Shown: positions 1 through 64,000 of the stretch, piece after piece
Layout of the letters: each line of letters opens with the position of its first letter
Position numbering within the stretch: the stretch's first letter is position 1
Origin: Alphaproteobacteria bacterium
GTDB lineage: Bacteria; Pseudomonadota; Alphaproteobacteria; Rs-D84
Assembly (NCBI GenBank): GCA_015062525.1
Contig: SUUM01000004.1
Span: forward strand, 24,547-88,546
Length of the DNA: 64,000 nucleotides
Direction: 5' to 3'
Translations under genes and position numbers: made by a program
The notes under the pieces: generated by a model
The model's input: the letters and a program-made list of their open reading frames with translations, nothing else
Told to the model about the DNA's origin: nothing
Database searches by the model: none

Positions 1-29
1 TCTAAAAAATCCCCACAACACACCCCACT

Positions 30-1151
30 TCATTCCAGCGACCTCTTAAACCTGAACACACAAAACAGCAATATCACCAGCGCCTGAAATGCCAAAATGG
101 CATACAGCCACCAAATATCAAAAAACAAACTGCCCTTTAGGAATTGATCACGCGTTATATCCATATAGAACCGCGCTGGGAACAGCGAAGACACATACTG
201 ATATCCACGCGACATATACTCGATAGGGAACACAAACCCCGACAAAATAACCGTCGGCAGCAATCCAATTATTTCCGCATATTGAATTGCGACCTCTTGC
301 TTTTTAGTGGATACAGATATCAACAAACCTATCGCCAAATACCCCAAAATAAATAACCAGGTTCCCAATATCAATTGCCAATAACCGCCTATAAATGGCA
401 CACCAAAAACAACACGCGCAATAATAAACACCAATATAAATCCTGCGAAACTAAGAATCGCATATGGCGCAACCTTGCCCACAATAATATCTAATCGCGT
501 GGCGGGCGTTGACAATAACATTTCCATAGAACCACGTTCCCATTCCCGACAAATCGTCAATGTTGTTAACATAATCGCCACCAGCGCAATTATCACCGCA
601 CTTAATCCCGGCACCGCGAACCACCGAGAATTTAATTCAGGATTAAACAAATATCGCACCTTGAACTGCAAATTTTGCGCAGATGCATTCAGCGGCACAT
701 CCATAATTTTGAAATAGGCGTTCTGATTTATCGTATTCAGATAATTCGCCACCGATGACATAGTTGACGTTTCGGTTCCATCAACCAACACCTGAACCGA
801 TGCACCATCGCCCATTACGTCCTTTTCAAACCCAGGTGGCATAACCAGCCCCACCCGCGCACGCCCCGCCACAATATCATCATATATAGCATCAGGATTG
901 TCTATATCATAGGGTCGAAAATAATTTGAACTGCCAAACGTTTCGACCAGTTTTCGCGATGCGCTGGTTTTATCCGCGTCAACATATGCCATATTTATCG
1001 ATTTGATATTAAATTCAATTGAATTTCCCAAAATCAGTACTATTGCCAATGGCAACATTAACGCCATAATCAGGGTAAATGGATCACGCCAGATATGTTT
1101 GAACTCTTTGGAAAAAATCGCACGTGCGCGCCGCCATGAAAATATTTTCAT
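30..1151 (-). CDS. ABC-2 type transporter permease
   Basis: Six-frame ORF 30..1220; multi-helix hydrophobic protein; likely start at MKIFSW (1151) overlaps the upstream ATPase stop by 4 bp (ATGA), indicating operon coupling. Confidence 0.7.
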   Translation of the reverse strand: MKIFSWRRARAIFSKEFKHIWRDPFTLIMALMLPLAIVLILGNSIEFNIKSINMAYVDADKTSASRKLVETFGSSNYFRPYDIDNPDAIYDDIVAGRARVGLVMPPGFEKDVMGDGASVQVLVDGTETSTMSSVANYLNTINQNAYFKIMDVPLNASAQNLQFKVRYLFNPELNSRWFAVPGLSAVIIALVAIMLTTLTICREWERGSMEMLLSTPATRLDIIVGKVAPYAILSFAGFILVFIIARVVFGVPFIGGYWQLILGTWLFILGYLAIGLLISVSTKKQEVAIQYAEIIGLLPTVILSGFVFPIEYMSRGYQYVSSLFPARFYMDITRDQFLKGSLFFDIWWLYAILAFQALVILLFCVFRFKRSLE

Positions 1152-2059
1152 CGATTTTGTCCCTCGACCAATTTTATAAACACATCCTCCAGCGAAGGCG
1201 CAATCTGTGTTATTTCCCAATCGCGTTGCAAGCGTTTCAAATGAGGCGCCACATGCACCCCATCACGAAATCGCAAATGAAAATTTGCCCCATACGGTTG
1301 CCAAATATCAACCACATCTGGCAACGGCATGGATGGATTTTTCCGGCGCGCCCGCAGGCTATACAACGTATCGCCAAACGTTTTGCGTTTCAGGCTTTCC
1401 GGACTATCTATTGCAATCAATTCCCCCGCACGCATTAATGCGATGCGTGAACAATTTTCGGCCTCGTCCATATAGTGCGTACTAACAAAAATCGTTTTAC
1501 CAGATTGCGCCAATTCACGTATCAACTTCCAAAAGCGCATTCGTGCATGTGGCGCCACACCGGCGGTCGGCTCGTCCAGAAAAACAATAGACGGATCATG
1601 CAATAACGCAACACACAGCGCGACTTCTTGCTTAACACCACCGGGCAAATCATTAACAACCGTTTTCAAATTGCGATTCCATCCGATAAAATCCAGCAAA
1701 ACTTCCCGCCGCGTCAAATATATTTCACGCGACACCCCGCGCAACGCCGCCGCAAAATCCAGGTTCTCTACAACAGACAAATCATTATACAGCGTAAATC
1801 GTTGCGACATGTACCCAACCCGTTTCTTAATGTCATTAGTATATGCAGGCTTAAAATCTATACCATCAATTATCACGCGCCCACTTGTCGCCGGCAACAG
1901 CCCACACAGCACACGTATGGTGGTGGTTTTTCCGGCACCATTAGCCCCCAAAAATCCAAAAACCTCGCCACGTTGCACCTCAAAAGATATATCACGCACC
2001 GCATAAAAATCACCAAATCGCACAGACATATCCTGCACACTCACAATCGGAATTTTCAT
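1148..2059 (-). CDS. ABC transporter ATP-binding protein
   Basis: Walker A GANGAGKTT, ABC signature and Walker B (LDEPT) present in the ORF. Confidence 0.85.
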   Translation of the reverse strand: MKIPIVSVQDMSVRFGDFYAVRDISFEVQRGEVFGFLGANGAGKTTTIRVLCGLLPATSGRVIIDGIDFKPAYTNDIKKRVGYMSQRFTLYNDLSVVENLDFAAALRGVSREIYLTRREVLLDFIGWNRNLKTVVNDLPGGVKQEVALCVALLHDPSIVFLDEPTAGVAPHARMRFWKLIRELAQSGKTIFVSTHYMDEAENCSRIALMRAGELIAIDSPESLKRKTFGDTLYSLRARRKNPSMPLPDVVDIWQPYGANFHLRFRDGVHVAPHLKRLQRDWEITQIAPSLEDVFIKLVEGQNR

Positions 2060-2787
2060 TGTGCAAATCCCCCACGTTGAATAAACAATTCATCAAAATT
2101 CCGACTGTTATATTTTCGCAATAACACGTCTGGCTCACCAGCCGCCAACACACGTCCACGTTCCATTAAAACAACACCACCACATCTTTCGGCTTCGTCC
2201 ATATATGCTGTTGACATTACCACCAAAATCCCACGTGCAACCGCATCGTGCAACAAATCCCAAAACTCACGCCGACTAATTGGATCAACGCCATTTGTTG
2301 GTTCGTCCAATAACATAATCTGGGGCGATCGCAACAACGCACAAATCAACCCCAATTTTTTATACATTCCACCCGATAATTGTCCCGCAGGCCTGTCCAT
2401 AAATTTATCAAGGCGCGCCAAATGCACCAACTCTTTCTTTTTCTGTTCAAAATCCGCATCATCTATGCCATACAGTTTTCGAAAAAAATCCAAATGTTCC
2501 GCCACCGATAAATCCGCATACAAACTCTGGCTTTGTGGCATATATGCAATATGTTCTGCCATATTTTGAAATGAAACCCCACGTCCATTTTCTCGATACA
2601 ACACCACACCCGAATTTGCCCGCATTAAATCCAACATAATCCGAAACAGCGTAGTCTTGCCCGCCCCAGCGGGTCCAATAATGCCATATAAATTTCCTGT
2701 ATCAAAACGCATAGACACATCATCCAAAGCAACCACATCTTTGAATCGTTTTGAAACCCCATCAACATGAATGTTTATATTAGTCAT
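2056..2787 (-). CDS. ABC transporter ATP-binding protein (second ATPase)
   Basis: Walker A GPAGAGKTT, LSGGMYKKL signature, LLDEPT Walker B; 4-bp overlap with the downstream gene. Confidence 0.85.
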   Translation of the reverse strand: MTNINIHVDGVSKRFKDVVALDDVSMRFDTGNLYGIIGPAGAGKTTLFRIMLDLMRANSGVVLYRENGRGVSFQNMAEHIAYMPQSQSLYADLSVAEHLDFFRKLYGIDDADFEQKKKELVHLARLDKFMDRPAGQLSGGMYKKLGLICALLRSPQIMLLDEPTNGVDPISRREFWDLLHDAVARGILVVMSTAYMDEAERCGGVVLMERGRVLAAGEPDVLLRKYNSRNFDELFIQRGGFAQ

Positions 2788-3535
2788 CTGTTATCAACGT
2801 ACTTTCGATTGTCATCCCAGATTTCAATATTAAATCCGGGTTTTCAAATTGCACCTTGACGCCATAGACCAAGCGCGTACGTTCATCACGTGTCTGAACA
2901 TTTTTTGGGGTAAATTCTGCGACCTCGCTTATTTTTATAATGCGCCCACGAAATTGCATATTATCTGCCTCGGGCAAAACACCAATTACATTTTGTCCCA
3001 CGCGCAATTTGTGCAACATACCATACGGCACATAAAAATACGCCCATATATCATACGGATTTGAAACAGATATCAACGGGGTCCCGGGTGCGACCACCTC
3101 GCCTACCTCGCGAAAACGTGTAATTACCATGCCATTAATTGGCGACAGTACACGACACCACTGTAATTTCAAATCATTATCCCGCTTGGTACGCACCAAT
3201 GCATCATATTCAGAATCCGCCAAGTGTCCACGCGATTGTAATTGCGATGCGCGTTCAAAATCTCGGTCAATTTGGGTCGCCAAAATTTTATACACATCAC
3301 ACGATAATTCCACCAACGGTTGGCCAACCGATACATTATCACCCTCTATCACATAAACATCGGAAATATCAGAAGCCACACGCGATGATATTACAACCTT
3401 GGTTGTTTCAAGTGTACCCGCATAATAAAACGGCCGATGTGCCACCCAGTATTTGATAGCAACCACCGCCACCACAATCACAATTGCCGCAATTGTCAAA
3501 CCGGCAAAAATTTTAATCCTATTTTTATTTTTCAT
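2780..3535 (-). CDS. HlyD-family periplasmic adaptor (membrane fusion protein)
   Basis: N-terminal TM anchor then HlyD-like biotinyl-lipoyl/beta-barrel pattern; sits in an operon with the ABC ATPases and permease. Confidence 0.65.
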   Translation of the reverse strand: MKNKNRIKIFAGLTIAAIVIVVAVVAIKYWVAHRPFYYAGTLETTKVVISSRVASDISDVYVIEGDNVSVGQPLVELSCDVYKILATQIDRDFERASQLQSRGHLADSEYDALVRTKRDNDLKLQWCRVLSPINGMVITRFREVGEVVAPGTPLISVSNPYDIWAYFYVPYGMLHKLRVGQNVIGVLPEADNMQFRGRIIKISEVAEFTPKNVQTRDERTRLVYGVKVQFENPDLILKSGMTIESTLITDD

Positions 3536-3589
3536 ACCCCAATTATGCCAGAAATCTGACCTAATTTCGTTGGGTATGAATTCATAAAT

Positions 3590-3994
3590 TTATTTATCAA
3601 TAATCTGATTAACCTGGGCAATCAGCCGAACAAACATATCAAATTTTTTTGTTCCTAATTTTGATTTAATCAGATTCATTTTTTCATTATTTGTCTGTGA
3701 AATTTTATTAAATAAATCTTTACCGCGTTTGCTGGGCATAACATAGACACTGCGCCCATCTTCGGGCGACGGCACACGCACAACCAGGCCATGTTCTATC
3801 AATACCGCCAAATGCGCACTAATCATCGCCTTGGACACATGCAACGTTTCCGCCAATATCGCTGGAACATGTGGTCCCGGTGTTGTGCACATAATACTCA
3901 ACACGGCAAATTGACTGGCACGAATCGGCATATCATCCCCCGCATTACGCATAACCGCCCGACAAAACCGCATTATTTCCGCATTCATTTTCAC
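3590..3994 (-). CDS. MarR family transcriptional regulator
   Basis: ~130 aa winged-helix protein with a MarR-like pattern, directly upstream of the efflux operon. Confidence 0.65.
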   Translation of the reverse strand: MKMNAEIMRFCRAVMRNAGDDMPIRASQFAVLSIMCTTPGPHVPAILAETLHVSKAMISAHLAVLIEHGLVVRVPSPEDGRSVYVMPSKRGKDLFNKISQTNNEKMNLIKSKLGTKKFDMFVRLIAQVNQIIDK

Positions 3995-4232
3995 ACAATT
4001 TAATTAACCAACGTTAACCATTATAATTCACCCAGATTAACTAAATCAAGAAAATAAAAACACCCAGAAAAACCGTCGCGATTGCGACGGAATAACTATT
4101 ATTTTGTTTTAAATGGCGCCACAAATTTGCGACGTTCTTGTCCGGAATTTTATCCAACTTCACAGCTAATCCTTTTTAAGCCTAAGGACCGGCACATCAA
4201 AACAACAAACAATATCAACGAAAGAATCCAAG

Positions 4233-4262
4233 AAAAAATCCCGACATCGTCGGGATTAAAAT
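4233..4262 (-). terminator. rho-independent terminator (AATCCCGACGATGTCGGGATTTTTT on minus strand)
   Basis: Perfect GC-rich hairpin followed by a T-tract immediately after the small ORF. Confidence 0.6.
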
Positions 4263-4424
4263 TTACATTTCGTTGCCACCATTGTCCCCCAGGAACACAT
4301 TTCGCATACGAAATTCCTTCATAATATCAACCTTGGCGCCCGCATTCTTAAAACCACGCACTTTCGCGCCCCCCTGTTCCAGAGATTGCATCGCAATATT
4401 AAAATTTTTTACCATATCAGTCAT
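4263..4424 (-). CDS. small hypothetical protein (53 aa, MTDMVKNFNIAMQSLEQGGAKVRGFKNAGAKVDIMKEFRMRNVFLGDNGGNEM)
   Basis: Absent from the ORF track because it is under 60 aa; GAGG RBS 8 nt upstream of ATG and followed by an intrinsic terminator. Confidence 0.4.
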   Translation of the reverse strand: MTDMVKNFNIAMQSLEQGGAKVRGFKNAGAKVDIMKEFRMRNVFLGDNGGNEM

Positions 4425-4511
4425 TTCAAATGCCTCTTGTCAAAACATCTCTCTGACGCAATCAATATATACCACAAAAAACTTTTTGTCAAGTATTGTT
4501 GCGAGATAATT

Positions 4512-6092
4512 TTACTCTTCACAATCAAATTCAGCACAGCTCCCCATCGAATATTCCTCTATCGCAAACTCCATCGGCACTGGCTTAGGCTCTTCTGTAT
4601 AGTGAACTTCTTTGACGACACGCACACGACGATTTGCCGCATTCGGAGTATTGTCTGGTGTTGGCACCGCCAAATCTTCCTCGCCGGCGGAAACAGCAAC
4701 AATTTGGCTGGCCGGAATTCCGTACTTAATCAACATCTTCTGCACGGCTTCGGCACGACGTCCCCCCAACGCATAGTTATAATTGGATGTACCCGCCGTA
4801 TCGGTATGCCCAACCACAGAAACCCTGATATTTTTATTTTCCTGGGTCACATCAACCAACTGTTTAATCAATTCCTGATATTCTGGTTTAATAGTCGCCT
4901 TGTTAAAATCAAACCGTATTTCGAACACTTCCTCCATAACATGCTGGGTTGGTTCAAGTGGAATCTGCTGAACCTTAATCATTGTTTTTTCGCCCTGATT
5001 CACTTGAATCTGGTCCAGACGCGCATTAATCGCAGCCAATTCCGCACGCATCGCCATCATCATATTGATAAATTCTTCACGCGACACCAGTTCATCCCCA
5101 ATCATTGGTGGTTCTTTTTCTTTTACCACAACCGCCACAGATGGCGCATTTTGACAATTCGCATCACCCTGTGCACATGTATGATTATGCGATTGCGACT
5201 GGCATTCCATATCCCCCGCTGGGCAATCAACCGCCATCAGACGATTAGCACTGTTGTGCATACTGTTGTCATTTGCACTGTTTGAAATTGTTTTATCCCC
5301 ACCATAGATATTCTGATTAAACACCATTGGCTGAACTGGCACAGGATTAATCAGATGTTCTGGCACATTAACGTTATTCACAACAATCACACCTTCGCGT
5401 GCCGCGCCACCACCACGCATAGTGTTCATACCACGCGTTTCCGGATAATAAGCCCCAGCGGTACGTTGCGTTGTTTCAACAACAGTTTCCCGCCCTACAA
5501 CACTCGCGGTTGATTTATTCACAACTTTACCACCATTACAATCACGCAACGCCACCAGGGCTTTATTAAACCTGTCGCGACATTGATTTGCAGTTGCAAC
5601 CTGACCACTTGCCGCCGCAGACAACCAGCAATCAAACTTAGCCTGCGCCTCAGCCGCCAGTTCCGGATTAGTGTACGACGCATCATTTTTCAATTGATCC
5701 ATCAAATCATTATACGCAGCATACAACTCAAACGATTCCTGTTCATTTTCCACCGGCCAATTTTCAAGAGATTCTGGGAATGGCACCTCGCCACTAAATG
5801 CAGCAACGGCCTTGTTAGCAAACAACTCGCCCATATCGGTATAACCACTGGTCCGCGCATTATAAATCGCATAAGAACGATAATTCATTGCCAATTGATT
5901 CAAGAAAGAATCCTGATGCGGTGCGGAATAAACATCCAAAAACTCAACATAATCAACAGTCGGCGTCGCACCAACATCCGTATATTCCATCACATCGCCA
6001 CCCGAACGTGCACACGCACCAACCGCCACAATGCCCACCAGCGCCAGCATACGTGATATAACCCATGTAGCAACATTTGATTTATATTTCAT
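4512..6092 (-). CDS. OmpA-family (peptidoglycan-binding) lipoprotein
   Basis: Signal peptide with lipobox-like VGAC; C-terminal OmpA/MotB domain (VGHTDTAGTSNYNYALGGRRAEAV...RRVRV). Confidence 0.75.
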   Translation of the reverse strand: MKYKSNVATWVISRMLALVGIVAVGACARSGGDVMEYTDVGATPTVDYVEFLDVYSAPHQDSFLNQLAMNYRSYAIYNARTSGYTDMGELFANKAVAAFSGEVPFPESLENWPVENEQESFELYAAYNDLMDQLKNDASYTNPELAAEAQAKFDCWLSAAASGQVATANQCRDRFNKALVALRDCNGGKVVNKSTASVVGRETVVETTQRTAGAYYPETRGMNTMRGGGAAREGVIVVNNVNVPEHLINPVPVQPMVFNQNIYGGDKTISNSANDNSMHNSANRLMAVDCPAGDMECQSQSHNHTCAQGDANCQNAPSVAVVVKEKEPPMIGDELVSREEFINMMMAMRAELAAINARLDQIQVNQGEKTMIKVQQIPLEPTQHVMEEVFEIRFDFNKATIKPEYQELIKQLVDVTQENKNIRVSVVGHTDTAGTSNYNYALGGRRAEAVQKMLIKYGIPASQIVAVSAGEEDLAVPTPDNTPNAANRRVRVVKEVHYTEEPKPVPMEFAIEEYSMGSCAEFDCEE

Positions 6093-6198
6093 TGTTTATT
6101 CCTCTCTTTCTTCAATTGATATTATTATAGTATTTTTAGATCATTTAGTAAAGAATAAAAAACACTCAAAAACAAAAATTGCCAACGACGTTTTACTT

Positions 6199-6669
6199 TT
6201 ATCTTCCTTTCAGGATTCTCGCTTTACTTTTATCCCATTCACGCTGTTTGATTGTTTCGCGTTTGTCCACCTTGTTTTTACCATAGCCAACACCCAACAA
6301 AACCTTTAGCCGCCCACGATTATTAAAATATAATTTCAGAGGTACAATAGTCGCACCTTTTTCCTGTAATTTTCCAATCAAGCGATTAATCTGATTACGA
6401 TGCAATAATAATTGACGACTGCGCCGTTCATCAAAGTTCACGATACGCGCAGCGGTCGGCAACTTTTGAACTTCTACCCCCGCCAGCCACAAATTATCAC
6501 CACGACGTTGCACAAAACCATCAACAATAGTCACCAAACCATATCGGATTGATTTTATTTCCGCCCCCGTCAGGGAAATTCCTGCTTCTATTGTATCTTC
6601 AATAGAATAATTGAACCGCGCCTTGCGGTTTTCTGAAACCTGTCCTGATTTAATAATTTGTCGTACCAT
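6199..6669 (-). CDS. smpB: SsrA-binding protein SmpB
   Basis: 156 aa with the conserved SmpB sequence pattern (KSGQVSENRKARFNYSIEDTIEAGISLTGAEIKS). Confidence 0.9.
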   Translation of the reverse strand: MVRQIIKSGQVSENRKARFNYSIEDTIEAGISLTGAEIKSIRYGLVTIVDGFVQRRGDNLWLAGVEVQKLPTAARIVNFDERRSRQLLLHRNQINRLIGKLQEKGATIVPLKLYFNNRGRLKVLLGVGYGKNKVDKRETIKQREWDKSKARILKGR

Positions 6670-6711
6670 AATGCAACGATTTTATATCACCCCCACAAAA
6701 AAATCAAATAC

Positions 6712-6905
6712 TTCGCTAAATAAAAGTTTAGTGGTTAGTGTAAGTGCTAGTGGTTAGTGGATGTGTGCGGCGAATGCCGCACATTATAGTGCCATCACTT
6801 ACCACTCACACTAACCACTTATCACTAAGATAAACTTTTATTTATCTAAGTGATGATATGTTAATTGCGCTTTGCTCTTTGCGCTTTGCTCTTTGCTCAT
6901 TGAAA
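6712..6905. repeat. palindromic repeat element (ttagtggttagtg family) plus gcgctttgctctttgc direct repeats
   Basis: ~130-bp imperfect palindrome centred on hairpin TGTGCGGCGAATGCCGCACA; copies recur at 13312, 35866, 38185 and 38440. Confidence 0.8.
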
Positions 6906-6930
6906 AAATCCCCCACCAGGGGGATTTTTA

Positions 6931-7983
6931 TCAGAACCTGTACACCCCAGAAACATTGATATTATGCAGTTGAATCACATCATTATATTTATACCGGTAA
7001 CCAATACCAAACTGTACCCCACGTGCCGACAGCAATTCTACACCACCACTAATATTAGCCCACAATGGATCAATATCAATATCATACCGTATAAACTCAT
7101 CCGCTACAGCAAATTTATATTCTGCATGATTTGGCGCACCGAACACATCATATTCCACCCCAATTGATGCATATGGTCGAACTTGGAACCTTGCCGATGG
7201 ATAAATACGTTTCTGTGCAATCAATGAATACCCCGGCGTTAAAACAAAATACCCATCTGATTGCATACGCAGATACTCATGGCCCGCCACCTTTTCTTTG
7301 ACATTAGACCCGAAATTATAGCCAACACGTACATACAAATTACCCACAACATATTGATTCAGAACATCATGCATCAGTCCCCATTCACTCATCAAACTGA
7401 ACGCAGTACCATCACCATCAATTCTGTCAACCAAGTTCTGGGTACGGTCAACGTCAAAGACATGCAAATCCAAGAACGCATTACCATATAAACGTGTCTT
7501 TTCACCCAGTATTTTCATCAAATAACCGCCCAGGCCAATATCAGTATCTGCGACATCAATACTGACATTTCCCACCTGGGTTGTACCAGCATAACTTAAA
7601 TCCACGGAATCACCCGCTTTGGACGTTGTGTGCGACACACGCCCCGACACCCCCAATTGCAAGGTATTTGATTCCTGCCAGTCAAAACCGCCCGCCACAC
7701 TGACACGATGACCGTCTGTATGTTTGCCATCATTAATATTTTGATAGAAAATACCATAATCGACATCCAACCATGCTTTATTCAAATTGCGATGACGATT
7801 CCAGATAAATTCATCAAACATACGGTCTTCGAATGAACGAAAGGACATATGTTCATTTAGCGCGACCGCCCCCGCAATCTGTTCAACAGATACCAGATTT
7901 TGAGCTGTTTCTGGTTCTACTACATCCGCCCCTGCCCCCATTGGCAGCAAGCAACAAACCAAAGATAACAACTTTTTCATCAT
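6931..7983 (-). CDS. outer-membrane beta-barrel protein (family unassigned)
   Basis: Signal peptide MMKKLLSLVCCLLPMGAGA, alternating beta-strand pattern, C-terminal YRF typical of OMPs. Confidence 0.55.
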   Translation of the reverse strand: MMKKLLSLVCCLLPMGAGADVVEPETAQNLVSVEQIAGAVALNEHMSFRSFEDRMFDEFIWNRHRNLNKAWLDVDYGIFYQNINDGKHTDGHRVSVAGGFDWQESNTLQLGVSGRVSHTTSKAGDSVDLSYAGTTQVGNVSIDVADTDIGLGGYLMKILGEKTRLYGNAFLDLHVFDVDRTQNLVDRIDGDGTAFSLMSEWGLMHDVLNQYVVGNLYVRVGYNFGSNVKEKVAGHEYLRMQSDGYFVLTPGYSLIAQKRIYPSARFQVRPYASIGVEYDVFGAPNHAEYKFAVADEFIRYDIDIDPLWANISGGVELLSARGVQFGIGYRYKYNDVIQLHNINVSGVYRF

Positions 7984-8080
7984 TTTTTTATTTCCTTCCT
8001 ATAACAATTGTGATTATATTATGGCACATTTCATTTTCCTATGGCAATATGAAATTGTATATACATCTAAAGGAAACTAA

Positions 8081-9355
<1,275 letters not shown>

Positions 9356-9371
9356 TCACCGCAGAAAGAAT

Positions 9372-9400
9372 AAAAACGGGGGGGCGCACGCCCCCTTTTA
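9372..9400 (+). terminator. intrinsic terminator after eno
   Basis: AAAAACGGGGGGGCGCACGCCCCCTTTTAT hairpin with T-tract. Confidence 0.7.
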
Positions 9401-9410
9401 TAACACACAA

Positions 9411-9617
9411 ATGTTAAACAATATTGACTTTTTACTGATAATAAAATACGCACTGGGTGTAATGTTAACCATTGGGGTCATTTTTGCACCCGCCTGGATT
9501 GCGCGCCAAAATGGACGTGGCAAACCAGACATGCATGCCGTCAGATTGGCCAGTTGGATTTTCGGCTGGTCAATTATCGGTTGGCTGTGGTCTTTATTCT
9601 GGGCAACCCGCAAATAG
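9411..9617 (+). CDS. small membrane protein, superinfection-immunity-like (Imm family)
   Basis: 68 aa with two TM helices and a WIFGWSIIGWLWSLFWA motif resembling PF14373-type proteins. Confidence 0.4.
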   Translation: MLNNIDFLLIIKYALGVMLTIGVIFAPAWIARQNGRGKPDMHAVRLASWIFGWSIIGWLWSLFWATRK

Positions 9618-9626
9618 GTGTCACAA

Positions 9627-12263
9627 TTAATCTACTCCCTCTGGCAAATTCACGTATACACCGCTACCATCACCATCATCAACACAATAACGGAAGCCAT
9701 CACTCCCTTTTTGCACCGTCATCCCAAGTGCACAGACCTGATTAAAATCTGAAAACGAACGTGCTGTACACCAATTATTCTCGGTCGGTTTTTTTGTGAA
9801 ATCAGACCACAACTCTACCCCACTTGTAGTACAACTAGCATCCGCAGCCGCAACCTGTAAACCCTGGTCATCTATCATCGTTGCCGGCAACACCGCAACA
9901 CACTTGGACGATTTTCCCCACTTACTGCGACGTGCACCATTTTCCCAACACAAACACGCACCCCACGACTGGGTCGCAACCCCCAAACTATAATCACGCG
10001 GGCACATATCTTCACCATTTCCAATTCCATATAACGAAACCAACGTATTAGAACCATGTTCACGTATGTCATACCGGGAATCAGTAAAATTCGCCAAACA
10101 CAAATTATTCTCATTATACGCGCCATCATCAAAGAACTGATACTCCATAAATCGTCCCTGCAGATTCGCGCACTGGATGGACAGCATCGATATAATCTGA
10201 TTATAAACCTCGGTCGCGACACCGGTCGGGCGCATATTCCTATGTTCCAGCGCATAGCGATCATTCTCGTCTGCATTTTCAGCCACAAGCCCATATCTGA
10301 CATAGGCGGTATTATTATTATCCGTATTCACGCCACCCCTTGGGACTGCAAACGAAAATCCCACACTATTTTGCAGAACATTCTCTACCTCTGCCACATC
10401 AAACCCACCAAAGGCTTGCTTCATCATACTTTCACTACTGCATGCAGTAATATTTGCCAATTGTTTCGCGCATTCGGATTTAAGAACTTCTACTCTTTGC
10501 CCATTTTCATCATACTTAACCTCATACAAAGCAAACCAATCTGGCGCACTTCCTGAATTTGCTGGGAACAAACCGCTGTACGGGTAATAGAAATTTTCAT
10601 AATTATTCCCACCATATTTATCAAAGCATTGCTTTACAACCGCACGACACGCCGTCAATGTATCTGTGTTTTTAATATTATCCACATATTGTGCAATAAT
10701 ATTACCATCAAACATATTATTACATGACTCCACATAGTCCGAACACATTTGACTATTCAGCACAACTTTATCTGGCTGCAACACAATACTACTATCCCCC
10801 GCCAATTCCGCCATAGCTGTGGTTATTGCCTTATTTCCATTCATATAACAATTGGCCACATAATCCAAGCATCCTTGTTTAATTTCCGAAACCTTTGCTT
10901 TCTGGGCATAATAAATAGACAACATTGCCTTGTCTAAATATTCGGCCCAAACGGTATCTGCGTTTTCCACACACTTATCCAGCGCATCTTGCGCAAATTT
11001 TTTAACCCTGTTTTCAAAATTTTGGACGAATGCCCGATTAGACGAATTTTTAGATAATTTTTGATCAACCGCTTCAACCCCATCGCTGAACACCAGCATT
11101 TGTTCCAATTTATAGAAATCTTCCACTCCAACAATCGGCTTACCGGTTGAAATATCGATATATTGTCCATTATCTAAACACTTATGATAATCTGCACCGC
11201 ACACCTGTTCGCTTAATATCGCCGCTTCCACTTCGTTAATACAGGTTGTAATATCAGACGAATTATGTTTCTGACGATTTTCCACACGCGCCAAATCCAG
11301 CATTGCGCTACCCTCGCGCACAGCGGCCTTCATCTGCTTTTGTGTTTTTTCAACTGCCGCCTGCACTGTATTACAGTCTTGTTCAATTGCCATTAAATAC
11401 GCTGTAATCGCCCGTTGCAACGACGCATCGTTACAATCCGCCCGCACAGCATCACGACATTGGGGATAAACGGCACTATACAGCGCATTACCATTATACG
11501 CGGCGATTGCCTGTCCAGCGTCCACCATCCCAAATGCATTAACCGTATCAAAAGAAATATTAACACTGTTTAAATCTGAATATTTACCACCCACAGATGT
11601 ATCTTCGCCACGAATAGAATTCATAATTGCCTGCAACAACGCCTTGGATGCAGAATTATCATCAGTCAGGGCATTTTCGCCTTCGGTCTGGGTACGCATT
11701 GCCGTTGCCTGAGCGGCGGTCATCCCCACCACATCCAAAGATTCTGTGAACACAGTCAACTTTTCCCCCGCCTGTTCCAGAACGCCACGCACTTCGTCCA
11801 ATTCAAACACACGGTCATTACACGAACAACGGCGATAATTATCATTTTTCAGCATACAAAATTGGTCCATACACGAAAAGTATGTATTTTTACATTGTTC
11901 ATATTCCGCACCGGTCCGCGTAGATGACATTGCCCCCACCGCATCATTTCCCGCGCGCGCAACAATCGGCGTCATATTGCGTGAATTACTGATATTTTTT
12001 GCCACCCGTGTGGTCAAAGAACGAGTGTTTATTCCATTACGTGAAACCGTTGCCCGACTTTTACTAGAATCTGTTGTTGCCCGCGCTGATAAAACAGATG
12101 TACGCGGTTCGCTGCGTTTTACAACCGTGGCGGTTCGTGCCTGGGTCTGGGCCACACTTTTATCTAATTTTGCACGCGAAACCGCCGTTCCATCACGAAC
12201 GGCCGCATTTGCGACACCGACGCAAACCAGCAGATTTGCAAGAAAAACCAGAACTCTCTTCAT
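9627..12263 (-). CDS. large secreted Cys-rich protein, paralog A (unknown function)
   Basis: Signal peptide MKRVLVFLANLLVCVGVANA; T/R/A/S-rich low-complexity segment then a Cys-rich domain homologous to 27766..30762; ORF extends to 12323 but start 12263 gives the signal peptide. Confidence 0.6.
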   Translation of the reverse strand: MKRVLVFLANLLVCVGVANAAVRDGTAVSRAKLDKSVAQTQARTATVVKRSEPRTSVLSARATTDSSKSRATVSRNGINTRSLTTRVAKNISNSRNMTPIVARAGNDAVGAMSSTRTGAEYEQCKNTYFSCMDQFCMLKNDNYRRCSCNDRVFELDEVRGVLEQAGEKLTVFTESLDVVGMTAAQATAMRTQTEGENALTDDNSASKALLQAIMNSIRGEDTSVGGKYSDLNSVNISFDTVNAFGMVDAGQAIAAYNGNALYSAVYPQCRDAVRADCNDASLQRAITAYLMAIEQDCNTVQAAVEKTQKQMKAAVREGSAMLDLARVENRQKHNSSDITTCINEVEAAILSEQVCGADYHKCLDNGQYIDISTGKPIVGVEDFYKLEQMLVFSDGVEAVDQKLSKNSSNRAFVQNFENRVKKFAQDALDKCVENADTVWAEYLDKAMLSIYYAQKAKVSEIKQGCLDYVANCYMNGNKAITTAMAELAGDSSIVLQPDKVVLNSQMCSDYVESCNNMFDGNIIAQYVDNIKNTDTLTACRAVVKQCFDKYGGNNYENFYYPYSGLFPANSGSAPDWFALYEVKYDENGQRVEVLKSECAKQLANITACSSESMMKQAFGGFDVAEVENVLQNSVGFSFAVPRGGVNTDNNNTAYVRYGLVAENADENDRYALEHRNMRPTGVATEVYNQIISMLSIQCANLQGRFMEYQFFDDGAYNENNLCLANFTDSRYDIREHGSNTLVSLYGIGNGEDMCPRDYSLGVATQSWGACLCWENGARRSKWGKSSKCVAVLPATMIDDQGLQVAAADASCTTSGVELWSDFTKKPTENNWCTARSFSDFNQVCALGMTVQKGSDGFRYCVDDGDGSGVYVNLPEGVD

Positions 12264-12382
12264 CTCTGATGAAAAGTCTAGCAAATTTGCCAATTCCCGT
12301 GCAAGCGAATAATACCAAGACATAAAAAACCTATTTTTCTTGTTGCAAAGATTTGAAAATTAATATATTATACCTGTCGCCT

Positions 12383-12469
12383 GCGGATATGGCGGAATTG
12401 GTAGACGCGCTAGTTTCAGGTACTAGTGGTAGCAATACCTTGGAAGTTCGAGTCTTCTTATCCGCACCA
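12383..12469 (+). tRNA. tRNA-Leu (anticodon CAG), type II with long variable arm
   Basis: Manual cloverleaf: acceptor GCGGATA/TATCCGC, anticodon stem CTAGT/ACTAG, loop TTCAGGT, encoded CCA. Confidence 0.8.
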
Positions 12470-12474
12470 GTTCT

Positions 12475-12550
12475 GGGGTTGTAGCTCAGTTGATAGAGCG
12501 CTACGTTCGCATCGTAGAGGTCGTGGGTTTGAGTCCCATCAGCTCCACCA
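12475..12550 (+). tRNA. tRNA-Ala (anticodon CGC)
   Basis: 76 nt; G3:U70 identity pair, loop TTCGCAT, T-loop TTTGAGT, encoded CCA. Confidence 0.8.
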
Positions 12551-12582
12551 AATTTACTTATCGGCTTTGCCGATTAGGAAAT

Positions 12583-12650
12583 TTGAGTGTCTCGGCGGTG
12601 CTTGCACCGACGGACGGAAAGAACTCAAATTGGAACAAACATATTCGATG
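12583..12650. repeat. hairpin element GTCTCGGCGGTGCTTGCACCGACGGAC (single copy of the 27365 tandem-repeat core)
   Basis: Same ~45-bp motif, including flanking aaatttgagt, as the 52-bp tandem units at 27365-27714. Confidence 0.7.
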
Positions 12651-12681
12651 CCGCGAATTGCGGCATTATTAAAAAGTCTTC

Positions 12682-12768
12682 GGGGATATGGCGGAATGGT
12701 AGACGCTGAGGACTTAAAATCCTTTGGTCATTGCGACCGTGTGGGTTCAAGTCCCACTATCCCCACCA
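12682..12768 (+). tRNA. tRNA-Leu (anticodon TAA), type II
   Basis: Acceptor GGGGATA/TATCCCC, loop CTTAAAA, long variable arm, encoded CCA. Confidence 0.8.
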
Positions 12769-12801
12769 CACATTCGCCCAACAAATGGCGATTTTTTATT
12801 T

Positions 12802-12878
12802 GGATGTGTAGCTCAGTTGGTTAGAGCGCTTCGTTCACATCGAAGAGGTCGTTGGTTCGAGTCCAATCACATCCACCA
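12802..12878 (+). tRNA. tRNA-Val (anticodon CAC)
   Basis: 77 nt; anticodon stem CTTCG/CGAAG, loop TTCACAT, T-loop TTCGAGT, CCA. Confidence 0.8.
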
Positions 12879-12892
12879 CAAATTAAACATCT

Positions 12893-13010
12893 CGCCATCC
12901 GGCGGGATTTTTTAGTGGCTAGTGTAAGTGCATCCGTCTGTGCACAGCACAGCCGAGATAAAAAGAGCAAAGAGCAATTAATGTATCTTTACCGCGATGA
13001 ATAAAAGTTT
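12893..13010. repeat. repeat element arm (inverted partner of 13437..13530)
   Basis: agtgtaagtgcatccgtctgtgcacagcacagccgagataaaaagagcaaagagcaattaatgtatctttac is the reverse complement of 13441..13510. Confidence 0.75.
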
Positions 13011-13128
13011 AACAGAGATATTAATTTTTAGAAATTAAGCACCATTACCTGCCCCCGTCGGGCCCCGAAAAATTCAGATGAATTTTTTGGGTGACTTTGT
13101 GGGGCGGGACAGTTTTACTTGACCCGCC

Positions 13129-13314
13129 ATGCGGGGCTTTAGTAAAACTTGGGTGGGGGCAAATATGACAAAACATTCAACACAAGTTATTCGCGCAAAA
13201 CAATTACGCAAAAATATGTCAGACGCAGAAAGCAAATTCTGGTATCGAATTAATCGCAATCAACTAGGTGTAAAATTTCGCCGCAATAACAAAGCCACTT
13301 ACTTCGATAAATAA
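13129..13314 (+). pseudogene. truncated DUF559-like (endonuclease-domain) gene fragment
   Basis: 61 aa matching the N-terminal DUF559 pattern (LRKNMSDAESKFWYRINRNQLGVKFRR) but lacking the C-terminal half; ORF ends at the repeat element at 13312. Confidence 0.4.
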
Positions 13315-13530
13315 AAGTTTAGTGGTTAGTGCAAGTGGTTAGTGGTTAGTGGATGTGTGCGGCGAATGCCGCACATTATAGTGCCATCACTTACCACTTA
13401 CACTAACCACTTATCACTAAGATAAACTTTTATTTAGCGCAGTAAAGATACATTAATTGCTCTTTTTATCTCGGCTGTGCTGTGCACAGACGGATGCACT
13501 TACACTAATCACTAAAAAATCCCCGCTTGG
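13312..13530. repeat. palindromic repeat element (ttagtggttagtg family) plus inverted partner arm
   Basis: Near-identical to 6714..6846; the second half is the reverse complement of 12893..12960; ends in an A-tract/hairpin/T-tract terminator-like module also seen at 23843..23907. Confidence 0.8.
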
Positions 13531-13671
13531 TTGCACCCGCGCAAACGAATGTTTGTGTGGGTGGAATCCAGGGTGTTTTTTTACAAAAAAAAATGTGTGC
13601 TGACACATGTACAAAAACAACAATTTTTTCATACAAAAAACACAAGTAATATCAATATATTAATCCGTGTA

Positions 13672-13699
13672 AAAACTATAAAACAAACCAACGTTTGTT
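13672..13699. promoter_or_regulatory. hix/gix-like 28-bp palindromic site, left copy: TATAAAACAAACC-AA-CGTTTGTTTTATA
   Basis: 13+2+13 architecture with an AA central dinucleotide; A-rich...CC | GG...T-rich half-sites reminiscent of Hin hix sites; the partner site at 13764 has the inverted core. Confidence 0.45.
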
Positions 13700-13763
13700 T
13701 TATACCATTTTGTCAAACAAAAAAATAGCAGATTTCCGCCATTTTTGCAAGCGCAAATCAACT
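13700..13763 (-). promoter_or_regulatory. putative invertible promoter segment: TTGCAA-N17-TGC-TATTTT on the minus strand
   Basis: -35 TTGCAA, 17-bp spacer and extended -10 TGcTATTTT read leftward, away from the Gly-rich operon, in the present orientation. Confidence 0.35.
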
Positions 13764-13791
13764 ATAAAACAAACGTTGGTTTGTTTTATAG
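13764..13791. promoter_or_regulatory. hix/gix-like 28-bp palindromic site, right copy, inverted core: TATAAAACAAACG-TT-GGTTTGTTTTATA
   Basis: Exact reverse complement of the left copy, so the two sites form inverted repeats. Confidence 0.45.
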
Positions 13792-13808
13792 TCTAAATGG
13801 GGGGATTT

Positions 13809-14816
13809 ATGCCGGCAATACATGTTAATAATGTTGATATTCAGGTGTATGAACAGCAGTATACATCACCCACCCTGCACGTGCAAAATACCGACGGAAA
13901 AATATACCATGCAATTGTTATACCCCAGGGGGGCGAATTTCTTGATGCCTCGGAAAAACTGGTATATTCCGCGGATTCAATCAACGAATGCGAACCGGTC
14001 ACATTGGATGCGGGAATGTATCGCGTGGAATTGCGTGGTGGCGCGGGTGGAAAACAATCGCGGTGTAATGTCGGTTTGGGTACAATAAACCCGGTTGCCA
14101 ATACGGTATCCCAGGTTTTTAAATTACCCACACAAACAACCGTATATGCATTTCGTGGTGGCGATGGTAATGACAGTCCCACGGTGACGGTTCATCAGAT
14201 TCCGGGTGGTGGCGCATCGGGTGTGGACAGCATGCTGGTGGTGGGTGACCATGCAATTGTTGGTATCGGCGCACCATCGTCACAGTGTTTTAATTTAGCT
14301 ATTACATCATACCCATACCCCCATGGGGGCACAACAACACGCTTTCAGTGCCAATCCACACCATCTGGAACATATGCCATAGAAAACATTGAAATAGGAC
14401 AAGCTGTAGGTGGTACTTATTTTGGCTGTGGTGGGGGTGGCGGGGGTGCCCCAAATGGTATTGGTGGTACATCGGTTTCATACACAAACGTTAAAATAAC
14501 CGCCGGCACCAATGCGACATCTGATGGGGGTGGGAATGGTGGTGATGCGGAAAATTTAACGGGGGATTCACAAACAAAAAATCTGGGGATTGGTGGCATT
14601 GGTGGCAAAAACGTATATTGGCAATGTGCCGGTCACACGGCGGTATCGTATGGTGGGGGCGGCGGCGGCGCCACATGCATGTTGTACAACCCAAATACGT
14701 GCGCCAGCACAACAAATGCATGGTGTTATTCCGATTGCGCCGATGGTGGCGACGGTGCATCGGGCAGTACCGGCAAATCAGACACCAGTTACGTTAAAAT
14801 TTATAAAATAGGATAA
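13809..14816 (+). CDS. Gly-rich protein, paralog 1 (fibre-like, unknown function)
   Basis: GGGGGG RBS then ATG at 13809; Gly-rich blocks (GGGGGGAPNGIGG, GGGNGGD); ~35% identical to the next gene; no signal peptide. Confidence 0.6.
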   Translation: MPAIHVNNVDIQVYEQQYTSPTLHVQNTDGKIYHAIVIPQGGEFLDASEKLVYSADSINECEPVTLDAGMYRVELRGGAGGKQSRCNVGLGTINPVANTVSQVFKLPTQTTVYAFRGGDGNDSPTVTVHQIPGGGASGVDSMLVVGDHAIVGIGAPSSQCFNLAITSYPYPHGGTTTRFQCQSTPSGTYAIENIEIGQAVGGTYFGCGGGGGGAPNGIGGTSVSYTNVKITAGTNATSDGGGNGGDAENLTGDSQTKNLGIGGIGGKNVYWQCAGHTAVSYGGGGGGATCMLYNPNTCASTTNAWCYSDCADGGDGASGSTGKSDTSYVKIYKIG

Positions 14817-14821
14817 TCATA

Positions 14822-15793
14822 ATGTTATTACCGTTGGCATTATTATCGGCATTATATTTTAAAACATCGGATGGTAATATTTATCATACCATTGATAAAA
14901 TACCGGATGGCATGTGCATACTAAACAATAACGGCGCGGAATTGGTGTACGAAGCAAGCAATTTTAACACCTGTAACGAAATTGTATTACAACCCGGATG
15001 TTATCGTGCGGAACTACGTGGCGGAATTGGCTTACAAAATGAATATTGTTTATCCATTGCCGAACAGGATTTTACCCCCACCATATCCGCAATATTCAGT
15101 ATAAACGAACCAACCACGGTATATGTATTCCGTGGTGGCGATGGTAACCCAGGTGGGGTAAATGTTATAAATAACAGAACTGGTGCATTCGGTGGCGGTG
15201 CATCGGGCGTGGACAGCATATTGGTTGTTGGCGACCGTGTATGGCGTGCATCGGGTGGCGCGGGTAAAACGTGTGTAGCCACAAGATATCATCTGAATGG
15301 CGCTACCAGCTCTAGCTCAGTTTCTGTTGGAAATGGTATTGGTGGGGGCGCAACGTCAAAAATCAGCACTCAATCTCGTTTATATTTACAACAAATATCA
15401 GCACTACGCTTCGAGGTATACGGCATTGGCGGTGGTGGTGGCGCGTCACCAAATGGCGCCGGCGGTACAGATTGGCAATTCCACAGTGCTTTTATCAATG
15501 CGGATGAATATGTAAATGCCGGCACCAATGGCACAGATGAACGTGGTGGTAACGGTGGTGATATTTATTCGTGTAATAACCCATCCTGTACATCCATGGT
15601 ATCCGCCACGGGGGGCACGGGTGGCGCAACCGTTACATATGAATGTGGTGGCCAAACCGCAAAATCATATGGTGGTGGTGGCGGTGGCGGGGCATACAAT
15701 GGAAGCAACTCAACCGCCGCCAACGGCGGTAATGGCGGTTCCGGTTCAACCGGCACCAGCGACACATCATTTGTACGAATTTATCGCATATAA
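14822..15793 (+). CDS. Gly-rich protein, paralog 2
   Basis: AGGA RBS; shares VY.FRGGDGN, GGGASGVDS.LVVGD and TG.SDTS.V.IY.I motifs with paralog 1; tandem arrangement. Confidence 0.6.
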   Translation: MLLPLALLSALYFKTSDGNIYHTIDKIPDGMCILNNNGAELVYEASNFNTCNEIVLQPGCYRAELRGGIGLQNEYCLSIAEQDFTPTISAIFSINEPTTVYVFRGGDGNPGGVNVINNRTGAFGGGASGVDSILVVGDRVWRASGGAGKTCVATRYHLNGATSSSSVSVGNGIGGGATSKISTQSRLYLQQISALRFEVYGIGGGGGASPNGAGGTDWQFHSAFINADEYVNAGTNGTDERGGNGGDIYSCNNPSCTSMVSATGGTGGATVTYECGGQTAKSYGGGGGGGAYNGSNSTAANGGNGGSGSTGTSDTSFVRIYRI

Positions 15794-15809
15794 ATTATTT
15801 ATATCAAAT

Positions 15810-16412
15810 TTATTCCCACCCCTGACGTTTTACAAACTGTGATACAGTCGCGGGATAAACCCCCATTATCTTGGATATTTGATATTTACTGACCCCCATA
15901 TCCAATAAATCTTTCACCAGTTTTGTATTTCTGGCCAGGCCCAATTTCCTTGAACGTGTCGCCATCGGTCGCCCCAGTCTTTTGCCCGTGGCACGAATAC
16001 TGTCCAACGACGCCTTGGTTCGTTGCGATATCAGGTTGCGTTCAATCTCGGCCGATAAACCAAATGCAAATGCCATTACCTTGGACTGAATATCATTTCC
16101 CAAACGATAACTTTCCTTGATGGTCCAAACCTGACAATTTTTATTCATACAAAATTCCAAAATTTTCATAATCTCTAGTACCGAACGCCCCAGACGCGAT
16201 ATCTCGGCGGCAATTAAAATATCACCATCATGCAACCCATTTAACAATAACCATAAACGTCTTTTCGATAATGGTTCACGCGATGATATTTTTTCTTGTA
16301 TCCACCGTTCGACCTTTATATGATTTTGCCTTGAAAATTTATTTATCTCGAAATATTGATGTTCGCACGTTTGTTTATTCGATGACACACGAATATAGCC
16401 GATAATCGCCAT
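15810..16412 (-). CDS. serine recombinase, Hin/Gin/Cin-type DNA invertase (resolvase family)
   Basis: 200 aa; N-terminal catalytic motif IGYIRVSS with the Ser nucleophile; C-terminal HTH (GVSKYQISKIMGVYPATVSQFVKRQG); size typical of small invertases. Confidence 0.8.
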   Translation of the reverse strand: MAIIGYIRVSSNKQTCEHQYFEINKFSRQNHIKVERWIQEKISSREPLSKRRLWLLLNGLHDGDILIAAEISRLGRSVLEIMKILEFCMNKNCQVWTIKESYRLGNDIQSKVMAFAFGLSAEIERNLISQRTKASLDSIRATGKRLGRPMATRSRKLGLARNTKLVKDLLDMGVSKYQISKIMGVYPATVSQFVKRQGWE

Positions 16413-16547
16413 TTTTTGAACCTTTTGATTTAAAATTTATTTTTCAATTTCTTTTACATAATACAAAAGTACAAATTCAATGAATTTTCTGCTTCCATTA
16501 AATATGAAAATTTATTATTATTAACACAGGAAGGAAGAGACAAAGGC

Positions 16548-16883
16548 ATGAGAAAAATTTCATATATCGTTTTTGCGTGTGTATTGTATATCCCATTTGC
16601 AAATGCAAAAATTGCAAGTCAAGAGTATGTTACAACTCATACTAGTAATCACACAAACCCGCATCAGGTCACCAAGGCTCAAGTTGGCCTTGGGAATGTA
16701 CCAAACGTTGACACAACAAATGCGGCTAATATTACTACGGGCACACTTGGGTATGACCGCCTGCCGGTTGGAACGACAGCAAACACCGTTGCCGCCGGAA
16801 ACGATGCCAGGTTTTACGCAATACCAACCGCACAACCAACCGTCAACGCCCCAGAAGGCATGGCGTTGGTATGGTTCAATTAA
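16548..16883 (+). CDS. small secreted protein with a phage tail-fibre-like motif (KAQVGLGNVPNVDT)
   Basis: Strong RBS GGAAGGAAGAG; signal-peptide-like N-terminus; motif resembles the conserved VGLGNVDNTSD block of coliphage tail fibres (from memory, not searched). Confidence 0.45.
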   Translation: MRKISYIVFACVLYIPFANAKIASQEYVTTHTSNHTNPHQVTKAQVGLGNVPNVDTTNAANITTGTLGYDRLPVGTTANTVAAGNDARFYAIPTAQPTVNAPEGMALVWFN

Positions 16884-16892
16884 AAATCGTAC

Positions 16893-16930
16893 TATACACC
16901 ACATAAAAAAACCGCCATACGGCGGTTTTT
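16893..16930. terminator. bidirectional intrinsic terminator
   Basis: AAAAAAACCGCCATACGGCGGTTTTTTTTAT between convergent genes. Confidence 0.75.
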
Positions 16931-16931
16931 T

Positions 16932-17678
16932 TTATTTTAAATAAAATGTTATTGTTGCAACAACACGCACTTTCTTGTTAATCGCCTGACGTTCATTGGA
17001 TGACCAACTGTCGGTTGGATCGCGCGATTCGATACTGAATACACCCTGGTTAGCACTTTTAATTTTGCCCAAACGCGCATCCGCATCCTTGGCGAACTGT
17101 TCACCGGCCGCCGTTGCGTTCTTGGTCGCCTGCTCTATCATAGAAATTTTAATATCGTTCAATCTATTAAAGATATAAATCGGTCCCGCATAATCTTCGG
17201 TAATTGTAATACCACGACGCACCAATTCCCCCATTCTGCGCGACACACTGTCCACCAGCGCAACATTGTGCGACCGCACCATAACCCCCGTTTCAATAAC
17301 ATAACGACCGTCGTTTTGTTGATTCTTTAATTCCGAATCGGTGTACCCCGCGTATTTATCACGTACCTGAACACGCAAGTTCTGAATATCATCGGGCGCA
17401 AAACCCGCATCTATCAAAAACGTATTAATTTCGGTTATATCGTTATCAATGCGCTGTTGCAGTTCCGCCAAATCACCCCCAACACCATTGATTTTAATAT
17501 TCCAAACGGCGGTATCGGCCACAACATCACGTTCGGCCAACCCCTTGACCGTCACCGTTCGTCCCGACATCGCGCGATAAATTCCATCACCAATAAAATA
17601 CCCCCCCAGCGCAATTCCAATCGCCAGCACCACCAGCCAAACACCAGACATAGACTTTAATTTCTGTGTAATTTTCAT
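16932..17678 (-). CDS. SIMPL-domain (DUF541, BP26/YggE-like) periplasmic protein
   Basis: N-terminal TM/signal anchor; ~250 aa with a SIMPL-like pattern; family assignment from recollection. Confidence 0.5.
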   Translation of the reverse strand: MKITQKLKSMSGVWLVVLAIGIALGGYFIGDGIYRAMSGRTVTVKGLAERDVVADTAVWNIKINGVGGDLAELQQRIDNDITEINTFLIDAGFAPDDIQNLRVQVRDKYAGYTDSELKNQQNDGRYVIETGVMVRSHNVALVDSVSRRMGELVRRGITITEDYAGPIYIFNRLNDIKISMIEQATKNATAAGEQFAKDADARLGKIKSANQGVFSIESRDPTDSWSSNERQAINKKVRVVATITFYLK

Positions 17679-17734
17679 GATAACTCCCCCTTTATCACCC
17701 TATAATGTAATATAAAATATGCCCCAGGTCAAAA

Positions 17735-18415
17735 CTATTTATTGCGAACAATTTCCCCAATCACGAAATTCGCCATAATCAATCCAAATGTTCCCGTTAT
17801 CGTTATCACAGACCCCAGGTTTTTTGCATGCCCCATAACCGGTGCAGGCGATTCGGTCGAAAAAACGGCGGGAAAATCTGGCATCGCCGCCCCACGCACC
17901 AATCGCCGCACACGTGCCGCCAATGGACAAACACTTGTTTTTGATATCGGCGCAATTTTGATGTGCGTTGGGTCCGTCTTGGACGCCGCCCCCATACTGG
18001 TAATCAGCGGCACATTATGCACATGTGCCCACCTGTACAACGCGACCTTGGATTCCACGCAATCAATCGCATCAATCACAAAGTCCGGCACAATATCCAC
18101 ATCTGTATTTTCATCCCAACGCAGATTCAGCGCATCAACCACAATATCTGGGTTTATATCATGAATGCGTGCGGTGGCAACATCAACCTTTGCCACCCCA
18201 ACGGTCGATGTCAGCGCAAACAACTGCCGATTTATATTTGATTCTTCGACCACATCAAAGTCCACAACCACTAAATGCCCAACACCGCTGCGCGCCAGGG
18301 CCTCAATCGCAAACGAACCAACCGCACCGCAACCAACAACCATAACCGTTGATTTTTTCAGTTTTTCAACCCCCACATCCCCAAACAATAAACGCGTTCT
18401 GTGTAATCTATCCAT
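17735..18415 (-). CDS. tcdA: tRNA threonylcarbamoyladenosine dehydratase TcdA/CsdL (ThiF/MoeB E1-like)
   Basis: VVGCGAVGSFAIEALARSGVGHLVVVDFDVVEESNINRQ: Rossmann GxGxxG plus the E1-like motif characteristic of TcdA. Confidence 0.7.
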   Translation of the reverse strand: MDRLHRTRLLFGDVGVEKLKKSTVMVVGCGAVGSFAIEALARSGVGHLVVVDFDVVEESNINRQLFALTSTVGVAKVDVATARIHDINPDIVVDALNLRWDENTDVDIVPDFVIDAIDCVESKVALYRWAHVHNVPLITSMGAASKTDPTHIKIAPISKTSVCPLAARVRRLVRGAAMPDFPAVFSTESPAPVMGHAKNLGSVITITGTFGLIMANFVIGEIVRNK

Positions 18416-19061
18416 TTTTCAGCATCCTTATTGTATTTTCATAACAATCACAATTCGGACAAATCGCGGCAAATTGTTCCGCGACCCGAACAATCCCCGT
18501 TGGATTGTTTGAATCCGTTTCAATTAAAATGCGATTACTGGCCACATCTGCCACAACATTCCGTGCATTCATAAACGAAAAATATGCATTATAATCCGCA
18601 CACAATCGCGCCACATCCCCCGCATTACCAGAAAAACGATGGAACAGCATAAAAGGTGGCTGTTTGGATTTAGATTTCTTTAGCACCGCGAACATTTTAT
18701 CCCACGCGCCAACACAATGCACATGCACCCCACGCCCCAATTCCGCTGCTATTTCCAATTGGCGTGAAAAAACATCAATTTGCAAATCCATATCGGGCTT
18801 ATGTTTATCCAATCCTATTTCCCCAACCATAATTTCTGGGTTTTGAATCAACAAATCTTGCAATTTTTCATCCCAGCCCGCCACCAAATCCGCCACAAAC
18901 CACGGATGCACCCCAATTGCAGCCCAAACATTTATATTTTTATTTGCCTGGGCAATCACCCCGCCCCATTCTGACGGCCGGGTTGCATTAACGATTGCCC
19001 CGATATTATCGGGCAATTTTTCATCAAACAAATGACAATGTGCATCTATGTATTTTTTCAT
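18408..19061 (-). CDS. TatD-family metal-dependent hydrolase/DNase
   Basis: N-terminal YIDAHCHL motif; start set at MKKYID (19061). Confidence 0.7.
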   Translation of the reverse strand: MKKYIDAHCHLFDEKLPDNIGAIVNATRPSEWGGVIAQANKNINVWAAIGVHPWFVADLVAGWDEKLQDLLIQNPEIMVGEIGLDKHKPDMDLQIDVFSRQLEIAAELGRGVHVHCVGAWDKMFAVLKKSKSKQPPFMLFHRFSGNAGDVARLCADYNAYFSFMNARNVVADVASNRILIETDSNNPTGIVRVAEQFAAICPNCDCYENTIRMLKNG

Positions 19062-19096
19062 ATTTATGCAAAAAACGCCCACACGGGGCGTTTATC

Positions 19097-20458
19097 TTAA
19101 CCATTAACAATTTCCAGAACACGCCCCGGCACATCTGCAATTGCGACGCGTTCCTGGGCCATTGTATCACGATGACGCAGGGTCACCGAACCATCCTCTA
19201 TTGTCTGGTGGTCAACAGTAATACAAACCGGCGTACCAATTTCATCATGACGGCGATAGTTTTTACCAATATTTCCCGAATTTTCCAGTTCAATGCGCCC
19301 AATTGCCATTTTTCGCAACTTTGCAACAATATCATTCGAAATATCCAGTAATTCTGGCACATTACGCGCCAATGGAATAACCGCCGCCTTGACCGGCGAT
19401 AACTGTGGCTTTAACTTTAACACAGTACGTGTTTTACCGTCGCCCAGATCTTCTTCTTCGTATGCCTCTATCATAACCGCCAACATAGCACGGTTAACAC
19501 CCATCGCGGTTTCAATTACATATGGAATAAAGTTTTTACCACTTTGTGGGTCGCTGTAAGATAACTTGGTCGTACTGTCTTTATTTTCCAATACATTTGC
19601 GTTGATTTTGAAGTCTTTTTGTCCCTTGGTATGCGACCCCAGGTCAAAATCCTGGCGATTATGAATACCTTCGACTTCATCAAATCCGTCTGGGAACTCA
19701 TATTCAATGTCAACCGCCGCCTTGGCATAGTGCGCCAACTTTTCATGTGGCATAAAACGTAATTTTTCCGCCGGAATCCCAAGAACATCAATCCACCACG
19801 CCATACGTTGTTCCATCCACATTTTGTGATATTTTTCATCATCAACCGGATTTACAAAGTACTGCATTTCCGCCTGTTCAAATTCGCGCATACGGAACAC
19901 AAAGCCACGCGGGGAAATTTCGTTCCGGAACGCCTTGCCGATTTGAGCAATACCAAATGGCAACTTATGCGGCTTCGCATCCAGTACATTTTTAAAGTTA
20001 GTATATGTTGTTGTCGCTGTTTCTGGGCGCAGATATGCATTAACCGCCCCATCAGACGTTGCACCAATGGACAATCCCATCATCAACTGATACGCACGTG
20101 GTTCGGTAATATCCGTACTGCCACAGTTATCACACTTGGTTTGGTCTTTCATCTTGTCCTGGCGCATGCGGGTGCCACATTTTTTACATTCAACCAATGG
20201 GTCTGAAAATCCCGCCTCGTGCCCAGAATACTTCCACAGCAATCTGTTTGAAATCAATGCCGCATCCAGTCCTTCGATATCATCACGCGAATAAATCATG
20301 GCGTTCCACCACGCATTGCGAATATTCTTCATCAATTCAACGCCATATGGACCATAATCATATGCACCACCCAATCCACCATAAATTTCAGAACCTGTAA
20401 AAATAAACCCACGACGTTTGCACAATGCAACGATATCATTAACTGTTTTTGCTGGCAT
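19097..20458 (-). CDS. glyQS: glycine--tRNA ligase, homodimeric alpha2 (GlyQS) type
   Basis: 453 aa collinear with Thermus-type class II GlyRS (ALCKRRGFIF..SEIYGGL..YDYGP.GVEL..FRNE..FEQ.E..NIGKAYRRHDE.GTP). Confidence 0.9.
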   Translation of the reverse strand: MPAKTVNDIVALCKRRGFIFTGSEIYGGLGGAYDYGPYGVELMKNIRNAWWNAMIYSRDDIEGLDAALISNRLLWKYSGHEAGFSDPLVECKKCGTRMRQDKMKDQTKCDNCGSTDITEPRAYQLMMGLSIGATSDGAVNAYLRPETATTTYTNFKNVLDAKPHKLPFGIAQIGKAFRNEISPRGFVFRMREFEQAEMQYFVNPVDDEKYHKMWMEQRMAWWIDVLGIPAEKLRFMPHEKLAHYAKAAVDIEYEFPDGFDEVEGIHNRQDFDLGSHTKGQKDFKINANVLENKDSTTKLSYSDPQSGKNFIPYVIETAMGVNRAMLAVMIEAYEEEDLGDGKTRTVLKLKPQLSPVKAAVIPLARNVPELLDISNDIVAKLRKMAIGRIELENSGNIGKNYRRHDEIGTPVCITVDHQTIEDGSVTLRHRDTMAQERVAIADVPGRVLEIVNG

Positions 20459-20615
20459 AAATTCACCCCTATACTTAATCAGACTTATATATTATACCGA
20501 TTTTGATATTTTTCAACTGCGAATTATGTTCGCCGGCAAAAATACTGAATACTTTACAATATCTCGAAAGACAAACGCGCCCACACGGGCGCATTTGTTT
20601 TTAAAATCAATATCA

Positions 20616-21524
20616 TTAAATACTGTCTGCATTAACCCAACGTCCGTTCTTCAACAAGCCCGGGGCCATACCTTCGTTATTACGCAATGCATCAATCACA
20701 CCACGTGCCTGGGCTGCATCCAGGTTCACAATACGAACCTTGAACATATCACCTTCGTTGACAACAACCGCATCACCATATGTTTTCATACGCTGCGCCA
20801 GGGAATCTGCGCTATCTTGGGCATAGAACGCGGCAACCTGTACACTGTAATCACCGGAAACCGGGGCCACTGCAACAGGTTCCGCAACCTGTACCGGCTG
20901 TACTGGTTGTGCAACTGGTTGCGGTTCCACAACCGCAACACTTGTTTCAACCGCGGCCGGTGCTGTTGCACCCAAGGTCGCATTTTTTACCGCCATGGAC
21001 TGTTCAGACAGAACTTGAATCTGAACCTTGCCCTGACCGTTCAAGCCAATTTTCTGTGCCGCCGCCGGTGACAAGTCCATCAAACGAGTATTTACAAATG
21101 GGCCACGATTGTTGATACGCACAACAGTTGACTGACCATTATCCAGATTCGTTACACGCGCAATCGTGGGCAGTGGCAATGTTTTACTGGTTGCGACCAT
21201 TTGATTAATATCGAACACTTCACCATTACTTGTTTTAGTACCATTTAATTCCGTTGGAATGATACCAACCACACCCGTCTGATTATATGTCATATCTTCG
21301 ACTGGGATATATTGCACATCATCAACCTTGTACGCGGTACCAATATAATACTTTGGTGCCGGCGCCAACAAATAAGAATCATTCAAACTTTGCACCGGTG
21401 CATCCATTGTCAATGGTTCCTCGCCGAAACCATCACCATAACTTGTGTTATTCCCGGTTGTGCTTAAATCCGCACACCCCGCCAATACCGCAGTCAAAAC
21501 CGCCAAGGAAACTATTTTTTTCAT
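20616..21524 (-). CDS. rlpA: septal ring lytic transglycosylase RlpA-like lipoprotein (DPBB + SPOR domains)
   Basis: Lipoprotein signal (LAGC); DPBB motif VVRINNRGPF...LS.AAA; C-terminal SPOR-like domain. Confidence 0.7.
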   Translation of the reverse strand: MKKIVSLAVLTAVLAGCADLSTTGNNTSYGDGFGEEPLTMDAPVQSLNDSYLLAPAPKYYIGTAYKVDDVQYIPVEDMTYNQTGVVGIIPTELNGTKTSNGEVFDINQMVATSKTLPLPTIARVTNLDNGQSTVVRINNRGPFVNTRLMDLSPAAAQKIGLNGQGKVQIQVLSEQSMAVKNATLGATAPAAVETSVAVVEPQPVAQPVQPVQVAEPVAVAPVSGDYSVQVAAFYAQDSADSLAQRMKTYGDAVVVNEGDMFKVRIVNLDAAQARGVIDALRNNEGMAPGLLKNGRWVNADSI

Positions 21525-21600
21525 ATCTGGAACTCCTTACATTCTTTTATGATTTACATTTTATCATAAATTAGGGTCCGTTTCAAATTTATTTTATCTA

Positions 21601-23064
21601 TTATTTAATACGCCTATCAATCACATACGCCACCGGCAAATATAACATCCCATACCCCGCAATTACGCCCCCCAGAATCCAAATACTGCCGATTTCAACA
21701 CGCGCCATAATCAGTCCCAATATCGCCGCCCACAAACCAAATGCGACAACTGCACGCATAGTGCGCCCATCATGATGCACCAACGCACGCGCACGACATG
21801 CCCGCCCCAGCAGATAATTTTTCAGATAACCACTGGCCACCACGCCAATCGGCACCGCCAGGTACCCAACAATCGGGAACAATGCCAAATACATTACCGC
21901 CGCCGCCCCCAACGACACCATACTGGTTTTAACCGGGGTCTTAACATCCTGGGACGCATACAGGGTTTTACTGTAAATCTGGCTGACCAACATAGCCGGC
22001 AATACAAACGCCTGAATCATAATCGCATGCGCCACCGCCCGTGTTGATTCAGCCGTCCAAGCACCATATTCAAACAGATACTTGATAATAGGTTCCGCCA
22101 ACACAACCAGTCCCACCACACAAGGCAAAATCAGCATCAGCGATCGTCGCATAGATGAATTTTGTTGAATATAAACGCTGCGCATATTTTTATCTGCCAA
22201 CGCATTGGAAATAGACGACATCAAAACCGTCCCCACCGCCAACCCAATCATCGCAAACGGCAATTGCACAATACGGTCTGAATAATACAGCCACGACACC
22301 GCCCCACTTTGGAAACTGGCCACCAGCGTACCTACAATAATCGTAATCTGATAAAAACCACTGCCGATAATGCTGACCCCTAAACGTTTGAACAAAGACC
22401 GCATCCGCGGGGTCCAACGTGGCACAACCAATCGCAATCCAAAGTGTTTATGTCGAATCCGCCGCCACAACACACCAAACTGAATAATTCCCGACAATAC
22501 AACCGTTCCCGCCATCAGATAAAGGACATTTTGCGTTCCCCACACCATCGCAATCAATAATGCACCAATCAACATGATGTTCAGCAACACCGGCATAAAC
22601 GCCGCCAACAAAAATCGCGAAAACGCATTCAATATAGCCGACAAAAACGCCGCCCCACAAACAAAAATCACATAAACAAACATTATTCGCGATATAACAA
22701 CGGTCATTTCCATTTTACCTGGCACCACATCAAATCCCGGCGCCAGAATCCACACGACCAAAGGCATAAATATTTCGAATAATATTGTAATCCCCAGCAA
22801 CCCAACCATCAGCCACGAAAACACATTTCGCGCAAACGATTCGTCCCGTCGCGAATCCGCATACATGGGAATAAAGATTGCAGACAAAGCCCCCTCGCCC
22901 AATAAATCGCGGAATAAATTCGGCAATTTGAATGCCGCCAAAAAAATGTCTGACAAGCGTCCCGCGCCCAAAACGCGCGCAATTAACATATCGCGCACAA
23001 ATCCGAACACACGACTGATGCCGGTCATGGCACCAACACCAAAAATATGTTTGCCCAGTTTCAT
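21601..23064 (-). CDS. murJ: lipid II flippase MurJ
   Basis: 487 aa, ~14 TM helices; conserved N-terminus (VGAMTGISRVFGFVRDMLIARVLGAG). Confidence 0.85.
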   Translation of the reverse strand: MKLGKHIFGVGAMTGISRVFGFVRDMLIARVLGAGRLSDIFLAAFKLPNLFRDLLGEGALSAIFIPMYADSRRDESFARNVFSWLMVGLLGITILFEIFMPLVVWILAPGFDVVPGKMEMTVVISRIMFVYVIFVCGAAFLSAILNAFSRFLLAAFMPVLLNIMLIGALLIAMVWGTQNVLYLMAGTVVLSGIIQFGVLWRRIRHKHFGLRLVVPRWTPRMRSLFKRLGVSIIGSGFYQITIIVGTLVASFQSGAVSWLYYSDRIVQLPFAMIGLAVGTVLMSSISNALADKNMRSVYIQQNSSMRRSLMLILPCVVGLVVLAEPIIKYLFEYGAWTAESTRAVAHAIMIQAFVLPAMLVSQIYSKTLYASQDVKTPVKTSMVSLGAAAVMYLALFPIVGYLAVPIGVVASGYLKNYLLGRACRARALVHHDGRTMRAVVAFGLWAAILGLIMARVEIGSIWILGGVIAGYGMLYLPVAYVIDRRIK

Positions 23065-23116
23065 GTTTTAGATTATACTGCCATCATCAAATAAAAATCA
23101 AGACAGGAATAAATAT

Positions 23117-23839
23117 ATGAAAAAACAAATTACCCTGATTGGCATATTGGCGATATTGGCGGGCTGCGCCGGTTCAGACAATGAAATTGTGGCGGATCAA
23201 CCCCTGCCCGAAATATACGCAAACGCCTATGCAGAATTTAATGATGAAAATTATGAAGAAGCCGCCACGGAATTCCTGCGTGCTGAAACCCAGCACCCGG
23301 CCAGTTCCTGGGCCCCAGATGCATTGATTATGGCGGCATATTCACATTATATGGATGGCGACTTTGCCGGCGCGTTATTGGCGACCGACCGATTTATGCG
23401 ATTCCATCCCGGCCATCGTGATGTGCCATATGTAATGTACCTGCGCGGCATGTGTTATTATCGCCAGGTCAGCGATGTCCGCCGCGAACCCGGCATGTCC
23501 GCGTACGCATTGACGCAGTTTCAGACATTGGTCCAACGTTTCCCCAACAGCGAATATGCAAAAAATGCCGAAAACAAAATCAATATATTAAAGAACTATA
23601 TAGCGGGCAAGGTTATGTATTCCGCCCGCAACGACATGCGCGTTGAAAATTGGCCCAGCGCGATAAACCAATTACAAACCATTGTTCGCGACGCCCAGGA
23701 AACCGCCATGACGCCCGAGGCCCTGTACCGCCTGACCGAGGCTTATACCGCAATCGGCCTGCCCGAACAGGCGCACGGATACGCCGAAATGTTAAAATTA
23801 AACTTTCCGGACAACACCTGGACAAAAAAGTTAAAATAA
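23117..23839 (+). CDS. bamD: outer membrane protein assembly factor BamD-like TPR lipoprotein
   Basis: Lipobox LAGCAG; TPR-like helices; ~240 aa, the size and pattern of BamD/YfiO. Confidence 0.65.
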   Translation: MKKQITLIGILAILAGCAGSDNEIVADQPLPEIYANAYAEFNDENYEEAATEFLRAETQHPASSWAPDALIMAAYSHYMDGDFAGALLATDRFMRFHPGHRDVPYVMYLRGMCYYRQVSDVRREPGMSAYALTQFQTLVQRFPNSEYAKNAENKINILKNYIAGKVMYSARNDMRVENWPSAINQLQTIVRDAQETAMTPEALYRLTEAYTAIGLPEQAHGYAEMLKLNFPDNTWTKKLK

Positions 23840-23842
23840 AAA

Positions 23843-23907
23843 AAATCCCCCATCCGGGCCCCGCGCAAACAAATGCTTGCGTGGGTGGACATCCGGGGGT
23901 TTTTCAA
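23843..23907. terminator. terminator-like repeat module (A-tract, GC hairpin, T-tract), homolog of 13507..13572
   Basis: aaaaaatcccccatccgggccccgcgcaaacaaatgcttgcgtgggtggacatccgggggttttt; shared cgcgcaaac..aatg.ttg.gtgggtgga core. Confidence 0.6.
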
Positions 23908-23928
23908 GACAAGAAAGGAACTGGTATT

Positions 23929-24834
23929 CTATATCAATCCAAAGGACGTGATATAGTTGAAAGATATTCCCATGATAAAGTTGCTGCCATAGACATCAAC
24001 CCCACGGGCGCGGGCGCGACGATACTGCACATATGGCCCCATCGTCAAATCACCCCACAAATTCGTATCCAAGCGCAAAACCGCACTTAAATCGCGTTCC
24101 AGGTCCGTTGGAACAAACTGCGAATAACTTAGATATTCACGATAGTACCCATTGGACGATAATTTTACCCCTTCGCGAATTTGATATTCCAAACGCCAAC
24201 CAAGTTCCGCCGCCAATTTGCTGGTCTTTTCATTGGCAAAGGTAAAATCATATTCATACACACCCGTCAAATACAGGCTTTTTACAATTGCATTGTCAAA
24301 CAGCGAAATACCGGCACTGCCACGAACGACCTGCTGGCGCGGTGTATCATCTGCGGTTTTAAATTCTGTATCATATGCCGCACGAACCGTCGGACCAAAT
24401 TTAAATCCATAAGATTCCCAACACGCATAAGACAAATCGCTACTTAACAAAATATCATCGGCGTTTTCACTAACCGTTTCTGGCTCATCATATGGTTGCA
24501 ACTTGGTTTCACCATATTCCATAAACAGTGAATTATCCCACTGAAAACGATTTTTGCTGTATTCCAGCGCCGTATCAAAAACGCCCTTAACAAATGTCTG
24601 ACTGTCTGCCTTTAACGCAGAAATTGGCGATTTTTGATATTCAGCCGCATTTTTCACATCAGTACGCGACCATTCCAACCCAATTCGACGCACCGCCAAT
24701 GTCAGTTTAGCAGAATCCACCGCCGGCGCATCATCCGCCAATGCCATTCCCGGCAACATAAATAACAAAGCAACCCACGATATTTTTCTCAAATCAACAC
24801 CCCATTTATTTCCAAATTCGCAATACACCATCAT
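23929..24834 (-). CDS. hypothetical secreted/envelope protein
   Basis: ORF 23929..24885; signal-peptide-like KISWVALLFMLPGMALA; start uncertain. Confidence 0.45.
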   Translation of the reverse strand: MMVYCEFGNKWGVDLRKISWVALLFMLPGMALADDAPAVDSAKLTLAVRRIGLEWSRTDVKNAAEYQKSPISALKADSQTFVKGVFDTALEYSKNRFQWDNSLFMEYGETKLQPYDEPETVSENADDILLSSDLSYACWESYGFKFGPTVRAAYDTEFKTADDTPRQQVVRGSAGISLFDNAIVKSLYLTGVYEYDFTFANEKTSKLAAELGWRLEYQIREGVKLSSNGYYREYLSYSQFVPTDLERDLSAVLRLDTNLWGDLTMGPYVQYRRARARGVDVYGSNFIMGISFNYITSFGLI

Positions 24835-25420
24835 TATTGGCGAATCGCCATCCGGCCTCGCGCACGGCAATCGTAAATTTACCACGCGCCGACACAGGCA
24901 ATTCCAACACCGCTGAATCCGCAGTCATGGTCTTGGTTCCCAAATCAATTTTTTCATTCCGTGCAATCTGATTTAATTCTGCCCAATTTTGCATTCCGTT
25001 CGACATATTTACATTTACAACAAACACATCCTGTTTTGATTCATCGGGCAACCAATGCTGCACCGCATTATTGTCCAACCATGTGCGCGCCGCCCCGCCA
25101 TCAACCGCCATTGAAATATTCGCGGAATACGTTGTATCAGACAACTTTTCACCATCAATACTGGATGATGCAATCAGGTTCATTAAATCCGAACTTTTCG
25201 CCTGCGAAACGGCCGATTTCAGCGCTTCCACGTCTGCATATTGCCGCAATACATCGTTTATAATCTGCCGACGCGCCTCGTCAAAGGCAATATTTTTTGC
25301 ATTTGCAGCCGTATCACTTGTGATATTCACAGATGCCACACCATGCAAATCCACCGCATATGCCGACACCAGTAATCCGCACCCCAACATTCCGAACAAA
25401 AAAGCACGTATTTTCCGCAT
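24806..25420 (-). CDS. hypothetical secreted protein
   Basis: Signal peptide MRKIRAFLFGMLGCGLLVSAYA; start chosen at 25420 to avoid overlapping the upstream OMP gene. Confidence 0.45.
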   Translation of the reverse strand: MRKIRAFLFGMLGCGLLVSAYAVDLHGVASVNITSDTAANAKNIAFDEARRQIINDVLRQYADVEALKSAVSQAKSSDLMNLIASSSIDGEKLSDTTYSANISMAVDGGAARTWLDNNAVQHWLPDESKQDVFVVNVNMSNGMQNWAELNQIARNEKIDLGTKTMTADSAVLELPVSARGKFTIAVREAGWRFANNDGVLRIWK

Positions 25421-25424
25421 ACTA

Positions 25425-27062
25425 TCAGAACCTTGCATTCACCCCGATACGAATCCCAAGTGATTTATAAAAAGATTTTATTTCGCTATCCACCTTGTCT
25501 TCCCAGTTGTTTGCACGCACCACGGCAACATATTCAGGATCTAATTCAACCACTTGTCCATTCGTATCCAGGATACGATCTGCCTGGGAAATACCATTTT
25601 GCATAAAATGCTCTATCTGCGAATCCGAAAAAGTGTTTCCAAAATCAGTATTCAGCACCTTTTTCCACAGGTTAAATGCATTTTCATATTCTGGCACCCA
25701 ATAAGACGGATTCAAATACGTCGTAGCATCCGCGTCAGACACAGAATAATAATCATATGTCAAACCAATAGACAACGCAACCTTGTCCGTTATCGCGGTA
25801 CGCCAATTTGCCCCCATACCAAAATGGATTCCGGAACCAATCCCCCCCTTGTCCTGAACGGATTTTGGGTGTTGCCAATCAATACGATACGGCTGGTCGC
25901 CCGTGGCGGTGTACGACGGCAATCCTAACTCAACATTTGCCACCACAACATTATTCTGATTGATATCATATTGCATATCCAAAGCGACGTATGGACCCGA
26001 CCACTCAACCTCGTACGAATGACTCACATCCGGCTGCTCAAAATAGAACGTTCCTTCGGCCTCAACTAAATCATAGCCCCCAGGCACCTGAACCGCCGCA
26101 TAAACCGCATCCCCTTCCAGATAGCCATCGCCATCACTATCCACTAACTGATTTCCATTTGCATCAAAATAAGAATACCCAGGATACGCAGGATTCGCAT
26201 AATTCTGAATACCGTCAAACACCGCAATCAGTGGCCAACATTGTGTTGAACCGTCCATCAACGTTACACAGGACGCATCATAATCCGCATTAACAAAAAC
26301 CACACCTTTGTTGTTTGTCGTTTTCAAATCATATTTTAAATAGCGCCAACCAACCGATGGTGTAATTCTCAAATTCCCCAATTTAAAAAAGTCCGTCAGT
26401 CCAATACCAACATTGTAACCAAACATATCACCGTCTTTACTGACACCACTTGATAAAGCATGCCCCAGCTTCTCCCCTGTGAACGCATTACCCGCACTAT
26501 TCACACCATAATACAAACCATACAAATAACCACCATGACTAATATCATCATCAATCATACTGGTTTCACCAGTCTGCATACCATACTGCAACCCTGCGCC
26601 AATTTGCACGGCAGTATTACCAACATCAAAGACAGATTTAGCTGCCGCATCAAACACCAACCAGTCTATATTATCATAGTGTAATTTTGACCCCGCGGTA
26701 TCCATTTCAAATTCCCACATCGCCACCTGCTTAGACAACCCGGCATCCAAACTGAACCCATGCGCACTAGATTGTGTTGCCACACGTTTTTGTTGTGATT
26801 GCTGTGGCTGTTGTGGCTGTTGCGTCATTCCAGCACGCGAATTTGTTGTATACCCCGCATTTGCATACTGATTACGATTATACGCCGACACGCCCTGGGA
26901 CGAATAATTCGTTGTACGAGCACGCTGGGTATAAGACTGTTGCGAATAACTTCTCTGGGGGGATTGGTAATTCCCTGTATAATACGTGCCCGCAGCATGC
27001 GCACCCGCCGACACCAGCACAATTGCAGAACAACTAAACAAAAAACGTGGCAAGATTTTCAT
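25425..27062 (-). CDS. outer-membrane beta-barrel protein with a Q-rich N-terminal region
   Basis: Signal peptide MKILPRFLFSCSAIVLVSAGAHA; C-terminal beta-signal ending in ARF. Confidence 0.55.
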   Translation of the reverse strand: MKILPRFLFSCSAIVLVSAGAHAAGTYYTGNYQSPQRSYSQQSYTQRARTTNYSSQGVSAYNRNQYANAGYTTNSRAGMTQQPQQPQQSQQKRVATQSSAHGFSLDAGLSKQVAMWEFEMDTAGSKLHYDNIDWLVFDAAAKSVFDVGNTAVQIGAGLQYGMQTGETSMIDDDISHGGYLYGLYYGVNSAGNAFTGEKLGHALSSGVSKDGDMFGYNVGIGLTDFFKLGNLRITPSVGWRYLKYDLKTTNNKGVVFVNADYDASCVTLMDGSTQCWPLIAVFDGIQNYANPAYPGYSYFDANGNQLVDSDGDGYLEGDAVYAAVQVPGGYDLVEAEGTFYFEQPDVSHSYEVEWSGPYVALDMQYDINQNNVVVANVELGLPSYTATGDQPYRIDWQHPKSVQDKGGIGSGIHFGMGANWRTAITDKVALSIGLTYDYYSVSDADATTYLNPSYWVPEYENAFNLWKKVLNTDFGNTFSDSQIEHFMQNGISQADRILDTNGQVVELDPEYVAVVRANNWEDKVDSEIKSFYKSLGIRIGVNARF

Positions 27063-27237
27063 ATTACACCCTTTCCTTTTAATCCGTATCAAAAGATATT
27101 TTATCATAAAAAAGTTGAAAAACAAATTTAATATTGCAAAAATATATCACCAGGACACATATCATGTCTCACATTTGCGATCATGGCGACTACGTGAGCG
27201 AACGCGAACGTGCCGCCCAGAACCATTATTCAAACAC

Positions 27238-27322
27238 GCGACCATGGCGGAACTGGTAGACGCGCAGCACTAAGGATGCTGTGGGGCAACCCTTGGGGGT
27301 TCGATTCCCCCTGGTCGCACCA
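27238..27322 (+). tRNA. tRNA-Leu, type II; anticodon reads AAG (A34, unusual) by manual folding
   Basis: Acceptor GCGACCA/TGGTCGC; anticodon stem CAGCA/TGCTG with loop CTAAGGA; 5' half nearly identical to tRNA-Leu(CAG) at 12383. Confidence 0.65.
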
Positions 27323-27364
27323 CCAAATTTTCAAGCAAGCGCAGCGCGCGTTGAAAATTTGAGT

Positions 27365-27714
27365 GTCTCGGCGGTGCTTTGCACCGACGGACAGCAAGAA
27401 CCAACGGTTATTCAATGTCTCGGCAGTACCTTGCACCGACGGACAGCAAGAACCAACGGTTATTCAATGTCTCGGCAGTACCTTGCACCGACGGACAGCA
27501 AGAACCAACGGTTATTCAACGTCTCGGCGGTGCTTTGCACCGACGGACAGCAAGAACCAACGGTTATTCAGTGTCTCGGCGGTGCTTTGCACCGACGGAC
27601 AGCAAGAACCAACGGTTATTCAATGTCTCGGCGGTGCTTTGCACCGACGGACAGCAAGAACCAACGGTTATTCAATGTCTCGGCGGTGCCTTGCACAGAC
27701 GGGGTCTTGTCTCC
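27365..27714. repeat. 52-bp tandem repeat, 6 full + 1 divergent copy, each with hairpin CGGTGC-TTT-GCACCG
   Basis: Exact 52-bp periodicity (units at 27365, 27417, 27469, 27521, 27573, 27625, 27677); units 2-3 carry three transitions in the hairpin arm; a single homologous copy lies at 12583. Confidence 0.9.
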
Positions 27715-27765
27715 ATTTTCTACTTGCTCGACTTTTGATAAATTTGCTAACATTCATTCAACAGA

Positions 27766-30762
27766 ATGAAGGGAATTAAACTGCTTTTGGCTGTATTGCT
27801 TGCACCGCTTGCGTTTCAAGCGGTGGCGGCTGACAACACATCCGAAATCGCCCGCGCGGCTACGCGTCAAAACACTGGTGGCGGCATCACATCCGCCCGT
27901 CAAAGGGGCAACGCAACCCAACAAAAACCAACCTCAACATCACGTACAAGGAATGCCAACAAATCTGGGTCAACGTCCGTACGTGAACGCACAACCACCA
28001 CACCACGTGATGGCGCAACCACCACACGCACTGCCAAGACCCCCGAAAAAAACGTGTCGGCACGCAACGCGACAAAAATTCAGCCACGAACAATAAAAAC
28101 TGTTGCCCACGCCACACAACCACGTGCCACAACAACGGCACGCGTCGCGACAAAATCACGCGTTGCCACCACCACACCCAAAACACGCGCGCGCAATGCC
28201 ACCGCACCAGCAACAGGCACCGACGTATTAAACCGCGACTTTTCCAAGTGTCGTACGGTATTTTATGACTGTATGGATGAATTCTGCGCGAACAAGGACA
28301 GCCAACTGAAACGTTGCGCATGTTCAGCCCGCATAAACGAATTTGACGGGACTAAACGAAATCTTGCTAATGTAGAGGAAAAACTGCTGGATTTCAGCCA
28401 ACGTCTATTGACTGTCAATATGGACAAAGAAGATGCAATGGCGTTGTACAAACCGACCGAGGGCGAACTGGCCTATGCTACCGAAGACACATCTGCATCT
28501 AAAAAGATGTTGGACGAAATCGCCAAGAAATTAAACACAAGTTTTAACGACAACAACTTTGACCAGGGGTTAAACACCATATCTTTGTCATTAAATATGG
28601 ATTCTGCATTTGATACAGTTGATTCCATGGCGGGCGCATCAACGGCGGCAAAATCCGGCACAGATTTATACATATCCGCCCTGCCCGTATGCCGCGAAAT
28701 GGCGCTTGAGGTTTGCAGTTCCGACGACCTAGCAATCGCAGAAAGCAGTTATCAAATGGCAATTGAAAGCGACTGCAACACAGTAAAAAAATCATACCAA
28801 ACCCAGGTTGACCAGGCCCGCGAACAGGTATTTGAATCAGGCGCCCTGTTGGACATGTCGCGCCTTGACATTCATCAGAAACGAAATTCAGACGACGTAT
28901 TAACCTGCAAACGCAAGATGCTGGATATGCTAACCGATTCGACCGTCTGTGGCACAGACATGGGCAAATGCCTGGATACCACGGGGCGATACATTGACCC
29001 CACAACGGGCAAGGCGTTCCTGACAACGGAATTGGCAAACCTTGCTACATTAATAACACACCCCGAAACAGGTCAAACATGGCGCACCGCCCCTGGCAAT
29101 GACCGCTTCGTCACATTTTTAAATTCAAAAAAGAAGTTCTTAGAACCCGCCATGGAAAATTGCCAAGATATTTCCGACTATGTTTGGGACGAATTTATTA
29201 ACGACGCATTGGCACAAATCAAATTAGCCCAAGACAAAAAACTGGAAGAAATGCGCCAATCATGCACCACATTAACAACCCAATGTCTGGCAGAAACATA
29301 CGATTCGATTACAGAATTTGATGCACGTGCCCTATCAATTTTTGGCGTTGCCGCCGACAAAACCGTTAATGCTATGTGCGCTGACGTACAAACTGCATGC
29401 ACAGCATTAATGGAAACATCGGGCGGCGGTACAGATTGGCAATCCGGCATGACCGCAATCGCAACAGAAAAAACATATGAAACTATCCTGCAAACATGTC
29501 GTGAAGTTGGGCGCACCTGCATCATCCAAACATGCTCATCAATATCCGGCAACTTTGGGCTGTGTGAAAACATAGACACATCAATTAACCGCAAATCAAT
29601 AATCAACCGCAGTGCCTGCTGGAACGAAGTTGTCGCCTGTATTGCCAGTGCCGGTGCAGATTCCCTGACAAAAATTCAGTCACTGCATGCTTTGGACACA
29701 ATTAGAAACTCGGTTTCGGACACAACCGGCAATTCAACGGTAAATCGCCCAAATACATTCCGCACATTTTATGGCGAAATGTACGGCATAACAAATGCGG
29801 AAGATATTACCGTATCATTATCAGACACCGACACCATAACCCCATGTATCAGCAATGATGACACAAACTGTGTTTATGACATATGCACCACAGAATGTGC
29901 AAACGCAACCGAACAATCACCCGTTCCCACCGAATGTTATACATGTCGTCTGGCGGAACGTATTTGGGGCAATTGCGAAGCACCATCAAACACAGAATTG
30001 ACCAATACGCAACCCAACATCGACGGCAATGAAACAAGTGCTACATATCACAACCGCATTAAAACGAATGCGGACACCCTGTTGGCATGGTTTGCAGAAA
30101 ACACAGGAACCGACGGTTTAACCGACAGCTGTCGCGACACCAGTTGTCGCCCAGGCTATAAACTGGCCAACAATGGTTCATGTGTACCACCAGCCCTTAT
30201 TGCAGACAACGGTGAAACGTGCACAACTACTGATGATTACAGATATAATATCTACGACGATTATTCAGCATGTTGCGAAAGTGGCAAGAAAGATTATTAT
30301 GGCAACTGCTGCGAAGAAGAAGTCGCCAACCTCAACAACACAATAACCACACAAAACGACGACATATACTTTGGTGAAAAAGTCGTCAGTAAGATTTGCG
30401 CAACCCCAACCGCCAATTTGGCAAACCTGGTTGTTCGTTATACAGCCGACGACAAAACATATGATTTGATATGCCAAGGCGACATAACCTGGACAGGCAA
30501 TGAAGAAATCGGCTATCCAAACGGCAAAACCGTACATTGTAATGGCGAACTGGTACGCATTGACACAGACGGACACTATGATTCACCCCTAGGAACAAAT
30601 GGCATAACCGTATCAAATTATTACCTCGACCATGGACTCACATATAAATATGCTGGCACCCAACAGGGTAATATGTGGAATAACTGCGGTACAACATCAC
30701 AACCACAAACAACAGAAAATATTATAAATTGGTCAATTAAATACACAGAAGTATGTAATTAA
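27766..30762 (+). CDS. large secreted Cys-rich protein, paralog B (unknown function)
   Basis: Signal peptide MKGIKLLLAVLLAPLAFQAVA; T/R/A-rich disordered region; Cys-rich domain alignable with paralog A (CRTVFYDCMDEFC / CKNTYFSCMDQFC, etc.). Confidence 0.7.
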   Translation: MKGIKLLLAVLLAPLAFQAVAADNTSEIARAATRQNTGGGITSARQRGNATQQKPTSTSRTRNANKSGSTSVRERTTTTPRDGATTTRTAKTPEKNVSARNATKIQPRTIKTVAHATQPRATTTARVATKSRVATTTPKTRARNATAPATGTDVLNRDFSKCRTVFYDCMDEFCANKDSQLKRCACSARINEFDGTKRNLANVEEKLLDFSQRLLTVNMDKEDAMALYKPTEGELAYATEDTSASKKMLDEIAKKLNTSFNDNNFDQGLNTISLSLNMDSAFDTVDSMAGASTAAKSGTDLYISALPVCREMALEVCSSDDLAIAESSYQMAIESDCNTVKKSYQTQVDQAREQVFESGALLDMSRLDIHQKRNSDDVLTCKRKMLDMLTDSTVCGTDMGKCLDTTGRYIDPTTGKAFLTTELANLATLITHPETGQTWRTAPGNDRFVTFLNSKKKFLEPAMENCQDISDYVWDEFINDALAQIKLAQDKKLEEMRQSCTTLTTQCLAETYDSITEFDARALSIFGVAADKTVNAMCADVQTACTALMETSGGGTDWQSGMTAIATEKTYETILQTCREVGRTCIIQTCSSISGNFGLCENIDTSINRKSIINRSACWNEVVACIASAGADSLTKIQSLHALDTIRNSVSDTTGNSTVNRPNTFRTFYGEMYGITNAEDITVSLSDTDTITPCISNDDTNCVYDICTTECANATEQSPVPTECYTCRLAERIWGNCEAPSNTELTNTQPNIDGNETSATYHNRIKTNADTLLAWFAENTGTDGLTDSCRDTSCRPGYKLANNGSCVPPALIADNGETCTTTDDYRYNIYDDYSACCESGKKDYYGNCCEEEVANLNNTITTQNDDIYFGEKVVSKICATPTANLANLVVRYTADDKTYDLICQGDITWTGNEEIGYPNGKTVHCNGELVRIDTDGHYDSPLGTNGITVSNYYLDHGLTYKYAGTQQGNMWNNCGTTSQPQTTENIINWSIKYTEVCN

Positions 30763-30842
30763 AAAAATCCAACACACTAAAATGTTGGATTTTTTTATTG
30801 CTCGAAATATAATTATCAGCTATGCTTGTACTATAATAAATC

Positions 30843-31835
30843 ATGACAAGGATTTACGCATTTTTTTTCATATTATTATGCACGCATTCCATAGCATACG
30901 CGGTTGGCGTTGGTGGTGTTTGTGACCCATCAGGGTCTGCAGAACAACAATGTGACAACAACTTGTACTGCAATGAAATGGATGAATGCCAACGATGCCC
31001 AGTCTCATACCCAAATTCCATCCAGGGACAAAACAACATGATAGAATCATGTTATACAAACTGCGGCGCCAAACCCAATTTTTATCATGGCACATGGTTA
31101 CCAGATGATTCTACGGTATATTATGGAGATGTATGTCAATACACTAACAGCGATAATATCTCATGCGATAATTCAGCAGACCCGTGCATCGGATTTCACC
31201 TTGAAGGAACGGGCGACAATTCAAGGTGCGTTTCAAATATTACCGAATGTGAATCAGGATTCAAGATATACGATTCTGCCACATCTGGCTGGGGCGAATG
31301 CCTTATAACAGAATGCGAATCGGGATATCATCTGGAAATCACCGGCCGCATGTGCGAACAAAATCATGGGAACTGCGTTTCAGATACACACACATGTGAA
31401 TCTGAATTAACATGCGACTACGGGGAAATAACGGGAACATTTCACTGGCAAGAAAATGCATATGACTATTCTGAGTGCGAGTGCACCGGACCGGTAAATC
31501 TAAACCATGGCACAGGTACCAAACTTTGCACATGGGACAACAACTCATGGTCCAACTGTCAAATAACATTAGAAACATGTATTGCAGGTTATTGGCAGGG
31601 CGAATCTGAAAATCCAACAGATTGCACCCAGGTTTCTGCGGGTTATTATTCAGCCGAAAACGAACTTACCCGCTATGCATGTCCTGCGGGCTCGACATCC
31701 GCAGCGGGTTCAACCGACATAACCGCTTGCTATATGACCGGTGGCACAACACAAATTTGTGATGGGGACACCCCTGCAAATTGTTTCACCCTGCCCGACA
31801 ACGTCGGCTCAATCTATTATCACGGCGCCCAATAA
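30843..31835 (+). CDS. secreted Cys-rich protein with repeated CESG(Y/F) modules
   Basis: Signal peptide; repeats ITECESGFKIYD / ITECESGYHLEI / THTCESELTCDY; ~10% Cys. Confidence 0.55.
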   Translation: MTRIYAFFFILLCTHSIAYAVGVGGVCDPSGSAEQQCDNNLYCNEMDECQRCPVSYPNSIQGQNNMIESCYTNCGAKPNFYHGTWLPDDSTVYYGDVCQYTNSDNISCDNSADPCIGFHLEGTGDNSRCVSNITECESGFKIYDSATSGWGECLITECESGYHLEITGRMCEQNHGNCVSDTHTCESELTCDYGEITGTFHWQENAYDYSECECTGPVNLNHGTGTKLCTWDNNSWSNCQITLETCIAGYWQGESENPTDCTQVSAGYYSAENELTRYACPAGSTSAAGSTDITACYMTGGTTQICDGDTPANCFTLPDNVGSIYYHGAQ

Positions 31836-31898
31836 TTTTCCCAAAATCCAGACCCACGCACACCTTCGTTTACGCAGGTGGACATAGGCAGAATTTTT

Positions 31899-32420
31899 TT
31901 ACCATAATTTGATATTATCAATCACACCATGAATCAATTCTAACTGTTGTGGCCCGAATTTCCCCAGCACCCAATCCGCCGGATCCATTGGCAAACCAAA
32001 ATCACGCGGATGCCCAATACCAATCCTTATACGCCGGTAATCGCGTCCAACGTGCGCATCAATTGAACGAATACCATTGTGCCCGGCGCTACCCCCACCA
32101 ATTTTTTCGCGGCAATTACCAACCGTAATATCCATATCATCATGGATTACAATTAAATTTTCCAATGGTACCTTATAAAAAGCCATCAATGCCCCAACCG
32201 CCACGCCACTGTTATTCATAAACGTCTGGGGTTTTACAAATATCACACGTCGTCCATCAATATCCATGCGGACGGTTAACGCATCTTTTTCGTTTTTCCA
32301 CGTTGCCCCCGCCCCCGCCAGGCAATCCACCGCCATAAATCCAACATTATGACGCGTATTGGCATACCCCGCCCCGGGATTACCCAATCCAACAACTAAA
32401 AACGGTTTATTTTCTTGCAT
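31899..32420 (-). CDS. pth: peptidyl-tRNA hydrolase
   Basis: FLVVGLGNPGAGYANTRHNVGFMAVD motif; start at MQENKPF (32420) within the longer ORF. Confidence 0.85.
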   Translation of the reverse strand: MQENKPFLVVGLGNPGAGYANTRHNVGFMAVDCLAGAGATWKNEKDALTVRMDIDGRRVIFVKPQTFMNNSGVAVGALMAFYKVPLENLIVIHDDMDITVGNCREKIGGGSAGHNGIRSIDAHVGRDYRRIRIGIGHPRDFGLPMDPADWVLGKFGPQQLELIHGVIDNIKLW

Positions 32421-32466
32421 ATTTACCACTCTTTTTTTTATTATAGTATCACAGAAAGGAGAAAAC

Positions 32467-33006
32467 ATGAACACAAAATCATTCGCTATTTTAACCGCCA
32501 CCACCATTATGTTATCAGCGGGCGCGGCAAACGCAAACATGTTATTCGATATTTATGCCGGTGGCACATACGGTTTTGGTGGCTATACAATGTACACGGG
32601 CGACCACGACATTTCAAAATCTGCCCAATCTTATGGCGCGGTTTTGGGTATGGACATCCCGATGTTCCGCGTAGAACTGGAATACAACTACCTGGATGCA
32701 GATGCATTAAACATAAACACAGGCTTTGTAAATGCATACTTTAAAATCCCAACCCCAATTGTAAAGCCATACATAGGCGCGGGTATTGGTTCTACATTTG
32801 ACAGCAAATATGAACCAACGCACGGCATAAAAACAGACATTGACGATGTAATGGCATACCAGGGTATGTTGGGTATTACACTGAATCTGCCGGTTATACC
32901 ATTTAATATCGACGTCGAAGGTCGCGTTATGTACGCCCCAGATATTATGACGGACATTGACCTGTTGCAATACGAAGGACGCGCAAAACTGCGATATGTA
33001 TTTTAA
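32467..33006 (+). CDS. small outer-membrane beta-barrel protein (OmpW/opacity-like)
   Basis: GGAG RBS; signal peptide ending ANA; ~180 aa with alternating hydrophobic strands and C-terminal YVF. Confidence 0.55.
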   Translation: MNTKSFAILTATTIMLSAGAANANMLFDIYAGGTYGFGGYTMYTGDHDISKSAQSYGAVLGMDIPMFRVELEYNYLDADALNINTGFVNAYFKIPTPIVKPYIGAGIGSTFDSKYEPTHGIKTDIDDVMAYQGMLGITLNLPVIPFNIDVEGRVMYAPDIMTDIDLLQYEGRAKLRYVF

Positions 33007-33064
33007 TTAATAAATGGGGGGGCGTATGCCCCCCAAACTAACTGAACCACGGGAAGAAATTCAT

Positions 33065-35833
33065 ATGCTGACATTAATTGACGGAAATTCACTTTTATTT
33101 CGCGCATACTATGGTGTACACAGTCGCCTAACACGCGCAGACGGCACCCCAACCGGTGCGGTATATGGATTTTTTAATATGATTTTGCCAATTTTGGCAT
33201 CTGCAAAACCGGACGACGCATTTGTATGCGTATTTGACGCATCACGCATCACATTTCGCCAGGGTATTTACCCAGAATACAAAATGAATCGTTCTGAAAC
33301 ACCCGCCGATTTAATTGTCCAGGGGCAAATGATTCAGTCCGGTCTGATATCCATGGGCATGCCCGTCCTGTGCGTCCCTGGGGTCGAAGCAGACGATGTT
33401 ATCGCCACCCTTGCACGCAATAATTGTACCGAACCAAATGCCACCCGCATTATCACCAGCGACAAAGATTTAATGCAACTGGTGTCCGACTGCGTATTTT
33501 TATATGACGGCATGAAGAATCGCGAAATTCGCGAGCCCGAAGTTTTGGAAAAATTCGGTGTTAAACCACATCAGGTAATTGATGTTCAATCCCTGATGGG
33601 CGATTCGTCCGATAATGTACCCGGGGTCCCCGGCATTGGTCCGAAAAAGGCATCAGAACTTATCAACCAATTTAGCACCCTGGACAATTTATATGCAAAT
33701 CTGAACGACGTCAAAAACGAACGTATTCGCAATCTGTTGCGCGACAACCGCGAAATGGCATATATATCCAGACAGTTGGTATCTTTAAAGACAGATGTTG
33801 ATTTATCCGGGTTGACGATTACACCATTTCGGTTTAACACACCGGGCGCACTGGAATTTATTCGCACCAATGTGGAAAGTAATTCCCTGGTCACAAAAAT
33901 TGAAAAATTATTCCCAATTGAAAAAAATTCACCGACCACACCCGCATTTAATTTTCCCGGCAACGCATGTGATATACCTGATAATCCGCCCACAACCACA
34001 CAAACAAAAAAACGCGACATCAAATGCGAAACAATTACGACTGTTGCGGCATTGGACAAATATCTGGGCAAAATCGATAAGATATTGGCACTAGACACGG
34101 AAACAACGGGCCTGAACCACACAGTCGACAAAATTGTTGGTATATCATTGGCAATAGACGACACACACGGCGCATACATTCCGATTCGCCACCGTGTTGG
34201 CACACCCGACCTTTTTGGAGGCAATACAATCGCACCAAATCAACTTGATATAGATACGGTGCGCGAAAAATTATGGCCAATATTAACAAATCCAAACATC
34301 GTCAAAATTGGACACAACCTGAAATACGATTTGCATATTATGGCGAACGAAGGTTGGGAAACAACACAAATTCATCCCATTGACGACACAATGCTGTTAT
34401 CATATGCATTGCACGGCACCCGCCATGGACATGGGCTGGACGAATTGGCGCTGATGTACCTGGGACATGAAAACATTAAATTCGCATCCCTGTTTCCACC
34501 AAAAACCCGCGATGAAGCCATGCGATTTGACCAATTGTTAATCGCGGACGCATGCCTGTATGCCGCCGAAGATGCATGTATCTGTCGCGCACTGTATGAT
34601 TTAATGCGTCCTGAATTAAACGCGGACGACAAATTACGCAAATTATATGAAACATGCGACCTGCCATTAATGCCGATATTAATGCAAATGGAACGCGCGG
34701 GTGTATTGGCCGACCGGGCGAAATTACAACACCTGTCCACCGTATTCCATGAGCAATTGCAAAAATTACAGACCGATATTTGGCAACTGGCCGGGCACGA
34801 ATTTAATATAGCAAGCCCCAAACAACTGGGTGCAGTACTGTTCGATGAATTACATTTGCCGGCAAATAAAAAGCGTTCCACAGACGCCGATTCATTAAAC
34901 GATTTAATTGATGCCCACGAAATCATTGAAAAAATACTAAATTGGCGTTCAATCGCAAAACTTGCCGGAACATACGCGGACGCATTGCCGCGCCAAATTG
35001 CACACGACGGTCGTATTCATACAACCTATCTTCAAACCAGTACCAACACCGGCCGCCTGTCCAGTCGCGATCCAAACCTGCAAAACATACCGATTAAAAC
35101 CGAACTAGGCGAAGAAATCAGGAAATGCTTCATCGCCGCCCCCGGTTATACGTTGATTTCGGTGGATTATTCCCAGATTCAATTGCGCCTGTTGGCGGAT
35201 TTGGCAGACGTTCAAACATTCAAAGAAACATTTAATAATAACGCAGACATCCACGAACAAACCGCCCGCAAAATATTTGACATCCCGTCCGACCAACCGG
35301 TCCCGCGCGATTTGCGTCGTGCGGCAAAAACCGTGAACTTTTCAATTATTTATGGCATATCATCATTTGGCCTGTCATCCCAATTGGGCGTATCACAAAC
35401 CGACGCACAAAACATTATTAACACCTATATGGCGGGATTACCCGAAATCCGCGAATACATTGAAAAAACAAAACAATTCGCATTGGCGCACGCCTGTGTG
35501 TACACCCCTTGGGGACGGCGAATTGAATTGCCAGACGTAAAAAATCCGCGTATGCGTGCATACGCTATGCGTGCGGCAATCAACGCCCCAATCCAGGGAT
35601 TCGAAGCCGACCTGATGCGACGCGCCATGGTTGAAGTTGATAAAAACATCATTCGCCCCAACGCCGATAAAATTCGTATGATTATGCAGGTACACGATGA
35701 AATCGTATTTGAATGCAAATCTGAATTTGCCGATGAATTTGCCCATAAAATAAAATCAGCCATGGAACACATAACAAAACTATCTGTTCCATTGGTGGCT
35801 GAATTTACAATTGGCACCGCATGGGGCAAATAA
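33065..35833 (+). CDS. polA: DNA polymerase I
   Basis: 5'-3' exonuclease, 3'-5' exonuclease and pol A family palm motifs (LSSRDPNLQNIP, VHDEIVFE); ORF begins at 33014 but MLTLIDGNSL at 33065 is the conserved start. Confidence 0.9.
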   Translation: MLTLIDGNSLLFRAYYGVHSRLTRADGTPTGAVYGFFNMILPILASAKPDDAFVCVFDASRITFRQGIYPEYKMNRSETPADLIVQGQMIQSGLISMGMPVLCVPGVEADDVIATLARNNCTEPNATRIITSDKDLMQLVSDCVFLYDGMKNREIREPEVLEKFGVKPHQVIDVQSLMGDSSDNVPGVPGIGPKKASELINQFSTLDNLYANLNDVKNERIRNLLRDNREMAYISRQLVSLKTDVDLSGLTITPFRFNTPGALEFIRTNVESNSLVTKIEKLFPIEKNSPTTPAFNFPGNACDIPDNPPTTTQTKKRDIKCETITTVAALDKYLGKIDKILALDTETTGLNHTVDKIVGISLAIDDTHGAYIPIRHRVGTPDLFGGNTIAPNQLDIDTVREKLWPILTNPNIVKIGHNLKYDLHIMANEGWETTQIHPIDDTMLLSYALHGTRHGHGLDELALMYLGHENIKFASLFPPKTRDEAMRFDQLLIADACLYAAEDACICRALYDLMRPELNADDKLRKLYETCDLPLMPILMQMERAGVLADRAKLQHLSTVFHEQLQKLQTDIWQLAGHEFNIASPKQLGAVLFDELHLPANKKRSTDADSLNDLIDAHEIIEKILNWRSIAKLAGTYADALPRQIAHDGRIHTTYLQTSTNTGRLSSRDPNLQNIPIKTELGEEIRKCFIAAPGYTLISVDYSQIQLRLLADLADVQTFKETFNNNADIHEQTARKIFDIPSDQPVPRDLRRAAKTVNFSIIYGISSFGLSSQLGVSQTDAQNIINTYMAGLPEIREYIEKTKQFALAHACVYTPWGRRIELPDVKNPRMRAYAMRAAINAPIQGFEADLMRRAMVEVDKNIIRPNADKIRMIMQVHDEIVFECKSEFADEFAHKIKSAMEHITKLSVPLVAEFTIGTAWGK

Positions 35834-35859
35834 TCCCATTAATAATTCGTTTGCTTAGA

Positions 35860-36060
35860 TAAATAAAAGTTTAGTGGTTAGTGTAAGTGCTAGTGGTTAG
35901 TGGATGTGTGCGGCGAATGCCGCACATTATAGTGCCATCACTTACCACTTGCACTAACCACTAAACTTTTATTTAGCGAAGTAATCATGGATTCCGCCAC
36001 TTACCACTAACCACTTACACTAACCACTTGCACTAACCACTAAAAAAATCCCCCAAACGG
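35860..36060. repeat. palindromic repeat element copy plus an extra half-copy (ttagtggttagtg family)
   Basis: Near-identical to 6714..6846; followed by a bidirectional terminator at 36041..36074. Confidence 0.8.
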
Positions 36061-36076
36061 GGGATTTTTATTAACA

Positions 36077-37672
36077 TTAAAACAATTTGAACTTGTAATT
36101 TGTTCCTGCACGGAATGTAACATTTGAATCCGCTAAACCGGCCGCCGCATTCACGGACCAGTTATCGCTCAGACCCATTGCCGCACCCAATGCAATCGCG
36201 GATTGACTGTTGTAATAGCCATAACCACCACCAACAGACACTTCGCCCTTGCCTACGCCAGACACCGCAACCGACGACATAGCGGCCGCACTTGCGATAC
36301 CAGCAGACAAATCTTCTTCCAGTGCATCGACCTTTTTATCCGTATAATCATAGGCGGACTTTAATGCCAATTCATTCTTGGAATCAACATATGCCTTGGC
36401 GGATGCCAACGTCATTTCATCGCCCGCAATACGATTTGCAACCTCTTCTTCAATTGCAGTCTTGTTTGCTGCAATGTTTGTTGCGTTTGTTTCAATCGCA
36501 ACCTTGTTTGCAGACACTGCGTCATCAATCGCATTGATCGCACCACTGAATGTTGCTTCATCGCCTGCAATTTCACCGGTCAACGCATCTGACACGGCAT
36601 CTGATTTTGCTGATTCAATCCCCAGCGTGTTGTCAACCCACTGTTGCTTTTCCGCAAAGATATATTCTGCTTCATCGCGCATGGAATCCAATGCAACATC
36701 AATCGCACCATTATCCGCCAATGCATTATCAATTTCTGCCTTGGCACCATTTGTAATTGTTTCCAGAATTGGCGCATCATAGACGTCTTTTGCTGCCTGA
36801 TACAATTCACCATTTGCAACATATGCATCTGCCGCCAGCTGTTTCGCCGCCTGTGCCTCTGCTAACTTAGTCGTTGCTTCGCCAACAGTTGCAAAATAAC
36901 CATCCAGTTCTGCGATTTTTGCACTATCATTTTCGAAAACAGTATTTGCCGCAGCAAAATTAACATCCTCGGTCGCTTTATTCGCAGTGGTCGTGGTCTC
37001 GGCTGTTGCAATATTAGCTTTATCGGCATTATATGCAGCAACCATATTATTAAATTCTGTTTCCAACGCAGAACCAGCAGTCGGCGTCACATCCAAATTT
37101 CTATCATCAACCAATTTTGTACCATCTGCTGACAGATGATATACATAACCGGAATCTTCAACTGTATACAATGTTCCATCAAATTCAACAGCAGTACCAT
37201 TGACAACATCAACCGATGCACCACCCGTGTATGTAGCATCTAATGCAACAACTTCCACCATATCTTGTGCATTTTCGCCCAGTGTTACAGTTTCACCCGC
37301 ACCATTTTTATAGGTGTAATTATCACGGCTGGCGGTTGCACCTGCGGCAATTGTCTGTGTACTTACGATATCGCCCGACGCGGTTGTTGTGCCGGTATAT
37401 GTCGATATATCTGGTGTTCCGTCTTGCAGGCTTTTTGTTGAACCATCTACATCCTTATATGTAAAATCAGTCAAAACCGGGTCTGAATTATATGCAATAC
37501 CCGTCGCGGTTGTACCGTCTGATTTTACGTAATCATACGTTGTACCAGCTACCCCGGCCGAGATATCCATACCACCGTTATATTTACCACCGAATGTGAC
37601 ATCTGTTGCCGCCACGGCTGGGCAAGACATTGCAATTGCAACCAGCGAAGTTAAAACAAAGTGTTTTTTCAT
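36077..37672 (-). CDS. surface adhesin-like protein, possibly a trimeric autotransporter (YadA-like C-terminal anchor)
   Basis: Signal peptide; long Ala/Thr-rich coiled/repetitive passenger; Gly/Ala-rich C-terminal ~80 aa ending FKLF. Confidence 0.5.
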   Translation of the reverse strand: MKKHFVLTSLVAIAMSCPAVAATDVTFGGKYNGGMDISAGVAGTTYDYVKSDGTTATGIAYNSDPVLTDFTYKDVDGSTKSLQDGTPDISTYTGTTTASGDIVSTQTIAAGATASRDNYTYKNGAGETVTLGENAQDMVEVVALDATYTGGASVDVVNGTAVEFDGTLYTVEDSGYVYHLSADGTKLVDDRNLDVTPTAGSALETEFNNMVAAYNADKANIATAETTTTANKATEDVNFAAANTVFENDSAKIAELDGYFATVGEATTKLAEAQAAKQLAADAYVANGELYQAAKDVYDAPILETITNGAKAEIDNALADNGAIDVALDSMRDEAEYIFAEKQQWVDNTLGIESAKSDAVSDALTGEIAGDEATFSGAINAIDDAVSANKVAIETNATNIAANKTAIEEEVANRIAGDEMTLASAKAYVDSKNELALKSAYDYTDKKVDALEEDLSAGIASAAAMSSVAVSGVGKGEVSVGGGYGYYNSQSAIALGAAMGLSDNWSVNAAAGLADSNVTFRAGTNYKFKLF

Positions 37673-37699
37673 TTTCTTTTCCCTTTTTCGTTTAATTAA

Positions 37700-37730
37700 A
37701 CAAAAACCGTCATGGAAATGACGGTCAGGG
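37700..37730 (-). terminator. terminator-like hairpin (CCGTCATTTCCATGACGG + T-tract) 20 nt upstream of the adhesin start codon
   Basis: On the minus strand the hairpin and U-tract immediately precede the RBS; it insulates the gene from rpsB-tsf read-through or acts as a leader attenuator. Confidence 0.5.
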
Positions 37731-37984
37731 GGTTAAGAAAATCATATCGCAGAATGACCTCCGTGGCTTTTACGCGTATGCGCTGTTGTATGGCCACGGA
37801 CCCCCCGACAAAATCGGGCAGAAAATTGCAAAATAAAAAGCGCATCCGCGCCCTGGTTCTTTTATTTTGCCAAAGTCGGATATCAATGCAATATATGCAC
37901 CGCTGCAATAAAGGATTTCTTACGTCCCTGACCCAACATCCCTGTTGGTTCCCAGACATTATAAAATAAACAAAATATAAATTC

Positions 37985-38535
37985 AATTACTTTGATAAAT
38001 AAAAGTTTATCTTACAAAACACGTTAAGTGTTTTGTCATTCCGTGGCTTGACCACGGAACCCAGGTTATGCGCGCAAAGCGCGCACAAATAATAAGGATT
38101 CTATTACCTGGGTCCCGGTGTCAAGCACCGGGATGACAGAATTTTTTTACAAAAATTCTGTTTTTATTTACCCCACTAAACTTTTATTTAGCGAAGTAAT
38201 CATGGATTCCGCCACTTACCACTAACCACTTACACTAACCACTAAAAATCCCCCATTTACCCCGCTAAATAAAAGTTTAGTGAAATATTTAATTGTTAAA
38301 AAAATTAAGAACAGAGACAAGTTCTCCTCCGTGGGAGGAGTACGGCGTAGCCGGGAGGTGGGTTAACCCACCCCGTCCGCTTCGCGTCCACCCCTCCCCG
38401 GGGGCGCATGTGCGCCGCCGACGGAGGGGAACTTTTACCCCGCTAAACTTTTATTTATCGCAGTAATCATGGATTCCGCCACTTACCACTAACCACTTAC
38501 ACTAACCACTAAAAAAATCCCCATTACCGGGGATT
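37985..38535. repeat. composite intergenic repeat region: MITE-like element with ~33-bp TIRs (38035..38165), repeat-element half copies, GC-rich structured insert (38285..38450)
   Basis: TIR tgtcattccgtggcttgaccacggaacccaggt versus acctgggtcccggtgtcaagcaccgggatgaca; GC-rich hairpins ctcctccgtgggaggag and gggaggtgggttaacccacccc. Confidence 0.7.
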
Positions 38536-38541
38536 TTTTTA

Positions 38542-39411
38542 TTACTTCAACATCTTAGCAACTTCATCGGCCAGATTGTCTTCGCGTTTTTCAATACCTT
38601 CGCCCAGTACATAGTACGCAAAGCCCGCCAATTTACCACCGGCCTCGCCTACTACTTCTTTGACTGTTTTCGATGGATCCATAACGAATGGCTGTTCTTC
38701 CAGAACCGATTCGCCATAGTATTTCTTGATACGACCTTCGACCATCTTTTCAACGATGTTTTCTGGTTTGCCCGCCGTTGCACCAGATTCGATAAACACT
38801 TTCTTTTCGCGTTCAACCGCAACTGGGTCAACATCCGCAATTGTCATAAATTCTGGTTTATTCGCCGCAATGTGCATTGCGATTTTGTAACCAATTTCAT
38901 CAATTTTTGCGTCATCACCATTGATAGCAACCGCAACACCAATCTGTCCCATACCTGGAACCAGGGCATTGTGAATATACGTAAAGATTTTATCGCCCTG
39001 CACCTTGGCAATACGACGCAGGTTCATATTTTCACCAATTGTTGAAATAGTCGCCGCGATATCATCTTTGACCGCCGCCATTGTTGCATCAAAATCACCC
39101 TTTAATTCCATAGCCTTGTTTGCGACATCCGCAACCAACTTCTGGAACTTGTCATTTTTGGCAACAAAGTCTGTTTCGGCATTCAATTCAACGACACAGC
39201 CCATACCATCGCATTTAACAACGGTCACCAAACCAGATGCTGCAACACGCCCGGCCTTGGATGCCGCTTTGACAATACCCTTCTGACGCAACCAATCGGC
39301 GGCGGCTTCGATATTGCCATCATTTTCGATTAAGGCTTTCTTACAATCCATCATACCCGCAGATGTTTTTTCGCGCAGTTCTTGAATCAATTTTGCTGTA
39401 ATTTCTGCCAT
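38542..39411 (-). CDS. tsf: elongation factor Ts
   Basis: AEITAKLIQELREKTSAGMMDCKKAL N-terminus; 289 aa. Confidence 0.92.
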   Translation of the reverse strand: MAEITAKLIQELREKTSAGMMDCKKALIENDGNIEAAADWLRQKGIVKAASKAGRVAASGLVTVVKCDGMGCVVELNAETDFVAKNDKFQKLVADVANKAMELKGDFDATMAAVKDDIAATISTIGENMNLRRIAKVQGDKIFTYIHNALVPGMGQIGVAVAINGDDAKIDEIGYKIAMHIAANKPEFMTIADVDPVAVEREKKVFIESGATAGKPENIVEKMVEGRIKKYYGESVLEEQPFVMDPSKTVKEVVGEAGGKLAGFAYYVLGEGIEKREDNLADEVAKMLK

Positions 39412-39490
39412 TTTGAATCTCCCATATTTTTTATAAGAATCTTATTGTCGTGGGGGATTTCCCCACGACGATTAAATATCATTCCAGATA

Positions 39491-40351
39491 TTATTTATCG
39501 GCTTTTTCCGTCAATTTACCACGACGTTCTGCACGTGCCTCTGATGTCTTAGATTTCATCTTGGCTTCTTTTTCCTTGATTTCATCTTCTAATTCATCGG
39601 CTGCATCTGCACGCATATCAGATTCGACCTTTTTACCGGCCGCCCCGCCCAAACGTTTTTCGATACCAGACAAAATTGCATCTACGAACAGGTCGCAGTA
39701 CAACTGGGTTGCGCGCGCCGCGTCATCATTCCCTGGGACTGGGTAATCAACCATCTCGGGATTTGCATTTGTATCACAAATCGCGATTGTTGGGATATCC
39801 AAATTTCTAGCTTCGCGAACGGCATTCATTTCACGTGGCACATCAATAACGACCATCGCCTGTGGCGTGCCATGCATATCCAAAATACCACCGAAAATAT
39901 CGCGCAGTTTTTCAACTTCTTTGGTCATAACACCAACTTCTTTTTTGGTTAATCCCAATTTGTCAGCATTTGCGATATCTGCTTCCATTTTCTTCAAACG
40001 ACGAATTGACTGGGAAACCGTTGTCCAGTTTGTCAACATACCGCCCAACCAGCGATTGTTCACATAGTACTGACCGCAACGTTCCGCCGCATCTTTGACA
40101 ATATCTTTTGCCTGATGTTTAGTTGCAACGAACAAAACCTTGCCACCTGCGGCCGCGATTGCTTCTAATGCAACCAAGGAACGATGCAACAAAGGTGCTG
40201 TTTTATTCAGGTTAATGATATGAATTTTATCTTTTACGCCATAAACATATGGTGTCATCAACGGATTCCAGCGACGTGTGTGGTGACCAAAATGAACACC
40301 TGCTTCCATCAACTGTTTCATTGTAAATGTTGGCAATGCCATGATTTTCAT
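39491..40351 (-). CDS. rpsB: 30S ribosomal protein S2
   Basis: MALPTFTMKQLMEAGVHFGHHTRRWNP N-terminus; canonical rpsB-tsf gene order. Confidence 0.95.
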   Translation of the reverse strand: MKIMALPTFTMKQLMEAGVHFGHHTRRWNPLMTPYVYGVKDKIHIINLNKTAPLLHRSLVALEAIAAAGGKVLFVATKHQAKDIVKDAAERCGQYYVNNRWLGGMLTNWTTVSQSIRRLKKMEADIANADKLGLTKKEVGVMTKEVEKLRDIFGGILDMHGTPQAMVVIDVPREMNAVREARNLDIPTIAICDTNANPEMVDYPVPGNDDAARATQLYCDLFVDAILSGIEKRLGGAAGKKVESDMRADAADELEDEIKEKEAKMKSKTSEARAERRGKLTEKADK

Positions 40352-40609
40352 CCTTTTTTGTGTTATTATCCTCGCCGTCTGTGGAAACCCAAATTATTCA
40401 TTTGGACACAAATATAACAGAACGGCTGTGTTCTTCGCACAAGGTGCGTGCCCAGATAATACACAAACGCCTGCAAAAAATCAAGTAAAAATATAAAAAA
40501 ATAACCTGATTTACCCGAACAAGAAAAACACCGTTTAATATTGACAAACAAAACCTTTGTACTATATTAATAGTGTGTGGCGTGTGTCCACCCAGGAAAA
40601 AGGAAAGAA

Positions 40610-42454
40610 ATGACAAAGTACAGAATAATTTTGACCGCTGTTTTGTCTGGCACATTGTGTTGTGCGCCGGTGTTGGCCGCAAACAATTGCGACAACCAAA
40701 TATATCGTCGTTATAATCCCGACAAATGCGCAACGGAATTAAGTGATTCTGGTTTTTCATTTGGGACAACCGCCACCATAGCATCAGGCACCGTCGCATT
40801 AATCGGTGGTGCAATCGCATTACTGGGCGGCCCATCCGATGACAATTCTTCATCATCCGCCGTACACCCAACATTACCAACATATACTATGGTTGGTGGC
40901 GACGTAGATTACGTACATTTATCATCGATACTGAACAACACTGATTACACAAGCAACGCAAACCAATATAATGATATCCGCGCGGCATATTCCCTGGCGC
41001 GTGGTTATACCGGCAAAAATTCGTATATCGCCGTCTTTGATTCCAGCAGCGCAACATCACACGGCGCAAACGTAGCGGCCCTGGCCGGTGGAACAATTGC
41101 CCCAGATGCAGATGTAAATATTTATACAGTTGCCCGTTCCCAATATGACTTTGATTCATTTTATGATATCGGCAATACAATCCGGAACGCGACCACAGAC
41201 GGTGCAGATATTTACAATTTCAGTTGGTCAGCCGACATGTTCGCAAACCAAATTCGTTCACGTTATCACATGGAACAATTAACTGACAAAAACTTTATCA
41301 ATTCTTTGACAAATGCAGCCTCAACAAACGATGCTATTTTTGTCTGGGCGGCGGGCAACGATTCTAATTCCCAGTCCAGCGCATTATCTGCCATGCCATT
41401 ACACATCCCAGAATTAAATGGACATTTCATAAATGTGGTTGCCTGGGACAGTGCGACCGGCGAACTGGCATATTACAGCAACCAGTGTGGCATTACAAAA
41501 AACTATTGTATTACCGCCCCAGGCAGCAATATTAACGCCCCCGCCACCAACGAAATAATTGATGGCACCAGTTTTGCGGCCCCAATCGTTTCCGCCGCCA
41601 TCGCAGTAATCCGCGAAGCATTCCCATACATGCGGGCAAACCAAATCACAGCCCTGCTGTTTGAAACGGCGCGTGACATCGGCGAAGTTGGCGTTGACAC
41701 GGTTTATGGACATGGCATGCTGGACCTTGAACGCGCGACACGTCCCGTGGGTGCCGAACTTGTCCCATTATCAGACGGCATGACCGTTGCCCTGCGCACC
41801 GCACACATGACGGGCGGTATCGCACACAACGTAAAATCAGAAAATATTAAATTTGCGTTTGTTGACAGCTATGGTCGCGCATTTGACGCAAACCTGAATG
41901 ATAATATCAGCATAAAAAACCGCGGCATTGGATTTGAACGCCTGCGCGATAATAATGAAACACGCATGCAATTTGGAAACATAGAATTTGGCTTCAAAAA
42001 CACAGAATTGTTAAAAGGCGACGGATTTTTATCAACCGATTCCCAGAACACAATTACATTCATTGGTCTGAACAGCACCATACAAATGGGTCATGCAACA
42101 TTATTCAGCCGCACAACCATTGGCACCATGCACCCGACCGCATCTGCCGAATCGATGATAAACGGATTTTCAGAAATCATGACGGGATCTATTACCCTGG
42201 GTACAACAATGGGCGATTGGACATTTACAATTGGCACAACAGATACAATTATTGACGGCAACATGTACCTGCGCATACCAACCGGACGCCGTGTTAATGG
42301 CGAATACACATTTGCAAACCACACAATCGATATGGCAACCCGTCCACCTGTCGAAATATCAGCATCATATAAATTCATGACCGCAGGCTTCGTAGATAAT
42401 CCATTCGGAACTGATGAAGTCTATGTACTTGCAAAAACCAAATTACAATTTTAG
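40610..42454 (+). CDS. subtilisin-like (S8) serine protease, probably with an autotransporter or OM-anchoring C-terminal domain
   Basis: Catalytic triad motifs ([29 protein letters not shown]); signal peptide; C-terminal region ends KLQF. Confidence 0.65.
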
Positions 42455-42540
42455 TACCAGCCAGACCGAAAAAACACTTGCTTTTTAGGGTCATAATTGC
42501 TCAAATCGTACTATATAAGCAAAAACTAAAAGGAAGCGTT

Positions 42541-42999
42541 ATGGCAGGAAGCATTAATAAAGTAATATTGGTCGGAAACATCGGTCAAGAACCTCAGGTT
42601 CGCACCATGGGCAGCGGTCAAAAGGTGGTCAGTTTTTCCCTTGCGACATCTGATCGTTGGCGCGACCGCACAACCGGCGAACAAAAGGAACAAACCGAAT
42701 GGCATCGCGTTGTAATCTTTAATCCCAACCTGGTCGAGGTTGCCGAACGCATGCTACAAAAGGGAACAAAATTGTATTTAGAAGGTTCCCTGCGCACCCG
42801 CAAATGGCAAAACCAGTCCGGCGCAGATGTTTATACAACCGAAGTCGTCTTGAATCCATTTAGTGGACAAATGGTAATCCTGGGTGGCGCAAAATCAATG
42901 GATGGCATGGGTTCTGAATACTCGGCACCCGCGGCACCGGCATCCACCCCACGCGAAGAAATTTCCGTCGCCGACATCGGGGACGATATTCCGTTCTAA
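42541..42999 (+). CDS. ssb: single-stranded DNA-binding protein
   Basis: OB-fold N-terminus ([14 protein letters not shown]...RWRDR...TEWHRVV.F) and acidic C-terminal tail DIPF. Confidence 0.9.
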
Positions 43000-43023
43000 A
43001 AAATCCCGCGCTTGCGGGATTTT

Positions 43024-43944
43024 TTATTTCTGTATTGCACATGCATAATCCGAAACCAATTTTTGATGAATATCTTCCTGAATTTGGGCAAATGATTTAT
43101 ATCCACCTTTATCGGTCTTGAAAGGCACCCGCCCAACCGCTTCCAGATAACTACCATTAATCCCAACCGTACCATCAGGGTAAAAACAATATACCAATCG
43201 CCCACGCGCACCACAAATTGGTGGCACAACGATATCGGTCAACTTTTGCACCACCGGCACCGCCCTTACATCAACAAATTTCCCCACACACGATTCGACC
43301 CACACACCATTTATCGTATATCTAGCCGCCCATATACCTGACATTTTTTCAAAATTTTCTATATTCAGTTTTGGATTATTCAAAACACGAGAATCCAGTA
43401 ATGGCACAGAATCTGCAACTGTAGCCGTTATTAAATTCACCCTGTTGCGCAATTTCTTGTCGTTTGTAATCAAATCAGCAATTTTCACAAACCAATCCGC
43501 CGATTGGACGGGGTGCAATTTATCATCCACAGACACCGCCATACTTAAGTCACGCCCCGGATTTAAATTGCGCAGCATATTAACAACTGATTTCTGCTTT
43601 TGCGCATCCGCAACCCATGCACCATTTGTCTTTAACTGCAATTCCATTCCGCGCCCCAAAACCATATTGACACACGATTCGACATACTTAATCGGCGCGG
43701 TAAATATTTCGCCACCCGAAAACACAACACAATTGATAAATGTTGGAACCTTGGCAAATTCATCCGAATAAAATCTTATATCCGCATACGGCAATACGTC
43801 CCGGGGCGCATTTGGCGACGAACGCATATAACACCCACGACACCGCAAATTACAATACTGGGTTAAATAAAACACTACCTCAATCTCGTAATTTTTCGTA
43901 TCATATATAATATCAGATATATGCTTGGAATAAGAATCTACCAT
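43024..43944 (-). CDS. radical SAM protein (function unknown)
   Basis: CNLRCRGC (CxxxCxxC) cluster near the N-terminus; 306 aa. Confidence 0.6.
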   Translation of the reverse strand: MVDSYSKHISDIIYDTKNYEIEVVFYLTQYCNLRCRGCYMRSSPNAPRDVLPYADIRFYSDEFAKVPTFINCVVFSGGEIFTAPIKYVESCVNMVLGRGMELQLKTNGAWVADAQKQKSVVNMLRNLNPGRDLSMAVSVDDKLHPVQSADWFVKIADLITNDKKLRNRVNLITATVADSVPLLDSRVLNNPKLNIENFEKMSGIWAARYTINGVWVESCVGKFVDVRAVPVVQKLTDIVVPPICGARGRLVYCFYPDGTVGINGSYLEAVGRVPFKTDKGGYKSFAQIQEDIHQKLVSDYACAIQK

Positions 43945-44234
43945 CTAAGTTTTTCCAATTCCTGCTTTGACTTAATCAACCTTTGAATATTATCATGACA
44001 GTCCCTGGCGCACCGAACATGTGCCTGCCCCAGACACAGATTCAATGCCCCAATCAATGAATTCACAATCGCCATATCATAATTTTCATGAACCGCCGTC
44101 GCAATGGCTGCCAATATACACGAAGCACCAATCGCGACACCACCATAACCAACAACCTTGGACATTTTTGCCCTGTCCTGTAATTTTTTTATCATTTCTT
44201 CTGTTGATTTAATCAGTTCTTGTTTTGGTGTCAT
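43938..44234 (-). CDS. small hypothetical membrane protein, translationally coupled to the radical SAM gene
   Basis: AAAGGTAGG RBS; one predicted TM helix; stop overlaps the downstream start. Confidence 0.4.
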   Translation of the reverse strand: MTPKQELIKSTEEMIKKLQDRAKMSKVVGYGGVAIGASCILAAIATAVHENYDMAIVNSLIGALNLCLGQAHVRCARDCHDNIQRLIKSKQELEKLRW

Positions 44235-44405
44235 TATACCTACCTTTGATTTTGATTATTATCTATTTTCTTTTTGGCTTTATATTACAACTATTGTTAT
44301 GATTAAAAGGATAAGCACTCATACCCAATACATTAACCCTAAATCCATATTTCGTCAACAAAAAAGTATTTTATTTCTGGCGCAAATCTTGCTATTGTTG
44401 CAATC

Positions 44406-45032
44406 ATGACAAAGCAAACACCTGACTTTTCGTTGGAAATTACGTGCGGTGCAAAATTGGTTGCCGGCGTGGACGAAGCGGGCCGTGGCCCCCTGTGCGG
44501 TCCCGTTGTTGCGGCGGCGGTGATATTTCCCCGCCACGATATTGAAATTCCGGTAATAATCCGCGATTCTAAACAAATGACACCAACCCAGCGCGCATGC
44601 GCATACGATTGGATAACCCAGAACACACTCTGGGCGGTTGCCGAATGCAGTCCCGCCGAAATTGATGAATTAAATATATTATGGGCATCCATGACCGCCA
44701 TGAAGCGCGCGATTGAAAAACTGGCGCAAAAACCTGACCATTGCCTTGTTGACGGGAACAGATTGCCGCACGATTTAAACGGCACCGCCGTCGTTCGTGG
44801 TGACGCAAAATCATTATCAATCGCCGCCGCATCCATTATTGCCAAGGAAACCCGCGACCGCATCATGCATGATTTATCGCAACAATTCCCCCAATACGGC
44901 TGGGATAAAAACGCGGGCTATCCCACAAAATCACATTTGCGCGCCCTTGACCAATATGGTATAAATGAACATTATCGAAAAAGTTTTGGCCCGATTAAGG
45001 AAAGGATAAAAAATGAAACTTCGCACAATTGA
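44406..45032 (+). CDS. rnhB: ribonuclease HII
   Basis: VAGVDEAGRGPL active-site motif; 208 aa. Confidence 0.9.
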   Translation: MTKQTPDFSLEITCGAKLVAGVDEAGRGPLCGPVVAAAVIFPRHDIEIPVIIRDSKQMTPTQRACAYDWITQNTLWAVAECSPAEIDELNILWASMTAMKRAIEKLAQKPDHCLVDGNRLPHDLNGTAVVRGDAKSLSIAAASIIAKETRDRIMHDLSQQFPQYGWDKNAGYPTKSHLRALDQYGINEHYRKSFGPIKERIKNETSHN

Positions 45033-46182
45033 AAATCTGGATTTACGCGGAAAATATGTATTACTGCGCGACGATTTTAACGTCCAAATTGTTGACGGCA
45101 CAATTACCGAACCATTCAGAATTGATGAAAGTATGCCAACCATCAACGCCCTGCGTACGGCCGGCGCGCGCGTCGCGATTGTTGCCCACCGTGGCCGCCC
45201 ACGGGGGGTGCGTAATATGGAATACACCCTGAAACCCATCGCAGATTATATGGGAATAAAACTAATCCCCGATTGCCTGGACAAATCATTTATGACCGAA
45301 ATGCACGACGGCGACGTGGTATTACTGGAAAATGTTCGATTTTATGCAGGCGAAGAATCAAATGACCCCGCATTTTCCGCGGACCTGGCGCGCGGATTTG
45401 ATATATTTGTAAATGATGCATTTGCGGTGTCCCACCGCGCCCATGCCAGTACCGTTGGTGTGGCGGAAATCCTGCCATCATATGCGGGAAAATTGCTGGC
45501 GTCTGAAATTGAACACCTGACCGCGGTTATGGAAAATCCGGCGCGTCCCCTGCTATCTATCGTCGCAGGCAGCAAGGTTTCCACAAAAATCGGCGTATTA
45601 AAGGCCCTGGCCAAACTGTCCGATACACTGATAATCGGTGGCGCATTGGGTACAACGTTCAACTATGCAACGGGCGGCCGCGTTGGCAATTCGCTGTACG
45701 AAGCTGACCAGCGCAACACCGCCCTGGAAATTTTGGAATACGCAAAACAAAACAACTGTCGCGTGCTTTTGCCATTGGACAAAGGCGTTGCTAAAACATT
45801 TGAACGTGATGCCACGCGCACAAACAAAGACTTCACCGAAATCGAAGACGACGATGTAATTATCGACGCGGGAATCAAAACCACCGAACGCGACGTTGCG
45901 GCAATCCGTGATGCAAAAACGGTTATCTGGAACGGCACGGTTGGCATGGCGGAATGGGCACCAACATGGTCGTATGGGTCATTTGCAGTGGCACGTGCGA
46001 TTGCCGAACAAACCCGCGCCGGCAAATTAACCAGCATTGTTGGCGGTGGTGACACGGTCGCGGCCCTGTCTGCATGCGGGGTAAAAGGCGACATAACCTA
46101 TGTATCCACCGGTGGCGGCGCATTTCTGGAATTTATCGAAGGGCGCACCCTGCCCGGCATTGCAATATTGGAAAACAAATAA
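45013..46182 (+). CDS. pgk: phosphoglycerate kinase
   Basis: 389 aa with conserved PGK motifs (RVDFNVP-like N-terminus, GGGA...G C-terminal hinge). Confidence 0.9.
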   Translation: MKLRTIENLDLRGKYVLLRDDFNVQIVDGTITEPFRIDESMPTINALRTAGARVAIVAHRGRPRGVRNMEYTLKPIADYMGIKLIPDCLDKSFMTEMHDGDVVLLENVRFYAGEESNDPAFSADLARGFDIFVNDAFAVSHRAHASTVGVAEILPSYAGKLLASEIEHLTAVMENPARPLLSIVAGSKVSTKIGVLKALAKLSDTLIIGGALGTTFNYATGGRVGNSLYEADQRNTALEILEYAKQNNCRVLLPLDKGVAKTFERDATRTNKDFTEIEDDDVIIDAGIKTTERDVAAIRDAKTVIWNGTVGMAEWAPTWSYGSFAVARAIAEQTRAGKLTSIVGGGDTVAALSACGVKGDITYVSTGGGAFLEFIEGRTLPGIAILENK

Positions 46183-46208
46183 CAAAAAACCGCCAAATGG
46201 CGGTCTTT

Positions 46209-47468
46209 TTATTTACGATGCTTGGCCTTGTACGCCAAAACGTATGGCACAAATTTGTCGGCATATTTATCACCCAACCACGCCCGCGGGATTAAGATTG
46301 AATTTCCCATGCCTGCGGCCATCTTTTCAACCGTTTCGCCATTTTTGGCATTAATTAATTCGGTCAATTTAACAGTCACAGAATCCATTGTCCCGGGCAA
46401 AATAAATGTAATTTCATCGCCCATGCGCGTTTCATTACGCAATTCAAATGTTATATTTTTATCATCCACCGCTGTAATCACACCCGCCGCATGATAATCG
46501 GATGTACTGCGCGTTGTTTCATAGTTATGCGCCGACGGTGGCACCGGCCCATCAAAGAACGCCGTCGTGTACCCACGCGTTTCCAGGCGATTCAATGCAT
46601 CCATAAACGGCGCGGGGTCAAAATTATCTGGATTCTCCGCATACGCGTCCAATGCGCAACGATACGCATTTACAACCGAACCAACATAGTATTCGGACCG
46701 ATTGCGCCCTTCGATTTTCAGGCTATCCGGTCCCGCCGCCACAACATCCGCCAACCGTGGCATTAAACACAGGTCTTTGGAATTCATAATATATGCGCCA
46801 CGTTCGTCTTCATCAATTGACATTTCGACGCCTGTTTCCACCTCGCGCAAAATCACATCATACTTCCACCGGCACAGTTGCGCGCACGCACCACGGTTTG
46901 CCGGCCGCCCAGTAATAAAGTTAGACAACAAACACCGCCCCGAATACGACATGCACATCGCCCCGTGAACAAAGATTTCCAATCCCACATCCGGACATTC
47001 TGCGCGAATATTTTTAAATTCGCTGTGCGACACCTCGCGCGCCAACACACACAATTTCGCGCCCGCGTTTTGCCAGAATTTGACTGTTTTCGCCGAACAA
47101 ATATTTGCCTGGGTTGAAATATGTATCGGCATATCTGGGAAATTTTCACGCACCCACATAACGATACCTGGGTCAGACACAATCAGCGCATCTGGTTTCA
47201 GATACCGAATAATTTCCGCCACACGCGGCATATTTGCATATTCGTGATCATGCGCAAACAGGTTGAACGCCAAATAAACCCTTTTTCCCGCCGCATGCGC
47301 CAATTCTATACCTTGGCGAACGCCTTCTACATCAATTTTCGCGCGTGCCCGCATTGAAAACCCGGGCAGTCCCGCATAAATAGCATCTGCGCCATATAAA
47401 ATGGCGGTACGAAAGGCATCCAACGTCCCCGCCGGCGCCAATAATTCTGGTAATTTTATGTTTTTCAT
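46209..47468 (-). CDS. peptidase U32 family protein (RlhA/TrhP/UbiU-like)
   Basis: N-terminal LELLAPAG...AI..GADAIY TIM-barrel signature of the U32 family; start at MKNIKLPELLAPAG. Confidence 0.75.
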   Translation of the reverse strand: MKNIKLPELLAPAGTLDAFRTAILYGADAIYAGLPGFSMRARAKIDVEGVRQGIELAHAAGKRVYLAFNLFAHDHEYANMPRVAEIIRYLKPDALIVSDPGIVMWVRENFPDMPIHISTQANICSAKTVKFWQNAGAKLCVLAREVSHSEFKNIRAECPDVGLEIFVHGAMCMSYSGRCLLSNFITGRPANRGACAQLCRWKYDVILREVETGVEMSIDEDERGAYIMNSKDLCLMPRLADVVAAGPDSLKIEGRNRSEYYVGSVVNAYRCALDAYAENPDNFDPAPFMDALNRLETRGYTTAFFDGPVPPSAHNYETTRSTSDYHAAGVITAVDDKNITFELRNETRMGDEITFILPGTMDSVTVKLTELINAKNGETVEKMAAGMGNSILIPRAWLGDKYADKFVPYVLAYKAKHRK

Positions 47469-47603
47469 ACCCCCTATTCTGCCCCAAATAAATATAAAGG
47501 CAAGAAATTTATACATCACATATTTTATCTCGCCTTCATTCAACTTTTTATTGCTAAACGCATTAATTTTGCTATGCTTCGGCGCAAATCAAAAGGATTA
47601 TAT

Positions 47604-48938
47604 ATGTACATACTTGCGTTAAATTGTGGTTCTTCATCATTAAAATATCAGGTTTTTGATGCCAACACAAAAACACCAATAATCAGTGGCAATGTTGAAA
47701 AAATCGGTTCTGCGGATTCCTTTATAACTCAAAAAATACCCGAGGGCACGAAACACACAAAAGAAATCCCCATGAAAAATCATGAAAAAGCATTGGGTGT
47801 TGTGTTGGCTATGCTTGAACATGATTCTATTGATTTGACTAAAATCAATGGTGTTGGACATCGCGTTGTAATGGGTGGCGATAAATTTGCCTCATCAATA
47901 AAAATCAATGACGACGTCATCAGGACCATTAATAAATTATCACCATTGGCACCATTACACAACCCACCTGCCCTGTGTGGCATCATAACCGCGAAACAGT
48001 TATTACCAAACGCGACCCAAATTGCGGTATTTGACACCGCGTTCCACCAAACAATGCCAGACTATGCATACCGTTATGCCGTGCCATCTGCATGGCACCG
48101 TGAACTGGGCGTACGTCGCTATGGTTTTCACGGCACATCACACATGTATGTTTCTAAACGCGCTGCATCAATGCTTAACAAACCCGCAAACGAATGTAAT
48201 CTCATCACAATGCACATAGGTTCTGGCGCATCTGCAACAGCAATCAAAAATGGTGTATCGGTGGACACATCATTGGGCATGACCCCACTGTCCGGTTTGA
48301 CAATGGGCACACGTCCGGGCGACCTGGACCCAGGTGTAATATTATACGTCATGGAACAGCTAAAATTAACACCATCCCAAATGCAAACACACCTAAACAA
48401 AAGTTCTGGTCTTCGGGGTATCACAGAACAATTTGCCGACCGTCGCGATATCGAAGACAACCGCTTCACCAACGATAAATGTCGTCTGGCAATGGATATC
48501 GAGATACACAATGTCAAGAAATACATTGGTGCCTATATGGCGGAATTGGGCCGCACAGATGCGCTGGTATTTACGGCGGGCGTTGGTGAAAATGATGACT
48601 TATTGCGCGATAAATTCTGCCGTGGGATGGAACACATGGGCATAAAAATGGACTTTAACAAAAACAAGGGCTTATTGGCGCGCAACGGCGCTGGTGAATC
48701 TGTGCTCAGCACCCCAGACAGCCCCGTTAAAATCTTTATGATACCAACGAATGAAGAATTGGTAATTGTCGAAGATACCTTGGCAATCATGAATGGAACA
48801 TACAATCCCAATCATTTGGAAATGGATTACAGTTTCGCGCCAAAACCATCGGCCTATGCAACTGCCCAGTCCACATTCAAGAATGCACAACGATTGCAAC
48901 AACAGACACAAAAAACAGCAGCACAACACACAAAGTAA
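47604..48938 (+). CDS. ackA: acetate kinase
   Basis: ILALNCGSSSLKYQVFD N-terminus plus VGHRVVMGG and FHGTSH motifs. Confidence 0.9.
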   Translation: MYILALNCGSSSLKYQVFDANTKTPIISGNVEKIGSADSFITQKIPEGTKHTKEIPMKNHEKALGVVLAMLEHDSIDLTKINGVGHRVVMGGDKFASSIKINDDVIRTINKLSPLAPLHNPPALCGIITAKQLLPNATQIAVFDTAFHQTMPDYAYRYAVPSAWHRELGVRRYGFHGTSHMYVSKRAASMLNKPANECNLITMHIGSGASATAIKNGVSVDTSLGMTPLSGLTMGTRPGDLDPGVILYVMEQLKLTPSQMQTHLNKSSGLRGITEQFADRRDIEDNRFTNDKCRLAMDIEIHNVKKYIGAYMAELGRTDALVFTAGVGENDDLLRDKFCRGMEHMGIKMDFNKNKGLLARNGAGESVLSTPDSPVKIFMIPTNEELVIVEDTLAIMNGTYNPNHLEMDYSFAPKPSAYATAQSTFKNAQRLQQQTQKTAAQHTK

Positions 48939-48966
48939 AAAAATCCCCAACTGCGGATTTTTTACT

Positions 48967-48994
48967 TGCGTTGCGAGTTCATATATGTATAATT
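48967..48994 (+). promoter_or_regulatory. sigma70-like promoter for tRNA-Thr (TTGCGT-N16-TATAAT)
   Basis: -35/-10 hexamers with 16-bp spacing, ending ~10 bp before the tRNA 5' end. Confidence 0.5.
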
Positions 48995-49004
48995 GTTTGG
49001 CATT

Positions 49005-49080
49005 GCCGGTTTAGCTCAGCTGGTAGAGCGGCTGATTTGTAATCAGTAGGTCGTTGGTTCAAGTCCGACAACCGGCACCA
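49005..49080 (+). tRNA. tRNA-Thr (anticodon TGT)
   Basis: 76 nt; acceptor GCCGGTT/AACCGGC; loop TTTGTAA; T-loop TTCAAGT; encoded CCA. Confidence 0.8.
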
Positions 49081-49290
49081 GAATTAAAACGTACCATTTG
49101 GTGCGTTTTTTCGTTGGGTTTCCCTGCCTTTTTGATTTTTGTGTTGGGTGGCGAACTTGCGCGGGGCTGGCTATTTTTATTTTATTCGGGGCATGTAATT
49201 CCAACCCATTTCCGCCCCATGCCCCCAAACCACCAAAAACTGTGATGCAACAATAAAAAAAGGCGCCAGTCTGACGCCTTGCTGTATCAA
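49081..49290. repeat. modular ~300-bp repeat, copy R1 (tRNA-Thr-adjacent, terminator-exit variant)
   Basis: Shares the gcgttttttcgtt...attttattcggggc...ctgtgatgcaacaataaaaa core with R2, R3 and R5; ends in a hairpin terminator for the minus-strand gene. Confidence 0.8.
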
Positions 49291-49296
49291 AAAAAT

Positions 49297-49587
49297 TTAC
49301 TCACCATAAACCATCACACAACTTTCAACAAAGAATGGATACAATCCTTCGTTTCTTTCTTCTATGTAGTAAATTTTGCTTATATCAGCATCTAGTGCCG
49401 CCTTCAAAATACTTTTCTCATATTCTATTGGCAATACAAATAAAGCAATTGCGTTACAGGCTTTTCCAACCTTTAATTCTTCAATTTTTGAAAAATCAGT
49501 TTTATTCAAGTCTATTTGGTTTATATATGGCGCATTTACACAAGCAGATAAAAACAACACCGCAAGCAAACAAAATAATTTTTTCAT
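49297..49587 (-). CDS. small lipoprotein (unknown function)
   Basis: Lipobox LSACV; 96 aa; GGAGAAACAT RBS. Confidence 0.5.
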   Translation of the reverse strand: MKKLFCLLAVLFLSACVNAPYINQIDLNKTDFSKIEELKVGKACNAIALFVLPIEYEKSILKAALDADISKIYYIEERNEGLYPFFVESCVMVYGE

Positions 49588-49683
49588 ATGTTTCTCCTTT
49601 TTACTTACATAAAACTAACAGAATATTTTCATAAAATCAATCTTCAATAAGACATGTACAAGCTGAATAATACTTGTTAAAAC

Positions 49684-49985
49684 GCTATGTGAGGCGATGT
49701 GTGATGCAGGCGGACCAAATCAACTGGCCGACCACTATTGGAAATCTTGGACTTTGGACTCGCCTTGGCATCCCGACAAAGGCTACCCGTTTAAAAACGC
49801 ACCAAACGGTGCGTTTTTTGTTTAGATTTCCCTGCCCTGTTGGATTTTGTGTCGGGTGGCGAACTTGCGTGGGGCGGGCTATTTTTATTTTATTCGGGGC
49901 GTGCAATTCCAACCCAATCCCGCCCCATGCGCTAAAAATACAAAAAACTGTGATGCAAAGTGTGATGCATTGTGGTATAGTTAAC
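49684..49985. repeat. modular repeat copy R2 (promoter-exit variant, TGgTATAGT extended -10 at 49973..49981)
   Basis: Contains the gctatgtgaggcgatgtgtgatgcaggc head, a tRNA-Thr 3'-end-like stretch (CGCCTTGGCATCCCGACAAAGGCTACC), terminator AAAAACGCACCAAACGGTGCGTTTTTT, and TGTGATGCA direct repeats before the -10. Confidence 0.85.
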
Positions 49986-50001
49986 TCAAAAGGCACATAA
50001 T

Positions 50002-51201
50002 ATGCAACAGAGACAATTAAACAAATTAAAAGAAATAACCAAACAAAATTTTAGCTTTGTTCCTGCAGATAAAAATATGTATGGAATCAAATACTATGAA
50101 CACAAATGCACAAATGATGCTGAGTACCATGAAATTGCAGGTATATTAAATCAATACCCCAATATGTTCTATACTTGCATAGAACATAAAGACAACACTG
50201 TTTCTATTGCAGTTTTACAAAATATTTTGGACAAAAAACGCATAGAAAATATAATGTGGCACAAAGATTGCCAAGCATCAAAAGTAGAATCCATAGGTAA
50301 AATTCATGGAAATGATATTTTTTTGGAACAAATCCCGACACAATCTGGAACAATGCACAACGTTATCAATCACAGCAACCGGGCAGTCGCAATCGTAAAT
50401 ATTAACGGCTATCGGTTGCCCTTTTATGTCTCTTCTGGAATTTCCGGGAAGGAAACAGAATATGGTATACCGTCAGAAAAATGGTATCCTTTGCAGGGAA
50501 TATCAGACAGTGGTTGGTTAAATAAAATGCCCGACATGCAAAAAAATCCATACCCAGAACTGGACGAAATTTGCAAAATTCTGGAAACAAAATTCCCCGC
50601 CACAAAATACAAAGAAATGGCACTGAACGAAAGTTTGCCTAGAGCCGACAAAACCATACTTTTGGAATATGCGAACAGCAACTTTCCCGAAGGAACCCCT
50701 TTTAATGAAAACGGATTATACCAATACTACAGAAATCACATAATATATTTGCCAGCAATAATAGACGCATGGCGTTCTAAACCAAATGACTATTTAGAAA
50801 TATCAAAAGGAGTGTTGCAGATTTCTGAATTGAACACAGTAGACAAAATTCGCACATTAGATTTGATGGCCAACTCATCATTAGATGGCGATTATATCTG
50901 GTTAAAACCCGTCCAACATCAATTAAAAAACCAGACAGGCGCAGAAACAAGCCAAAACATACAGAATCAACTGCACAACATTGGTATTTTTTCCAATACC
51001 GTTGTTAGCTCTGATAATAAAAATGGGTTTGGTATACCAATCCAAATATTTCAAGACTATTTTAGACAAAAACAAACACAGAAATTTGTGGATGCCACAC
51101 AAAAAATTGATAAGACAGATTCAAAAAAAGACAAAAGACAAAATATTTCACAACATATTATGAAACGCTTTAAAGACCTTCTTGATAACTATAAACGGTG
51201 A
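50002..51201 (+). CDS. hypothetical protein (399 aa, no recognisable domain)
   Basis: Driven by the R2 promoter; AAAGG RBS. Confidence 0.5.
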   Translation: MQQRQLNKLKEITKQNFSFVPADKNMYGIKYYEHKCTNDAEYHEIAGILNQYPNMFYTCIEHKDNTVSIAVLQNILDKKRIENIMWHKDCQASKVESIGKIHGNDIFLEQIPTQSGTMHNVINHSNRAVAIVNINGYRLPFYVSSGISGKETEYGIPSEKWYPLQGISDSGWLNKMPDMQKNPYPELDEICKILETKFPATKYKEMALNESLPRADKTILLEYANSNFPEGTPFNENGLYQYYRNHIIYLPAIIDAWRSKPNDYLEISKGVLQISELNTVDKIRTLDLMANSSLDGDYIWLKPVQHQLKNQTGAETSQNIQNQLHNIGIFSNTVVSSDNKNGFGIPIQIFQDYFRQKQTQKFVDATQKIDKTDSKKDKRQNISQHIMKRFKDLLDNYKR

Positions 51202-51492
51202 GGCGATGTGTGATGCAGGCTGAGTAATCAACTGTCTGAAACCATTGGAAATCTTGGACTTTGGACTCGCCTTGGTATCCCGACAAAGGCTACCCGTTTA
51301 GAAACGCACCAAATGGTGCGTTTTTTCGTTGGTGGTTCCCTGCTCTTTTGATTTTTGGATTGGGCGCAACACCCATGCGGGGCGGGAGGGTTTTATTTTA
51401 TTCGGGGCGCACAAATCCAACCCAAATCCGCCCCACGACCCCAAAACACCAAAAACTGTGATGCAAAGTGTGATGCAGTGTGGTATAATTTG
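51197..51492. repeat. modular repeat copy R3 (promoter-exit variant, TGgTATAAT at 51481..51489)
   Basis: Same architecture as R2; perfect extended -10 consensus 25 bp upstream of the next ATG. Confidence 0.85.
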
Positions 51493-51514
51493 TAGGAAAA
51501 TAAAGGGATAAGTT

Positions 51515-52612
51515 ATGACCAAGATACCAACAGTCAGAGAAATGGAAGAATTATTACTGCGTGATTCCACAACAGACGATTTGATGCCGGGCATGCCCGA
51601 TAAAGACATGCCTGAAAAACAAATAACCGCAGCAGATGTAAAACACGATGTCTCGGTCTTGGCACGATTGCTAATTCGTGCGTATGTTGGATGGCCGGTT
51701 CACAGCCAGATAATAAAAAGAAAGGTTCTTAAAGACCTGGTTGATATTTATAACAATGCCCACGATATGACGGCGATGGAGTTTTTTGAACAACTGAAAC
51801 CGGTCCTGTCATATATCCCAGACAATCACATATCGCTGCGTTTTAATAGGCAACGCGTTGGAACACACAGGACGCGCAAGGCAGTCAATGTCGGAAAAAA
51901 TATTGCTGGCGACAAACAAATTGCCACACAGATGAAAAATGGCATCGCCATAATCGGCTTTACACGCATGTTGCGCAATGATGATTTTGCCAACACAATT
52001 CTTGAATTTGCTAAAAACACACTGCCCAAATCCACCGCATTGATAATAGACCTGCGTGGCAATGGTGGCGGAAACAGTTTTTATTCCGACAAGTTCTCGG
52101 AACATCTGTGTGGCACACGGATTGATAGCATGAAAGAAGTATATATCAGGGCCACCCCAGAGGCAAAAAAACTACAACATGCGGCACAACCAAATGCCGG
52201 CTGGAAAGATGTTCCGGAATCAGAAGAACTGACATTATGGAAAACAGGCAAAAACTATACGGCCAATCCAGAGAAAGCGTATATGAAACCGATATATATT
52301 CTGACCGATGGCCAGACCGGGTCCAGTGCAGAAATGTTCCTGTTGCGCATGATTCACCACCCATGTGTTCATGTTGTTGGCGATAATTCAGCTGGAATGG
52401 AAGAATACGGCAATATGGCAAACAGTTTCCTGCCACACAGCCAAATAACCGTTGCAGTCGGTATGAACTATCGCAAATTATTACAAGAAGATTTCGAATT
52501 AAATGGACACGACCCCGACATCAAATGTCCAGATGGCACAGATGCATTTGCCGTTGCAATGGCCCAGATTGAAAAAGCCAAAACATTACAATCGCAGACA
52601 CCCGAAAGATAG
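51515..52612 (+). CDS. S41-family (C-terminal processing/tail-specific protease-like) peptidase
   Basis: IIDLRGNGGGNS motif typical of S41 peptidases; no signal peptide. Confidence 0.55.
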   Translation: MTKIPTVREMEELLLRDSTTDDLMPGMPDKDMPEKQITAADVKHDVSVLARLLIRAYVGWPVHSQIIKRKVLKDLVDIYNNAHDMTAMEFFEQLKPVLSYIPDNHISLRFNRQRVGTHRTRKAVNVGKNIAGDKQIATQMKNGIAIIGFTRMLRNDDFANTILEFAKNTLPKSTALIIDLRGNGGGNSFYSDKFSEHLCGTRIDSMKEVYIRATPEAKKLQHAAQPNAGWKDVPESEELTLWKTGKNYTANPEKAYMKPIYILTDGQTGSSAEMFLLRMIHHPCVHVVGDNSAGMEEYGNMANSFLPHSQITVAVGMNYRKLLQEDFELNGHDPDIKCPDGTDAFAVAMAQIEKAKTLQSQTPER

Positions 52613-52622
52613 TCCAAAAATC

Positions 52623-53261
52623 CTACACTGCTTGCGATAACCAATCCGGCATATCAATCAGCGTGAATTTTTCACCATCATATTCCAGTTTGAAATATTC
52701 TGCATTTGGCATTCCGCCACGTGGCCATTTTATATCTGTGAATTGTTTGATTATATTTTTCGCCACCCCCGTATGTGTTGCAATGGCGATTGTTTTGCCG
52801 TCTGAGTTTTTTACGATATCCAATATCGCATTACGAACACGCGCAATAAACATATTATAACTTTCACCGTTTGGTGGGACATAATCGTCATTAGACAGCA
52901 ATGCAAACGGTGCATAAATTACATCACCTGACATATCAATCGGGGTATCTGCAGGGCTATCAGTCAATTTTACAATATGTCCACAAAAATCACCCATATT
53001 CCATTCACGCAAATCACCATTTTGTATAATCTGTTGGTCGCCAGCCACCGCACGTGCTGTATCCAATGCACGCGACAACGACGAAGAATACACAACATCA
53101 AACTTTATACCCGACAATTTTTGTGCCAATGCTTGTGCCTGGGCCACACCATTGGCATTTAATGGCACGTCCAGCCACCCCTGCATACGTTTTTGGATAT
53201 TTGCGTCTGTTTCGCCATGTCGAAAGATATAAAGTATTTTTTTCATGATAGAATTATACAA
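52623..53261 (-). CDS. histidine phosphatase (phosphoglycerate mutase-like) family protein
   Basis: N-terminal RHGETDAN catalytic motif. Confidence 0.7.
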   Translation of the reverse strand: MYNSIMKKILYIFRHGETDANIQKRMQGWLDVPLNANGVAQAQALAQKLSGIKFDVVYSSSLSRALDTARAVAGDQQIIQNGDLREWNMGDFCGHIVKLTDSPADTPIDMSGDVIYAPFALLSNDDYVPPNGESYNMFIARVRNAILDIVKNSDGKTIAIATHTGVAKNIIKQFTDIKWPRGGMPNAEYFKLEYDGEKFTLIDMPDWLSQAV

Positions 53262-53289
53262 TCTAAACCACCAATTATCAACATGTGTT

Positions 53290-53345
53290 ATCTGTTAAAA
53301 TGCTATGTGAGGCGATTTGTGATGCACTAATAAAAAAACCGCCCA
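53290..53345. repeat. partial modular repeat R4 (head motif + terminator)
   Basis: gctatgtgaggcgatttgtgatgca followed by ctaataaaaaaaccgcccaatcgggcgggg. Confidence 0.7.
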
Positions 53346-53361
53346 ATCGGGCGGGGTAATA

Positions 53362-54255
53362 TTACCTGTCGTTTTGGTTGTTATTTTTTGCCCAGGACTT
53401 TTGCATCTGATATTTTATTTCATCAAATCTAAATTCTGCAAAACCAATCAATTCAGACAAAAGCATTTCTTTTTCAGCGCGCGTAAATTTGCGCGGTTTA
53501 TGGGTTGCGACAAAATCCGCACGCATTTGGCGTAATTTTGTAGTCTGTTCCCCTGTTGGCATTTTGTGTGGTGACAAAGCCCTGTCTGTGCGAACAATAT
53601 TATTCTGGCGCAGGTTTATGTACGCCATATCGCCGGGACCTTCGGTATAATTTTGATATTTGAAACCAGTCAGACCAATTGATTCAAAATACAAAATCAT
53701 ACGCTGAAAGAACAAGTTTTCTGCGCTGTGGATATCAAATAATGTTTCCAAACCTAATTCTGTTTGTATTGCTTCCACAGTCATTGTGCTACGCACCGGT
53801 TCACATATCCAATCAAACTGCCACGGCACATCAATGTCCTTATCCAACACCGCTTGTTTTGCTGTTTCAATCTGTTTGCGAAACTCAGATTCGTCATGAA
53901 TATTCAACACACGAATGAAGTCGGCAATTTTATCGCCACACATATACTGAAATAAAACCCCCATAAAGTTCTGCACACTGTGGTCGTTCAGGTCTGGTAT
54001 TTCATCCCAACGCCCAGCCTGCAAATTCACGGGTATTATCTTGGGCTTTGTAATATCAATATTTGGGTCGCGTTTCCATTTTCCTTCGTTCAGATTGGTT
54101 TGTGCATTCACCAATTTGCCAAAGTGTGTCAATGGGCGAAAATAATCAAAATCATAATAAGTGCCATGATACATTGTTAAAGGTTTGCCATCTGTCCCCA
54201 ACAACACCGGCGATAAACAATCGGGCATATCAATAATATATGGAAACGAAACCAT
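53362..54255 (-). CDS. hypothetical protein (297 aa)
   Basis: Start overlaps the GNAT gene stop (operon); no recognisable domain. Confidence 0.5.
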   Translation of the reverse strand: MVSFPYIIDMPDCLSPVLLGTDGKPLTMYHGTYYDFDYFRPLTHFGKLVNAQTNLNEGKWKRDPNIDITKPKIIPVNLQAGRWDEIPDLNDHSVQNFMGVLFQYMCGDKIADFIRVLNIHDESEFRKQIETAKQAVLDKDIDVPWQFDWICEPVRSTMTVEAIQTELGLETLFDIHSAENLFFQRMILYFESIGLTGFKYQNYTEGPGDMAYINLRQNNIVRTDRALSPHKMPTGEQTTKLRQMRADFVATHKPRKFTRAEKEMLLSELIGFAEFRFDEIKYQMQKSWAKNNNQNDR

Positions 54256-54836
54256 TACTTACCCTTATATTCCGACTTTAGTTTCGAAAACAACAGATGA
54301 TTCATATATGTGCCGTCTGGCATTTTATTCGCAGCACGTTCAACACCATCCAGTTGATAACCAGCCTTTTTAATCGAATTTACCGAACAAACATTGCCCT
54401 CCATCGCCTGACGACAGATACGATTTACCCCCAGTTCTTCAAAACCCAATTTATCAATCAGCTTATGCACTTCCTGATTAAAGCCTTGGCCGCGAGCAGA
54501 TTTAATAAACCATACACTGGAACACTGTATCGTATCACAATGGTCTATGTAGTGAAACCGCTGATATCCAACGAATTTGCCATTATGAAAGATATACCAA
54601 ACAACACCGTCTTTATAACCTGCCTCTCGCTGCATCAATTTTAACAGTTCATCGACAGATTCAGGCAAATGATTTTTGTATGATGCTGAATACCGCATAT
54701 ACTGATAATCGGCTGGATTTTCATTTTTCAGCACATCCCACAACATCTGTGCGTTCGCAATAGTTGGCTTTAATACTCGCAACTCTAAACGTTCCGTCTT
54801 AATATCGCGATTAAATATTTCATAAAATTTTTCCAT
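54255..54836 (-). CDS. GNAT family N-acetyltransferase (RimJ/RimL-like)
   Basis: 193 aa with acetyl-CoA-binding motifs (Q/R-x-x-G-x-G/A pattern ARGQGFNQ). Confidence 0.65.
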   Translation of the reverse strand: MEKFYEIFNRDIKTERLELRVLKPTIANAQMLWDVLKNENPADYQYMRYSASYKNHLPESVDELLKLMQREAGYKDGVVWYIFHNGKFVGYQRFHYIDHCDTIQCSSVWFIKSARGQGFNQEVHKLIDKLGFEELGVNRICRQAMEGNVCSVNSIKKAGYQLDGVERAANKMPDGTYMNHLLFSKLKSEYKGK

Positions 54837-54888
54837 CTACTTTGTCCTTTTGTTATCCCATTTATTTTATCACATTTTTTGTTAAAAT

Positions 54889-55195
54889 GCTATGTGATGC
54901 GATGTGTGATGCAGGCGGACCAAATCAACTGTCTGAAAATATTGGAAATCTGGGACTTTGGACTTGCCTTGGCATTCCGACAAAGGCTACCCGTTTAAAA
55001 ACGCACCAAACGGTGCGTTTTTTGTTTGGTTTTCCCTGCCCTGTTGAGTTTTTATGCTTGGCGCGCCACCTGCGCAGGGCGGATGGGTTTTATTTTATTC
55101 GGGGCGTGCAAACGCAACCAAATCCTACCCCACGTCCCCAAAACACCAAAAACTGTGATGCAACAATAAAAATCCGCCCATTTGGGCGGGTTTAT
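54889..55195. repeat. modular repeat copy R5 (terminator-exit variant)
   Basis: Full-length copy ending ctgtgatgcaacaataaaaa + hairpin ccgcccatttgggcgg. Confidence 0.85.
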
Positions 55196-55215
55196 CTTGT
55201 TAAATATTTTCACAA

Positions 55216-55782
55216 TTATTCTGCGTCCTGTTGTTTCTTGCGCAACATTAATTCTGGTTTGCCAGCATTTAATTCTGGCGACACTGCAAAACCCAATCCG
55301 TCTATGAATGATTGAATCTGAGATTTCACTTGCGCCACATCCACATCATCGGCGGTGCAATATTCCACCTCTAAAAACAGCCCCAGATCTGCCACAGTTT
55401 CAAATTCAATTGTATAATCGCCCGCACGGTATGTGCGTTTCAGGTTGTCAATCCGTATCAATTCACGCAACCCCAGCGCATTCATAATATCGCACAAAGT
55501 TGACATATCAGCAACGGTTGTTTCGGATTCATCAGAATACAACCATGTGTCACCGTCAAAATGGTCGTACTTGTACGTGATATAATTTGTGCCGTCTTTT
55601 GCACGTGTGCGACAGCATGCATACAAGCGGCCATTGCTGTCGGGTTGTAAATCTGGGCGCAATGGGTCGTAATAGTATGTATCCACCGTACGTTTATCGC
55701 CCAAGAAGTCAAATTCAGATAATTTACGCAGAACATCTGCTTCGTCTGCGAAAACCTGAACCAAGATTTCAATTTCTTTCAT
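55216..55782 (-). CDS. CYTH-domain protein (triphosphate tunnel metalloenzyme / class IV adenylate-cyclase-like)
   Basis: N-terminal KEIEIL and C-terminal GLFLEVEY motifs typical of CYTH; the Lys of EIExK is replaced. Confidence 0.55.
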   Translation of the reverse strand: MKEIEILVQVFADEADVLRKLSEFDFLGDKRTVDTYYYDPLRPDLQPDSNGRLYACCRTRAKDGTNYITYKYDHFDGDTWLYSDESETTVADMSTLCDIMNALGLRELIRIDNLKRTYRAGDYTIEFETVADLGLFLEVEYCTADDVDVAQVKSQIQSFIDGLGFAVSPELNAGKPELMLRKKQQDAE

Positions 55783-56170
55783 AAGATGCACCCTTTGTGA
55801 TATTCTAAACCGCTTTTTCAGAAATATCAATATTTTCCAATGGAATATAATGTCTGTGACACAAGTAAATCCGCCGGCAGTTGTGGATGGAATAGCAGGT
55901 CCAGGATTGGCACCCAGTGCATATCATCGTGGACACGCAGTTGGATTTCGTATGTGTGGTCCAAAATCTTGTATACGTGCGGAATTACACAAGCAGAAAA
56001 TATTGCGCAACCGATAAGAATCTTTTGTTATCCCGCAATTCAATGCTCACCCAAATTCAACAGATGTCAAAAAGGATTGTATGCTGTGAAAAAATCAGCA
56101 TATATAAACTTTGACAACATAAATATTGTAATCTATACTGATTCTATAACCCCAGCCATAAGGATTTGAA

Positions 56171-57016
56171 ATGCCTGAAAAAAACACCCTGTATGATAAT
56201 TTGCGCAATCCAGTTTCAACAATTGAACGCGGGCAACCAATCCCCAGCGGATTGAACAAGCTGTCTGTGCATGTATGGATTGTAAATGATGCCGGCGAAT
56301 ACCTGTTGCAACAACGCATGGGTACGGCCAAGAAATTTCCAAATATGTGGGGCCAGACTGGTGGCGGGGCAATCGCAGGCGAATCCAGTTGGGATGCGTG
56401 TGTTCGCGAAACAATGGAAGAGTTAGGACTGACACCAGACCCAAAAAAATCTGTATTGGTTGGCACAATTAAGCGACCGATAGATTTCGTTGATGTGTGG
56501 CTAGTGCACAGTAATGTTAAAATTTCTGATTTAAAACCACAGGCAAGCGAGGTGCAATCCGTCAAGTGGGCAACACTGGCGGATATTCAACACATGCAGT
56601 ACGACAATGAATTTATTCCGTCTATTGTTCCAGGGTTTAATATGGTTTTGAATTATCAGAAAATGGTAAATCCCACGCCAGTAAATGCACGTGATTTCTT
56701 GGGCAAATTAGTGCGTGTACAAATGGACAGGCCCCTGGGCAGCAAACATCCAAAACACGGCTTTACATACGAAGTGAATTATGGTTTTATCCCAAACACC
56801 ATATCGGGCGATGGCGAGGAGTTAGATGCGTATGTATTGGGGCCAGATTATCCGTTAAAGGATTTTCTGGGACGATGTATTGCAATCATTCACCGTACTA
56901 ATGACAACGACGATAAACTGATTGTTGTACCGGATGGGTTTGATTTTGCAGATGAATATATTGAACAAAAAACTGCTTTCCAAGAACAGTGGTTCAAGCA
57001 CACGATTATAAGATAA
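56171..57016 (+). CDS. NUDIX hydrolase fused to an inorganic pyrophosphatase-like domain
   Basis: Nudix box GGGAIAGESSWDACVRETMEELGL; C-terminal region matches family I PPase (YEVNYGFIPNTISGDGEELDAYVLG vs E. coli [23 protein letters not shown]). Confidence 0.65.
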   Translation: MPEKNTLYDNLRNPVSTIERGQPIPSGLNKLSVHVWIVNDAGEYLLQQRMGTAKKFPNMWGQTGGGAIAGESSWDACVRETMEELGLTPDPKKSVLVGTIKRPIDFVDVWLVHSNVKISDLKPQASEVQSVKWATLADIQHMQYDNEFIPSIVPGFNMVLNYQKMVNPTPVNARDFLGKLVRVQMDRPLGSKHPKHGFTYEVNYGFIPNTISGDGEELDAYVLGPDYPLKDFLGRCIAIIHRTNDNDDKLIVVPDGFDFADEYIEQKTAFQEQWFKHTIIR

Positions 57017-57035
57017 AATCAAGGGGGGGATAGTC

Positions 57036-57440
57036 ATGCGAACACAAACAACAAGCAGATGTTTAATTGTTCAAGGTGATAGCATCGTTTTATGCAAGCA
57101 CTTGGCTGGCGGTTATTATTTCTTGCCTGGTGGTGGATTGGAAATTGGCGAAACATTGAATCAGTGCATTACACGTGAACTGAATGAAGAAATGGGCGTT
57201 GCAGAATCTGACATCACTATTCATGATGGCATCTTATTGGCTATTGAAAATCAGGGCTATGATTCCAATGGAAATTTCCTGTACGGGATTGAAGTTATTA
57301 AACGTGTGGACATCGATGCAGATGACATAAGCAGCAAAGAGGATTTGATTGGCTTTGAAAAAGTGAAAATTTCTGATTTGCCAGGCACAAAATTATATCC
57401 TGTTGTTATTAAAAATTGGATAATAGAAAGATTCAAATAG
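57036..57440 (+). CDS. NUDIX hydrolase
   Basis: Nudix box GGGLEIGETLNQCITRELNEEMGV. Confidence 0.8.
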   Translation: MRTQTTSRCLIVQGDSIVLCKHLAGGYYFLPGGGLEIGETLNQCITRELNEEMGVAESDITIHDGILLAIENQGYDSNGNFLYGIEVIKRVDIDADDISSKEDLIGFEKVKISDLPGTKLYPVVIKNWIIERFK

Positions 57441-57455
57441 AAGGAACACTTACAA

Positions 57456-58205
57456 ATGACAAGATATTATTGCAGCGGTTTTGACCTTAATAATATTTTT
57501 GGACACGGACTTGGCAAGATGTTCAAAGCCGAACTAGAAGACACAAAGAGCATAGTCTATATTCCTGCTGGTGCGGAAAAAATAGAAAAAGCACGTGCAA
57601 AACATATTCCTAATTTCACAAAGCATTTCAAAAATGTGGGAATAGAATTTGAATCTGTAAATATCATCACGCCCGAACTGTCCCCCGCAGAAGCAAAGGA
57701 TATGATAAAAAATGCAAACTTTGTCATGCTGATGGGTGGTAACCCCTATAAGCAAAAAGACCTTTGTAAAAGTTTGAACATTTTAGACGACTTGAAGAAC
57801 TATAATGGTGTTATGCTGGGGTTTAGTGCGGGTGCTATGATGATGTCTAAATATATCATTATCACGCCTTGTAGTGATGAGTTTCCAAATTTTCATATTG
57901 AGCCAGGTTTAAATCTGGATGGCATTTCAATTTATCCACATAATAACACATCAGACAAGGATTATCCGGAAGAACTTGTTTCTGGTGATGAAGTGTATAA
58001 AAAGTCAGATTTGCTACAGGTTGCCAAAGATTATGGTAAATTCTATCTATTACAGGATAATTTAAGAGAAGATGGCCTAACAGATGTCAGCTTTATCAGA
58101 TGTTCTAATGGTAATGTTGAATTTTATATCGAAAACGATGGCAAGATTTGGTTAGTTGACAAGGATATAACGCTGGTTAAAAATAATGAACCGTTGGACT
58201 TTTGA
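57456..58205 (+). CDS. peptidase S51 (dipeptidase E/cyanophycinase-like) family protein
   Basis: LMGGNPY and GFSAGA (Ser nucleophile) motifs match PepE IVGGGNTF / GWSAGA. Confidence 0.6.
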   Translation: MTRYYCSGFDLNNIFGHGLGKMFKAELEDTKSIVYIPAGAEKIEKARAKHIPNFTKHFKNVGIEFESVNIITPELSPAEAKDMIKNANFVMLMGGNPYKQKDLCKSLNILDDLKNYNGVMLGFSAGAMMMSKYIIITPCSDEFPNFHIEPGLNLDGISIYPHNNTSDKDYPEELVSGDEVYKKSDLLQVAKDYGKFYLLQDNLREDGLTDVSFIRCSNGNVEFYIENDGKIWLVDKDITLVKNNEPLDF

Positions 58206-58524
58206 TAATGATGAATTGTTTGAACTAGTGCGCATAGGTCGAAAACGTGGAACCTGTGGCCGGAATTCTGACGAAGAACCAATGGCAAAAATTGGTGATG
58301 TTCAGGAAATCTATAATAGTCGTGGCGAAACAATACGAATTCAAATTACAGCCGTTCGAAAGTGTCGGTTTTGTGACATTGATGACGCATGGGCAAAAAT
58401 AGAGGGCGAAGGCGACCTGTCCCTGGCATACTGGCGTACGGTTCATATTGAATTTTTTAACAAATACTTTCCCGATTTTCAGGAAACTGATTGGCTGGAA
58501 TTAAACGAGTTTGTGGTTATATAA
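58186..58524 (+). CDS. ASCH (PUA-like) domain protein
   Basis: EGEGDLSLAYWRTVHIEFF pattern typical of the ASCH domain. Confidence 0.55.
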   Translation: MNRWTFDNDELFELVRIGRKRGTCGRNSDEEPMAKIGDVQEIYNSRGETIRIQITAVRKCRFCDIDDAWAKIEGEGDLSLAYWRTVHIEFFNKYFPDFQETDWLELNEFVVI

Positions 58525-59299
58525 CCTCTAATTCAATCCCCACAATGCCGTATTTTGATTCCATTTCGGCATCGTAAAATTTTGATATTGCGGACATCAA
58601 TGCGTTTAGCGATGCGAAACCGGTTCGGGGCATGCTGATTTTTGTGGCCAAGTCTGCAAAACTGCGCGCAATATGCAGGCGAACGATCTTTGCACGAATA
58701 TAATCATTGCGATTTTGCGCATCATATATCAGAATAACGTCGCCGTTGTGCATTCTGCGACGTTTTTCATCATACAGGCACAGTTCAATATCCTTTTCGC
58801 CGGAACGCACCATTTCATAATATTCAGGGCGCAAGCTCATTGAAAATTTACAGTCCAAGTTTGGCAAAATGTGCAGCGCATAAAATTCACGCATATCGTC
58901 AAATGGTGTGATTTTTGGGTTTAATAAGTCGTCGGGGGCAACCCATGCAACCGAAATTTCTTCGGGGCGATTTTCACAGAAATTCAATTCCATATCATCT
59001 GGGACGTGAACGATAAAAAAGTGATGTTCTTCGGCCCATGCGCCACGTTTTTGCGCCCGTTCGGGGGTTGGGTGACGAAATGCATATGGCACCGGAATTT
59101 CAACCACTTGGTCTGCCAGCGCAGATACAGCTTCGCCCAATTCTTCGGTCAGTTCACGCCGCAACGCAGTCAAAAAATCTTCGCCATCATCCAGTCGCCC
59201 GCCAATTGGTCCGTATCCGTTTTCGCCGTATTTTAATAGTGCAACCTGTCCATCACGCACTGGCAAGATATATGCTGAATAACTGATATCTTTTATCAT
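58517..59299 (-). CDS. NUDIX hydrolase fused to a C-terminal ASCH-like domain
   Basis: Nudix box PIGGRLDDGEDFLTALRRELTEELGE; C-terminal YYEMVRSGEKDIELCLYDEKRR..GDVILIY resembles ASCH. Confidence 0.6.
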   Translation of the reverse strand: MIKDISYSAYILPVRDGQVALLKYGENGYGPIGGRLDDGEDFLTALRRELTEELGEAVSALADQVVEIPVPYAFRHPTPERAQKRGAWAEEHHFFIVHVPDDMELNFCENRPEEISVAWVAPDDLLNPKITPFDDMREFYALHILPNLDCKFSMSLRPEYYEMVRSGEKDIELCLYDEKRRRMHNGDVILIYDAQNRNDYIRAKIVRLHIARSFADLATKISMPRTGFASLNALMSAISKFYDAEMESKYGIVGIELEVI

Positions 59300-59301
59300 C
59301 T

Positions 59302-59802
59302 CTATTCCTGGGGTTGTAGGGGTTCAATTGTTTGAATCGTCATATGTATTTCGCCTGATGGCACACTAACGGTTGTTTCATCCCCAACAGATAATCCGAC
59401 CAAGGGATGAACCAGTGGCATATTATATGCGTACTTTTGTTGCGGTATGTCTTCTGCCCCCAATGGCACAATCCCCAGCCTGCATTCTGTTTCTGCGCCA
59501 GTGGTTTCATTTTCTTGGGTCACGCATACCCAGCAATACAGTCCGACTGTTTCTGTGGTTGCCGGCTTATTCCTTGGTACGACAAGCATATTGTCCAGGT
59601 CTGCCAATAAATCAGCGACCAATTTTTCTGTCTGCTTTTCTTCCCTGGTCAAATGTTCATAGGCAAAATTATCATGCCATGTGTTTGTGTCTTCTGTGTA
59701 TGCAGCTGTCTTATCGTTGCGTATCTGGGCCAGTCGCTCTTGCAGCCCTTGAACCTTCCGTTGGGACTTATCAAAGTATTCTTTTGTTACAAAAATTTTC
59801 AT
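59302..59802 (-). CDS. GreA/GreB-domain protein (Rnk-like)
   Basis: C-terminal FKBP-like GreA domain pattern (VGLSVGDETTVSVPSGEIHMTIQTIE). Confidence 0.5.
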   Translation of the reverse strand: MKIFVTKEYFDKSQRKVQGLQERLAQIRNDKTAAYTEDTNTWHDNFAYEHLTREEKQTEKLVADLLADLDNMLVVPRNKPATTETVGLYCWVCVTQENETTGAETECRLGIVPLGAEDIPQQKYAYNMPLVHPLVGLSVGDETTVSVPSGEIHMTIQTIEPLQPQE

Positions 59803-59811
59803 TTCTGTTCC

Positions 59812-60582
59812 TTACAGATTTAATAAAACATCCTTTATTCGTGAACGAACTGCATGGTATTTTGCACGCAAGTCTGCGCCTTGGCCGACCAGATGTTGGC
59901 CAACGGCTGAATTATCAGACACAACCAACAGTGCCGATGCGGGTTTGCCTATAATCTGCATGGCCTTGAAAAAGGTTGCCGTTTCCATTTCTATCAGGGT
60001 TGCGCCCATTTGTCGAAACTCGTCCAAGTGTGCATATTCGCAAGCGATACTGTCGATTGATATTGGTGTCGCATCTTTGGTAGACATACCAACACTTGTG
60101 CAAACTCTCGACAATTCTGCATTTAATTCTGGTGATGAATATGTGCGTTCAAACATCTTTTCTGGACTTAATTTATCATCCAGGTACAATGTTGCGCCAT
60201 TGCCAGATATAGAACATGTTGGAACAATAACATCCCCGATTTCTAGTTCCGGAACCAATGAACCCACCGAGCCAACAAATACAAATTTTGCACAGTTGGC
60301 CGAATGACAGGACAAACAAAAGTCAACTATATTTGGCGCACCAACCTGTAATTGAATATATAAGTATGATTTGCCGTTATGTTTTATACGATGTGATTTT
60401 GAGAATCTGTCTGAATATATTTCAGCAATATCTGTTGTGGCACTATCAAAGACTTTATCAATTGGCCAAGATGGTGCAATAAATACGCAATCAAAATGTT
60501 CGGCAGACGATATTCCATACAGCTGTTGTAACATATCCGAACAAGATATGTTATCCTGACATGATTTGACTATTTTATTCAT
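59812..60582 (-). CDS. PNP/UDP-phosphorylase superfamily nucleosidase/phosphorylase (MTAN-like)
   Basis: FVGSVGSL and IEMETA motifs of the PNP_UDP_1 fold. Confidence 0.6.
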   Translation of the reverse strand: MNKIVKSCQDNISCSDMLQQLYGISSAEHFDCVFIAPSWPIDKVFDSATTDIAEIYSDRFSKSHRIKHNGKSYLYIQLQVGAPNIVDFCLSCHSANCAKFVFVGSVGSLVPELEIGDVIVPTCSISGNGATLYLDDKLSPEKMFERTYSSPELNAELSRVCTSVGMSTKDATPISIDSIACEYAHLDEFRQMGATLIEMETATFFKAMQIIGKPASALLVVSDNSAVGQHLVGQGADLRAKYHAVRSRIKDVLLNL

Positions 60583-61052
60583 TTTGTATCCTTTGATGCA
60601 CTGCGATATGATTTACATTCGGAATATATTTCGCCACGCGCCAATCCCGCCAATGATATACGGGTTGTTGAAACAACGTTCTTCAATTTGGCGACTTCGT
60701 CCAATGTGAAATATTGCATATCGGCACACTTGTCCCCCTCGCAATTACGAATTGTGCCGGTGTATTTTGACACCTCGAAAAAGAAATCAAAAGATTCTGT
60801 GCGACTGGCCAGATTGCTGGTAACGTGTACGCATTTGATGTCGTCGGGCGCAATGTCGATATCCAGTTCTTCTTTGGCCTCACGTATGGCGGCGGCACGT
60901 GCGGTTTCACCTTGTTCAATGTGCCCCGCCGGCAGAACCCACCAACCACCATCATAATTAAAAAAGCCATCATTGCGGAAGAATAATAACACTTTGTCGT
61001 CTTTTTTTATAATCAGGTTTATTACACCCTTGAACATTGCGCGTTCTGCCAT
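60579..61052 (-). CDS. NUDIX hydrolase
   Basis: Nudix box GHIEQGETARAAAIREAKEELDI; 4-bp overlap with the upstream gene. Confidence 0.8.
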   Translation of the reverse strand: MAERAMFKGVINLIIKKDDKVLLFFRNDGFFNYDGGWWVLPAGHIEQGETARAAAIREAKEELDIDIAPDDIKCVHVTSNLASRTESFDFFFEVSKYTGTIRNCEGDKCADMQYFTLDEVAKLKNVVSTTRISLAGLARGEIYSECKSYRSASKDTK

Positions 61053-61317
61053 TTCTTATCCTTTTTCTTATCTTAAACTGCTTTTTACGAAAATTCAATT
61101 ATTTCATATGGCCATTTTTATAATCGATATTTCTAATTCTTCTGGTGTTATACCTGCGTGGTGACTTTTAAGCACAAATGTGTCTGGCCGCTGTTTCAAG
61201 TCATATTTATCAGTTGCCAGCGCAACAAAATCATCAAAAACCGTGATATGATAAGATAAAAAACTTTTTTACACAAAACAGCCAATCGTAAAAAGAAAGC
61301 ACCATTTGGTGCTTTCT

Positions 61318-61832
61318 TTATTTTGTATTTGATTTCATTTTCATCGCTGATTTTACCAAAATATTATCTGGTTTGTTATTTTTTTGCAGGACTTCTGAAA
61401 TCAGATTTATCATAGGTTCACGATGACTGTTCACAAAACTCTTTATCTGATTTTGAATAATTTGCTGGACATCTTTCTCAGAATATTCTTTGAAAAATGC
61501 CGCCGTATTAGTCCAAATACCATATACATTGCCCAAATATAGATTATGCAGGGTTACAGGCTCGCCACGTTTGGCACGAACCCAACCATATTCATTACGC
61601 CCGGCATTAGTAATATGCAATCTCAAAGTCTCTGCTGACTTTACTGTTTTAGGAAACATATCAATATTCAAAGCAAAATTATCTTGAAACTTTACAATTA
61701 TGTTAAAAAATTTAACTGCATAATCATATATTTCTTTACCGTTTGGCGCAGGCCCCAATTTAGATAATTCCTTTTGCATCTGCTCTAGCTGATTCATCGT
61801 TTCAACTTTATTAATAGCTTTTTTAAACATCT
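61318..61832 (-). CDS. hypothetical protein (start at MFKKAINK; the ORF extends further upstream)
   Basis: GGAGA RBS before the internal ATG at 61832; no recognisable domain. Confidence 0.4.
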
Positions 61833-62028
61833 TATCTCCTTTTTTATTTACATTTATTATAACATAAATAAATAAAAAAAAAATAAAATAAAGCAGATAC
61901 AATAAAATCAACATCGGGATGCGAATCAGGACGCCAGATAAAAAAACCTGTACAAACTGAATAAGACTTGAAAACTGCTCTACAGGGCTAAGCGTTATAC
62001 AATTATGCTCAAACAACCGTTTTTTGTT

Positions 62029-62415
62029 TTATCTTGTTTTTTGGCATCTGTTATAGTGTCTGATATTACTAATTTTTTTATTCATTTCACACGCTTCGCT
62101 ATATGATTCCCGGTCGTATACAGGTATTAATACAATTGTTATATTTTGAACACTGTGGCCACAATCGGCTTTTAGCACACCCGATGTATTTTGAACAATT
62201 TTATTTGGTGTTATTTGTTTTGTGTTTATTTTTAGTTTTTTCAACAGTTTTATATTGGCATCAATTGCATTCTTTAAATCATATAAATAATCCTCTACTA
62301 TGGTCCCCCCCAGGGCCAGATTATCTTTTTCAGCTATAAAGAATGGTGGTGTGGTTGAAACAATAAAAATATTGTAATCATTATATATTTCGATTAAATG
62401 CTTCTGTTTTTGCAT
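62029..62415 (-). CDS. hypothetical protein (128 aa)
   Basis: ORF abutting the next gene's stop; no recognisable domain. Confidence 0.4.
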   Translation of the reverse strand: MQKQKHLIEIYNDYNIFIVSTTPPFFIAEKDNLALGGTIVEDYLYDLKNAIDANIKLLKKLKINTKQITPNKIVQNTSGVLKADCGHSVQNITIVLIPVYDRESYSEACEMNKKISNIRHYNRCQKTR

Positions 62416-63930
62416 TTATTTACCTTTTGTTGGTTGGGTGGTTGATGTTAAATCTGATGCACTCACTACTGTATACACGTCTGTTGCTAGACCACTTGCT
62501 TTCGTAGTTGCTTTTACGTCATTTGAAACCGTTTGCACTTGTTTTAGTGTATTTGTCGCTTTCATGCCTTTTATTGCTTTTATAGCATGACTACTGGGAC
62601 TCAGCGAAACCATACTTGCAGCAAAGGCCCCCGTGTCAATAGCATCTTTTATGACTTGATGAAAACTCATCCTATCTACAAGTGTGTTTAATTTGTTTGG
62701 CAGGTCTTTTTCATCTATACACGAGTCTTCAATAGATTTTAACGACTCGTCAAGAATTGCTTGCATATCCGGTGTTGAATTTACCATTGCATATGGAACA
62801 AGGTCATATATTTTATCAACATCGCAATTTTTGCTGTTACATGTGTTACATACATTGCATTTGTCACTGGTGCAAGCTGTTTTACATCCGCACTGATTTA
62901 TTAGATTAAGTATATCAAATCCGCTGGATGTGCCAACATTTTGCTGAATCTTATTCACTTCTGTTAACACTATGGATGTACTTGCTGCAACAATTGCTAA
63001 TGTTCCACCAGAGGCAACTGTGGCGGCAAAAAAACCCAGTGCCACCGCGCCTTCGATCAAAGCATCTACATTTTCTGATGTTTTCGCATCGGGCAAGTCA
63101 CAAATTTGCAGTTTTGGATTGAATCTGGTTTTTACCCCAAATTGGATCCCAAGGGCATTGCATTGTGCTTCACTTACCCCTGTACATCTGCCAGCAACAT
63201 ATTTCCCACCATCTACAAGGCATGCCATTTTTGATTTATCAGCTTGGCTGGTAATGCCACTGAATTCGCTTAGATCATCAAACACAAATTCTATGTTGTA
63301 TGAACCTTTTTCTTTGGTGGTGGTCAGAACACATTCTATTATATCGTCGGATGTACCCTTGACATTTTTACCATAATAAGCTTTTGTCATGGATGCACAC
63401 TCTAAAGATTTAAAATCACTTCCTAATTTAGATTCTACGTATTGACCTATCAGTACCTTGGTTGAATTATCAAATTTTGTTTGATAGCCTTGGAAAATAA
63501 ATGGATCTAGACCGGGATAGGTTTTCACGGACTCATCAGCGGTTTTTACCTTGAAATCAACGTAACAATAATAATTCCTAGTAGGTGTAACTGTACTTCT
63601 ATCTTGTTCATAAGTTGCACTAAAAGCAAATTTGTCAGAAACAACTTTTAGTTTATTACACAGTTCCCCTGTTTTTATTTTTTCACCACCCATACAAACC
63701 GTTTGCTTATTCGGTAAAATTCTGCCGCCGTAAAGTGTGCACAGCCCCTTGAGTGTCCCATATCGCATGTCATCGTCAACAGATTCAACCAGGTCATCAA
63801 ATTCAAATTCGAATACGTATTTGCCATCCGTAGAAGTGCAGGCTAAATAATCATTATTACCATCTTGTCTGTAACGCATCTGGCATTGAATGGTGTATGG
63901 GCCAATTTTTTCATAAACGTATTCTTGCAC
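62416..63930 (-). CDS. hypothetical Cys-rich protein (504 aa) with one predicted TM segment
   Basis: Cys cluster CGCKTACTSDKCNVCNTCNSKNC; hydrophobic stretch ALGFFAATVASGGTLAIVAAS. Confidence 0.45.
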   Translation of the reverse strand: MQEYVYEKIGPYTIQCQMRYRQDGNNDYLACTSTDGKYVFEFEFDDLVESVDDDMRYGTLKGLCTLYGGRILPNKQTVCMGGEKIKTGELCNKLKVVSDKFAFSATYEQDRSTVTPTRNYYCYVDFKVKTADESVKTYPGLDPFIFQGYQTKFDNSTKVLIGQYVESKLGSDFKSLECASMTKAYYGKNVKGTSDDIIECVLTTTKEKGSYNIEFVFDDLSEFSGITSQADKSKMACLVDGGKYVAGRCTGVSEAQCNALGIQFGVKTRFNPKLQICDLPDAKTSENVDALIEGAVALGFFAATVASGGTLAIVAASTSIVLTEVNKIQQNVGTSSGFDILNLINQCGCKTACTSDKCNVCNTCNSKNCDVDKIYDLVPYAMVNSTPDMQAILDESLKSIEDSCIDEKDLPNKLNTLVDRMSFHQVIKDAIDTGAFAASMVSLSPSSHAIKAIKGMKATNTLKQVQTVSNDVKATTKASGLATDVYTVVSASDLTSTTQPTKGK

Positions 63931-64000
63931 TAACTCAACAGCAGGTTGATATTGAGTATTAACTTCCCTGAATATTTTGACACATTCACCCTTCGCCCCA

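Follow-up and report, generated by a model that had tools for sequence, protein, structure and literature searches.

The intergenic regions of a 64,000-nucleotide stretch of alphaproteobacterial DNA, here called the window, carry an undescribed family of repeats whose conserved unit is a site of about 30 bp, termed S, and not the 130-bp palindrome by which the first-pass annotation had defined the family; that palindrome is one dimeric form of S. We read the family as lineage-specific mosaic repeats, organised like the REP sequences and BIMEs of E. coli without being a member of them, with S as a recombination joint, and give this reading a probability of roughly 55%. Elements are gained and lost between relatives, sit at the edges of terminators, hold cargo in both orientations and assort modules freely across the S core, and we infer that DNA strands are exchanged at S.

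The repeats stand far above chance. With up to two mismatches, the arm word TTAGTGGTTAGTG has 27 matches in the window against 1.25 expected, and the frame TAAATAAAAGTTTA has 13 against 1.43, ten of them exact and one with a single mismatch; the central hairpin TGTGCGGCGAATGCCGCACA occurs exactly three times, against 0 expected. All ten exact frames form facing (+,-) pairs, with cores at 6717/6831, 13308/13423, 35860/35962, 37996/38177 and 38266/38444. Only the first three pairs enclose a GTGGTTA arm, the TGTGCGGCGAATGCCGCACA hairpin and a TAACCAC arm, giving full palindromes of about 116-129 bp from core to core (6717-6844, 13308-13436 and 35860-35975; family D4, with 93% and 71% identity to the first copy). 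These type-1 palindromes fold strongly as DNA and RNA (z = -8.6 to -10.3; cargo of region A as DNA, -36.9 kcal/mol, z = -8.6). The other two pairs enclose unrelated hairpin cargo: that of D1 is 167 bp long with five hairpins (z = -12.8), and that of D2 is 164 bp and GC-rich.

Palindromes of about 130 bp had been placed at 6714, 13312, 35866, 38185 and 38440. The first three are as described, but at 38185 and 38440 lie tail modules that are not centred on TGTGCGGCGAATGCCGCACA, 95 nt each (repeat family D5) and made up of frame, linker ATCATGGATTCC, a CCACTAA-like heptamer array and a terminator. Thus the repeat family is real, but its unit was mis-delimited, one type of cargo having been taken for the whole element. 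Inverted arms were correctly recognised on either side of a DUF559 gene fragment; they lie at 12904-12970 and 13457-13523, are 97% complementary (I1), and are two copies of another tail type, each with a terminal frame. All S sites in the window are intergenic and beside terminators, and between 37996 and 38457 their orientation alternates +,-,+,-. The features are as follows, with window coordinates.

6709-6730, plus strand: S at the far end of region A, TACTTCGC and core (6717-6730), 48 bp upstream of the smpB start codon.
6731-6830, no strand: type-1 cargo of region A, with GTGGTTA arm (6731-6760), TGTGCGGCGAATGCCGCACA (6764-6783) and TAACCAC arm (about 6793-6830).
6831-6852, minus strand: terminator-proximal S of region A, core (6831-6844) and left arm.
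6853-6902, minus strand: tail A, a linker and a GCTCTTT/GCGCTTT short-period array running from S to the terminator.
6903-6929, no strand: two-way intrinsic terminator AAAAAATCCCCCACCAGGGGGATTTTT of an autotransporter gene (6931-7983, minus strand).
12889-12913, plus strand: terminator after tRNA-Val; the array of region B begins directly after its T-tract.
12914-13011, plus strand: left copy of tail B, ending in an S with the one-mismatch core TGAATAAAAGTTTA (12998-13011); inverted partner of 13423-13516.
13012-13164, plus strand: cargo, comprising a 'attaatttttagaaattaag' end and a GC-rich hairpin module upstream of DUF559; from 13043 onward 97% identical to L062, another species.
13129-13314, plus strand: truncated DUF559 ORF, 61 aa as called, with C-terminus and stop codon from the element.
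13299-13444, no strand: type-1 S dimer of region B, cores 13308-13321 (plus) and 13423-13436 (minus), hairpin 13356-13375.
13445-13582, plus strand: right copy of tail B and a long A-/T-tract terminator-like hairpin (13514-13582).
35834-36041, no strand: composite C, from polA stop codon to terminator A-tract, absent in the relative L054; S core 35860-35873, hairpin 35907-35926, S' core 35962-35975, linker, CCACTAA array 35998-36041.
36042-36069, no strand: two-way terminator common to polA (plus) and a YadA-anchor gene (minus).
37987-38199, no strand: element D1, with S core 37996-38009, 167-bp cargo built of two GTCATYCCG...CGGRATGAC hairpins, and S' core 38177-38190.
38191-38261, plus strand: tail C copy 1, with linker ATCATGGATTCC, CCACTAA array, and terminator left half and loop.
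38266-38457, no strand: element D2, with S core 38266-38279, 164-bp GC-rich cargo, and S' core 38444-38457.
38458-38540, plus strand: tail C copy 2 and the tsf terminator (38511-38540); L054 has the terminator without any tail.

The consensus of S is TACTKCGM-TAAATAAAAGTTTA-(KYGARGTA). The left arm, TACTKCGM, extends weakly to about AYNCAWGAW; the 14-nt core TAAATAAAAGTTTA is asymmetric and unchanging; and the right arm, KYGARGTA, is the inverse of the left, weaker and optional. The core was aligned over 51 sites from the window and 26 loci of two collection scans. The non-redundant total, which takes in the window, 26-27 scan loci, L062 and sites at locus ends, is 55, and in this set the core is exact at 51 sites and has one mismatch at the other four. 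A profile search of about 350 kb returned essentially no decayed copies, the sole exception being a two-mismatch partner in L040. The common left-arm variants TACTTCGC and TACTGCGA recur as the right arms GCGAAGTA and TCGCAGTA, and within single sites left and right variants are unmatched and do not covary; the arms thus behave like half-sites and not like a base-paired hairpin. In most sites the right arm is absent or non-complementary to the left, and a conserved hairpin at S is accordingly not supported by the aligned sequences. REPs are imperfect palindromes of 20-40 bp that can form a hairpin; in S, a perfect 12+6+12 palindrome is found at a few sites, including a solo S (L034:1143) that directly follows a terminator. 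S stands alone, as at about half of the loci, or in head-to-head dimers.

Where does S occur? The window has a GC content of about 44% and a strongly negative GC skew on the plus strand, and its genes are 73-81% identical at the DNA level to those of MAGs named "Alphaproteobacteria bacterium" or Candidatus Enterousia sp. Enterousia belongs to the uncultured order Rs-D84; these bacteria inhabit the gut, and their genomes measure about 0.75-1.0 Mb at a coding density of about 90% (PMC12306168). A strict search pattern, the 22-mer TACTKCGMTAAATAAAAGTTTA, matched 18 loci in the one-genome-per-species GTDB, exclusively in gut Alphaproteobacteria MAGs bearing one of these two names, and eight metagenome contigs in a scan that left out the window's own contig, so that the copy count is not genome-wide. 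Viral contigs held no match to the strict pattern, and a looser one gave 17 unpaired singletons there as a chance control; the plasmid collection yielded no relevant match, and a literature search with S and element sequence strings nothing relevant.

Among relatives the family is patchy. The 20-kb tsf regions of two of them (EF-Ts 97% and 93% identical) contain no S, and the smpB regions of two further ones (SmpB 94-95% identical) contain one single-mismatch 14-mer and otherwise none. In the window's own species more copies adjoin dnaK and an outer-membrane protein gene. The D2 cargo is joined there to the dnaK stop codon and also to the outer-membrane protein gene, and each copy of it has its own SNPs; therefore at least three copies lie outside or beside the window. 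With copies in other genomes and more in the same species, the family is neither few nor window-confined, in keeping with the original proposal. Many S matches fall at contig ends, and contigs of the window's species stop inside elements, from which it follows that S repeats break assemblies and are under-counted.

On the left-arm side of S, a terminator 3' half with its T-tract lies within 100 nt at 30 of the 55 sites. On the right-arm side the figure is 3 of 55, and at random positions 3.9%. The spacer from T-tract to S measures 0-75 nt and is filled by short-period (6-7 nt) arrays in the flavours AGTGGTT, GAGATAT/GAGACAT and GCAAAGA. Composites begin directly after the terminator T-tract or between stop codon and terminator. 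Three of the six window terminators of the A-tract/GC-hairpin/T-tract kind carry a composite, as do the tRNA-Val terminator and the long hairpin terminator at 13514-13582.

Clean empty sites are provided by L054, whose EF-Ts is 97% identical and in which the tsf and polA terminators are present and the element absent. Its tsf end reads '...gaagtaa aaaaatcccccgaacgggggattttt gataca'; in the window the same kind of terminator is followed directly by 'agtggttagtgtaagtgg...', a linker and S. After polA, L054 passes from 'caaataa' straight into 'aaatcccccgcacgggggattt', where the window has a 208-bp composite (35834-36041) between stop codon and A-tract; viewed from the convergent gene, this composite again lies directly after a T-tract. 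The converse is seen in L026, with a 260-bp composite at the place of a bare terminator in the window (23838-23904). For the far junction of region A the relatives gave no orthologous empty site, as their smpB neighbourhoods differ.

The intrinsic terminators of the lineage are strikingly uniform and two-way, of the form AAAAAATCCCSS-N4-6-SSGGGATTTTTT; they stand at 6903, 36042, 38511 and 42998 in the window and also in L054 and L058, relatives without S included. Another repeated module is a recurrent long hairpin (...CCCGCGCAAAC-N-GTTTGYGYGGG...) at 13514-13582 and 23838-23904 in the window, at about 520-620 in L036 and at about 830-890 in L039; it lies between A-tract/CCCCC and GGGGG/T-tract, as if inserted in terminator loops.

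Orthologous loci whose flanks are colinear carry the cargo in opposite orientations, with the cores as the exact limits of the inversion. Between L025 and L027 the cargo is 94% identical when inverted versus 54% when colinear, with flanks at 78%; between D1 of the window and L033, an orthologous locus, the figures are 80% and 55%. The hairpin centre of the type-1 cargo likewise occurs in both orientations relative to S. Inverted cargo could also mean that elements inserted independently on the two sides of a terminator, as the L025/L027 flanks hint, or that inverted repeats recombined in the ordinary way. One cargo hairpin (about 126-140 in L025) differs between L025 and L027 by a double compensatory change, CTGGGG...CCCCAG versus CCGTGG...CCACGG; since the stem changes are compensatory, this hairpin is maintained at the DNA or RNA level.

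Clustering of the 36-37 nt beyond each side of S, with arms removed, gave eight left-hand and nine right-hand recurrent module classes, and these combine freely. The tail-C class (seven sites) joins five right-hand classes, the type-1 class (nine sites) joins eight left-hand classes, and L062 has three S sites in direct orientation with tandem units of S plus module. Elements are also closer across species than the genomes that hold them: the window and MAG KG228-117 share a 252-bp segment, comprising the GC-rich module and the DUF559 N-terminus, at 97% identity, versus 73-80% for flanking genes.

Strains show breaks at S as well. In contigs that are 98.6-99.9% identical, synteny ends at S, at 6730 in L039 and at 38458 in L047/L064 and L065, and the contigs with the junctions of D2 cargo to dnaK and the outer-membrane protein gene are 99.9% identical to the window on the other side. 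SNPs of other copies appear just inside these junctions, so the switch may lie in repeated cargo and may be a path choice of the assembler; we count these junctions, as weak evidence, solely towards the presence of multiple copies. Strains that are 97% identical (L050/L051) also lose synteny in the MarR-OmpA intergenic region (about 4063-4386), which has no S, so rearrangements in this lineage are not confined to S.

One gene is cut short at an element. The DUF559 ORF (13129-13314, 61 aa) covers Pfam profile positions 4-39 of 109, and the homologues found are fragments only. Among these, P0122, at the contig end of L062, continues as a normal DUF559 (...KFRRQQPICPYIVDFVCH...), this 97%-identical copy reading on past about 13293. 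The window ORF instead turns into 'NNKATYFDK' and a stop codon, encoded by sequence leading into S, and homology stops at about 13290. Because the homologue reads on where the window enters this sequence, the truncation surmised in the first-pass annotation is supported. In L030, a GIY-YIG nuclease ORF (5075-5266; PF01541, E = 2.5e-11) is centred in D1-type hairpin cargo, and the contig ends inside the gene. Neither DUF559 nor GIY-YIG qualifies as a recurrent cargo or driver: tblastn found no further copies in any sampled locus.

The window contains other repeats besides S. A candidate invertase system, unrelated to S, has two perfect 30-nt palindromes (TATAAAACAAAC-CAAC/GTTG-GTTTGTTTTATA; 13675-13704 and 13763-13792), in inverted orientation with 58 nt between them; two paralogous glycine-rich genes follow shortly downstream. 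A third palindromic site, which is partial (16367-16385), is located where a 200-aa resolvase/invertase (PF00239 plus HTH) begins, and the small protein adjoining the resolvase has, as judged by eye, a tail-fibre-like 'KAQVGLGNVPNVD' motif; the genes of this region are 13797-14816, 14822-15793, 15810-16412 (minus strand, the resolvase) and 16549-16883. In L058, a resolvase with 50% identity lies 2 kb from a comparable pair of palindromes (7951-8066), which is upstream of a gene present or absent between strains. Elsewhere, a 52-nt tandem repeat (27364-27702; 6.5 copies, 95% identity) follows tRNA-Leu(aag) just upstream of a 998-aa gene and differs by 104 nt, or two units, in the 99.9%-identical strain L047. 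Separate direct repeats of 186-241 nt, 61-82% identical (49065-49250, 49773-49958, 51226-51466 and 54923-55163), start directly after tRNA-Thr and are interleaved with genes in a lower-GC stretch; they may represent an island or duplicated leaders of genes. The segment 37716-37809 (minus strand), which precedes the YadA-anchor gene, aligns to the full Rfam model sRNA-Xcc1 at 36.2 bits versus a threshold of 53 (E about 1e-4 to 5e-4).

A search for a cognate transposase, for example a RAYT, had been proposed, and none was seen in the sampled loci. Over about 0.4 Mb sampled, the neighbourhoods of S contain neither a RAYT nor a DDE transposase nor a tyrosine recombinase. PF01797 (RAYT) is missing from the precomputed Pfam matches in the sampled loci, but these cover about 85 kb of this genome and RAYTs are usually single-copy, so this absence says little. 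No S-ended full-length element encoding a transposase exists in the window, the known flanks or the fetched loci. The 4.3 kb bounded by the L034 sites hold housekeeping genes only.

Facing S pairs do provide terminal inverted repeats of the MITE kind, 22-32 bp long, at five places in the window and at 13 other loci. Across these 18 pairs, with boundary offsets of 0-30 and lengths of 2-9, the only candidate for a target duplication was TA inside the inverted arms; the TA flanking CTTCG...CGAAG is uninformative because of this position. As a description of the family, a classical MITE with two inverted ends and a target duplication fails: no duplication was found, many copies have a single S, and repeated modules lie on both sides of S.

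Several known recombination sites and signals were compared with S and set aside. The small serine recombinase, the one recombinase that the window contains, has palindromic sites of its own, as does its 50%-identical relative in L058; where a serine invertase of the hix/gix kind would adjoin its sites, this resolvase (PF00239 plus HTH) stands beside the different palindromes at 13675, 13763 and 16367. The XerCD dif/pdif sites, of 11-6-11 layout, have an inner ATAA...TTATG that is absent from S, which reads CTAAA-TAAAAG-TTTAG; the comparison used alphaproteobacterial dif sequences, in which dif is ATAA-N6-TTATG (PMC2731167). Against integron attC (RYYYAAC...GTTRRRY), the element, judged by eye, reads GTTTAGT at its left and ACTAAAC at its right; either heptamer matches at 6 of 7 positions, their order is reversed, and no integrase is nearby. 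Inspection by eye showed no conserved -35/-10 geometry of a sigma-70 promoter at S. Rfam at gathering thresholds found tRNAs only. Below threshold, D1 cargo (38018-38155) matched RF02625 WsnRNA46 at 38.0 and 33.8 bits versus a gathering score of 65.3. This cargo aligns to the full model on both strands and shares the GTCATCC...GGATGAC hairpins of WsnRNA46 (Wolbachia) and CGTC-type REP dimers. It is not a member at that score, however, and the likeness concerns one cargo type and not S or the 130-bp palindrome. By sequence, D1 cargo thus resembles the GTCAT...ATGAC/CGTC-type hairpin repeats of other Alphaproteobacteria.

The elements had also been likened to Correia, RPE and REP-type MITEs. Correia/NEMIS elements of Neisseria and Rickettsia palindromic elements are small non-coding repeats with inverted ends and strong folds that alter neighbouring genes. 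S elements are likewise small, non-coding and strongly folding with inverted ends, and can affect adjacent genes, but they have no sequence similarity to these repeats, no target duplication, many single-ended copies and flanks that are themselves repeated modules; RPEs insert in-frame in genes, whereas S elements have no in-frame gene insertions. Nor does the S consensus carry the tag of GTAG- or CGTC-tagged REPs, and the enterobacterial GTAG-type REPs (Y/Z) of BIMEs are unrelated to it in sequence. Hence the elements are indeed dispersed, intergenic, palindromic and non-coding, of the REP/BIME/MITE kind, but differences in sequence, tag and habits of insertion leave membership in the Correia, RPE or GTAG/CGTC-tagged REP families unsupported. 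The R64 shufflon, Acinetobacter pdif modules and integron cassettes all have short conserved sites separating small modules that are inverted or exchanged. S sites resemble them in their alternating or direct orientation, their inverted or exchanged modules and an asymmetric conservation of core plus one arm; they differ in that the modules are non-coding hairpins of 90-170 bp, no recombinase is linked and S is unlike dif/pdif.

The closest likeness in organisation is to REP sequences. Published REP dimers are in opposite orientation, have structured spacers or spacers with complementary ends, and lie downstream of genes and between convergent ORFs, and REP superfamilies bear a GTAG or CGTC tag, unpaired at one end (PMC3733652). 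S sites are extragenic and lie by terminators, with dimer spacers of 88-167 bp, and the free combination of their module classes matches the mosaic build of BIMEs. Like E. coli BIMEs, REP dimers and REPINs, S elements are short extragenic units, palindromic in part, in opposite-orientation pairs with mosaic accessory motifs, and both kinds of family are species- or lineage-specific. Unlike them, S is AT-rich and untagged, has an invariant asymmetric 14-nt core and often lacks its second arm; its spacers are longer than the usual 20-100 bp of REP/REPIN dimers, its heptamer arrays abut T-tracts, and no RAYT was seen. It is because this organisation matches published REP dimers and BIMEs (PMC3733652) that we favour the REP/BIME-like reading. 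Under it, the exchange at S would be the work of a trans-acting enzyme that the sampled DNA lacks, or else of host recombination using the 22-30 bp of identity. Taking place again and again, such exchange would spread, invert and reshuffle modules; it would lengthen 3' untranslated regions and create synteny breakpoints, and would have truncated a DUF559 gene. Selfish repeats are not usually so entirely free of decayed cores, which could point to a host function.

Three other explanations address the same observations. S might be the crossover of a dedicated tyrosine or serine recombinase, with 12-14-bp half-sites around an asymmetric TAAAAG/AA centre, inversion between facing sites, and non-coding cassettes swapped or inserted as in shufflons, integrons or pdif modules. 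The invariant asymmetric core with its half-site variants on either side (TACTTCGC/GCGAAGTA and TACTGCGA/TCGCAGTA), the alternating orientation at 37996-38457, the precise inversion of cargo between cores, the free assortment of modules on both sides, the three direct-orientation sites flanking tandem modules in L062 and the absence of decayed cores would all follow. Given evolutionary time, however, RecA-type recombination could produce these patterns as well, and no recombinase gene is linked to S, the window resolvase being tied to different palindromes. S misfits XerCD dif, its right arm is often missing, and 88-167 bp is a short segment by the standard of known inversion systems; on balance we hold such a system to be rather unlikely. 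Ordinary MITEs, with each S-cargo-S' unit a deletion derivative of a DDE transposon (for example IS630-like, with a TA target) that has terminal inverted repeats of about 25-30 bp, is mobilised in trans and is tolerated only beside terminators in a 90%-coding genome, strike us as distinctly unlikely. They would account for inverted ends of 22-32 bp around variable interiors (116-210 bp), for presence or absence among relatives, for contigs that often break at elements and for the TA flanks of CTTCG...CGAAG in 10 of 18 pairs. But that TA lies inside the inverted arms with no other duplication, only one S is present at roughly half of the loci, direct-orientation sites exist, the sequences flanking S on the outside are themselves repeated modules that all join at one nucleotide, and the sampled loci hold no transposase.

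A host-selected cis element would make S, array and terminator one functional unit, such as a roadblock or site of protein binding behind terminators, a stabiliser of the 3' UTR, or a small RNA that ends at the terminator, with spread incidental. A core kept perfectly while adjacent cargo diverged by 6-20%, the fixed polarity relative to terminators, the compensatory stem changes between L025 and L027, and persistence in genomes below 1 Mb that are about 90% coding speak for selection of this sort. Yet the elements are absent at the same genes from four close relatives, no conserved promoter stands at a constant distance, the two arms of the type-1 palindrome show no covariation, no Rfam family scores above threshold, and the modules are shuffled and sometimes truncate genes. 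Taken together, these points leave a host-selected element quite improbable.

One consequence of the recombinase proposal is worth stating, tentative as it is. At the 3' edge of intrinsic terminators, a putative recombinase may insert, swap and flip cassettes of non-coding hairpins, an 'intergenic shufflon/integron', although we hold this to be rather unlikely. If true, it would remodel 3' UTRs and terminator surroundings in genomes below 1 Mb, and if S is a recombinase site, the family would be a new kind of non-coding cassette system. One species keeps mosaic clusters of 200-700 bp at several terminators within 64 kb despite a small, dense genome. As assembly and synteny breakpoints, these clusters bear directly on the quality of MAGs from an abundant gut lineage. 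Since its core is invariant, its junctions lie exactly at T-tracts and close relatives lack it, the S family offers a clean case for the open REP/BIME question of how such repeats move and why they persist.

Follow-up and report, generated by a model that had tools for sequence, protein, structure and literature searches.

Two cysteine-rich paralogues of Candidatus Enterousia combine a strongly constrained helical core with a variable C-terminal region

Two genes of a gut alphaproteobacterium, here called A and B, code for large cysteine-rich proteins that, on sequence grounds, are almost certainly exported and disulfide bonded. They lie in a stretch of 64,000 nucleotides (the window) whose lineage is Candidatus Enterousia (order Rs-D84, Alphaproteobacteria), a group of gut bacteria. 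In each protein, a signal peptide and a cationic tract precede a highly conserved helical core and a C-terminal region that varies within a species. The reading that we favor, with chances that we put somewhat short of even, makes A and B stalk proteins anchored in the envelope, which present a variable tip for binding in support of a partner-dependent way of life. The features of the two loci are the following, with positions in the window.

9627..12263, minus strand: gene A, coding for a predicted exported, Cys-rich protein of 878 residues with 30 Cys in the mature chain (ORF and translation)
12204..12263, minus strand: signal peptide of A, residues 1 to 20, MKRVLVFLANLLVCVGVANA, with an AxA cleavage site (read by eye)
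11910..12203, minus strand: polycationic T/A/S/R tract of A, residues 21 to 118, 13 Arg, net charge +11
10569..11909, minus strand: conserved helical core of A, residues 119 to 565, 18 invariant Cys (alignment columns and AF2)
10164..10568, minus strand: alpha/beta domain of A, residues 566 to 700 (AF2 pLDDT 82 to 97)
9630..10163, minus strand: C-terminal, Cys-framed variable region of A, residues 701 to 878 (strain comparison)
9771..9887, minus strand: hypervariable loop of A, about residues 793 to 831, inside the C-terminal region
12383..12878, plus strand: tRNA cluster Leu(CAG)-Ala(CGC)-Leu(TAA)-Val(CAC), divergent from A across a 119-bp intergenic region
12383..12469, plus strand: tRNA-Leu(CAG), the first of the four tRNAs in that cluster
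27238..27322, plus strand: tRNA-Leu(AAG), upstream of B on the same strand
27766..30762, plus strand: gene B, coding for the predicted exported, Cys-rich paralogue of 998 residues with 42 Cys (ORF and translation)
27829..28239, plus strand: polycationic T/R/A/S tract of B, residues 22 to 158, 18 Arg, net charge +20
28240..29685, plus strand: conserved helical core of B, residues 159 to 640
29686..30759, plus strand: C-terminal, Cys-rich variable region of B, residues 641 to 998, with the EGF-like CRPGYKLANNGSC module
30843..31835, plus strand: gene C, coding for a predicted secreted protein of 330 residues, 8.8% Cys, with 28 Cys in the mature chain and CESG(Y/F)-type modules

The first-pass annotation had called A at 9627..12263 and B at 27766..30762, and both reading frames are present, intact and correctly placed; its third secreted Cys-rich protein after B likewise corresponds to an ORF, C, with a signal peptide and the Cys content given above. 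Sequences identical to A, B and C occur in public assemblies, each on a 640,797-bp contig, showing that none of the three is a pseudogene. A is identical to MBE6460825.1 (E7007_02855, from an NCBI MAG) and B to the public sequence P0426; the sequence clusters of A and of B have 24 members each, some of them partial. The ORF of A extends to 12323, and MBE6460825.1 is annotated from this upstream ATG. We placed the start at the Met at 12263 because a classical signal peptide, MKRVLVFLANLLVCVGVANA, begins there and because distant orthologues also start there, this signal-peptide start being kept in 21 orthologues. A lipoprotein reading of the Cys in this signal peptide was rejected, as the box reads L-L-V-C, B does not conserve the Cys, and an AxA site follows. 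The example motifs originally quoted for the two proteins had been swapped, for CKNTYFSCMDQFC is found in A and CRTVFYDCMDEFC in B.

That A and B are paralogous was borne out by BLASTP, which aligned them with 32% identity over about 505 residues (E 6e-61), and by a family profile, which aligned them end to end. Of the collinear domain of some 700 residues attributed to the pair, strong homology covers about 450 to 500 (residues 119 to 565 of A and 159 to 640 of B), and the remainder shares only the conserved Cys framework. Both are single-copy genes, and no other ORF of the window belongs to the family. As the A and the B families both span the genus, the alignments indicate that the duplication is ancient and that the two are vertically inherited paralogues.

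The annotation had recognized no family, and scans of A, B and C against Pfam (Pfam-A hmmscan at E<=1), NCBIfam and PHROG indeed returned nothing meaningful, the only sub-threshold match being DUF5039 (E 6e-4, under the gathering cut-off). PDB sequence searches with the single protein and with a 125-sequence profile gave no matches. A has more than 950 homologues, and at E<=1e-3 the family reaches 888 representatives, all of them unnamed proteins, or about 888 clusters when grouped at 50% identity. A Pfam scan of 52 diverse distant members found single stray domains only, with no toxin, nuclease or enzyme domain; scattered distant members have the extracellular-type Big_2 and Ephrin_rec_like domains in their tails, and one DnaA fusion is probably a gene-calling artefact. 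Around one distant member, L031, no partner genes were found to recur. The family was seen only in MAGs of uncultured gut Alphaproteobacteria, one named distant member carrying the NCBI label "Rickettsiales bacterium." A proposed search for homologues in Rickettsiales, Holosporales and Legionellales yielded none in characterized representatives of these orders among the named matches. This distribution of sequences indicates that the family is specific to reduced-genome gut Alphaproteobacteria, namely, Candidatus Enterousia of order Rs-D84 together with allied MAG lineages.

The mature chain has an even number of Cys residues in 104 of 120 A orthologues and 101 of 119 B orthologues, in 40 of 49 distant members, and in 11 of 12 C sequences. 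We infer disulfide bonding from these even counts together with the invariant spacing of the cysteines, and the counts for A and B agree with the earlier description of disulfide-rich exported proteins. The 18 invariant Cys residues of the core include several heptad-spaced Cx6C pairs (i, i+7), which in A lie at 124/131, 355/362, 465/472, 507/514 and 539/546. According to the AF2 model of the A core (pLDDT 87.5), which is all-helical with helices of 55 and 82 residues, the pairs 124/131, 465/472 and 539/546 fall inside predicted helices, 507/514 spans two short helices next to each other, and 355/362 is in a loop. Cys pairs at fixed helix spacing are reminiscent of the twin-CXnC CHCH proteins of the mitochondrial intermembrane space, a likeness that points to antiparallel helices stapled by paired disulfides in an oxidizing extracytoplasmic compartment. 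Unlike in CHCH proteins, the spacing in A is 6 rather than 3 or 9, and about 450 residues with 18 Cys stand against a hairpin of about 60 residues; the two are not homologous. The full-length AlphaFold model of A, built from 44 sequences, was poor (pLDDT 60), and its Foldseek search was uninformative; for the alpha/beta domain, Foldseek gave only nonsignificant NTF2-like matches. The C-terminal part of A and B is beta-rich, Cys-framed and fast-diverging, and that of A (residues 701 to 878) contains a conserved WGACxCWENGxRRSK motif.

Core and C-terminal region differ sharply in their evolution. Across the genus, the A core is 77 to 92% identical and gap-free, and identity drops to 38 to 62% in the C terminus; the corresponding values for B are 71 to 91% and 32 to 51%, with indels in the latter. 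Relative to L028, the B core is 73% identical, compared with 74% for PolA, 70% for Pth and 43% for the porin. The dN/dS ratio of the core is 0.01 to 0.05 in A and 0.086 in B (0.01 to 0.09 overall). In the C-terminal region it is 0.575 in B and 0.33 to 1.74 in A (10 strain pairs), values around 1 being based on 3 to 9 synonymous and 5 to 29 nonsynonymous differences between nonindependent pairs aligned through indel-rich loops. Relaxed constraint or recombination could be part of the cause of such values, and at larger distances the C-terminal ratio is 0.14 to 0.30. Within species, 0.7% of sites are polymorphic in the A core versus 19.7%, plus loop indels, in its C terminus, and the figure for the B C terminus is 21.5%. 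A host-interaction or surface role, as had been proposed for these proteins, would fit such hypervariable C-terminal regions.

The tract had been regarded as a disordered, low-complexity linker. A positively charged T/R/A/S tract does follow the signal peptide in both proteins (AF2 pLDDT about 27 in A), but it is more than a linker, being an array of degenerate motifs of the (T/S)-S-A-R-S-A-T type, in A (V/I)(S/A)R(S/A/T)A(T). This motif occurs 615 times in 122 family members, versus 146 ± 10 in shuffles, and the modal R-R spacing in the tracts is 7. L026 has clean TSARSATP tandem copies, and SARSAT-type repeats are borne by several family members of the L026 array that are divergent in other respects. 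In the window, no other ORF has a tract like those of A and B. The mature N terminus before it is conserved as AVRDG in A orthologues and as DDxxD(I/V)ARAATRR in B orthologues, the window's B being predicted to start with ADN (cleavage site read by eye). The dN/dS ratio of the A tract is 0.15 to 0.56. Strain-to-strain variation had been suspected in this tract; it has 8 to 10% polymorphic sites within species, with no indels and constant length, and it is the C-terminal Cys-rich region that varies instead. Given this constancy, the lack of a tandem repeat in the A tract and a single two-copy 24-bp repeat in that of B (27981..28027), we rejected the idea of the tract as a contingency locus.

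Gene C is hypervariable too. In a strain whose B differs at 37 of 998 residues (dS 0.06), 98 of 325 residues of C differ (dS 0.41), and only 16 word-sharing homologues of C were found. In L028, an orthologue of C lies downstream of the B orthologue (34% identity, E 3e-34). The similarity between C and the B tail is marginal (E 0.004), and by eye both contain a C..C..G(Y/F)...C..CP.GS.S pattern, CTQVSAGYYS...CPAGSTSAAGSTDITAC in C and CRPGYKLANNGSC in B, like that of the Ephrin-receptor-like, GCC2_GCC3 and furin-like repeats of eukaryotic and protist surface proteins. PF07699 was recorded in partial homologues of C, P0407 among them, and in one distant family member; C and B of the window fall below every Pfam threshold.

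The tRNA-Leu genes reported next to A and B are both present, and their adjacency reflects stable synteny and is uninformative on mobility or recent duplication. The Leu-Ala-Leu cluster beside A is kept in at least 15 Enterousia MAGs, and the tRNA-Leu(AAG) upstream of B is kept even in a genome with only 49% identity; in L028, tRNA-Leu(AAG) immediately precedes the B orthologue at a distance of only about 70 bp. Since both genes are single-copy and keep their synteny, these tRNAs included, the adjacency is no mark of a mobile element, and a tRNA-integration reading of the two loci was rejected. The actual insertion is a distinct resolvase island, which lies beyond tRNA-Val. The neighbors of A and B include enolase, tRNA, Pth, PolA and outer-membrane protein genes, and among the envelope genes nearby are those for BamD, RlpA, OmpA, a Pom-like barrel and a DUF3078 barrel, a Pom-type (Protochlamydia-like) porin being encoded beside B. 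A small Imm_superinfect-family gene adjoins A; it is convergent, beside enolase, and conserved rather than polymorphic. Neither the sequences of A and B nor their loci revealed a lipobox, a beta-barrel, a sorting signal or a linked secretion system.

The suggestion of a reduced or symbiotic organism is supported by what has been published on the lineage. Candidatus Enterousia genomes are smaller than 1 Mb and lack the TCA cycle, a respiratory chain and standard transporters, as well as nucleotide, amino acid and lipid biosynthesis; the organism is an anaerobe, and a partner-dependent life has been suggested (PMC12306168). Rs-D84/Enterousia bacteria are widespread in the guts of ruminants, birds, termites and humans (PMC12306168). 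In the literature that was searched, nothing on Enterousia, Rs-D84 and related terms mentioned proteins A, B and C.

In the mechanism that we propose for the stalk reading, A and B would be fully oxidized after export, with the Cx6C pairs stapling neighboring antiparallel helices into a rigid, elongated stalk; the 82-residue helix of the model would measure about 12 nm. Housekeeping-level constraint on the stalk would most likely come from assembly with conserved envelope partners or with its own paralogue. The cationic repeat tract may serve as a multivalent tether to an anionic polymer, which could be LPS or peptidoglycan of the same cell or lie on the surface of a partner. The hypervariable C-terminal module would be exposed outside as a tip with a binding or antigenic role, probably alongside the hypervariable protein C encoded nearby, and contact a partner cell or host surface presumably needed by these transporter- and biosynthesis-poor bacteria.

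Several known systems have comparable architectures. Chlamydial OmcB is an envelope protein of a Gram-negative bacterium that has a reduced genome and depends on a host; its signal peptide is followed by a basic, heparan sulfate-binding N-terminal tract and a Cys-rich, disulfide-bonded body. A and B, with basic tracts of +11 and +20, resemble it by analogy of architecture only. They differ in belonging to another lineage, in having no Pfam match to OmcB or OmcA in A, B, C or the 52 relatives, and in the all-helical core with Cx6C staples predicted for A and a SARSAT-type array in place of short XBBXBX motifs. TraN of F-like plasmids is a Cys-rich outer-membrane mating-pair stabilizer whose variable tip recognizes a surface protein of the partner cell. 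Like it, A and B are large proteins with Sec signals, many conserved Cys residues, a conserved body and a variable tip; unlike it, neither they nor the 52 relatives have a TraN Pfam domain, and the loci contain no conjugative operon. In phage tail fibers and pilus tip adhesins, as in A and B, an assembly or stalk module is under strong purifying selection and a distal module with loop indels is diversifying or relaxed. Unlike phage receptor-binding proteins, A and B have no PHROG match and no phage context, and their helical, disulfide-rich structure contrasts with a trimeric beta-fiber. Pfam found no Autotransporter or YadA_anchor translocator domain in A, B or C; both domains are present in window proteins, at 6931..7983 and 36077..37672.

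With no lipobox, barrel, sorting signal or secretion system, A and B could also be periplasmic, and a role inside the cell would explain the extreme conservation of the core no less well than an adhesin stalk would. A possible, if doubtful, alternative is a periplasmic or envelope skeleton, in which disulfide-stiffened struts between the membranes replace tethers lost in genome reduction: the SARSAT-type repeats would bind or be cross-linked to peptidoglycan, the core would span the periplasm, and variation at the C terminus would come from weaker constraint or from contact with variable outer-membrane proteins. Core conservation like that of PolA and Pth, with dN/dS of 0.01 to 0.09, is consistent with such a role, as are the absence of an outer-membrane targeting feature or secretion system from the findings above and the BamD, RlpA, OmpA, Pom-like and DUF3078 neighbors. 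Alphaproteobacterial outer-membrane proteins were reportedly found by Godessart et al. in 2021 to be peptidoglycan-linked via an N-terminal Ala-Asp, which the conserved acidic mature N terminus (DDxxD.ARAA.RR in B, AVRDG in A) faintly recalls. However, the predicted N termini are D-D or A-V-R-D rather than A-D, and neither protein has the A-D mature N terminus on a beta-barrel that characterizes such proteins, the cleavage site having been read by eye. Moreover, within-species C-terminal hypervariability, loop indels and dN/dS around 1 would be unusual in a periplasmic protein, and the hypervariable neighbor C and the Big_2/Ephrin-like tails of relatives point outward.

It is unlikely that the two proteins, perhaps in a heteromer that includes C, make up an abundant surface layer, latticed or fibrillar, that is anchored to LPS by the tract and shields the cell from phage, grazers and host immunity rather than binding a specific partner. 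The conserved assembly module and variable exposed part would suit such a coat, as would the apparent co-occurrence of A and B in Enterousia assemblies, seen in contigs of matching length and with both on a 640,797-bp contig, and the conserved positions of both genes beside tRNAs. B lies just downstream of tRNA-Leu on the same strand, and this order resembles the tufB arrangement of Escherichia coli, which would permit high expression. Yet A, B and C had no Pfam or NCBIfam match to S-layer proteins of the SLH or RsaA type, neither an adjacent T1SS nor another export route was found, and a signal-peptide protein with 30 to 42 Cys would be atypical among S-layers.

It is very improbable that A and B are effectors, toxins or scavengers released to the medium or a partner cell, with a tract that captures DNA, RNA or sulfated glycans or a C terminus that acts as a polymorphic toxin: the variable C terminus, the Imm_superinfect-family gene adjoining A and the lack of nucleotide, amino acid and lipid biosynthesis and of standard transporters (PMC12306168) would accord with this, but toxin, nuclease and enzyme domains were absent from the 52 diverse members, the small gene beside A is convergent, next to enolase and conserved, without the pattern of an immunity gene, and the strongest constraint falls on the structural-looking helical core.

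Beyond the preferred stalk reading, it is conceivable, though the chance is small, that a novel fold, the helical Cx6C core, underlies an essential, lineage-specific cell-contact or uptake apparatus, in which A and B, perhaps in a heteromer with C, are anchored by the SARSAT-type module as an undescribed envelope-anchoring or sorting tag, attach the cell to partner cells and draw metabolites from them. If so, it would be an alphaproteobacterial counterpart to the epibiotic machinery of Patescibacteria; if A and B are structural envelope proteins instead, they would exemplify a novel construction of the Gram-negative envelope under genome reduction. The analysis defines a sizeable orphan family with a confidently predicted fold that has no PDB match, and a short cationic peptide repeat of a new type, open to direct tests of its ligand. 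A and B occupy about 5.6 kb of a very small genome, and the PolA-like constraint on their cores, combined with strain-variable tips and gene C, makes them prime candidates for the molecules of partner or host dependence in these bacteria.

Both paralogous genes for large secreted Cys-rich proteins, denoted A and B, were present, as the first-pass annotation had claimed, and intact, and C, the gene next to B, indeed encodes a third secreted Cys-rich protein:

9627..12263, minus strand: gene A, 878 aa, intact ORF (translated)
27766..30762, plus strand: gene B, 998 aa, with signal peptide MKGIKLLLAVLLAPLAFQAVA, intact ORF (translated)
30843..31835, plus strand: gene C, 330 aa, with a signal peptide and 8.8% Cys (ORF, composition)

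The ORF of A is open up to 12323, the start used in the public annotation (898 aa). From the Met at 12263 the chain starts with a classical signal peptide, MKRVLVFLANLLVCVGVANA, and this start is shared by distant orthologues. Sequences identical to A (P0408; MBE6460825.1, locus tag E7007_02855), B (P0426) and C (P0392) are on record. BLASTP aligned A and B with 32% identity over ~505 residues (E 6e-61), which puts their paralogy beyond chance. A family profile aligned both proteins end to end and found no other member in the window. The annotated collinear Cys-rich domain of ~700 aa is only partly right: strong similarity is confined to a core (A residues 119-565, B residues 159-640), downstream of which A and B have in common only a Cys framework (C598, C754, C772, C788, C832, C844 and C860, invariant in a 44-sequence alignment). 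The example motifs quoted for the two genes had been swapped between them.

Analyses of A, B and C against Pfam, NCBIfam and PHROGs gave no match, in line with the initial remark that no family was recognised, and PDB sequence searches with a single sequence and with a 125-sequence profile returned none. Searching 1.84 billion cluster representatives with a 44-sequence profile yielded 888 proteins at E<=1e-3 and 415 at E<=1e-30, the named family matches being "hypothetical protein" entries of Alphaproteobacteria, Proteobacteria or "Rickettsiales bacterium" MAGs. No recurrent Pfam domain was found among 52 distant members; stray domains were one Big_2 and one Ephrin_rec_like, both in variable tails. 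A more distant alphaproteobacterial MAG (L026; EPI_MAG_00150, JAVBPX010000003.1) carries at 250..17460 a tandem array of nine consecutive genes on one strand, all encoding proteins with signal peptides; most of these proteins are Cys-rich, and several have R/A/T/S-rich tracts. Five of the nine belong to the A/B family, and the product of the gene at 12412..13281 has the N-terminal Cys motif without the tract.

Database relatives numbered more than 950 for A and more than 846 for B, and the best 120 of each were full-length and 46-96% identical. In one-genome-per-species GTDB contigs all relatives came from MAGs, named Candidatus Enterousia or "Alphaproteobacteria bacterium," from the guts of yak, sheep, deer, buffalo, chicken and others. 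Enterousia, a member of the uncultured order Rs-D84, has genomes of 0.75-1.0 Mb that lack respiratory chains and the TCA cycle, along with most biosynthesis and standard transporters, and has been proposed to live in dependence on a partner (PMC12306168), which bears out the earlier suggestion of a reduced lifestyle. A and B are single-copy and vertically inherited in this reduced-genome lineage, and their duplication is older than the genus radiation.

ARAGORN confirmed the annotated tRNA-Leu next to each gene, Leu(CAG) at 12383, which opens a Leu-Ala-Leu-Val tRNA cluster, and Leu(AAG) at 27238. In at least 15 Enterousia MAGs, A lies beside a tRNA cluster, Leu(CAG)-Ala(CGC)-Leu(TAA), that is divergent from it; Val(CAC) comes next in most of them, and enolase lies downstream of A in the closer ones. 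B is flanked on one side by a DUF3078 barrel, a 210-aa protein, a Pom-like porin and tRNA-Leu(AAG), and on the other by C, Pth and PolA, a neighbourhood kept even in L028, a genome whose B is only 49% identical. Because these arrangements recur, the tRNA neighbours represent ordinary conserved synteny, and the association tells nothing about mobility or a recent duplication.

Other features of these neighbourhoods were recorded. The cluster from the DUF3078 barrel through the 210-aa protein, porin, tRNA-Leu and B to C is kept across deep divergence. The porin (Protochlamydia outer-membrane protein family; 25425..27125, minus strand) is encoded divergently from B and likewise bears a low-complexity extension, ~70 N-terminal residues enriched in Q, S, Y and R. 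Between tRNA-Val(CAC) and a SIMPL-family gene (16932..17678) lies an island of ~4 kb (12879..16931), with ORFs of unknown function at 13797..14816 and 14822..15793, the latter with a weak Gly_rich_2 match, and a serine resolvase gene (15810..16412, minus strand). It is missing from L017, the closest syntenic MAG, in which tRNA-Val and the SIMPL orthologue are direct neighbours. Insertions of 1.2-2 kb separate tRNA-Leu(TAA) from tRNA-Val in other Enterousia MAGs. The insertion hotspot is the tRNA cluster near A, not genes A or B. Convergent with A, a gene for a 90-aa Imm_superinfect-family (superinfection immunity) membrane protein (9345..9617, plus strand) overlaps the enolase end by 11 nt, and is kept in eight related MAGs (72-80% identity) and all strain contigs examined. 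In strain contig ERZ28436057 (L032, 1..500), a Peptidase_M23 gene was called that ends ~400 bp upstream of A, where the window holds the four-tRNA cluster; the region upstream of A may be rearranged in that strain.

Farther along the window, ~50000..64000 has a GC content of 0.37-0.42, versus ~0.45 elsewhere. Among its products are two NUDIX proteins, fused respectively to a pyrophosphatase domain and to ASCH, as well as CYTH, GNAT, a weak ART-PolyVal match, PNP_UDP phosphorylase and peptidases S51 and S41. The region is possibly a foreign island for nucleotide metabolism or defence. In it, an unassigned 504-aa ORF (62416..63930, minus strand) has 4% Cys and no signal peptide. Over 1..50000 the plus strand has a GC skew that stays strongly negative (-0.1 to -0.29) with genes on both strands, as expected if, for most of the window, the plus strand is the template for lagging-strand synthesis.

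The core contains 18 invariant Cys residues, including i/i+7 pairs at A residues 124/131, 355/362, 465/472, 507/514 and 539/546. A first AlphaFold model of full-length A was poor (pLDDT 60). A second, of residues 112-700 with 125 diverse sequences, was confident (pLDDT 87.5, pTM 0.58). It is all-helical as far as residue 558, where single helices reach 55 and 82 residues; an alpha/beta domain comes next. The Cx6C pairs may staple antiparallel helices, a putative pairing whose logic resembles that of twin-CXnC helical hairpins. The mature chains of A, B and C contain 30, 42 and 28 Cys; with a crude signal-peptide cut, counts were even in 104/120 (A), 101/119 (B), 40/49 (distant members) and 11/12 (C) sequences across the families, which is consistent with complete disulfide pairing in an extracytoplasmic compartment.

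The T/R/A/S-rich positive tracts described initially were found after the signal peptides, with net charges of +11 (A) and +20 (B) and no similar tract in other ORFs of the window. Among 122 members the tract is composed of T (17.6%), A (16.9%), S (12.8%) and R (11.5%) with few acidic residues, and the preferred context around Arg is (V/I)-(S/A)-R-(S/A/T)-A-T. Matches to R[SATGN][AG][TVAIS] numbered 615, versus 146 +/- 10 in composition-preserving shuffles, an effect size rather than a probability because the sequences are related. The modal Arg-Arg spacing is 7, and the product of L026 gene 1712..4177 has about ten clean tandem TSARSATP copies; the motif is eroded in A and B of the window (LSARATT, VSARNAT, TARVAT). 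The start of the mature chain is conserved (AVRDG in A, DDxxD(I/V)ARAATRR in the B family), and pLDDT in the tract is ~27. The idea of a strain-variable linker did not survive: tract length showed no within-species variation in A or B, and DNA tandem repeats were absent from the tract of A and limited in that of B to one two-copy 24-bp repeat (27981..28027).

Variation lies elsewhere, as a comparison by region indicated.

Divergence of the regions of A (beta domain, residues 566-700; C-terminal region, 701-878) and B (C-terminal region, 641-998)
A, identity across the genus: core 77-92%, no gaps; tract 36-90%; beta domain 38-67%; C-terminal 38-62%, with indels
B, identity across the genus: core 71-91%; tract 34-72%; C-terminal 32-51%, with indels
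A, polymorphic sites within the 90% cluster: core 0.7%; tract 10%; beta domain 6%; C-terminal 19.7%, plus indels
B, polymorphic sites within the 90% cluster: core 5%; tract 8%; C-terminal 21.5%
A, dN/dS (Nei-Gojobori, five strains, 10 pairs): core 0.01-0.05; tract 0.15-0.56; beta domain 0-0.13; C-terminal 0.33-1.74
B, dN/dS against one near-identical strain: core 0.086; tract 0.47; C-terminal 0.575

Identity to L028 was 73% for the B core, 74% for PolA, 70% for Pth, 43% for the fast-evolving Pom-like porin, 36% for the B C-terminus and 34% for C. The core thus keeps the evolutionary pace of housekeeping proteins, and the tail outpaces the porin. C-terminal indels of A are concentrated in one loop (residues ~793-831). 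C-terminal dN/dS of A reached at least 0.8 in 7/10 strain pairs, which are non-independent and have small counts, and C-terminal values drop to 0.14-0.30 at larger distances; we therefore read this region as a constrained Cys framework combined with fast loops, possibly positively selected. Compared with its counterpart in a near-identical strain (L030, 3268..4278), C differs at 98/325 residues (30%; dS 0.41), whereas the adjacent B differs at 37/998 (3.7%; dS 0.06). C hence behaves as a divergent, probably recombining allele, and the sequences suggest allelic replacement or recombination at its locus. A word-based search found only 16 C homologues.

A and B are exported, Cys-paired, modular proteins in which a helical core is conserved, a cationic tract is built of repeats and the tail is hypervariable. 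Their nearest functional analogues are chlamydial OmcB and TraN. OmcB combines a signal peptide, a basic glycan-binding segment at the N-terminus and a Cys-rich body; TraN is a Cys-rich protein of the outer membrane whose variable tip recognises the partner. Pfam scans of A, B, C and 52 distant members placed none in the OmcB or TraN families, and A and B were not found to be autotransporter, S-layer or phage-fibre proteins. C and the B tail resemble ephrin-receptor-like or furin-like Cys repeats below Pfam thresholds, and their mutual similarity is marginal (E 0.004).

We tentatively favour, at somewhat short of an even chance, a model in which the disulfide-stapled core would be a rigid stalk or assembly module, and the cationic repeats would tether it to an anionic polymer, the putative ligand. 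The variable tail and C would be exposed, binding a partner or host surface or facing phage or host-immunity pressure. The housekeeping-like core, as well as the lack of any outer-membrane export signal, would also be accounted for if A and B were periplasmic struts or tethers; this main alternative is rather unlikely. It leaves strain-level hypervariability hard to account for, as well as the domains of extracellular type in the tails of relatives. A surface coat is less probable still, and a released effector or scavenger very improbable.

New here are the assignment to a lineage, the recognition of the tract as a repeat array, the even Cys counts and Cx6C pairs, a fold that is predicted with confidence and has no PDB neighbour, and the sharp contrast between conserved core and variable tip. 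A and B exemplify well a large, lineage-restricted and uncharacterised family of probable envelope proteins.

Follow-up and report, generated by a model that had tools for sequence, protein, structure and literature searches.

A probable multi-locus phase-variation system with an Mpi-like recombinase and very closely spaced paired sites upstream of glycine-rich protein operons in an uncultured rumen alphaproteobacterium

The short inverted repeat lying just upstream of a two-gene glycine-rich operon in the 64-kb stretch of DNA analysed here (hereafter, the window) is best read as one of several copies of an invertible promoter, found at several loci and all under the control of one Mpi-like invertase, an interpretation in which our confidence is somewhat better than even. 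An earlier note on this DNA had pictured a single local switch; instead, the switch-like module is one of at least four identical ones in the genome, and a system of multi-locus phase variation is its probable function.

As to the repeat itself, it is real and non-random. The left site (13677–13704, no strand assigned) reads TATAAAACAAAC-CAAC-GTTTGTTTTATA, its 12-nt palindromic arms enclosing an asymmetric centre with AA as the central dinucleotide, and the right site (13763–13790, likewise unstranded) is its exact reverse complement, with the centre GTTG and the central dinucleotide TT. The perfect inverted repeat extends over 30 nt (13675–13704 and 13763–13792) with 58 nt between the arms, the site centres are 86 bp apart, and 18 nt separate the right site from the ATG at 13809. 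The pair of exactly reverse-complementary 28-bp sites announced in the earlier note thus exists, but its coordinates, 13672–13699 and 13764–13791, were off by 5 and 1 nt; the 64 bp given for the enclosed segment are in fact 58 bp (13705–13762, no strand assigned; the candidate invertible segment), and the centre-to-centre distance of ~92 bp shrinks to 86 bp. The 13+2+13 layout with an AA core survives as far as the AA and TT centres and their inverted arrangement are concerned, but the innermost arm position of that layout is not complementary, and each site forms a perfect palindrome in a 12+4+12 layout, the sole asymmetry being the centre, which is inverted between the two copies. When up to three mismatches are allowed, the 28-mer matches twice in the 64 kb, versus zero matches expected from 100 shuffles, and the exact 12-nt half-site occurs four times in the window, always within the two sites.

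A repeat of this kind could alternatively be a signal at the RNA level, with the long stem or the hairpins of the single sites acting in the operon leader in processing, stability or termination. The transcript region indeed folds to -52 kcal/mol (z-score -7.9), each site alone makes a hairpin of 12–14 base pairs, and a weak terminator-like hairpin is found in the interior, but any inverted repeat will automatically fold strongly, the stems of all copies consist of Watson-Crick pairs alone, free of G-U pairs and mismatches, neither site is followed by a U-tract, there is no convincing fixed promoter upstream, and the link to the crossover sites of a recombinase family, described below, would be left unexplained, making such a role very improbable. 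A search of the window against Rfam returned tRNAs only. The interior hairpin, listed on the minus strand, was also considered as an orientation-dependent terminator, and this candidate was dropped, as the hairpin is weak and nearly symmetric.

The module is not confined to the window. Tracing its copies via contigs that encode homologues of the first glycine-rich protein, we find the same arrangement of left flank, site, 58 nt and site, ending 18 nt before an ATG, at four loci of the window's species: at the recombinase locus (the window and L018), downstream of RNase E/G (L090, L092), downstream of PriA (L091, L099, L102, L118) and downstream of MscS (L111). Each copy precedes a paralogous two-gene glycine-rich operon, and the number of loci with such site pairs is at least four. 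In the nine contigs that span the module at these four loci, the two sites show no difference in 56 nt, and the interior has a constant length of 58 nt with zero to five substitutions, whereas the left flank (13630–13676, plus strand, partly conserved, GTAATATCAAT...TTAA...AAAAC) differs among loci by 8–16 positions per 50 nt. The homology of the paralogous loci starts ~179 nt upstream of the ATG. A fifth operon, beside rplS (L094–L098), has an unrelated upstream region, with homology beginning just after the position of the right site. Searched for as TAAAACAAAC-N4-GTTTGTTTTA in a genome collection in which the window's species is not represented with this site, the pattern turned up in unrelated taxa only, as 12 single palindromes and never as a pair; the interior sequence found no match in the metagenome scan, the source contig lying outside that collection, and the site found none in the viral-contig scan.

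The multiplicity of copies brings up one more alternative, that of a miniature inverted-repeat transposable element (MITE), a 118-bp unit that would end in 30-bp inverted repeats and would have inserted ahead of the operon. While the perfect 30-nt terminal repeats, the small AT-rich unit and the several genomic copies would all suit such an element, no target-site duplication is visible, the 64-kb window holds no further copies, each terminus is itself a palindrome matching recombinase sites, and the context is constant, the left side being partly conserved and the right side identical, as expected for a part of a duplicated 2.2-kb cassette and not for an independent insertion. We see hardly any probability in a MITE.

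An indication of what the palindromes are comes from relatives of the recombinase encoded next to the operon. A metagenome scan yielded 71 loci with such relatives, at 41–100% identity (59–74% for nearly all of the full-length ones); the assembly names of several of the related contigs suggest a rumen or human-gut origin, and the names recorded for homologues of the neighbouring genes put the organism among MAGs of uncultured 'Alphaproteobacteria bacterium'. Most of the loci that include upstream DNA possess, ~195 bp upstream of the recombinase ATG, a site with the core ACAAAC-CAAC-GTTTGT (TTACACAAAC-CAAC-GTTTGTGTAA), and the 16-nt core of the window sites, ACAAACCAACGTTTGT, is identical to the core of these sites adjoining the related recombinase genes. 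A second conserved site is present in the relatives ~45 bp upstream of the ATG (…TTGATTTAATC-GTTC-TATTAAA…). No such upstream site was found at the window's own recombinase gene. Natural inversions between the two sites are apparent. One example is presented by the loci L024 and L030, whose flanks are identical at 213 of 218 and 127 of 146 positions in direct orientation, while the interior between them (137 nt, CAAC to GTTC) aligns at 126 of 137 positions as the reverse complement only, the direct orientation giving 71 of 152. The end-points of this inversion fall within the AACG/CGTT common to both sites, in the middle of the palindrome, the point at which serine recombinases cut DNA with a 2-bp stagger. 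An all-versus-all BLAST of the upstream regions revealed more pairs with direct flanks and inverted interiors (among them L056 with L057, L045, L051 and L032, L033 with L042, L025 with L039), and the two states are represented by ~28 and ~12 of the relatives' loci, as read from the aligned upstream regions and the BLAST pairs, automatic classification by regular expressions being unreliable. As the same core stands beside the genes and opposite interiors break at the site centre, this comparison of sequences indicates that sites of this type genuinely serve the Mpi-like recombinase family for crossover, and the proposal in the earlier note that the palindromes are recombination sites for the family of the neighbouring enzyme is borne out by the shared 16-nt core and by inversion end-points at the site centre.

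The self-adjacent switches of the rumen-metagenome relatives (L020–L077) thus resemble the window module in core, in enzyme family (59–74% identity), in their short interiors (61–137 nt) and in that the adjacent genes encode secreted or pilin-like proteins. They differ in their place immediately before the recombinase gene, which they separate from a divergent gene for a secreted protein, in having a proximal site of the other half-site type (TTGATTTAATC-GTTC-TATTAAA), and in that both orientations are observed, whereas in the window the sites have moved to the glycine-rich operons. Short spacers are also seen in the repeats of other relatives, 61 nt in L060 (with 18-nt arms), 93 nt in L064 and 108 nt in L053, corresponding by our count to ~84, ~116 and ~129 bp from centre to centre, and in L065 three two-site modules precede type IV pilin-like genes, with 134–135 bp between site starts. 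The sites of L048 and L060 carry AAACGTACGT, and the window core is AAACCAACGT; the consensus of Mpi sites is ARACGTWCGT.

The recombinase in question (15810–16412, minus strand, 200 aa) is a small serine recombinase encoded 2 kb downstream of the switch and convergent with the glycine-rich operon. It matches PF00239 over residues 3–144 (E 7e-28) and C-terminal helix-turn-helix models over residues 166–196, and the family profile that fits it best, along its whole length, is NF009949 of NCBIfam, the 'master DNA invertase Mpi family serine-type recombinase' (255.6 bits, E 3e-76, residues 3–197 against profile positions 2–196 of 203), a score that falls just short of the curated cut-off of 272 bits but is by far the best for any family. 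The enzyme had been assigned earlier to the Hin family, and while a serine recombinase gene is indeed present at these coordinates, Gin (4m6f, 3uj3) matches it at E 9e-9 to 4e-8 only, no better than gamma-delta or Tn3 resolvase, the values for Gin, gamma-delta, Tn3 and Sin ranging from 1e-8 to 1e-6. S10, in the motif YIRVSS, aligns with the catalytic serine of Gin, the GRP linker is present, and all the residues invariant in the family, as judged against the relatives, are kept (Y6, R8, S10, R45, R73/R76, the ISRLGRS motif, E122/E124/R125). By these matches, the enzyme is of the serine invertase type and Mpi-like, not a Hin or Gin proper. A scan of viral contigs with the recombinase found relatives at 41–44% identity only.

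Could the sites be merely operators for this or another protein? In such a scheme a dimeric protein, the recombinase or another helix-turn-helix protein, would bind the pair and loop out or occlude the promoter between them with no rearrangement of DNA, and perfect dyad-symmetric sites flanking a promoter at a distance of 86 bp, ~8 helical turns, would serve well, as would the single orientation seen and the loss, by the window's recombinase, of the self-adjacent switch of its relatives. However, the 16-nt core is identical to the crossover points of the relatives, the asymmetric centre, not required by operators, is kept in inverted orientation in all the window-species copies and in the distant lineage described below, and the recombinase maintains all of its catalytic residues. 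We therefore consider paired operators unlikely.

Between the sites, on the minus strand, lies a sigma-70-type promoter (13722–13750), with the -35 hexamer TTGCAA (13750 to 13745), a 17-nt spacer, TGc and the -10 hexamer TATTTT (13727 to 13722). As had been noted earlier, TTGCAA-N17-TGcTATTTT points away from the glycine-rich operon as assembled, and this is what is read in the sequence; it faces the 3' ends of the co-directional upstream genes. The description of the promoter as a good one is harder to sustain in full, as it agrees with the sigma-70 consensus at 8 of 12 positions and is absent from the list produced by a consensus scan, but it shares the -35 hexamer TTGCAA and the 17-nt spacer with the promoter of the tRNA operon in the same window (TTGCAA-N17-TATTAT, 12344–12372, ending 10 nt before tRNA-Leu), suggesting that the hexamer pair is typical of the organism, and it has a counterpart in the distant lineage. 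We find the enclosed promoter credible on these comparisons. Against it stands strain L118, in which the -10 hexamer is mutated to CATTCT while the sites are perfect. In relatives whose operons lack the switch (L109/L110, L114–L117), forward sigma-70-like promoters are present at a comparable distance, and a fixed forward promoter was looked for upstream of the left site in the window and no convincing one was seen. The window thus presents inverted repeats flanking a short promoter-bearing segment beside an operon, the arrangement by which invertons are recognized.

If the module works as its parts suggest, each 28-bp palindrome would bind a recombinase dimer, and the two inverted sites, their relation being set by the non-palindromic AA and TT, would synapse in parallel alignment via a tight U-turn of the 58-bp interior. 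All four strands would then be cut at the centre, half of the tetramer would rotate by 180 degrees, and the ends would be rejoined with the interior flipped. The assembled state would be OFF, with the promoter firing away from the operon; once inverted, the promoter would stand ~55–60 nt upstream of the operon ATG, and we infer that this flipped state would be ON. The inverted state would be recognizable by its junctions, GTGTAAAAAC of the left flank followed by the site and GTTGATTTGCGC, and CAAAATGG followed by the site and GTCTAAATGG of the right flank. As the module also stands before at least three other paralogous operons, the recombinase would act in trans, with combinatorial phase variation as the outcome; only one recombinase of the Mpi-like type is seen beside the at least four loci with site pairs, and a single enzyme would then serve all of them.

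That the 58-bp segment of the window flips is what we would expect, but the local data show one state only. The earlier note had suggested looking for a mixture of orientations, and in nine out of nine spanning contigs, from four loci and at least six samples, the opposite orientation was not found, the promoter pointing away from the operon in every case. It is for this reason, the lack of a flipped copy of the 58-bp module, that we hold our confidence in the multi-locus invertible promoter at a little above even. Also counting against flipping, a loop of 86 bp from centre to centre is shorter than any inversion documented in this analysis (141 bp). The bending cost, which we estimate at ~13 kT, with a curvature below that of nucleosomal DNA, seems plausible if an architectural protein takes part. 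The caution voiced in the earlier note over the short spacing was well placed, as the spacing is indeed very short, yet it is not a one-off, with 84 bp found in other lineages. One further peculiarity of the assemblies is that the right site contains the start, at ACAAACGTTGG, of six contigs, which belong to five assemblies from related strains; k-mer arithmetic was tried on these starts, and they are predicted neither by the points at which paralogues diverge nor by a simple flip bubble.

A different use of genuine sites should also be weighed, between loci rather than within one. Recombination would then mainly generate large chromosomal inversions or exchange glycine-rich cassettes, the 58 bp being too short to flip. 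Uniform local orientations and the contigs beginning inside the right site would fit such a use, and so would identical alleles of the first glycine-rich protein (Gly1) found behind different flanks in different samples: L090 and L091 share allele P0019, the former at the RNase E/G locus and the latter at the PriA locus, and L099 and L100 share allele P0026, at the PriA and the recombinase locus, respectively. A hybrid of the first and the second protein (Gly1/Gly2), P0032, also exists, and to judge from these alleles, the glycine-rich paralogues clearly recombine. However, the paralogous cassettes share more than 2 kb at 84–99% identity, and homologous recombination, gene conversion (as in the hybrid P0032) or chimeric assembly would explain the swaps; L099 and L100 have the same first gene but different second genes, showing that the points of exchange are not only at the site; and the paired geometry of 84–86 bp, conserved in two lineages, would lack a purpose. 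We rate inter-locus use as the principal function as quite unlikely.

The second of these lineages deserves attention, as it presents the same architecture with different letters. In a distant lineage (L106–L108 and L112–L113, two loci), in which Gly1 is ~45% identical, a perfect 21-nt inverted repeat precedes the operon, with a sequence unlike that of the window (CCGAAAAAAAACGGTGGTTTA; CCGAAAAAAAAC-GGTG-GTTTA), a 70-nt spacer and 84 bp from centre to centre. The interior again encloses a promoter, TTGACT-N18-TATTAT, on the strand pointing away from the operon at both loci, and the asymmetric centre is kept in the inverted orientation, as it is in all the copies of the window's species. A GC-rich near-symmetric element at the very middle of the interior is also found in both: in the window the quasi-dyad GCAGATTTCCGCC (13728–13740, no strand assigned, overlapping the weak hairpin) is centred at position 30.0 of the interior, whose midpoint is 29.5, and in the L106 lineage the dyad CCGGAAATCCGG is centred at 35.5, exactly the interior midpoint. 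A centred, nearly symmetric element is what one would expect of something that has to work in both orientations, and thus the quasi-dyad may be the loop apex, acting as a hinge, or a site for an accessory protein. A bolder form of the proposal can be built on this element, of a minimal, enhancer-free switch whose 86-bp loop, near the limit of DNA bending, is helped by the GC-rich dyad at its apex, via an architectural protein or as a hinge, while the same enzyme and sites shuffle adhesin-like glycine-rich cassettes among the at least four loci. This fuller scheme we offer as a tentative possibility.

Comparisons with known systems point first to Bacteroides fragilis Mpi (FinA/Ssr2), a small serine recombinase of the family that the window enzyme matches best. 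In both cases one enzyme is combined with several dispersed short promoter segments bounded by inverted repeats, before variable, presumed surface, gene clusters, and in both some copies of the regulated family are without a switch. The differences are that the host of the window, an uncultured alphaproteobacterium from the rumen, uses Shine-Dalgarno sites and sigma-70 promoters and does not belong to Bacteroidales, that Mpi targets capsule loci and the window system operons for glycine-rich proteins resembling the glycine-rich domain of ALK, and that the window sites are complete, perfect palindromes around a 58-bp interior whose inversion is putative, the segments inverted by Mpi being roughly 170–230 bp. 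Seven polysaccharide promoters are among the 13 regions that Mpi alone inverts (PMC4747536), and its deletion locks the promoters (PMC10403206); the repeats of Bacteroides have already been described as hin-like, at least as cited in a later paper (Patrick 2003, cited in PMC3090145).

The Hin/hix, Gin/gix and Cin/cix systems share with the window serine catalysis, two A-rich half-sites around a 2-bp AA/TT core that enforces inversion, and a recombinase gene adjoining its target, and the ...AAACC-AA-CG... of the window resembles the AAAACC-AA-GG that the earlier note quoted for hixL. However, the segment flipped by Hin measures ~1000 bp, and the reaction depends on HU and on an enhancer that is bound by Fis and lies ~100 bp from one of the hix sites (PMC3798978). 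The 58-bp interior of the window cannot hold an enhancer, though one outside the segment may exist, its enzyme is only distantly similar (Gin at E ~1e-8), and Hin, Gin and Cin each act on one locus, not on several. To our knowledge, Alphaproteobacteria generally lack Fis. Another likeness is to fimS with FimB and FimE, and to other invertons of tyrosine recombinases, in which a promoter on a short invertible segment also sets a surface structure ON or OFF in a population biased to OFF; these, unlike the window, employ a tyrosine recombinase, a Holliday junction and IHF/Lrp. The fimS segment is 314 bp, and the inverted repeats are much shorter than those of the window.

Should the 58-bp segment indeed flip, few inversions programmed by serine recombinases would be shorter, and it would offer a compact natural part in which to study the synaptic tetramer under extreme looping and with no Fis enhancer. 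The 'master invertase' strategy of the Bacteroides capsules would extend to uncultured gut and rumen Alphaproteobacteria and to bacterial ALK-like glycine-rich proteins, and these proteins would be marked out as exposed, variable determinants, possibly targeted by phage or host. Very short elements with palindromic sites are, in addition, a class that pipelines for inverton detection may miss.

As to the proteins themselves, the first gene of the operon (13809–14816, plus strand, 335 aa) is preceded by the ribosome-binding site GGGGGG at 13799–13804, and the second (14822–15793, plus strand, 323 aa) encodes a paralogue of the first with a weak match to PF21722, beyond which searches of Pfam and NCBIfam with the glycine-rich proteins gave nothing significant. 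No signal peptide is recognizable in either protein. Their presence in multiple copies, their variability and their control by a putative switch suggest exposed determinants. An AlphaFold model of the first protein (pLDDT 85, pTM 0.80), compared with the PDB, finds counterparts solely among the glycine-rich 'TG' domains of the receptors ALK and LTK, with 18 matches at E of 1e-3 or below and a probability of ~1, though at TM-scores of only ~0.26. In agreement with this match, PF12810 is recorded on two homologues of the first glycine-rich protein.

The glycine-rich proteins encoded downstream of the switch module (window 13809-15793), along with their homologues P0001-P0120, belong to a large multi-copy family found in gut and rumen Alphaproteobacteria, and the only match to their predicted fold is the glycine-rich (TG) domain of the ALK/LTK receptors. 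One database member, P0032, is a hybrid of the Gly1 and Gly2 types (first and second protein of the operon), from which recombination among the paralogous genes is indicated. The glycine-rich operon is also found without a switch, at the rplS locus of the same species (L094-L098), where the leader carries alternative hairpins about 200 nt 5' of the operon (CTCCTGAC...GTCAGGAG, followed by ...CCTCCTGACCGC...GCGGTTTTTT) and looks like an attenuator or a terminator.

The switch itself varies at the PriA locus of another strain, whose interior (L118:3899-3956) carries five substitutions. These abolish the -10 element, which has changed from TATTTT to CATTCT, and a mismatch in the central hairpin is mended by one of the five, while both 28-bp sites are still perfect. 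A local yardstick for the promoters of this organism is provided by the tRNA operon, with its promoter TTGCAA-N17-TATTAT (window 12344-12372) ending 10 nt 5' of tRNA-Leu. A minus-strand gene of the window (9627-12323) encodes a Cys-rich protein of 898 aa with an N-terminal hydrophobic segment, for which a Pfam search returned nothing significant, only a weak match to DUF5039.

Six contigs from related strains begin inside the right-hand site (13763-13790). Three of them, assembled with MEGAHIT (L093, L100 (= L002), and L103), share an identical first base (ACAAACGTTGG...), 6 nt into the site, and three JGI contigs (L101, L104, and L105) start 14-18 nt further in. These ends are not what divergence among paralogues would predict, nor do they fit a simple flip bubble.

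As to the recombinase, in the window as in its relatives the gene is divergent from a gene for a secreted protein (here of 111 aa, 16548-16883). The relatives possess two switch sites in the region between these genes; both have been lost from the 135-bp intergenic region of the window (16413-16547), the sole remnant being a stretch resembling the ...AAATTGAA... half-site. One related recombinase locus, L065, possesses three two-site modules (L065:1769-1926 and 6833-7372), with site starts 134-135 bp apart, which precede genes whose products have type IV pilin-like N-termini. A pair of these modules is arranged head-to-head and forms nested inverted repeats, 27 and 37 nt long.

Between tRNA-Val and the switch module there is another, long inverted repeat of approximately 128 nt (12904-13031 and 13403-13523), its arms complementary over 67 nt at 97% and 63 nt at 81%. 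The approximately 370 bp that it brackets include a DUF559-like ORF fragment (13129-13314), and a palindrome made of AGTGGTTAGTG repeats (13299-13445) is nested within the repeat. The entire structure (12904-13523) may have originated as a mobile or invertible element that has since decayed.

Follow-up and report, generated by a model that had tools for sequence, protein, structure and literature searches.

The window analyzed here, 64,000 nucleotides of DNA of an uncultured alphaproteobacterium from the rumen (related to Ca. Enterousia, among others; locus tags E7007_* in the NCBI MAG), contains an islet of four open reading frames (ORFs): two Gly-rich proteins in tandem (GlyA and GlyB), a serine recombinase, and a small protein with a tail-fibre-like motif (Table 1). 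The four had been noticed in a preliminary description of the DNA, and the ORF list of the window has each of them where that description placed it. A perfect 30-nt inverted repeat around a 58-nt spacer, located directly upstream of GlyA, had escaped it. An in-frame ATG of GlyA is also present at 13797, a ribosome-binding site (GGGGGG) occupies 13800-13805, and GlyB starts 5 nt past the GlyA stop codon. As described before, there are no other phage structural genes among the genes around the islet. PADLOC models of defence systems gave zero matches, and where att sites or flanking direct repeats of an island had been envisaged, only terminator-like similarities were seen.

Table 1. Features of the islet and its surroundings (positions refer to the window)
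Feature	Position	Strand	Remark
tRNA cluster Leu-CAG, Ala-CGC, Leu-TAA, Val-CAC	12383..12878	+	upstream of islet; context only
Cassette left flank, conserved	13635..13674	+	homology among dispersed copies starts here (blastn)
Switch arm 1	13675..13704	.	putative invertase crossover site; central AA 13690-13691
Spacer, 58 nt	13705..13762	-	putative invertible segment
Switch arm 2	13763..13792	.	inverted copy of arm 1; central TT 13776-13777
GlyA, 335 aa	13809..14816	+	ALK/LTK-GRD-like fold (predicted)
GlyB, 323 aa	14822..15793	+	GlyA paralog
Serine recombinase, 200 aa	15810..16412	-	Mpi family by NF009949 (below cutoff)
Small secreted protein, 111 aa	16548..16883	+	signal peptide and phage minor-tail/tail-fibre motif
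Intrinsic terminator, bidirectional	16905..16932	.	closes islet before convergent SIMPL gene

Proteins encoded in the islet

The recombinase starts with MAIIGYIRVSS, has its catalytic Ser within IGYIRVSS, and combines a Pfam Resolvase domain (7e-28, residues 3-144) with a C-terminal helix-turn-helix (HTH_38, residues 167-196); the Ser motif and the HTH had been named in the preliminary description. The same description had called it Hin type, but similarity to Gin (4m6f) is distant (E 8.8e-9, 38.8 bits) and comparable to that with gamma-delta resolvase (2e-7), whereas the NCBIfam model NF009949 (master DNA invertase Mpi family) is matched over its full length (E 3.2e-76; residues 3-197 against model positions 2-196 of 203). 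Judged by its sequence, the enzyme is a member of the Mpi master-invertase family that scores just under the curated equivalog cutoff (255.6 bits versus 272, a near miss). It is also matched by phrog_125 (DNA invertase, 5e-39), and homologs with 70-75% identity are found in many Alphaproteobacteria MAGs; one of 72% identity, from Ca. Enterousia merdequi, carries the name "master DNA invertase Mpi family." The recombinase sequence is 100% identical across 23 contigs, and the gene adjoins the variable GlyA/GlyB family, as expected from the earlier suggestion of a serine invertase beside variable genes. A half-site-like stretch at the 5' end of the invertase gene (16367-16385) was discarded, being unsupported by the alignment with the invertase loci L020 and L024.

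GlyA and GlyB are paralogs with 38% identity over 332 residues (E 1e-34, tblastn) and differing N termini, as first described; relative to GlyA, GlyB is without about the first 20 residues. Their family is small, with 76 cluster representatives in a set of 1.84 billion proteins. Four segments of GlyA are hypervariable, namely residues 161-180, 191-206, 221-230, and 291-304 (nucleotides 14289-14348, 14379-14426, 14469-14498, and 14679-14720), with a dN of 0.15-0.66 and a dN/dS of 0.5-1.7; the values for the glycine-rich framework are 0.004-0.13 and 0.06-0.4. Structure comparison points to a TNF-like beta sandwich with a glycine-rich lattice, and on these models both proteins are globular ALK/LTK-GRD-like domains (at low TM-scores of 0.25-0.3) and not the collagen-like or beta-helix fibres considered earlier. 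GlyB matched Gly_rich_2 (0.007) and ALK_LTK_GRD (0.038) weakly in Pfam, its score of 14.4 bits lying under the PF12810 gathering score of 24.5 bits; GlyA had no match to PF12810, and 1 of 36 Gly-family members reached E 1.5e-5. A profile search of PDB sequences retrieved nothing, and none of 50,697 phage records matched GlyA in sequence. Neither protein has a signal peptide. Both have conserved cysteines, which together with the hypervariable loops suggest exposure outside the cytoplasm.

The motif KAQVGLGNVPNVDT of the 111-aa ORF, described at first as tail-fibre-like, reflects genuine homology: more than 20 PHROG families match (E 2.6e-10 to 1e-4), many of them tail, minor tail, or tail fibre (tail families, E 6e-10 to 2e-6), and tblastn retrieved 122 phage records, the top hits listed being mostly "minor tail protein" (Gordonia phages, 47% over 68 aa, E 7e-5). 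Its signal-peptide-like N terminus, too, is borne out by a signal peptide conserved among homologs (ending in FANA, followed by KIAS), and the C-terminal WFN is conserved as well. The family consists of full-length stand-alone small proteins in several genera and is under purifying selection; the genes lie in housekeeping neighborhoods here, in L038, and in L040, and not in phage or tail clusters. The adjacency of invertase and 111-aa ORF is seen in the islet but is lineage specific, since homologs elsewhere adjoin rpmH, or secretin and rpsT, with no invertase next door, and for the switch system the protein is probably a bystander. Two further ideas about this ORF were dropped. There is no similarity to the large adhesins beside the homologous invertases of other species (L020 and L024) that would make it an adhesin remnant, and a third switch site in it (16579-16615; 37 nt, 70% complementary) is treated as chance because the stretch encodes the conserved signal peptide.

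The inverted-repeat module and its dispersed copies

The arms of the inverted repeat are 100% complementary, and each presents a 28-bp palindromic site, TATAAAACAAACC-AA-CGTTTGTTTTATA, with 13-bp half-sites and a non-palindromic AA/TT centre. They are hix-like and mutually inverted, with site centres 86 bp apart; in the 64 kb, two such sites were observed versus zero expected. The arm core AAACGTTGGT is one mismatch away from the Mpi repeat consensus ARACGTTCGTN, as quoted, with reference to Coyne 2003, in PMC8375218. The arms contain AAACGTTGGTT, and a one-mismatch match to the consensus arises by chance at ~6e-5 per position in this window, or ~2.5e-3 per arm. Between arm 2 and the ribosome-binding site of GlyA lie 7 nt.

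Read directly, the minus strand of the spacer has three promoter-like elements, all facing away from GlyA as assembled: TTGCAA (13750-13745) separated by 17 nt from TATTTT (13727-13722); TTGACA (13716-13711); and an extended -10 element, TGGTATAAA (13707-13699), which runs into arm 1. The first agrees with the sigma-70 consensus at 8 of 12 positions and falls below the scan threshold, nor was the extended -10 called. A terminator-like hairpin (13746-13721) lies on the same strand. For the assembled orientation, neither sequence reading nor the promoter scan gave a convincing forward GlyA promoter. RNA transcribed across the two arms would fold into a perfect stem of 30 bp (-54 kcal/mol, z -7.4), and a promoter within the spacer is therefore the workable arrangement.

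Repeat, spacer, repeat, GlyA, and GlyB together make up a cassette of ~2.2 kb that is present at the window (tRNA) locus and at at least four housekeeping loci (after rne, priA, leuS, and mscS), in intergenic regions and beside other dispersed repeats. Among the fetched loci, the invertase adjoins the cassette only in the window. Two copies (L008 and L009) share 99.1% identity along 2212 nt although their flanks are unrelated (blastn), and homology between the window and L008 begins at 13635 (blastn; upstream sequences aligned by eye). Every locus examined has GlyB downstream of a GlyA gene, and the spacer is identical or nearly so throughout. The locus L005 has retained arms of 100% and a spacer of 54/58 identity despite a downstream gene that is merely 37-38% identical, which implies that a factor acting in trans constrains them. 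One copy or more (L012 type, after rplS) has no switch, lies directly behind a terminator, and resembles a silent donor.

From sample to sample, one and the same GlyA allele can be found at different loci (P0019 at the rne and priA loci, P0026 at the priA and invertase loci). The cassette flanks remain locus specific. The partner of the P0026 GlyA is a GlyB of 322 aa at the priA locus and of 323 aa at the invertase locus.

Related sites are found outside the cassettes. A very similar site, ACTATAAAACAAACCAACGATTGTTTATTA, occurs in another species, where it adjoins an invertase homolog and lies upstream of a YadA-type adhesin gene. L024 has a single site beside an invertase homolog; 12.6 kb of sequence contain no partner for it. 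The half-sites TATAAAACAAAC/GTTTGTTTTATA also form a single palindromic operator between TetR and acyl-CoA synthetase genes in the unrelated L004, and L006 and L007 carry the same palindrome. Neither the 111-aa homologs nor the GlyA homologs of other genera were found to have a switch upstream.

Proposed phase variation and competing explanations

On balance, we consider it somewhat probable that this locus represents the "home" copy in an Mpi-like phase-variation (inverton) system spanning multiple loci. The recombinase would act in trans on all switches, exchanging strands at the central dinucleotides and thereby flipping the 58-nt spacer, which may carry an outward promoter (TTGCAA-17-TATTTT and/or the extended -10). 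With this promoter pointing away from GlyA as assembled, the assembled state would be OFF; after inversion the promoter would lie ~60 nt ahead of the start codon of GlyA and turn the cassette ON. Each cell may then express a subset of GlyA/GlyB variants, and gene conversion among loci could reshuffle the hypervariable segments. The products are probably ligand-binding or antigenic proteins outside the cytoplasm, though they are without a signal peptide.

All 11 complete switches assembled (six loci, several samples) have the same orientation and none is inverted, so inversion is only inferred. A metagenome scan by site pattern for a flipped copy added a single locus, L005, oriented like the others, and otherwise hit three TetR operators that are unrelated; genome contigs scanned by spacer and the viral contigs scanned gave nothing, and protein-anchored look-ups returned solely the one orientation. 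The domesticated phase-variable system proposed in the preliminary description has gained support from a switch-like module, of which no flipped copy was found. Several contigs start inside arm 2 (L002, L011, L032, and L035, also L033, L036, and L037), and the first 141 nt of L002 and L011 are exactly common before the two diverge. We dropped these ends as inversion breakpoints because a multi-copy repeat causes a de Bruijn break at k=141, which makes them an assembly artefact, at least for the MEGAHIT contigs.

The uniform orientation also suits a static regulatory region, in which the palindromes are operators of a dimeric DNA-binding protein (a TetR-like repressor, or the recombinase HTH serving solely as repressor) on either side of a fixed promoter that does not invert. 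The TetR-type operator built from the same half-sites in L004, L006, and L007, the partnerless site in L024, and a spacing of 86 bp, short for a recombination loop, fit this explanation as well. However, no TetR gene is present in the window or in any fetched cassette context, and at each locus the two asymmetric centres of 4 nt are inverted copies without a mismatch, in arms that are perfect over 30 nt. Furthermore, an Mpi-family invertase adjoins sites whose centre is close to the Mpi repeat consensus given in PMC8375218, a fixed forward promoter for GlyA is not convincingly seen, and read-through transcripts would bear the perfect duplex. We regard static operators as rather unlikely.

The phase-variation model is to be weighed, too, against a mobile or recombining module with the palindromes as att-like targets for insertion, excision, or exchange of cassettes (integron or shufflon like) and no promoter flip. 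A cassette that is 99% identical at unrelated loci, alleles common to different loci in different samples, and intergenic positions after housekeeping genes near other dispersed repeats would all be in line with it. Yet both flanks are locus specific, and exchange can involve GlyA alone, as for P0026 with its differing GlyB partners, which together speak for homologous gene conversion and not for site-specific exchange. The right-hand cassette end has no site, and two inverted sites 86 bp apart have the geometry of inversion, not of integration; this explanation appears highly improbable.

A decayed prophage, as the preliminary description had also considered, left as a tail-fibre module in the style of Mu, P1, or e14 with a functionless invertase, a fibre fragment, and Gly-rich tips, could draw on the phage motif of the 111-aa ORF and on the adjoining tRNA cluster but is hardly credible and largely refuted, given that every ORF is intact, the invertase is invariant across its 23 contigs, GlyA/GlyB are multi-copy at housekeeping loci with a constrained framework, the 111-aa family is full length with signal peptides in several genera and under purifying selection, no further phage genes lie nearby, and the phage records hold no match to GlyA.

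Relation to known systems

The closest parallel to the proposed phase-variation system is Mpi of Bacteroides fragilis, the only serine invertase known to invert 13 or more dispersed regions (PMC5903667; PMC12632263). Both enzymes are small serine recombinases of one NCBIfam family (full-length match, E 3e-76), and in both cases a single enzyme gene is accompanied by many identical repeat-flanked modules that are spread over the chromosome and precede variable loci related to the surface. From ARACGTTCGTN, the consensus in PMC8375218, the repeat core deviates by one base. In contrast, our host is an alphaproteobacterium and not a member of the Bacteroidales, and the score of its enzyme is slightly below the curated cutoff. 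With 58 nt, the putative invertible segment is much shorter than the promoter inversions of 183-186 bp known from Bacteroides intestinalis (PMC8375218). The arms consist of perfect palindromic sites of 30 nt, the modules precede two-gene protein cassettes instead of polysaccharide operons, and 0/11 switches are inverted. If confirmed, the system would extend master-invertase control of dispersed switches, documented for Bacteroides, to uncultured gut/rumen Alphaproteobacteria and to a previously undescribed, narrowly distributed protein family. The 86-bp crossover spacing would test the tightness of serine-recombinase DNA looping.

Hin, Gin, Cin, and Pin share with our enzyme the N-terminal catalytic domain and C-terminal HTH of a serine invertase, and their 26-28-bp imperfect palindromic sites (hix/gix) likewise have a 2-bp asymmetric centre. 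The centre of hixL is ..AAACC AA GGTTT.., which is resembled by ..AAACC AA CGTTT.. in the window. A protein with a tail-fibre motif next door is a further likeness. Unlike in these systems, similarity to Gin is only distant (E 9e-9), the segment measures 58 nt and not 1-4 kb, there are no opposed alternative gene ends in it, and the context is not that of a phage; no obvious candidate for a Fis-dependent enhancer was seen here. An invertible fibre segment of the Mu/P1 style does not agree with the arrangement of GlyA and GlyB, which lie in tandem on the plus strand and have no flanking inverted repeats.

With the ALK/LTK GRD (PF12810) and the glycine-rich-domain tail proteins of phages (Bxb1 gp33 tail wing brush), GlyA and GlyB have in common glycine runs between beta strands and conserved cysteines. 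They differ in sequence similarity, which is below Pfam thresholds (with TM-scores of 0.25-0.3), and in being stand-alone proteins of 320-350 aa without kinase, fibre shaft, or signal peptide. They would represent a bacterial case in which the ALK/LTK glycine-rich fold serves as a module that is both hypervariable and switchable, and the family would offer a handle on ALK/LTK-fold binding outside animals and phages. The T2/S16-type gp38 adhesins (PMC12892980) also have a conserved glycine-rich framework with few hypervariable loops that differ between alleles; gp38 structures are absent among the top fold matches listed for GlyA/GlyB, and we take the resemblance as one of design. A bolder version of the model, which we consider doubtful, has the Mpi-type invertase flip 58-bp mini-invertons, which would then rank with the smallest known switches of serine recombinases, at at least five loci and so choose among phage-tail-derived, ALK-GRD-like receptor-binding pairs; the products might be interchangeable tips of fibres, GTAs, or tailocins, or ligands that bind a host or protist, with gene conversion adding diversity.

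Multigene families of antigenic variation by gene conversion, such as Neisseria pilE/pilS and Borrelia vlsE, differ from the islet in that every copy here is a complete ORF preceded by a ribosome-binding site, a switch of its own accompanies most copies, and exchange is deduced from comparison between samples. In common are the several paralogous loci exchanging variable segments, among which the L012-type copy is like a silent donor.

Recombinase family and crossover-like sites

The four ORFs of the islet are all present as the preliminary description had them (see the table), and the paralogy of the two tandem Gly-rich proteins GlyA and GlyB is borne out by 38% identity over 332 residues (E = 1e-34). 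Its reading of them, as a Hin-type invertase islet with fibre-like proteins, held only in part. The 200-aa serine recombinase beside GlyB, with an HTH at its C-terminus, matches Pfam Resolvase (7e-28) and the "DNA invertase" family phrog_125 (5e-39), and its top curated match, over the full length, is NCBIfam NF009949, "master DNA invertase Mpi family serine-type recombinase" (E = 3.2e-76; 255.6 bits, below the cutoff of 272). The solved Gin and gamma-delta resolvase are distant relatives only (E = 9e-9 and 2e-7), and one homolog, from Ca. Enterousia merdequi, carries the Mpi family name. The enzyme is thus Mpi-like and not Hin-type. Many Alphaproteobacteria MAGs encode homologs of 70-75% identity, and the protein itself is 100% identical on 23 contigs. 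In Bacteroides fragilis, at least 13 scattered regions are inverted by one serine invertase, Mpi (PMC5903667; PMC12632263). The best-supported model for our data is that an Mpi-like master invertase would govern mini-invertons before a dispersed, recombining, and hypervariable ALK-GRD-like family, with the inverton mechanism itself being slightly more likely than not in our judgment. The data establish the family of the recombinase, the architecture of the sites, their spread over several loci, the fold, and the hypervariability; inversion, promoter direction, and the place and role of GlyA and GlyB are inferred.

Features of the islet and of related contigs (L numbers denote fetched contigs; all other positions are those of the window)
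Feature	Contig	Position	Strand	Remark
tRNA cluster	window	12383-12878		four genes, just upstream of the islet
DUF559-like element, arms	window	12904-12970/13457-13523		67 nt, 97%
DUF559-like element, second arm pair	window	12969-13031/13403-13465		63 nt, 81%
Module, arm 1	window	13675-13704		30 nt
Extended -10 TGGTATAAA	window	13707-13699	-	straddles spacer/arm junction
Promoter-like TTGACA	window	13716-13711	-	in spacer
Promoter-like TTGCAA-17 nt-TATTTT	window	13750-13722	-	in spacer
Module, arm 2	window	13763-13792		30 nt
GlyA	window	13809..14816	+	in-frame ATG at 13797; GGGGGG ribosome-binding site 13800-13805
GlyB	window	14822..15793	+
Serine recombinase	window	15810..16412	-	200 aa
111-aa ORF	window	16548..16883	+
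Cassette after rne	L008, L010, L030
Cassette after priA	L009, L031, L034
Cassette after leuS	L028
Cassette after mscS	L029
Palindrome TATAAAACAAAC-N4-GTTTGTTTTATA	L004	3234-3261		exact
Same palindrome	L006	1318-1345		exact
Same palindrome	L007	12-39		exact

Upstream of GlyA, and unnoticed in the preliminary description, lies a module of a perfect 30-nt inverted repeat that encloses a 58-nt spacer, with the GlyA ribosome-binding site beginning 7 nt past the end of the second arm. Within each arm sits a 28-bp palindrome, TATAAAACAAACC-AA-CGTTTGTTTTATA, whose 13-bp half-sites are the same except at their innermost position. At the centre, arm 1 has the dinucleotide AA (13690-91) and arm 2 has TT (13776-77); therefore, the two sites, 86 bp apart from centre to centre, are in inverted orientation. 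The window has these two 28-bp sites and no others, with 0 expected by chance. Crossover sites of small serine invertases are built in this way; the centre of hixL reads ..AAACC AA GGTTT... Furthermore, a single base separates the arm core AAACGTTGGTT from ARACGTTCGTN, the Mpi repeat consensus given in PMC8375218, and matches as close as this amount to ~6e-5 per position in the window and ~2.5e-3 per arm.

In another species, a 72%-identical recombinase homolog adjoins a YadA-anchor adhesin gene, and the interval between the two genes contains one closely similar site, ACTATAAAACAAACCAACGATTGTTTATTA. On two contigs of related species, L024 (4022-8577) and L020 (1-7619), the invertase homolog lies next to, and is transcribed divergently from, a large surface protein gene, for the YadA-anchor adhesin and a ~2000-aa protein, respectively; further neighbors are a 535-aa large serine recombinase (L024) and a Fic/RhuM gene (L020).

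Orientation of the module

All three promoter-like elements of the module point away from GlyA in the assembled orientation and would point toward it if inverted; these matches are weak (TTGCAA-17-TATTTT agrees at 8/12 positions and is not reported by a consensus scan). A transcript from upstream would include both arms, which would pair perfectly over 30 bp (-54 kcal/mol, z -7.4), and this argues that a functional promoter lies between the arms. Taken together with the direction of the elements, we infer that the assembled orientation is the OFF state. Inversion was not seen: six loci, sampled several times, yielded 11 complete switches, all in one orientation, and pattern scans of metagenome, genome, and viral collections found no flipped copy. 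Such uniformity would be expected from a strongly OFF-biased population, and also from a static element. Contigs starting inside arm 2 were considered as inversion breakpoints and rejected: two of them, L002 and L011, share exactly 141 nt and then diverge, both are MEGAHIT k141 contigs, and their break is an assembly artefact of the multi-copy repeat.

A serious alternative is that the arms are operators, since three unrelated contigs from a metagenome scan each carry one perfect palindrome made of these 12-nt half-sites, and the one on L004, flanked by genes for a TetR-family protein and an acyl-CoA synthetase, is likely an operator. However, the asymmetric centres of the arms are exactly inverted at every locus and come within one base of the Mpi consensus, an Mpi-family gene is adjacent, a TetR gene is absent from all fetched contexts, and GlyA is without a convincing forward promoter, all of which argues against operators.

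Dispersed cassettes and hypervariable alleles

Loci were looked up by anchoring on GlyA alleles. An identical module precedes GlyA and GlyB pairs at four loci besides that of the window, and the cassettes (module plus both genes) of L008 and L009 share 99.1% identity across 2212 nt and have unrelated flanks. On a further contig, L005, the arms are identical and the spacer agrees at 54 of 58 positions, with the gene downstream being a family member of just 37-38% identity to GlyA or GlyB; therefore, the module is far more conserved than the genes behind it, the pattern to be expected if a trans-acting protein recognises it. Among the fetched loci, the recombinase gene is found at the window locus only. 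After rplS (L012-L016), a GlyA/GlyB pair lacks the module and follows immediately on a terminator hairpin. It may represent either a silent donor copy or an unannotated small RNA, and upstream of it are a promoter-like TTGATT-17-TAATAT and ~200 nt of structured sequence. No module was present at GlyA homologs of other genera (L017 and L018). A GC-rich repeat of ~200 nt (..GGTGGGTTAACCCACC..) also lies beside cassettes in both orientations (L008, 10001-10205; L012, 9977-10361; L028, ~3690-3830), with 96-97% identity between loci.

Across 32 close GlyA alleles, residues 1-160 hardly vary, and variation is concentrated between the glycine motifs, at residues 161-180, 191-206, 221-230, and 291-304. 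The variable segments have a dN of 0.15-0.66 and a dN/dS of 0.5-1.7, compared to 0.004-0.13 and 0.06-0.4 in the framework. This design recalls gp38 adhesins, with glycine-rich motifs beside hypervariable loops (PMC12892980); gp38 itself is not among the top fold matches listed. Identical alleles were found at more than one locus when samples were compared: P0019 both after rne and after priA, and P0026 both after priA and beside the invertase. Flanks are locus-specific on both sides, and in some cases, GlyA alone was exchanged. At the rne locus of one sample, the pair found in other samples is replaced by a 401-aa gene (L030, 1971-3176), apparently a GlyA-GlyB fusion. These patterns point to gene conversion between the paralogous loci.

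Fold of GlyA and GlyB, the 111-aa ORF, and the surroundings

Sequence models matched GlyB only weakly (Gly_rich_2, 0.007; ALK_LTK_GRD, 0.04), with 1 of 36 relatives reaching ALK_LTK_GRD at 1.5e-5, and neither protein had a match in PHROGs, NCBIfam, or PADLOC. An AlphaFold2 model from 36 sequences was confident (pLDDT 83.9, pTM 0.78). Its best 20 Foldseek matches in the PDB were all ALK/LTK glycine-rich (TG) domains (E = 8e-6 to 1e-2), with a probability of 0.99-1.0 for the first 19 and low TM-scores of 0.22-0.28, and in BFVD, it matched many phage "glycine-rich domain," minor tail, and tail fibre proteins. GlyA and GlyB are therefore globular domains of the GRD type, not collagen or beta-helix fibres, and phages use this fold at the tips of their tails. 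A search of 1.84 billion proteins gave a very small family, of 76 representatives at E <= 1e-3, and its full-length members are mostly stand-alone proteins of ~300-360 aa. GlyA and GlyB have several invariant cysteines and no signal peptide.

The tail-fibre-like motif of the 111-aa ORF proved to be true homology to phage tail proteins: the ORF matches tail-annotated PHROG families down to 6e-10 (best overall, 2.6e-10, to a family of unknown function), and the motif is matched in 122 phage records. Its family, present in several related MAG lineages, is small, secreted, and conserved: its members are mostly 111-194 aa long, carry a signal peptide, and have W-F/A invariant at the C-terminus. In two other lineages, homologs lie beside rpmH or beside a secretin gene and rpsT, at loci with no invertase and no switch. 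The position beside the invertase is probably incidental; a role as a putative partner or anchor of GlyA and GlyB is conceivable.

The host is an uncultured rumen alphaproteobacterium, with homologs under the NCBI names "MAG: Alphaproteobacteria bacterium E7007_*" and, further off, in Ca. Enterousia and a bin labelled "uncultured Rickettsiales." GC skew is negative over nearly all of the window (1-64000; cumulative skew down to -8.8), and the GlyA/GlyB/invertase islet (14001-16000) is among the few stretches with positive skew. A long inverted repeat (12904-13523) surrounds a 61-aa DUF559-like fragment ORF (13129..13314) and may be a dispersed MITE-like element; ~70 nt of it reappear where L009 ends, on the downstream side of the priA-locus cassette. 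Tandem short repeats, AGTGGTTAGTG(T/C)AAGTGGTTAGTG, adjoin terminators in the window (12911-12930, 13318-13357, and 13388-13418) and occur at other cassette loci (upstream of the cassette in L028 and at the start of L010). An 898-aa cysteine-rich ORF (9627-12323, minus strand) matches no protein family above threshold, with a weak DUF5039 match only, and has a signal-peptide-like stretch (MKRVLVFLANLLVCVGVANA) that starts ~22 residues into the listed ORF.
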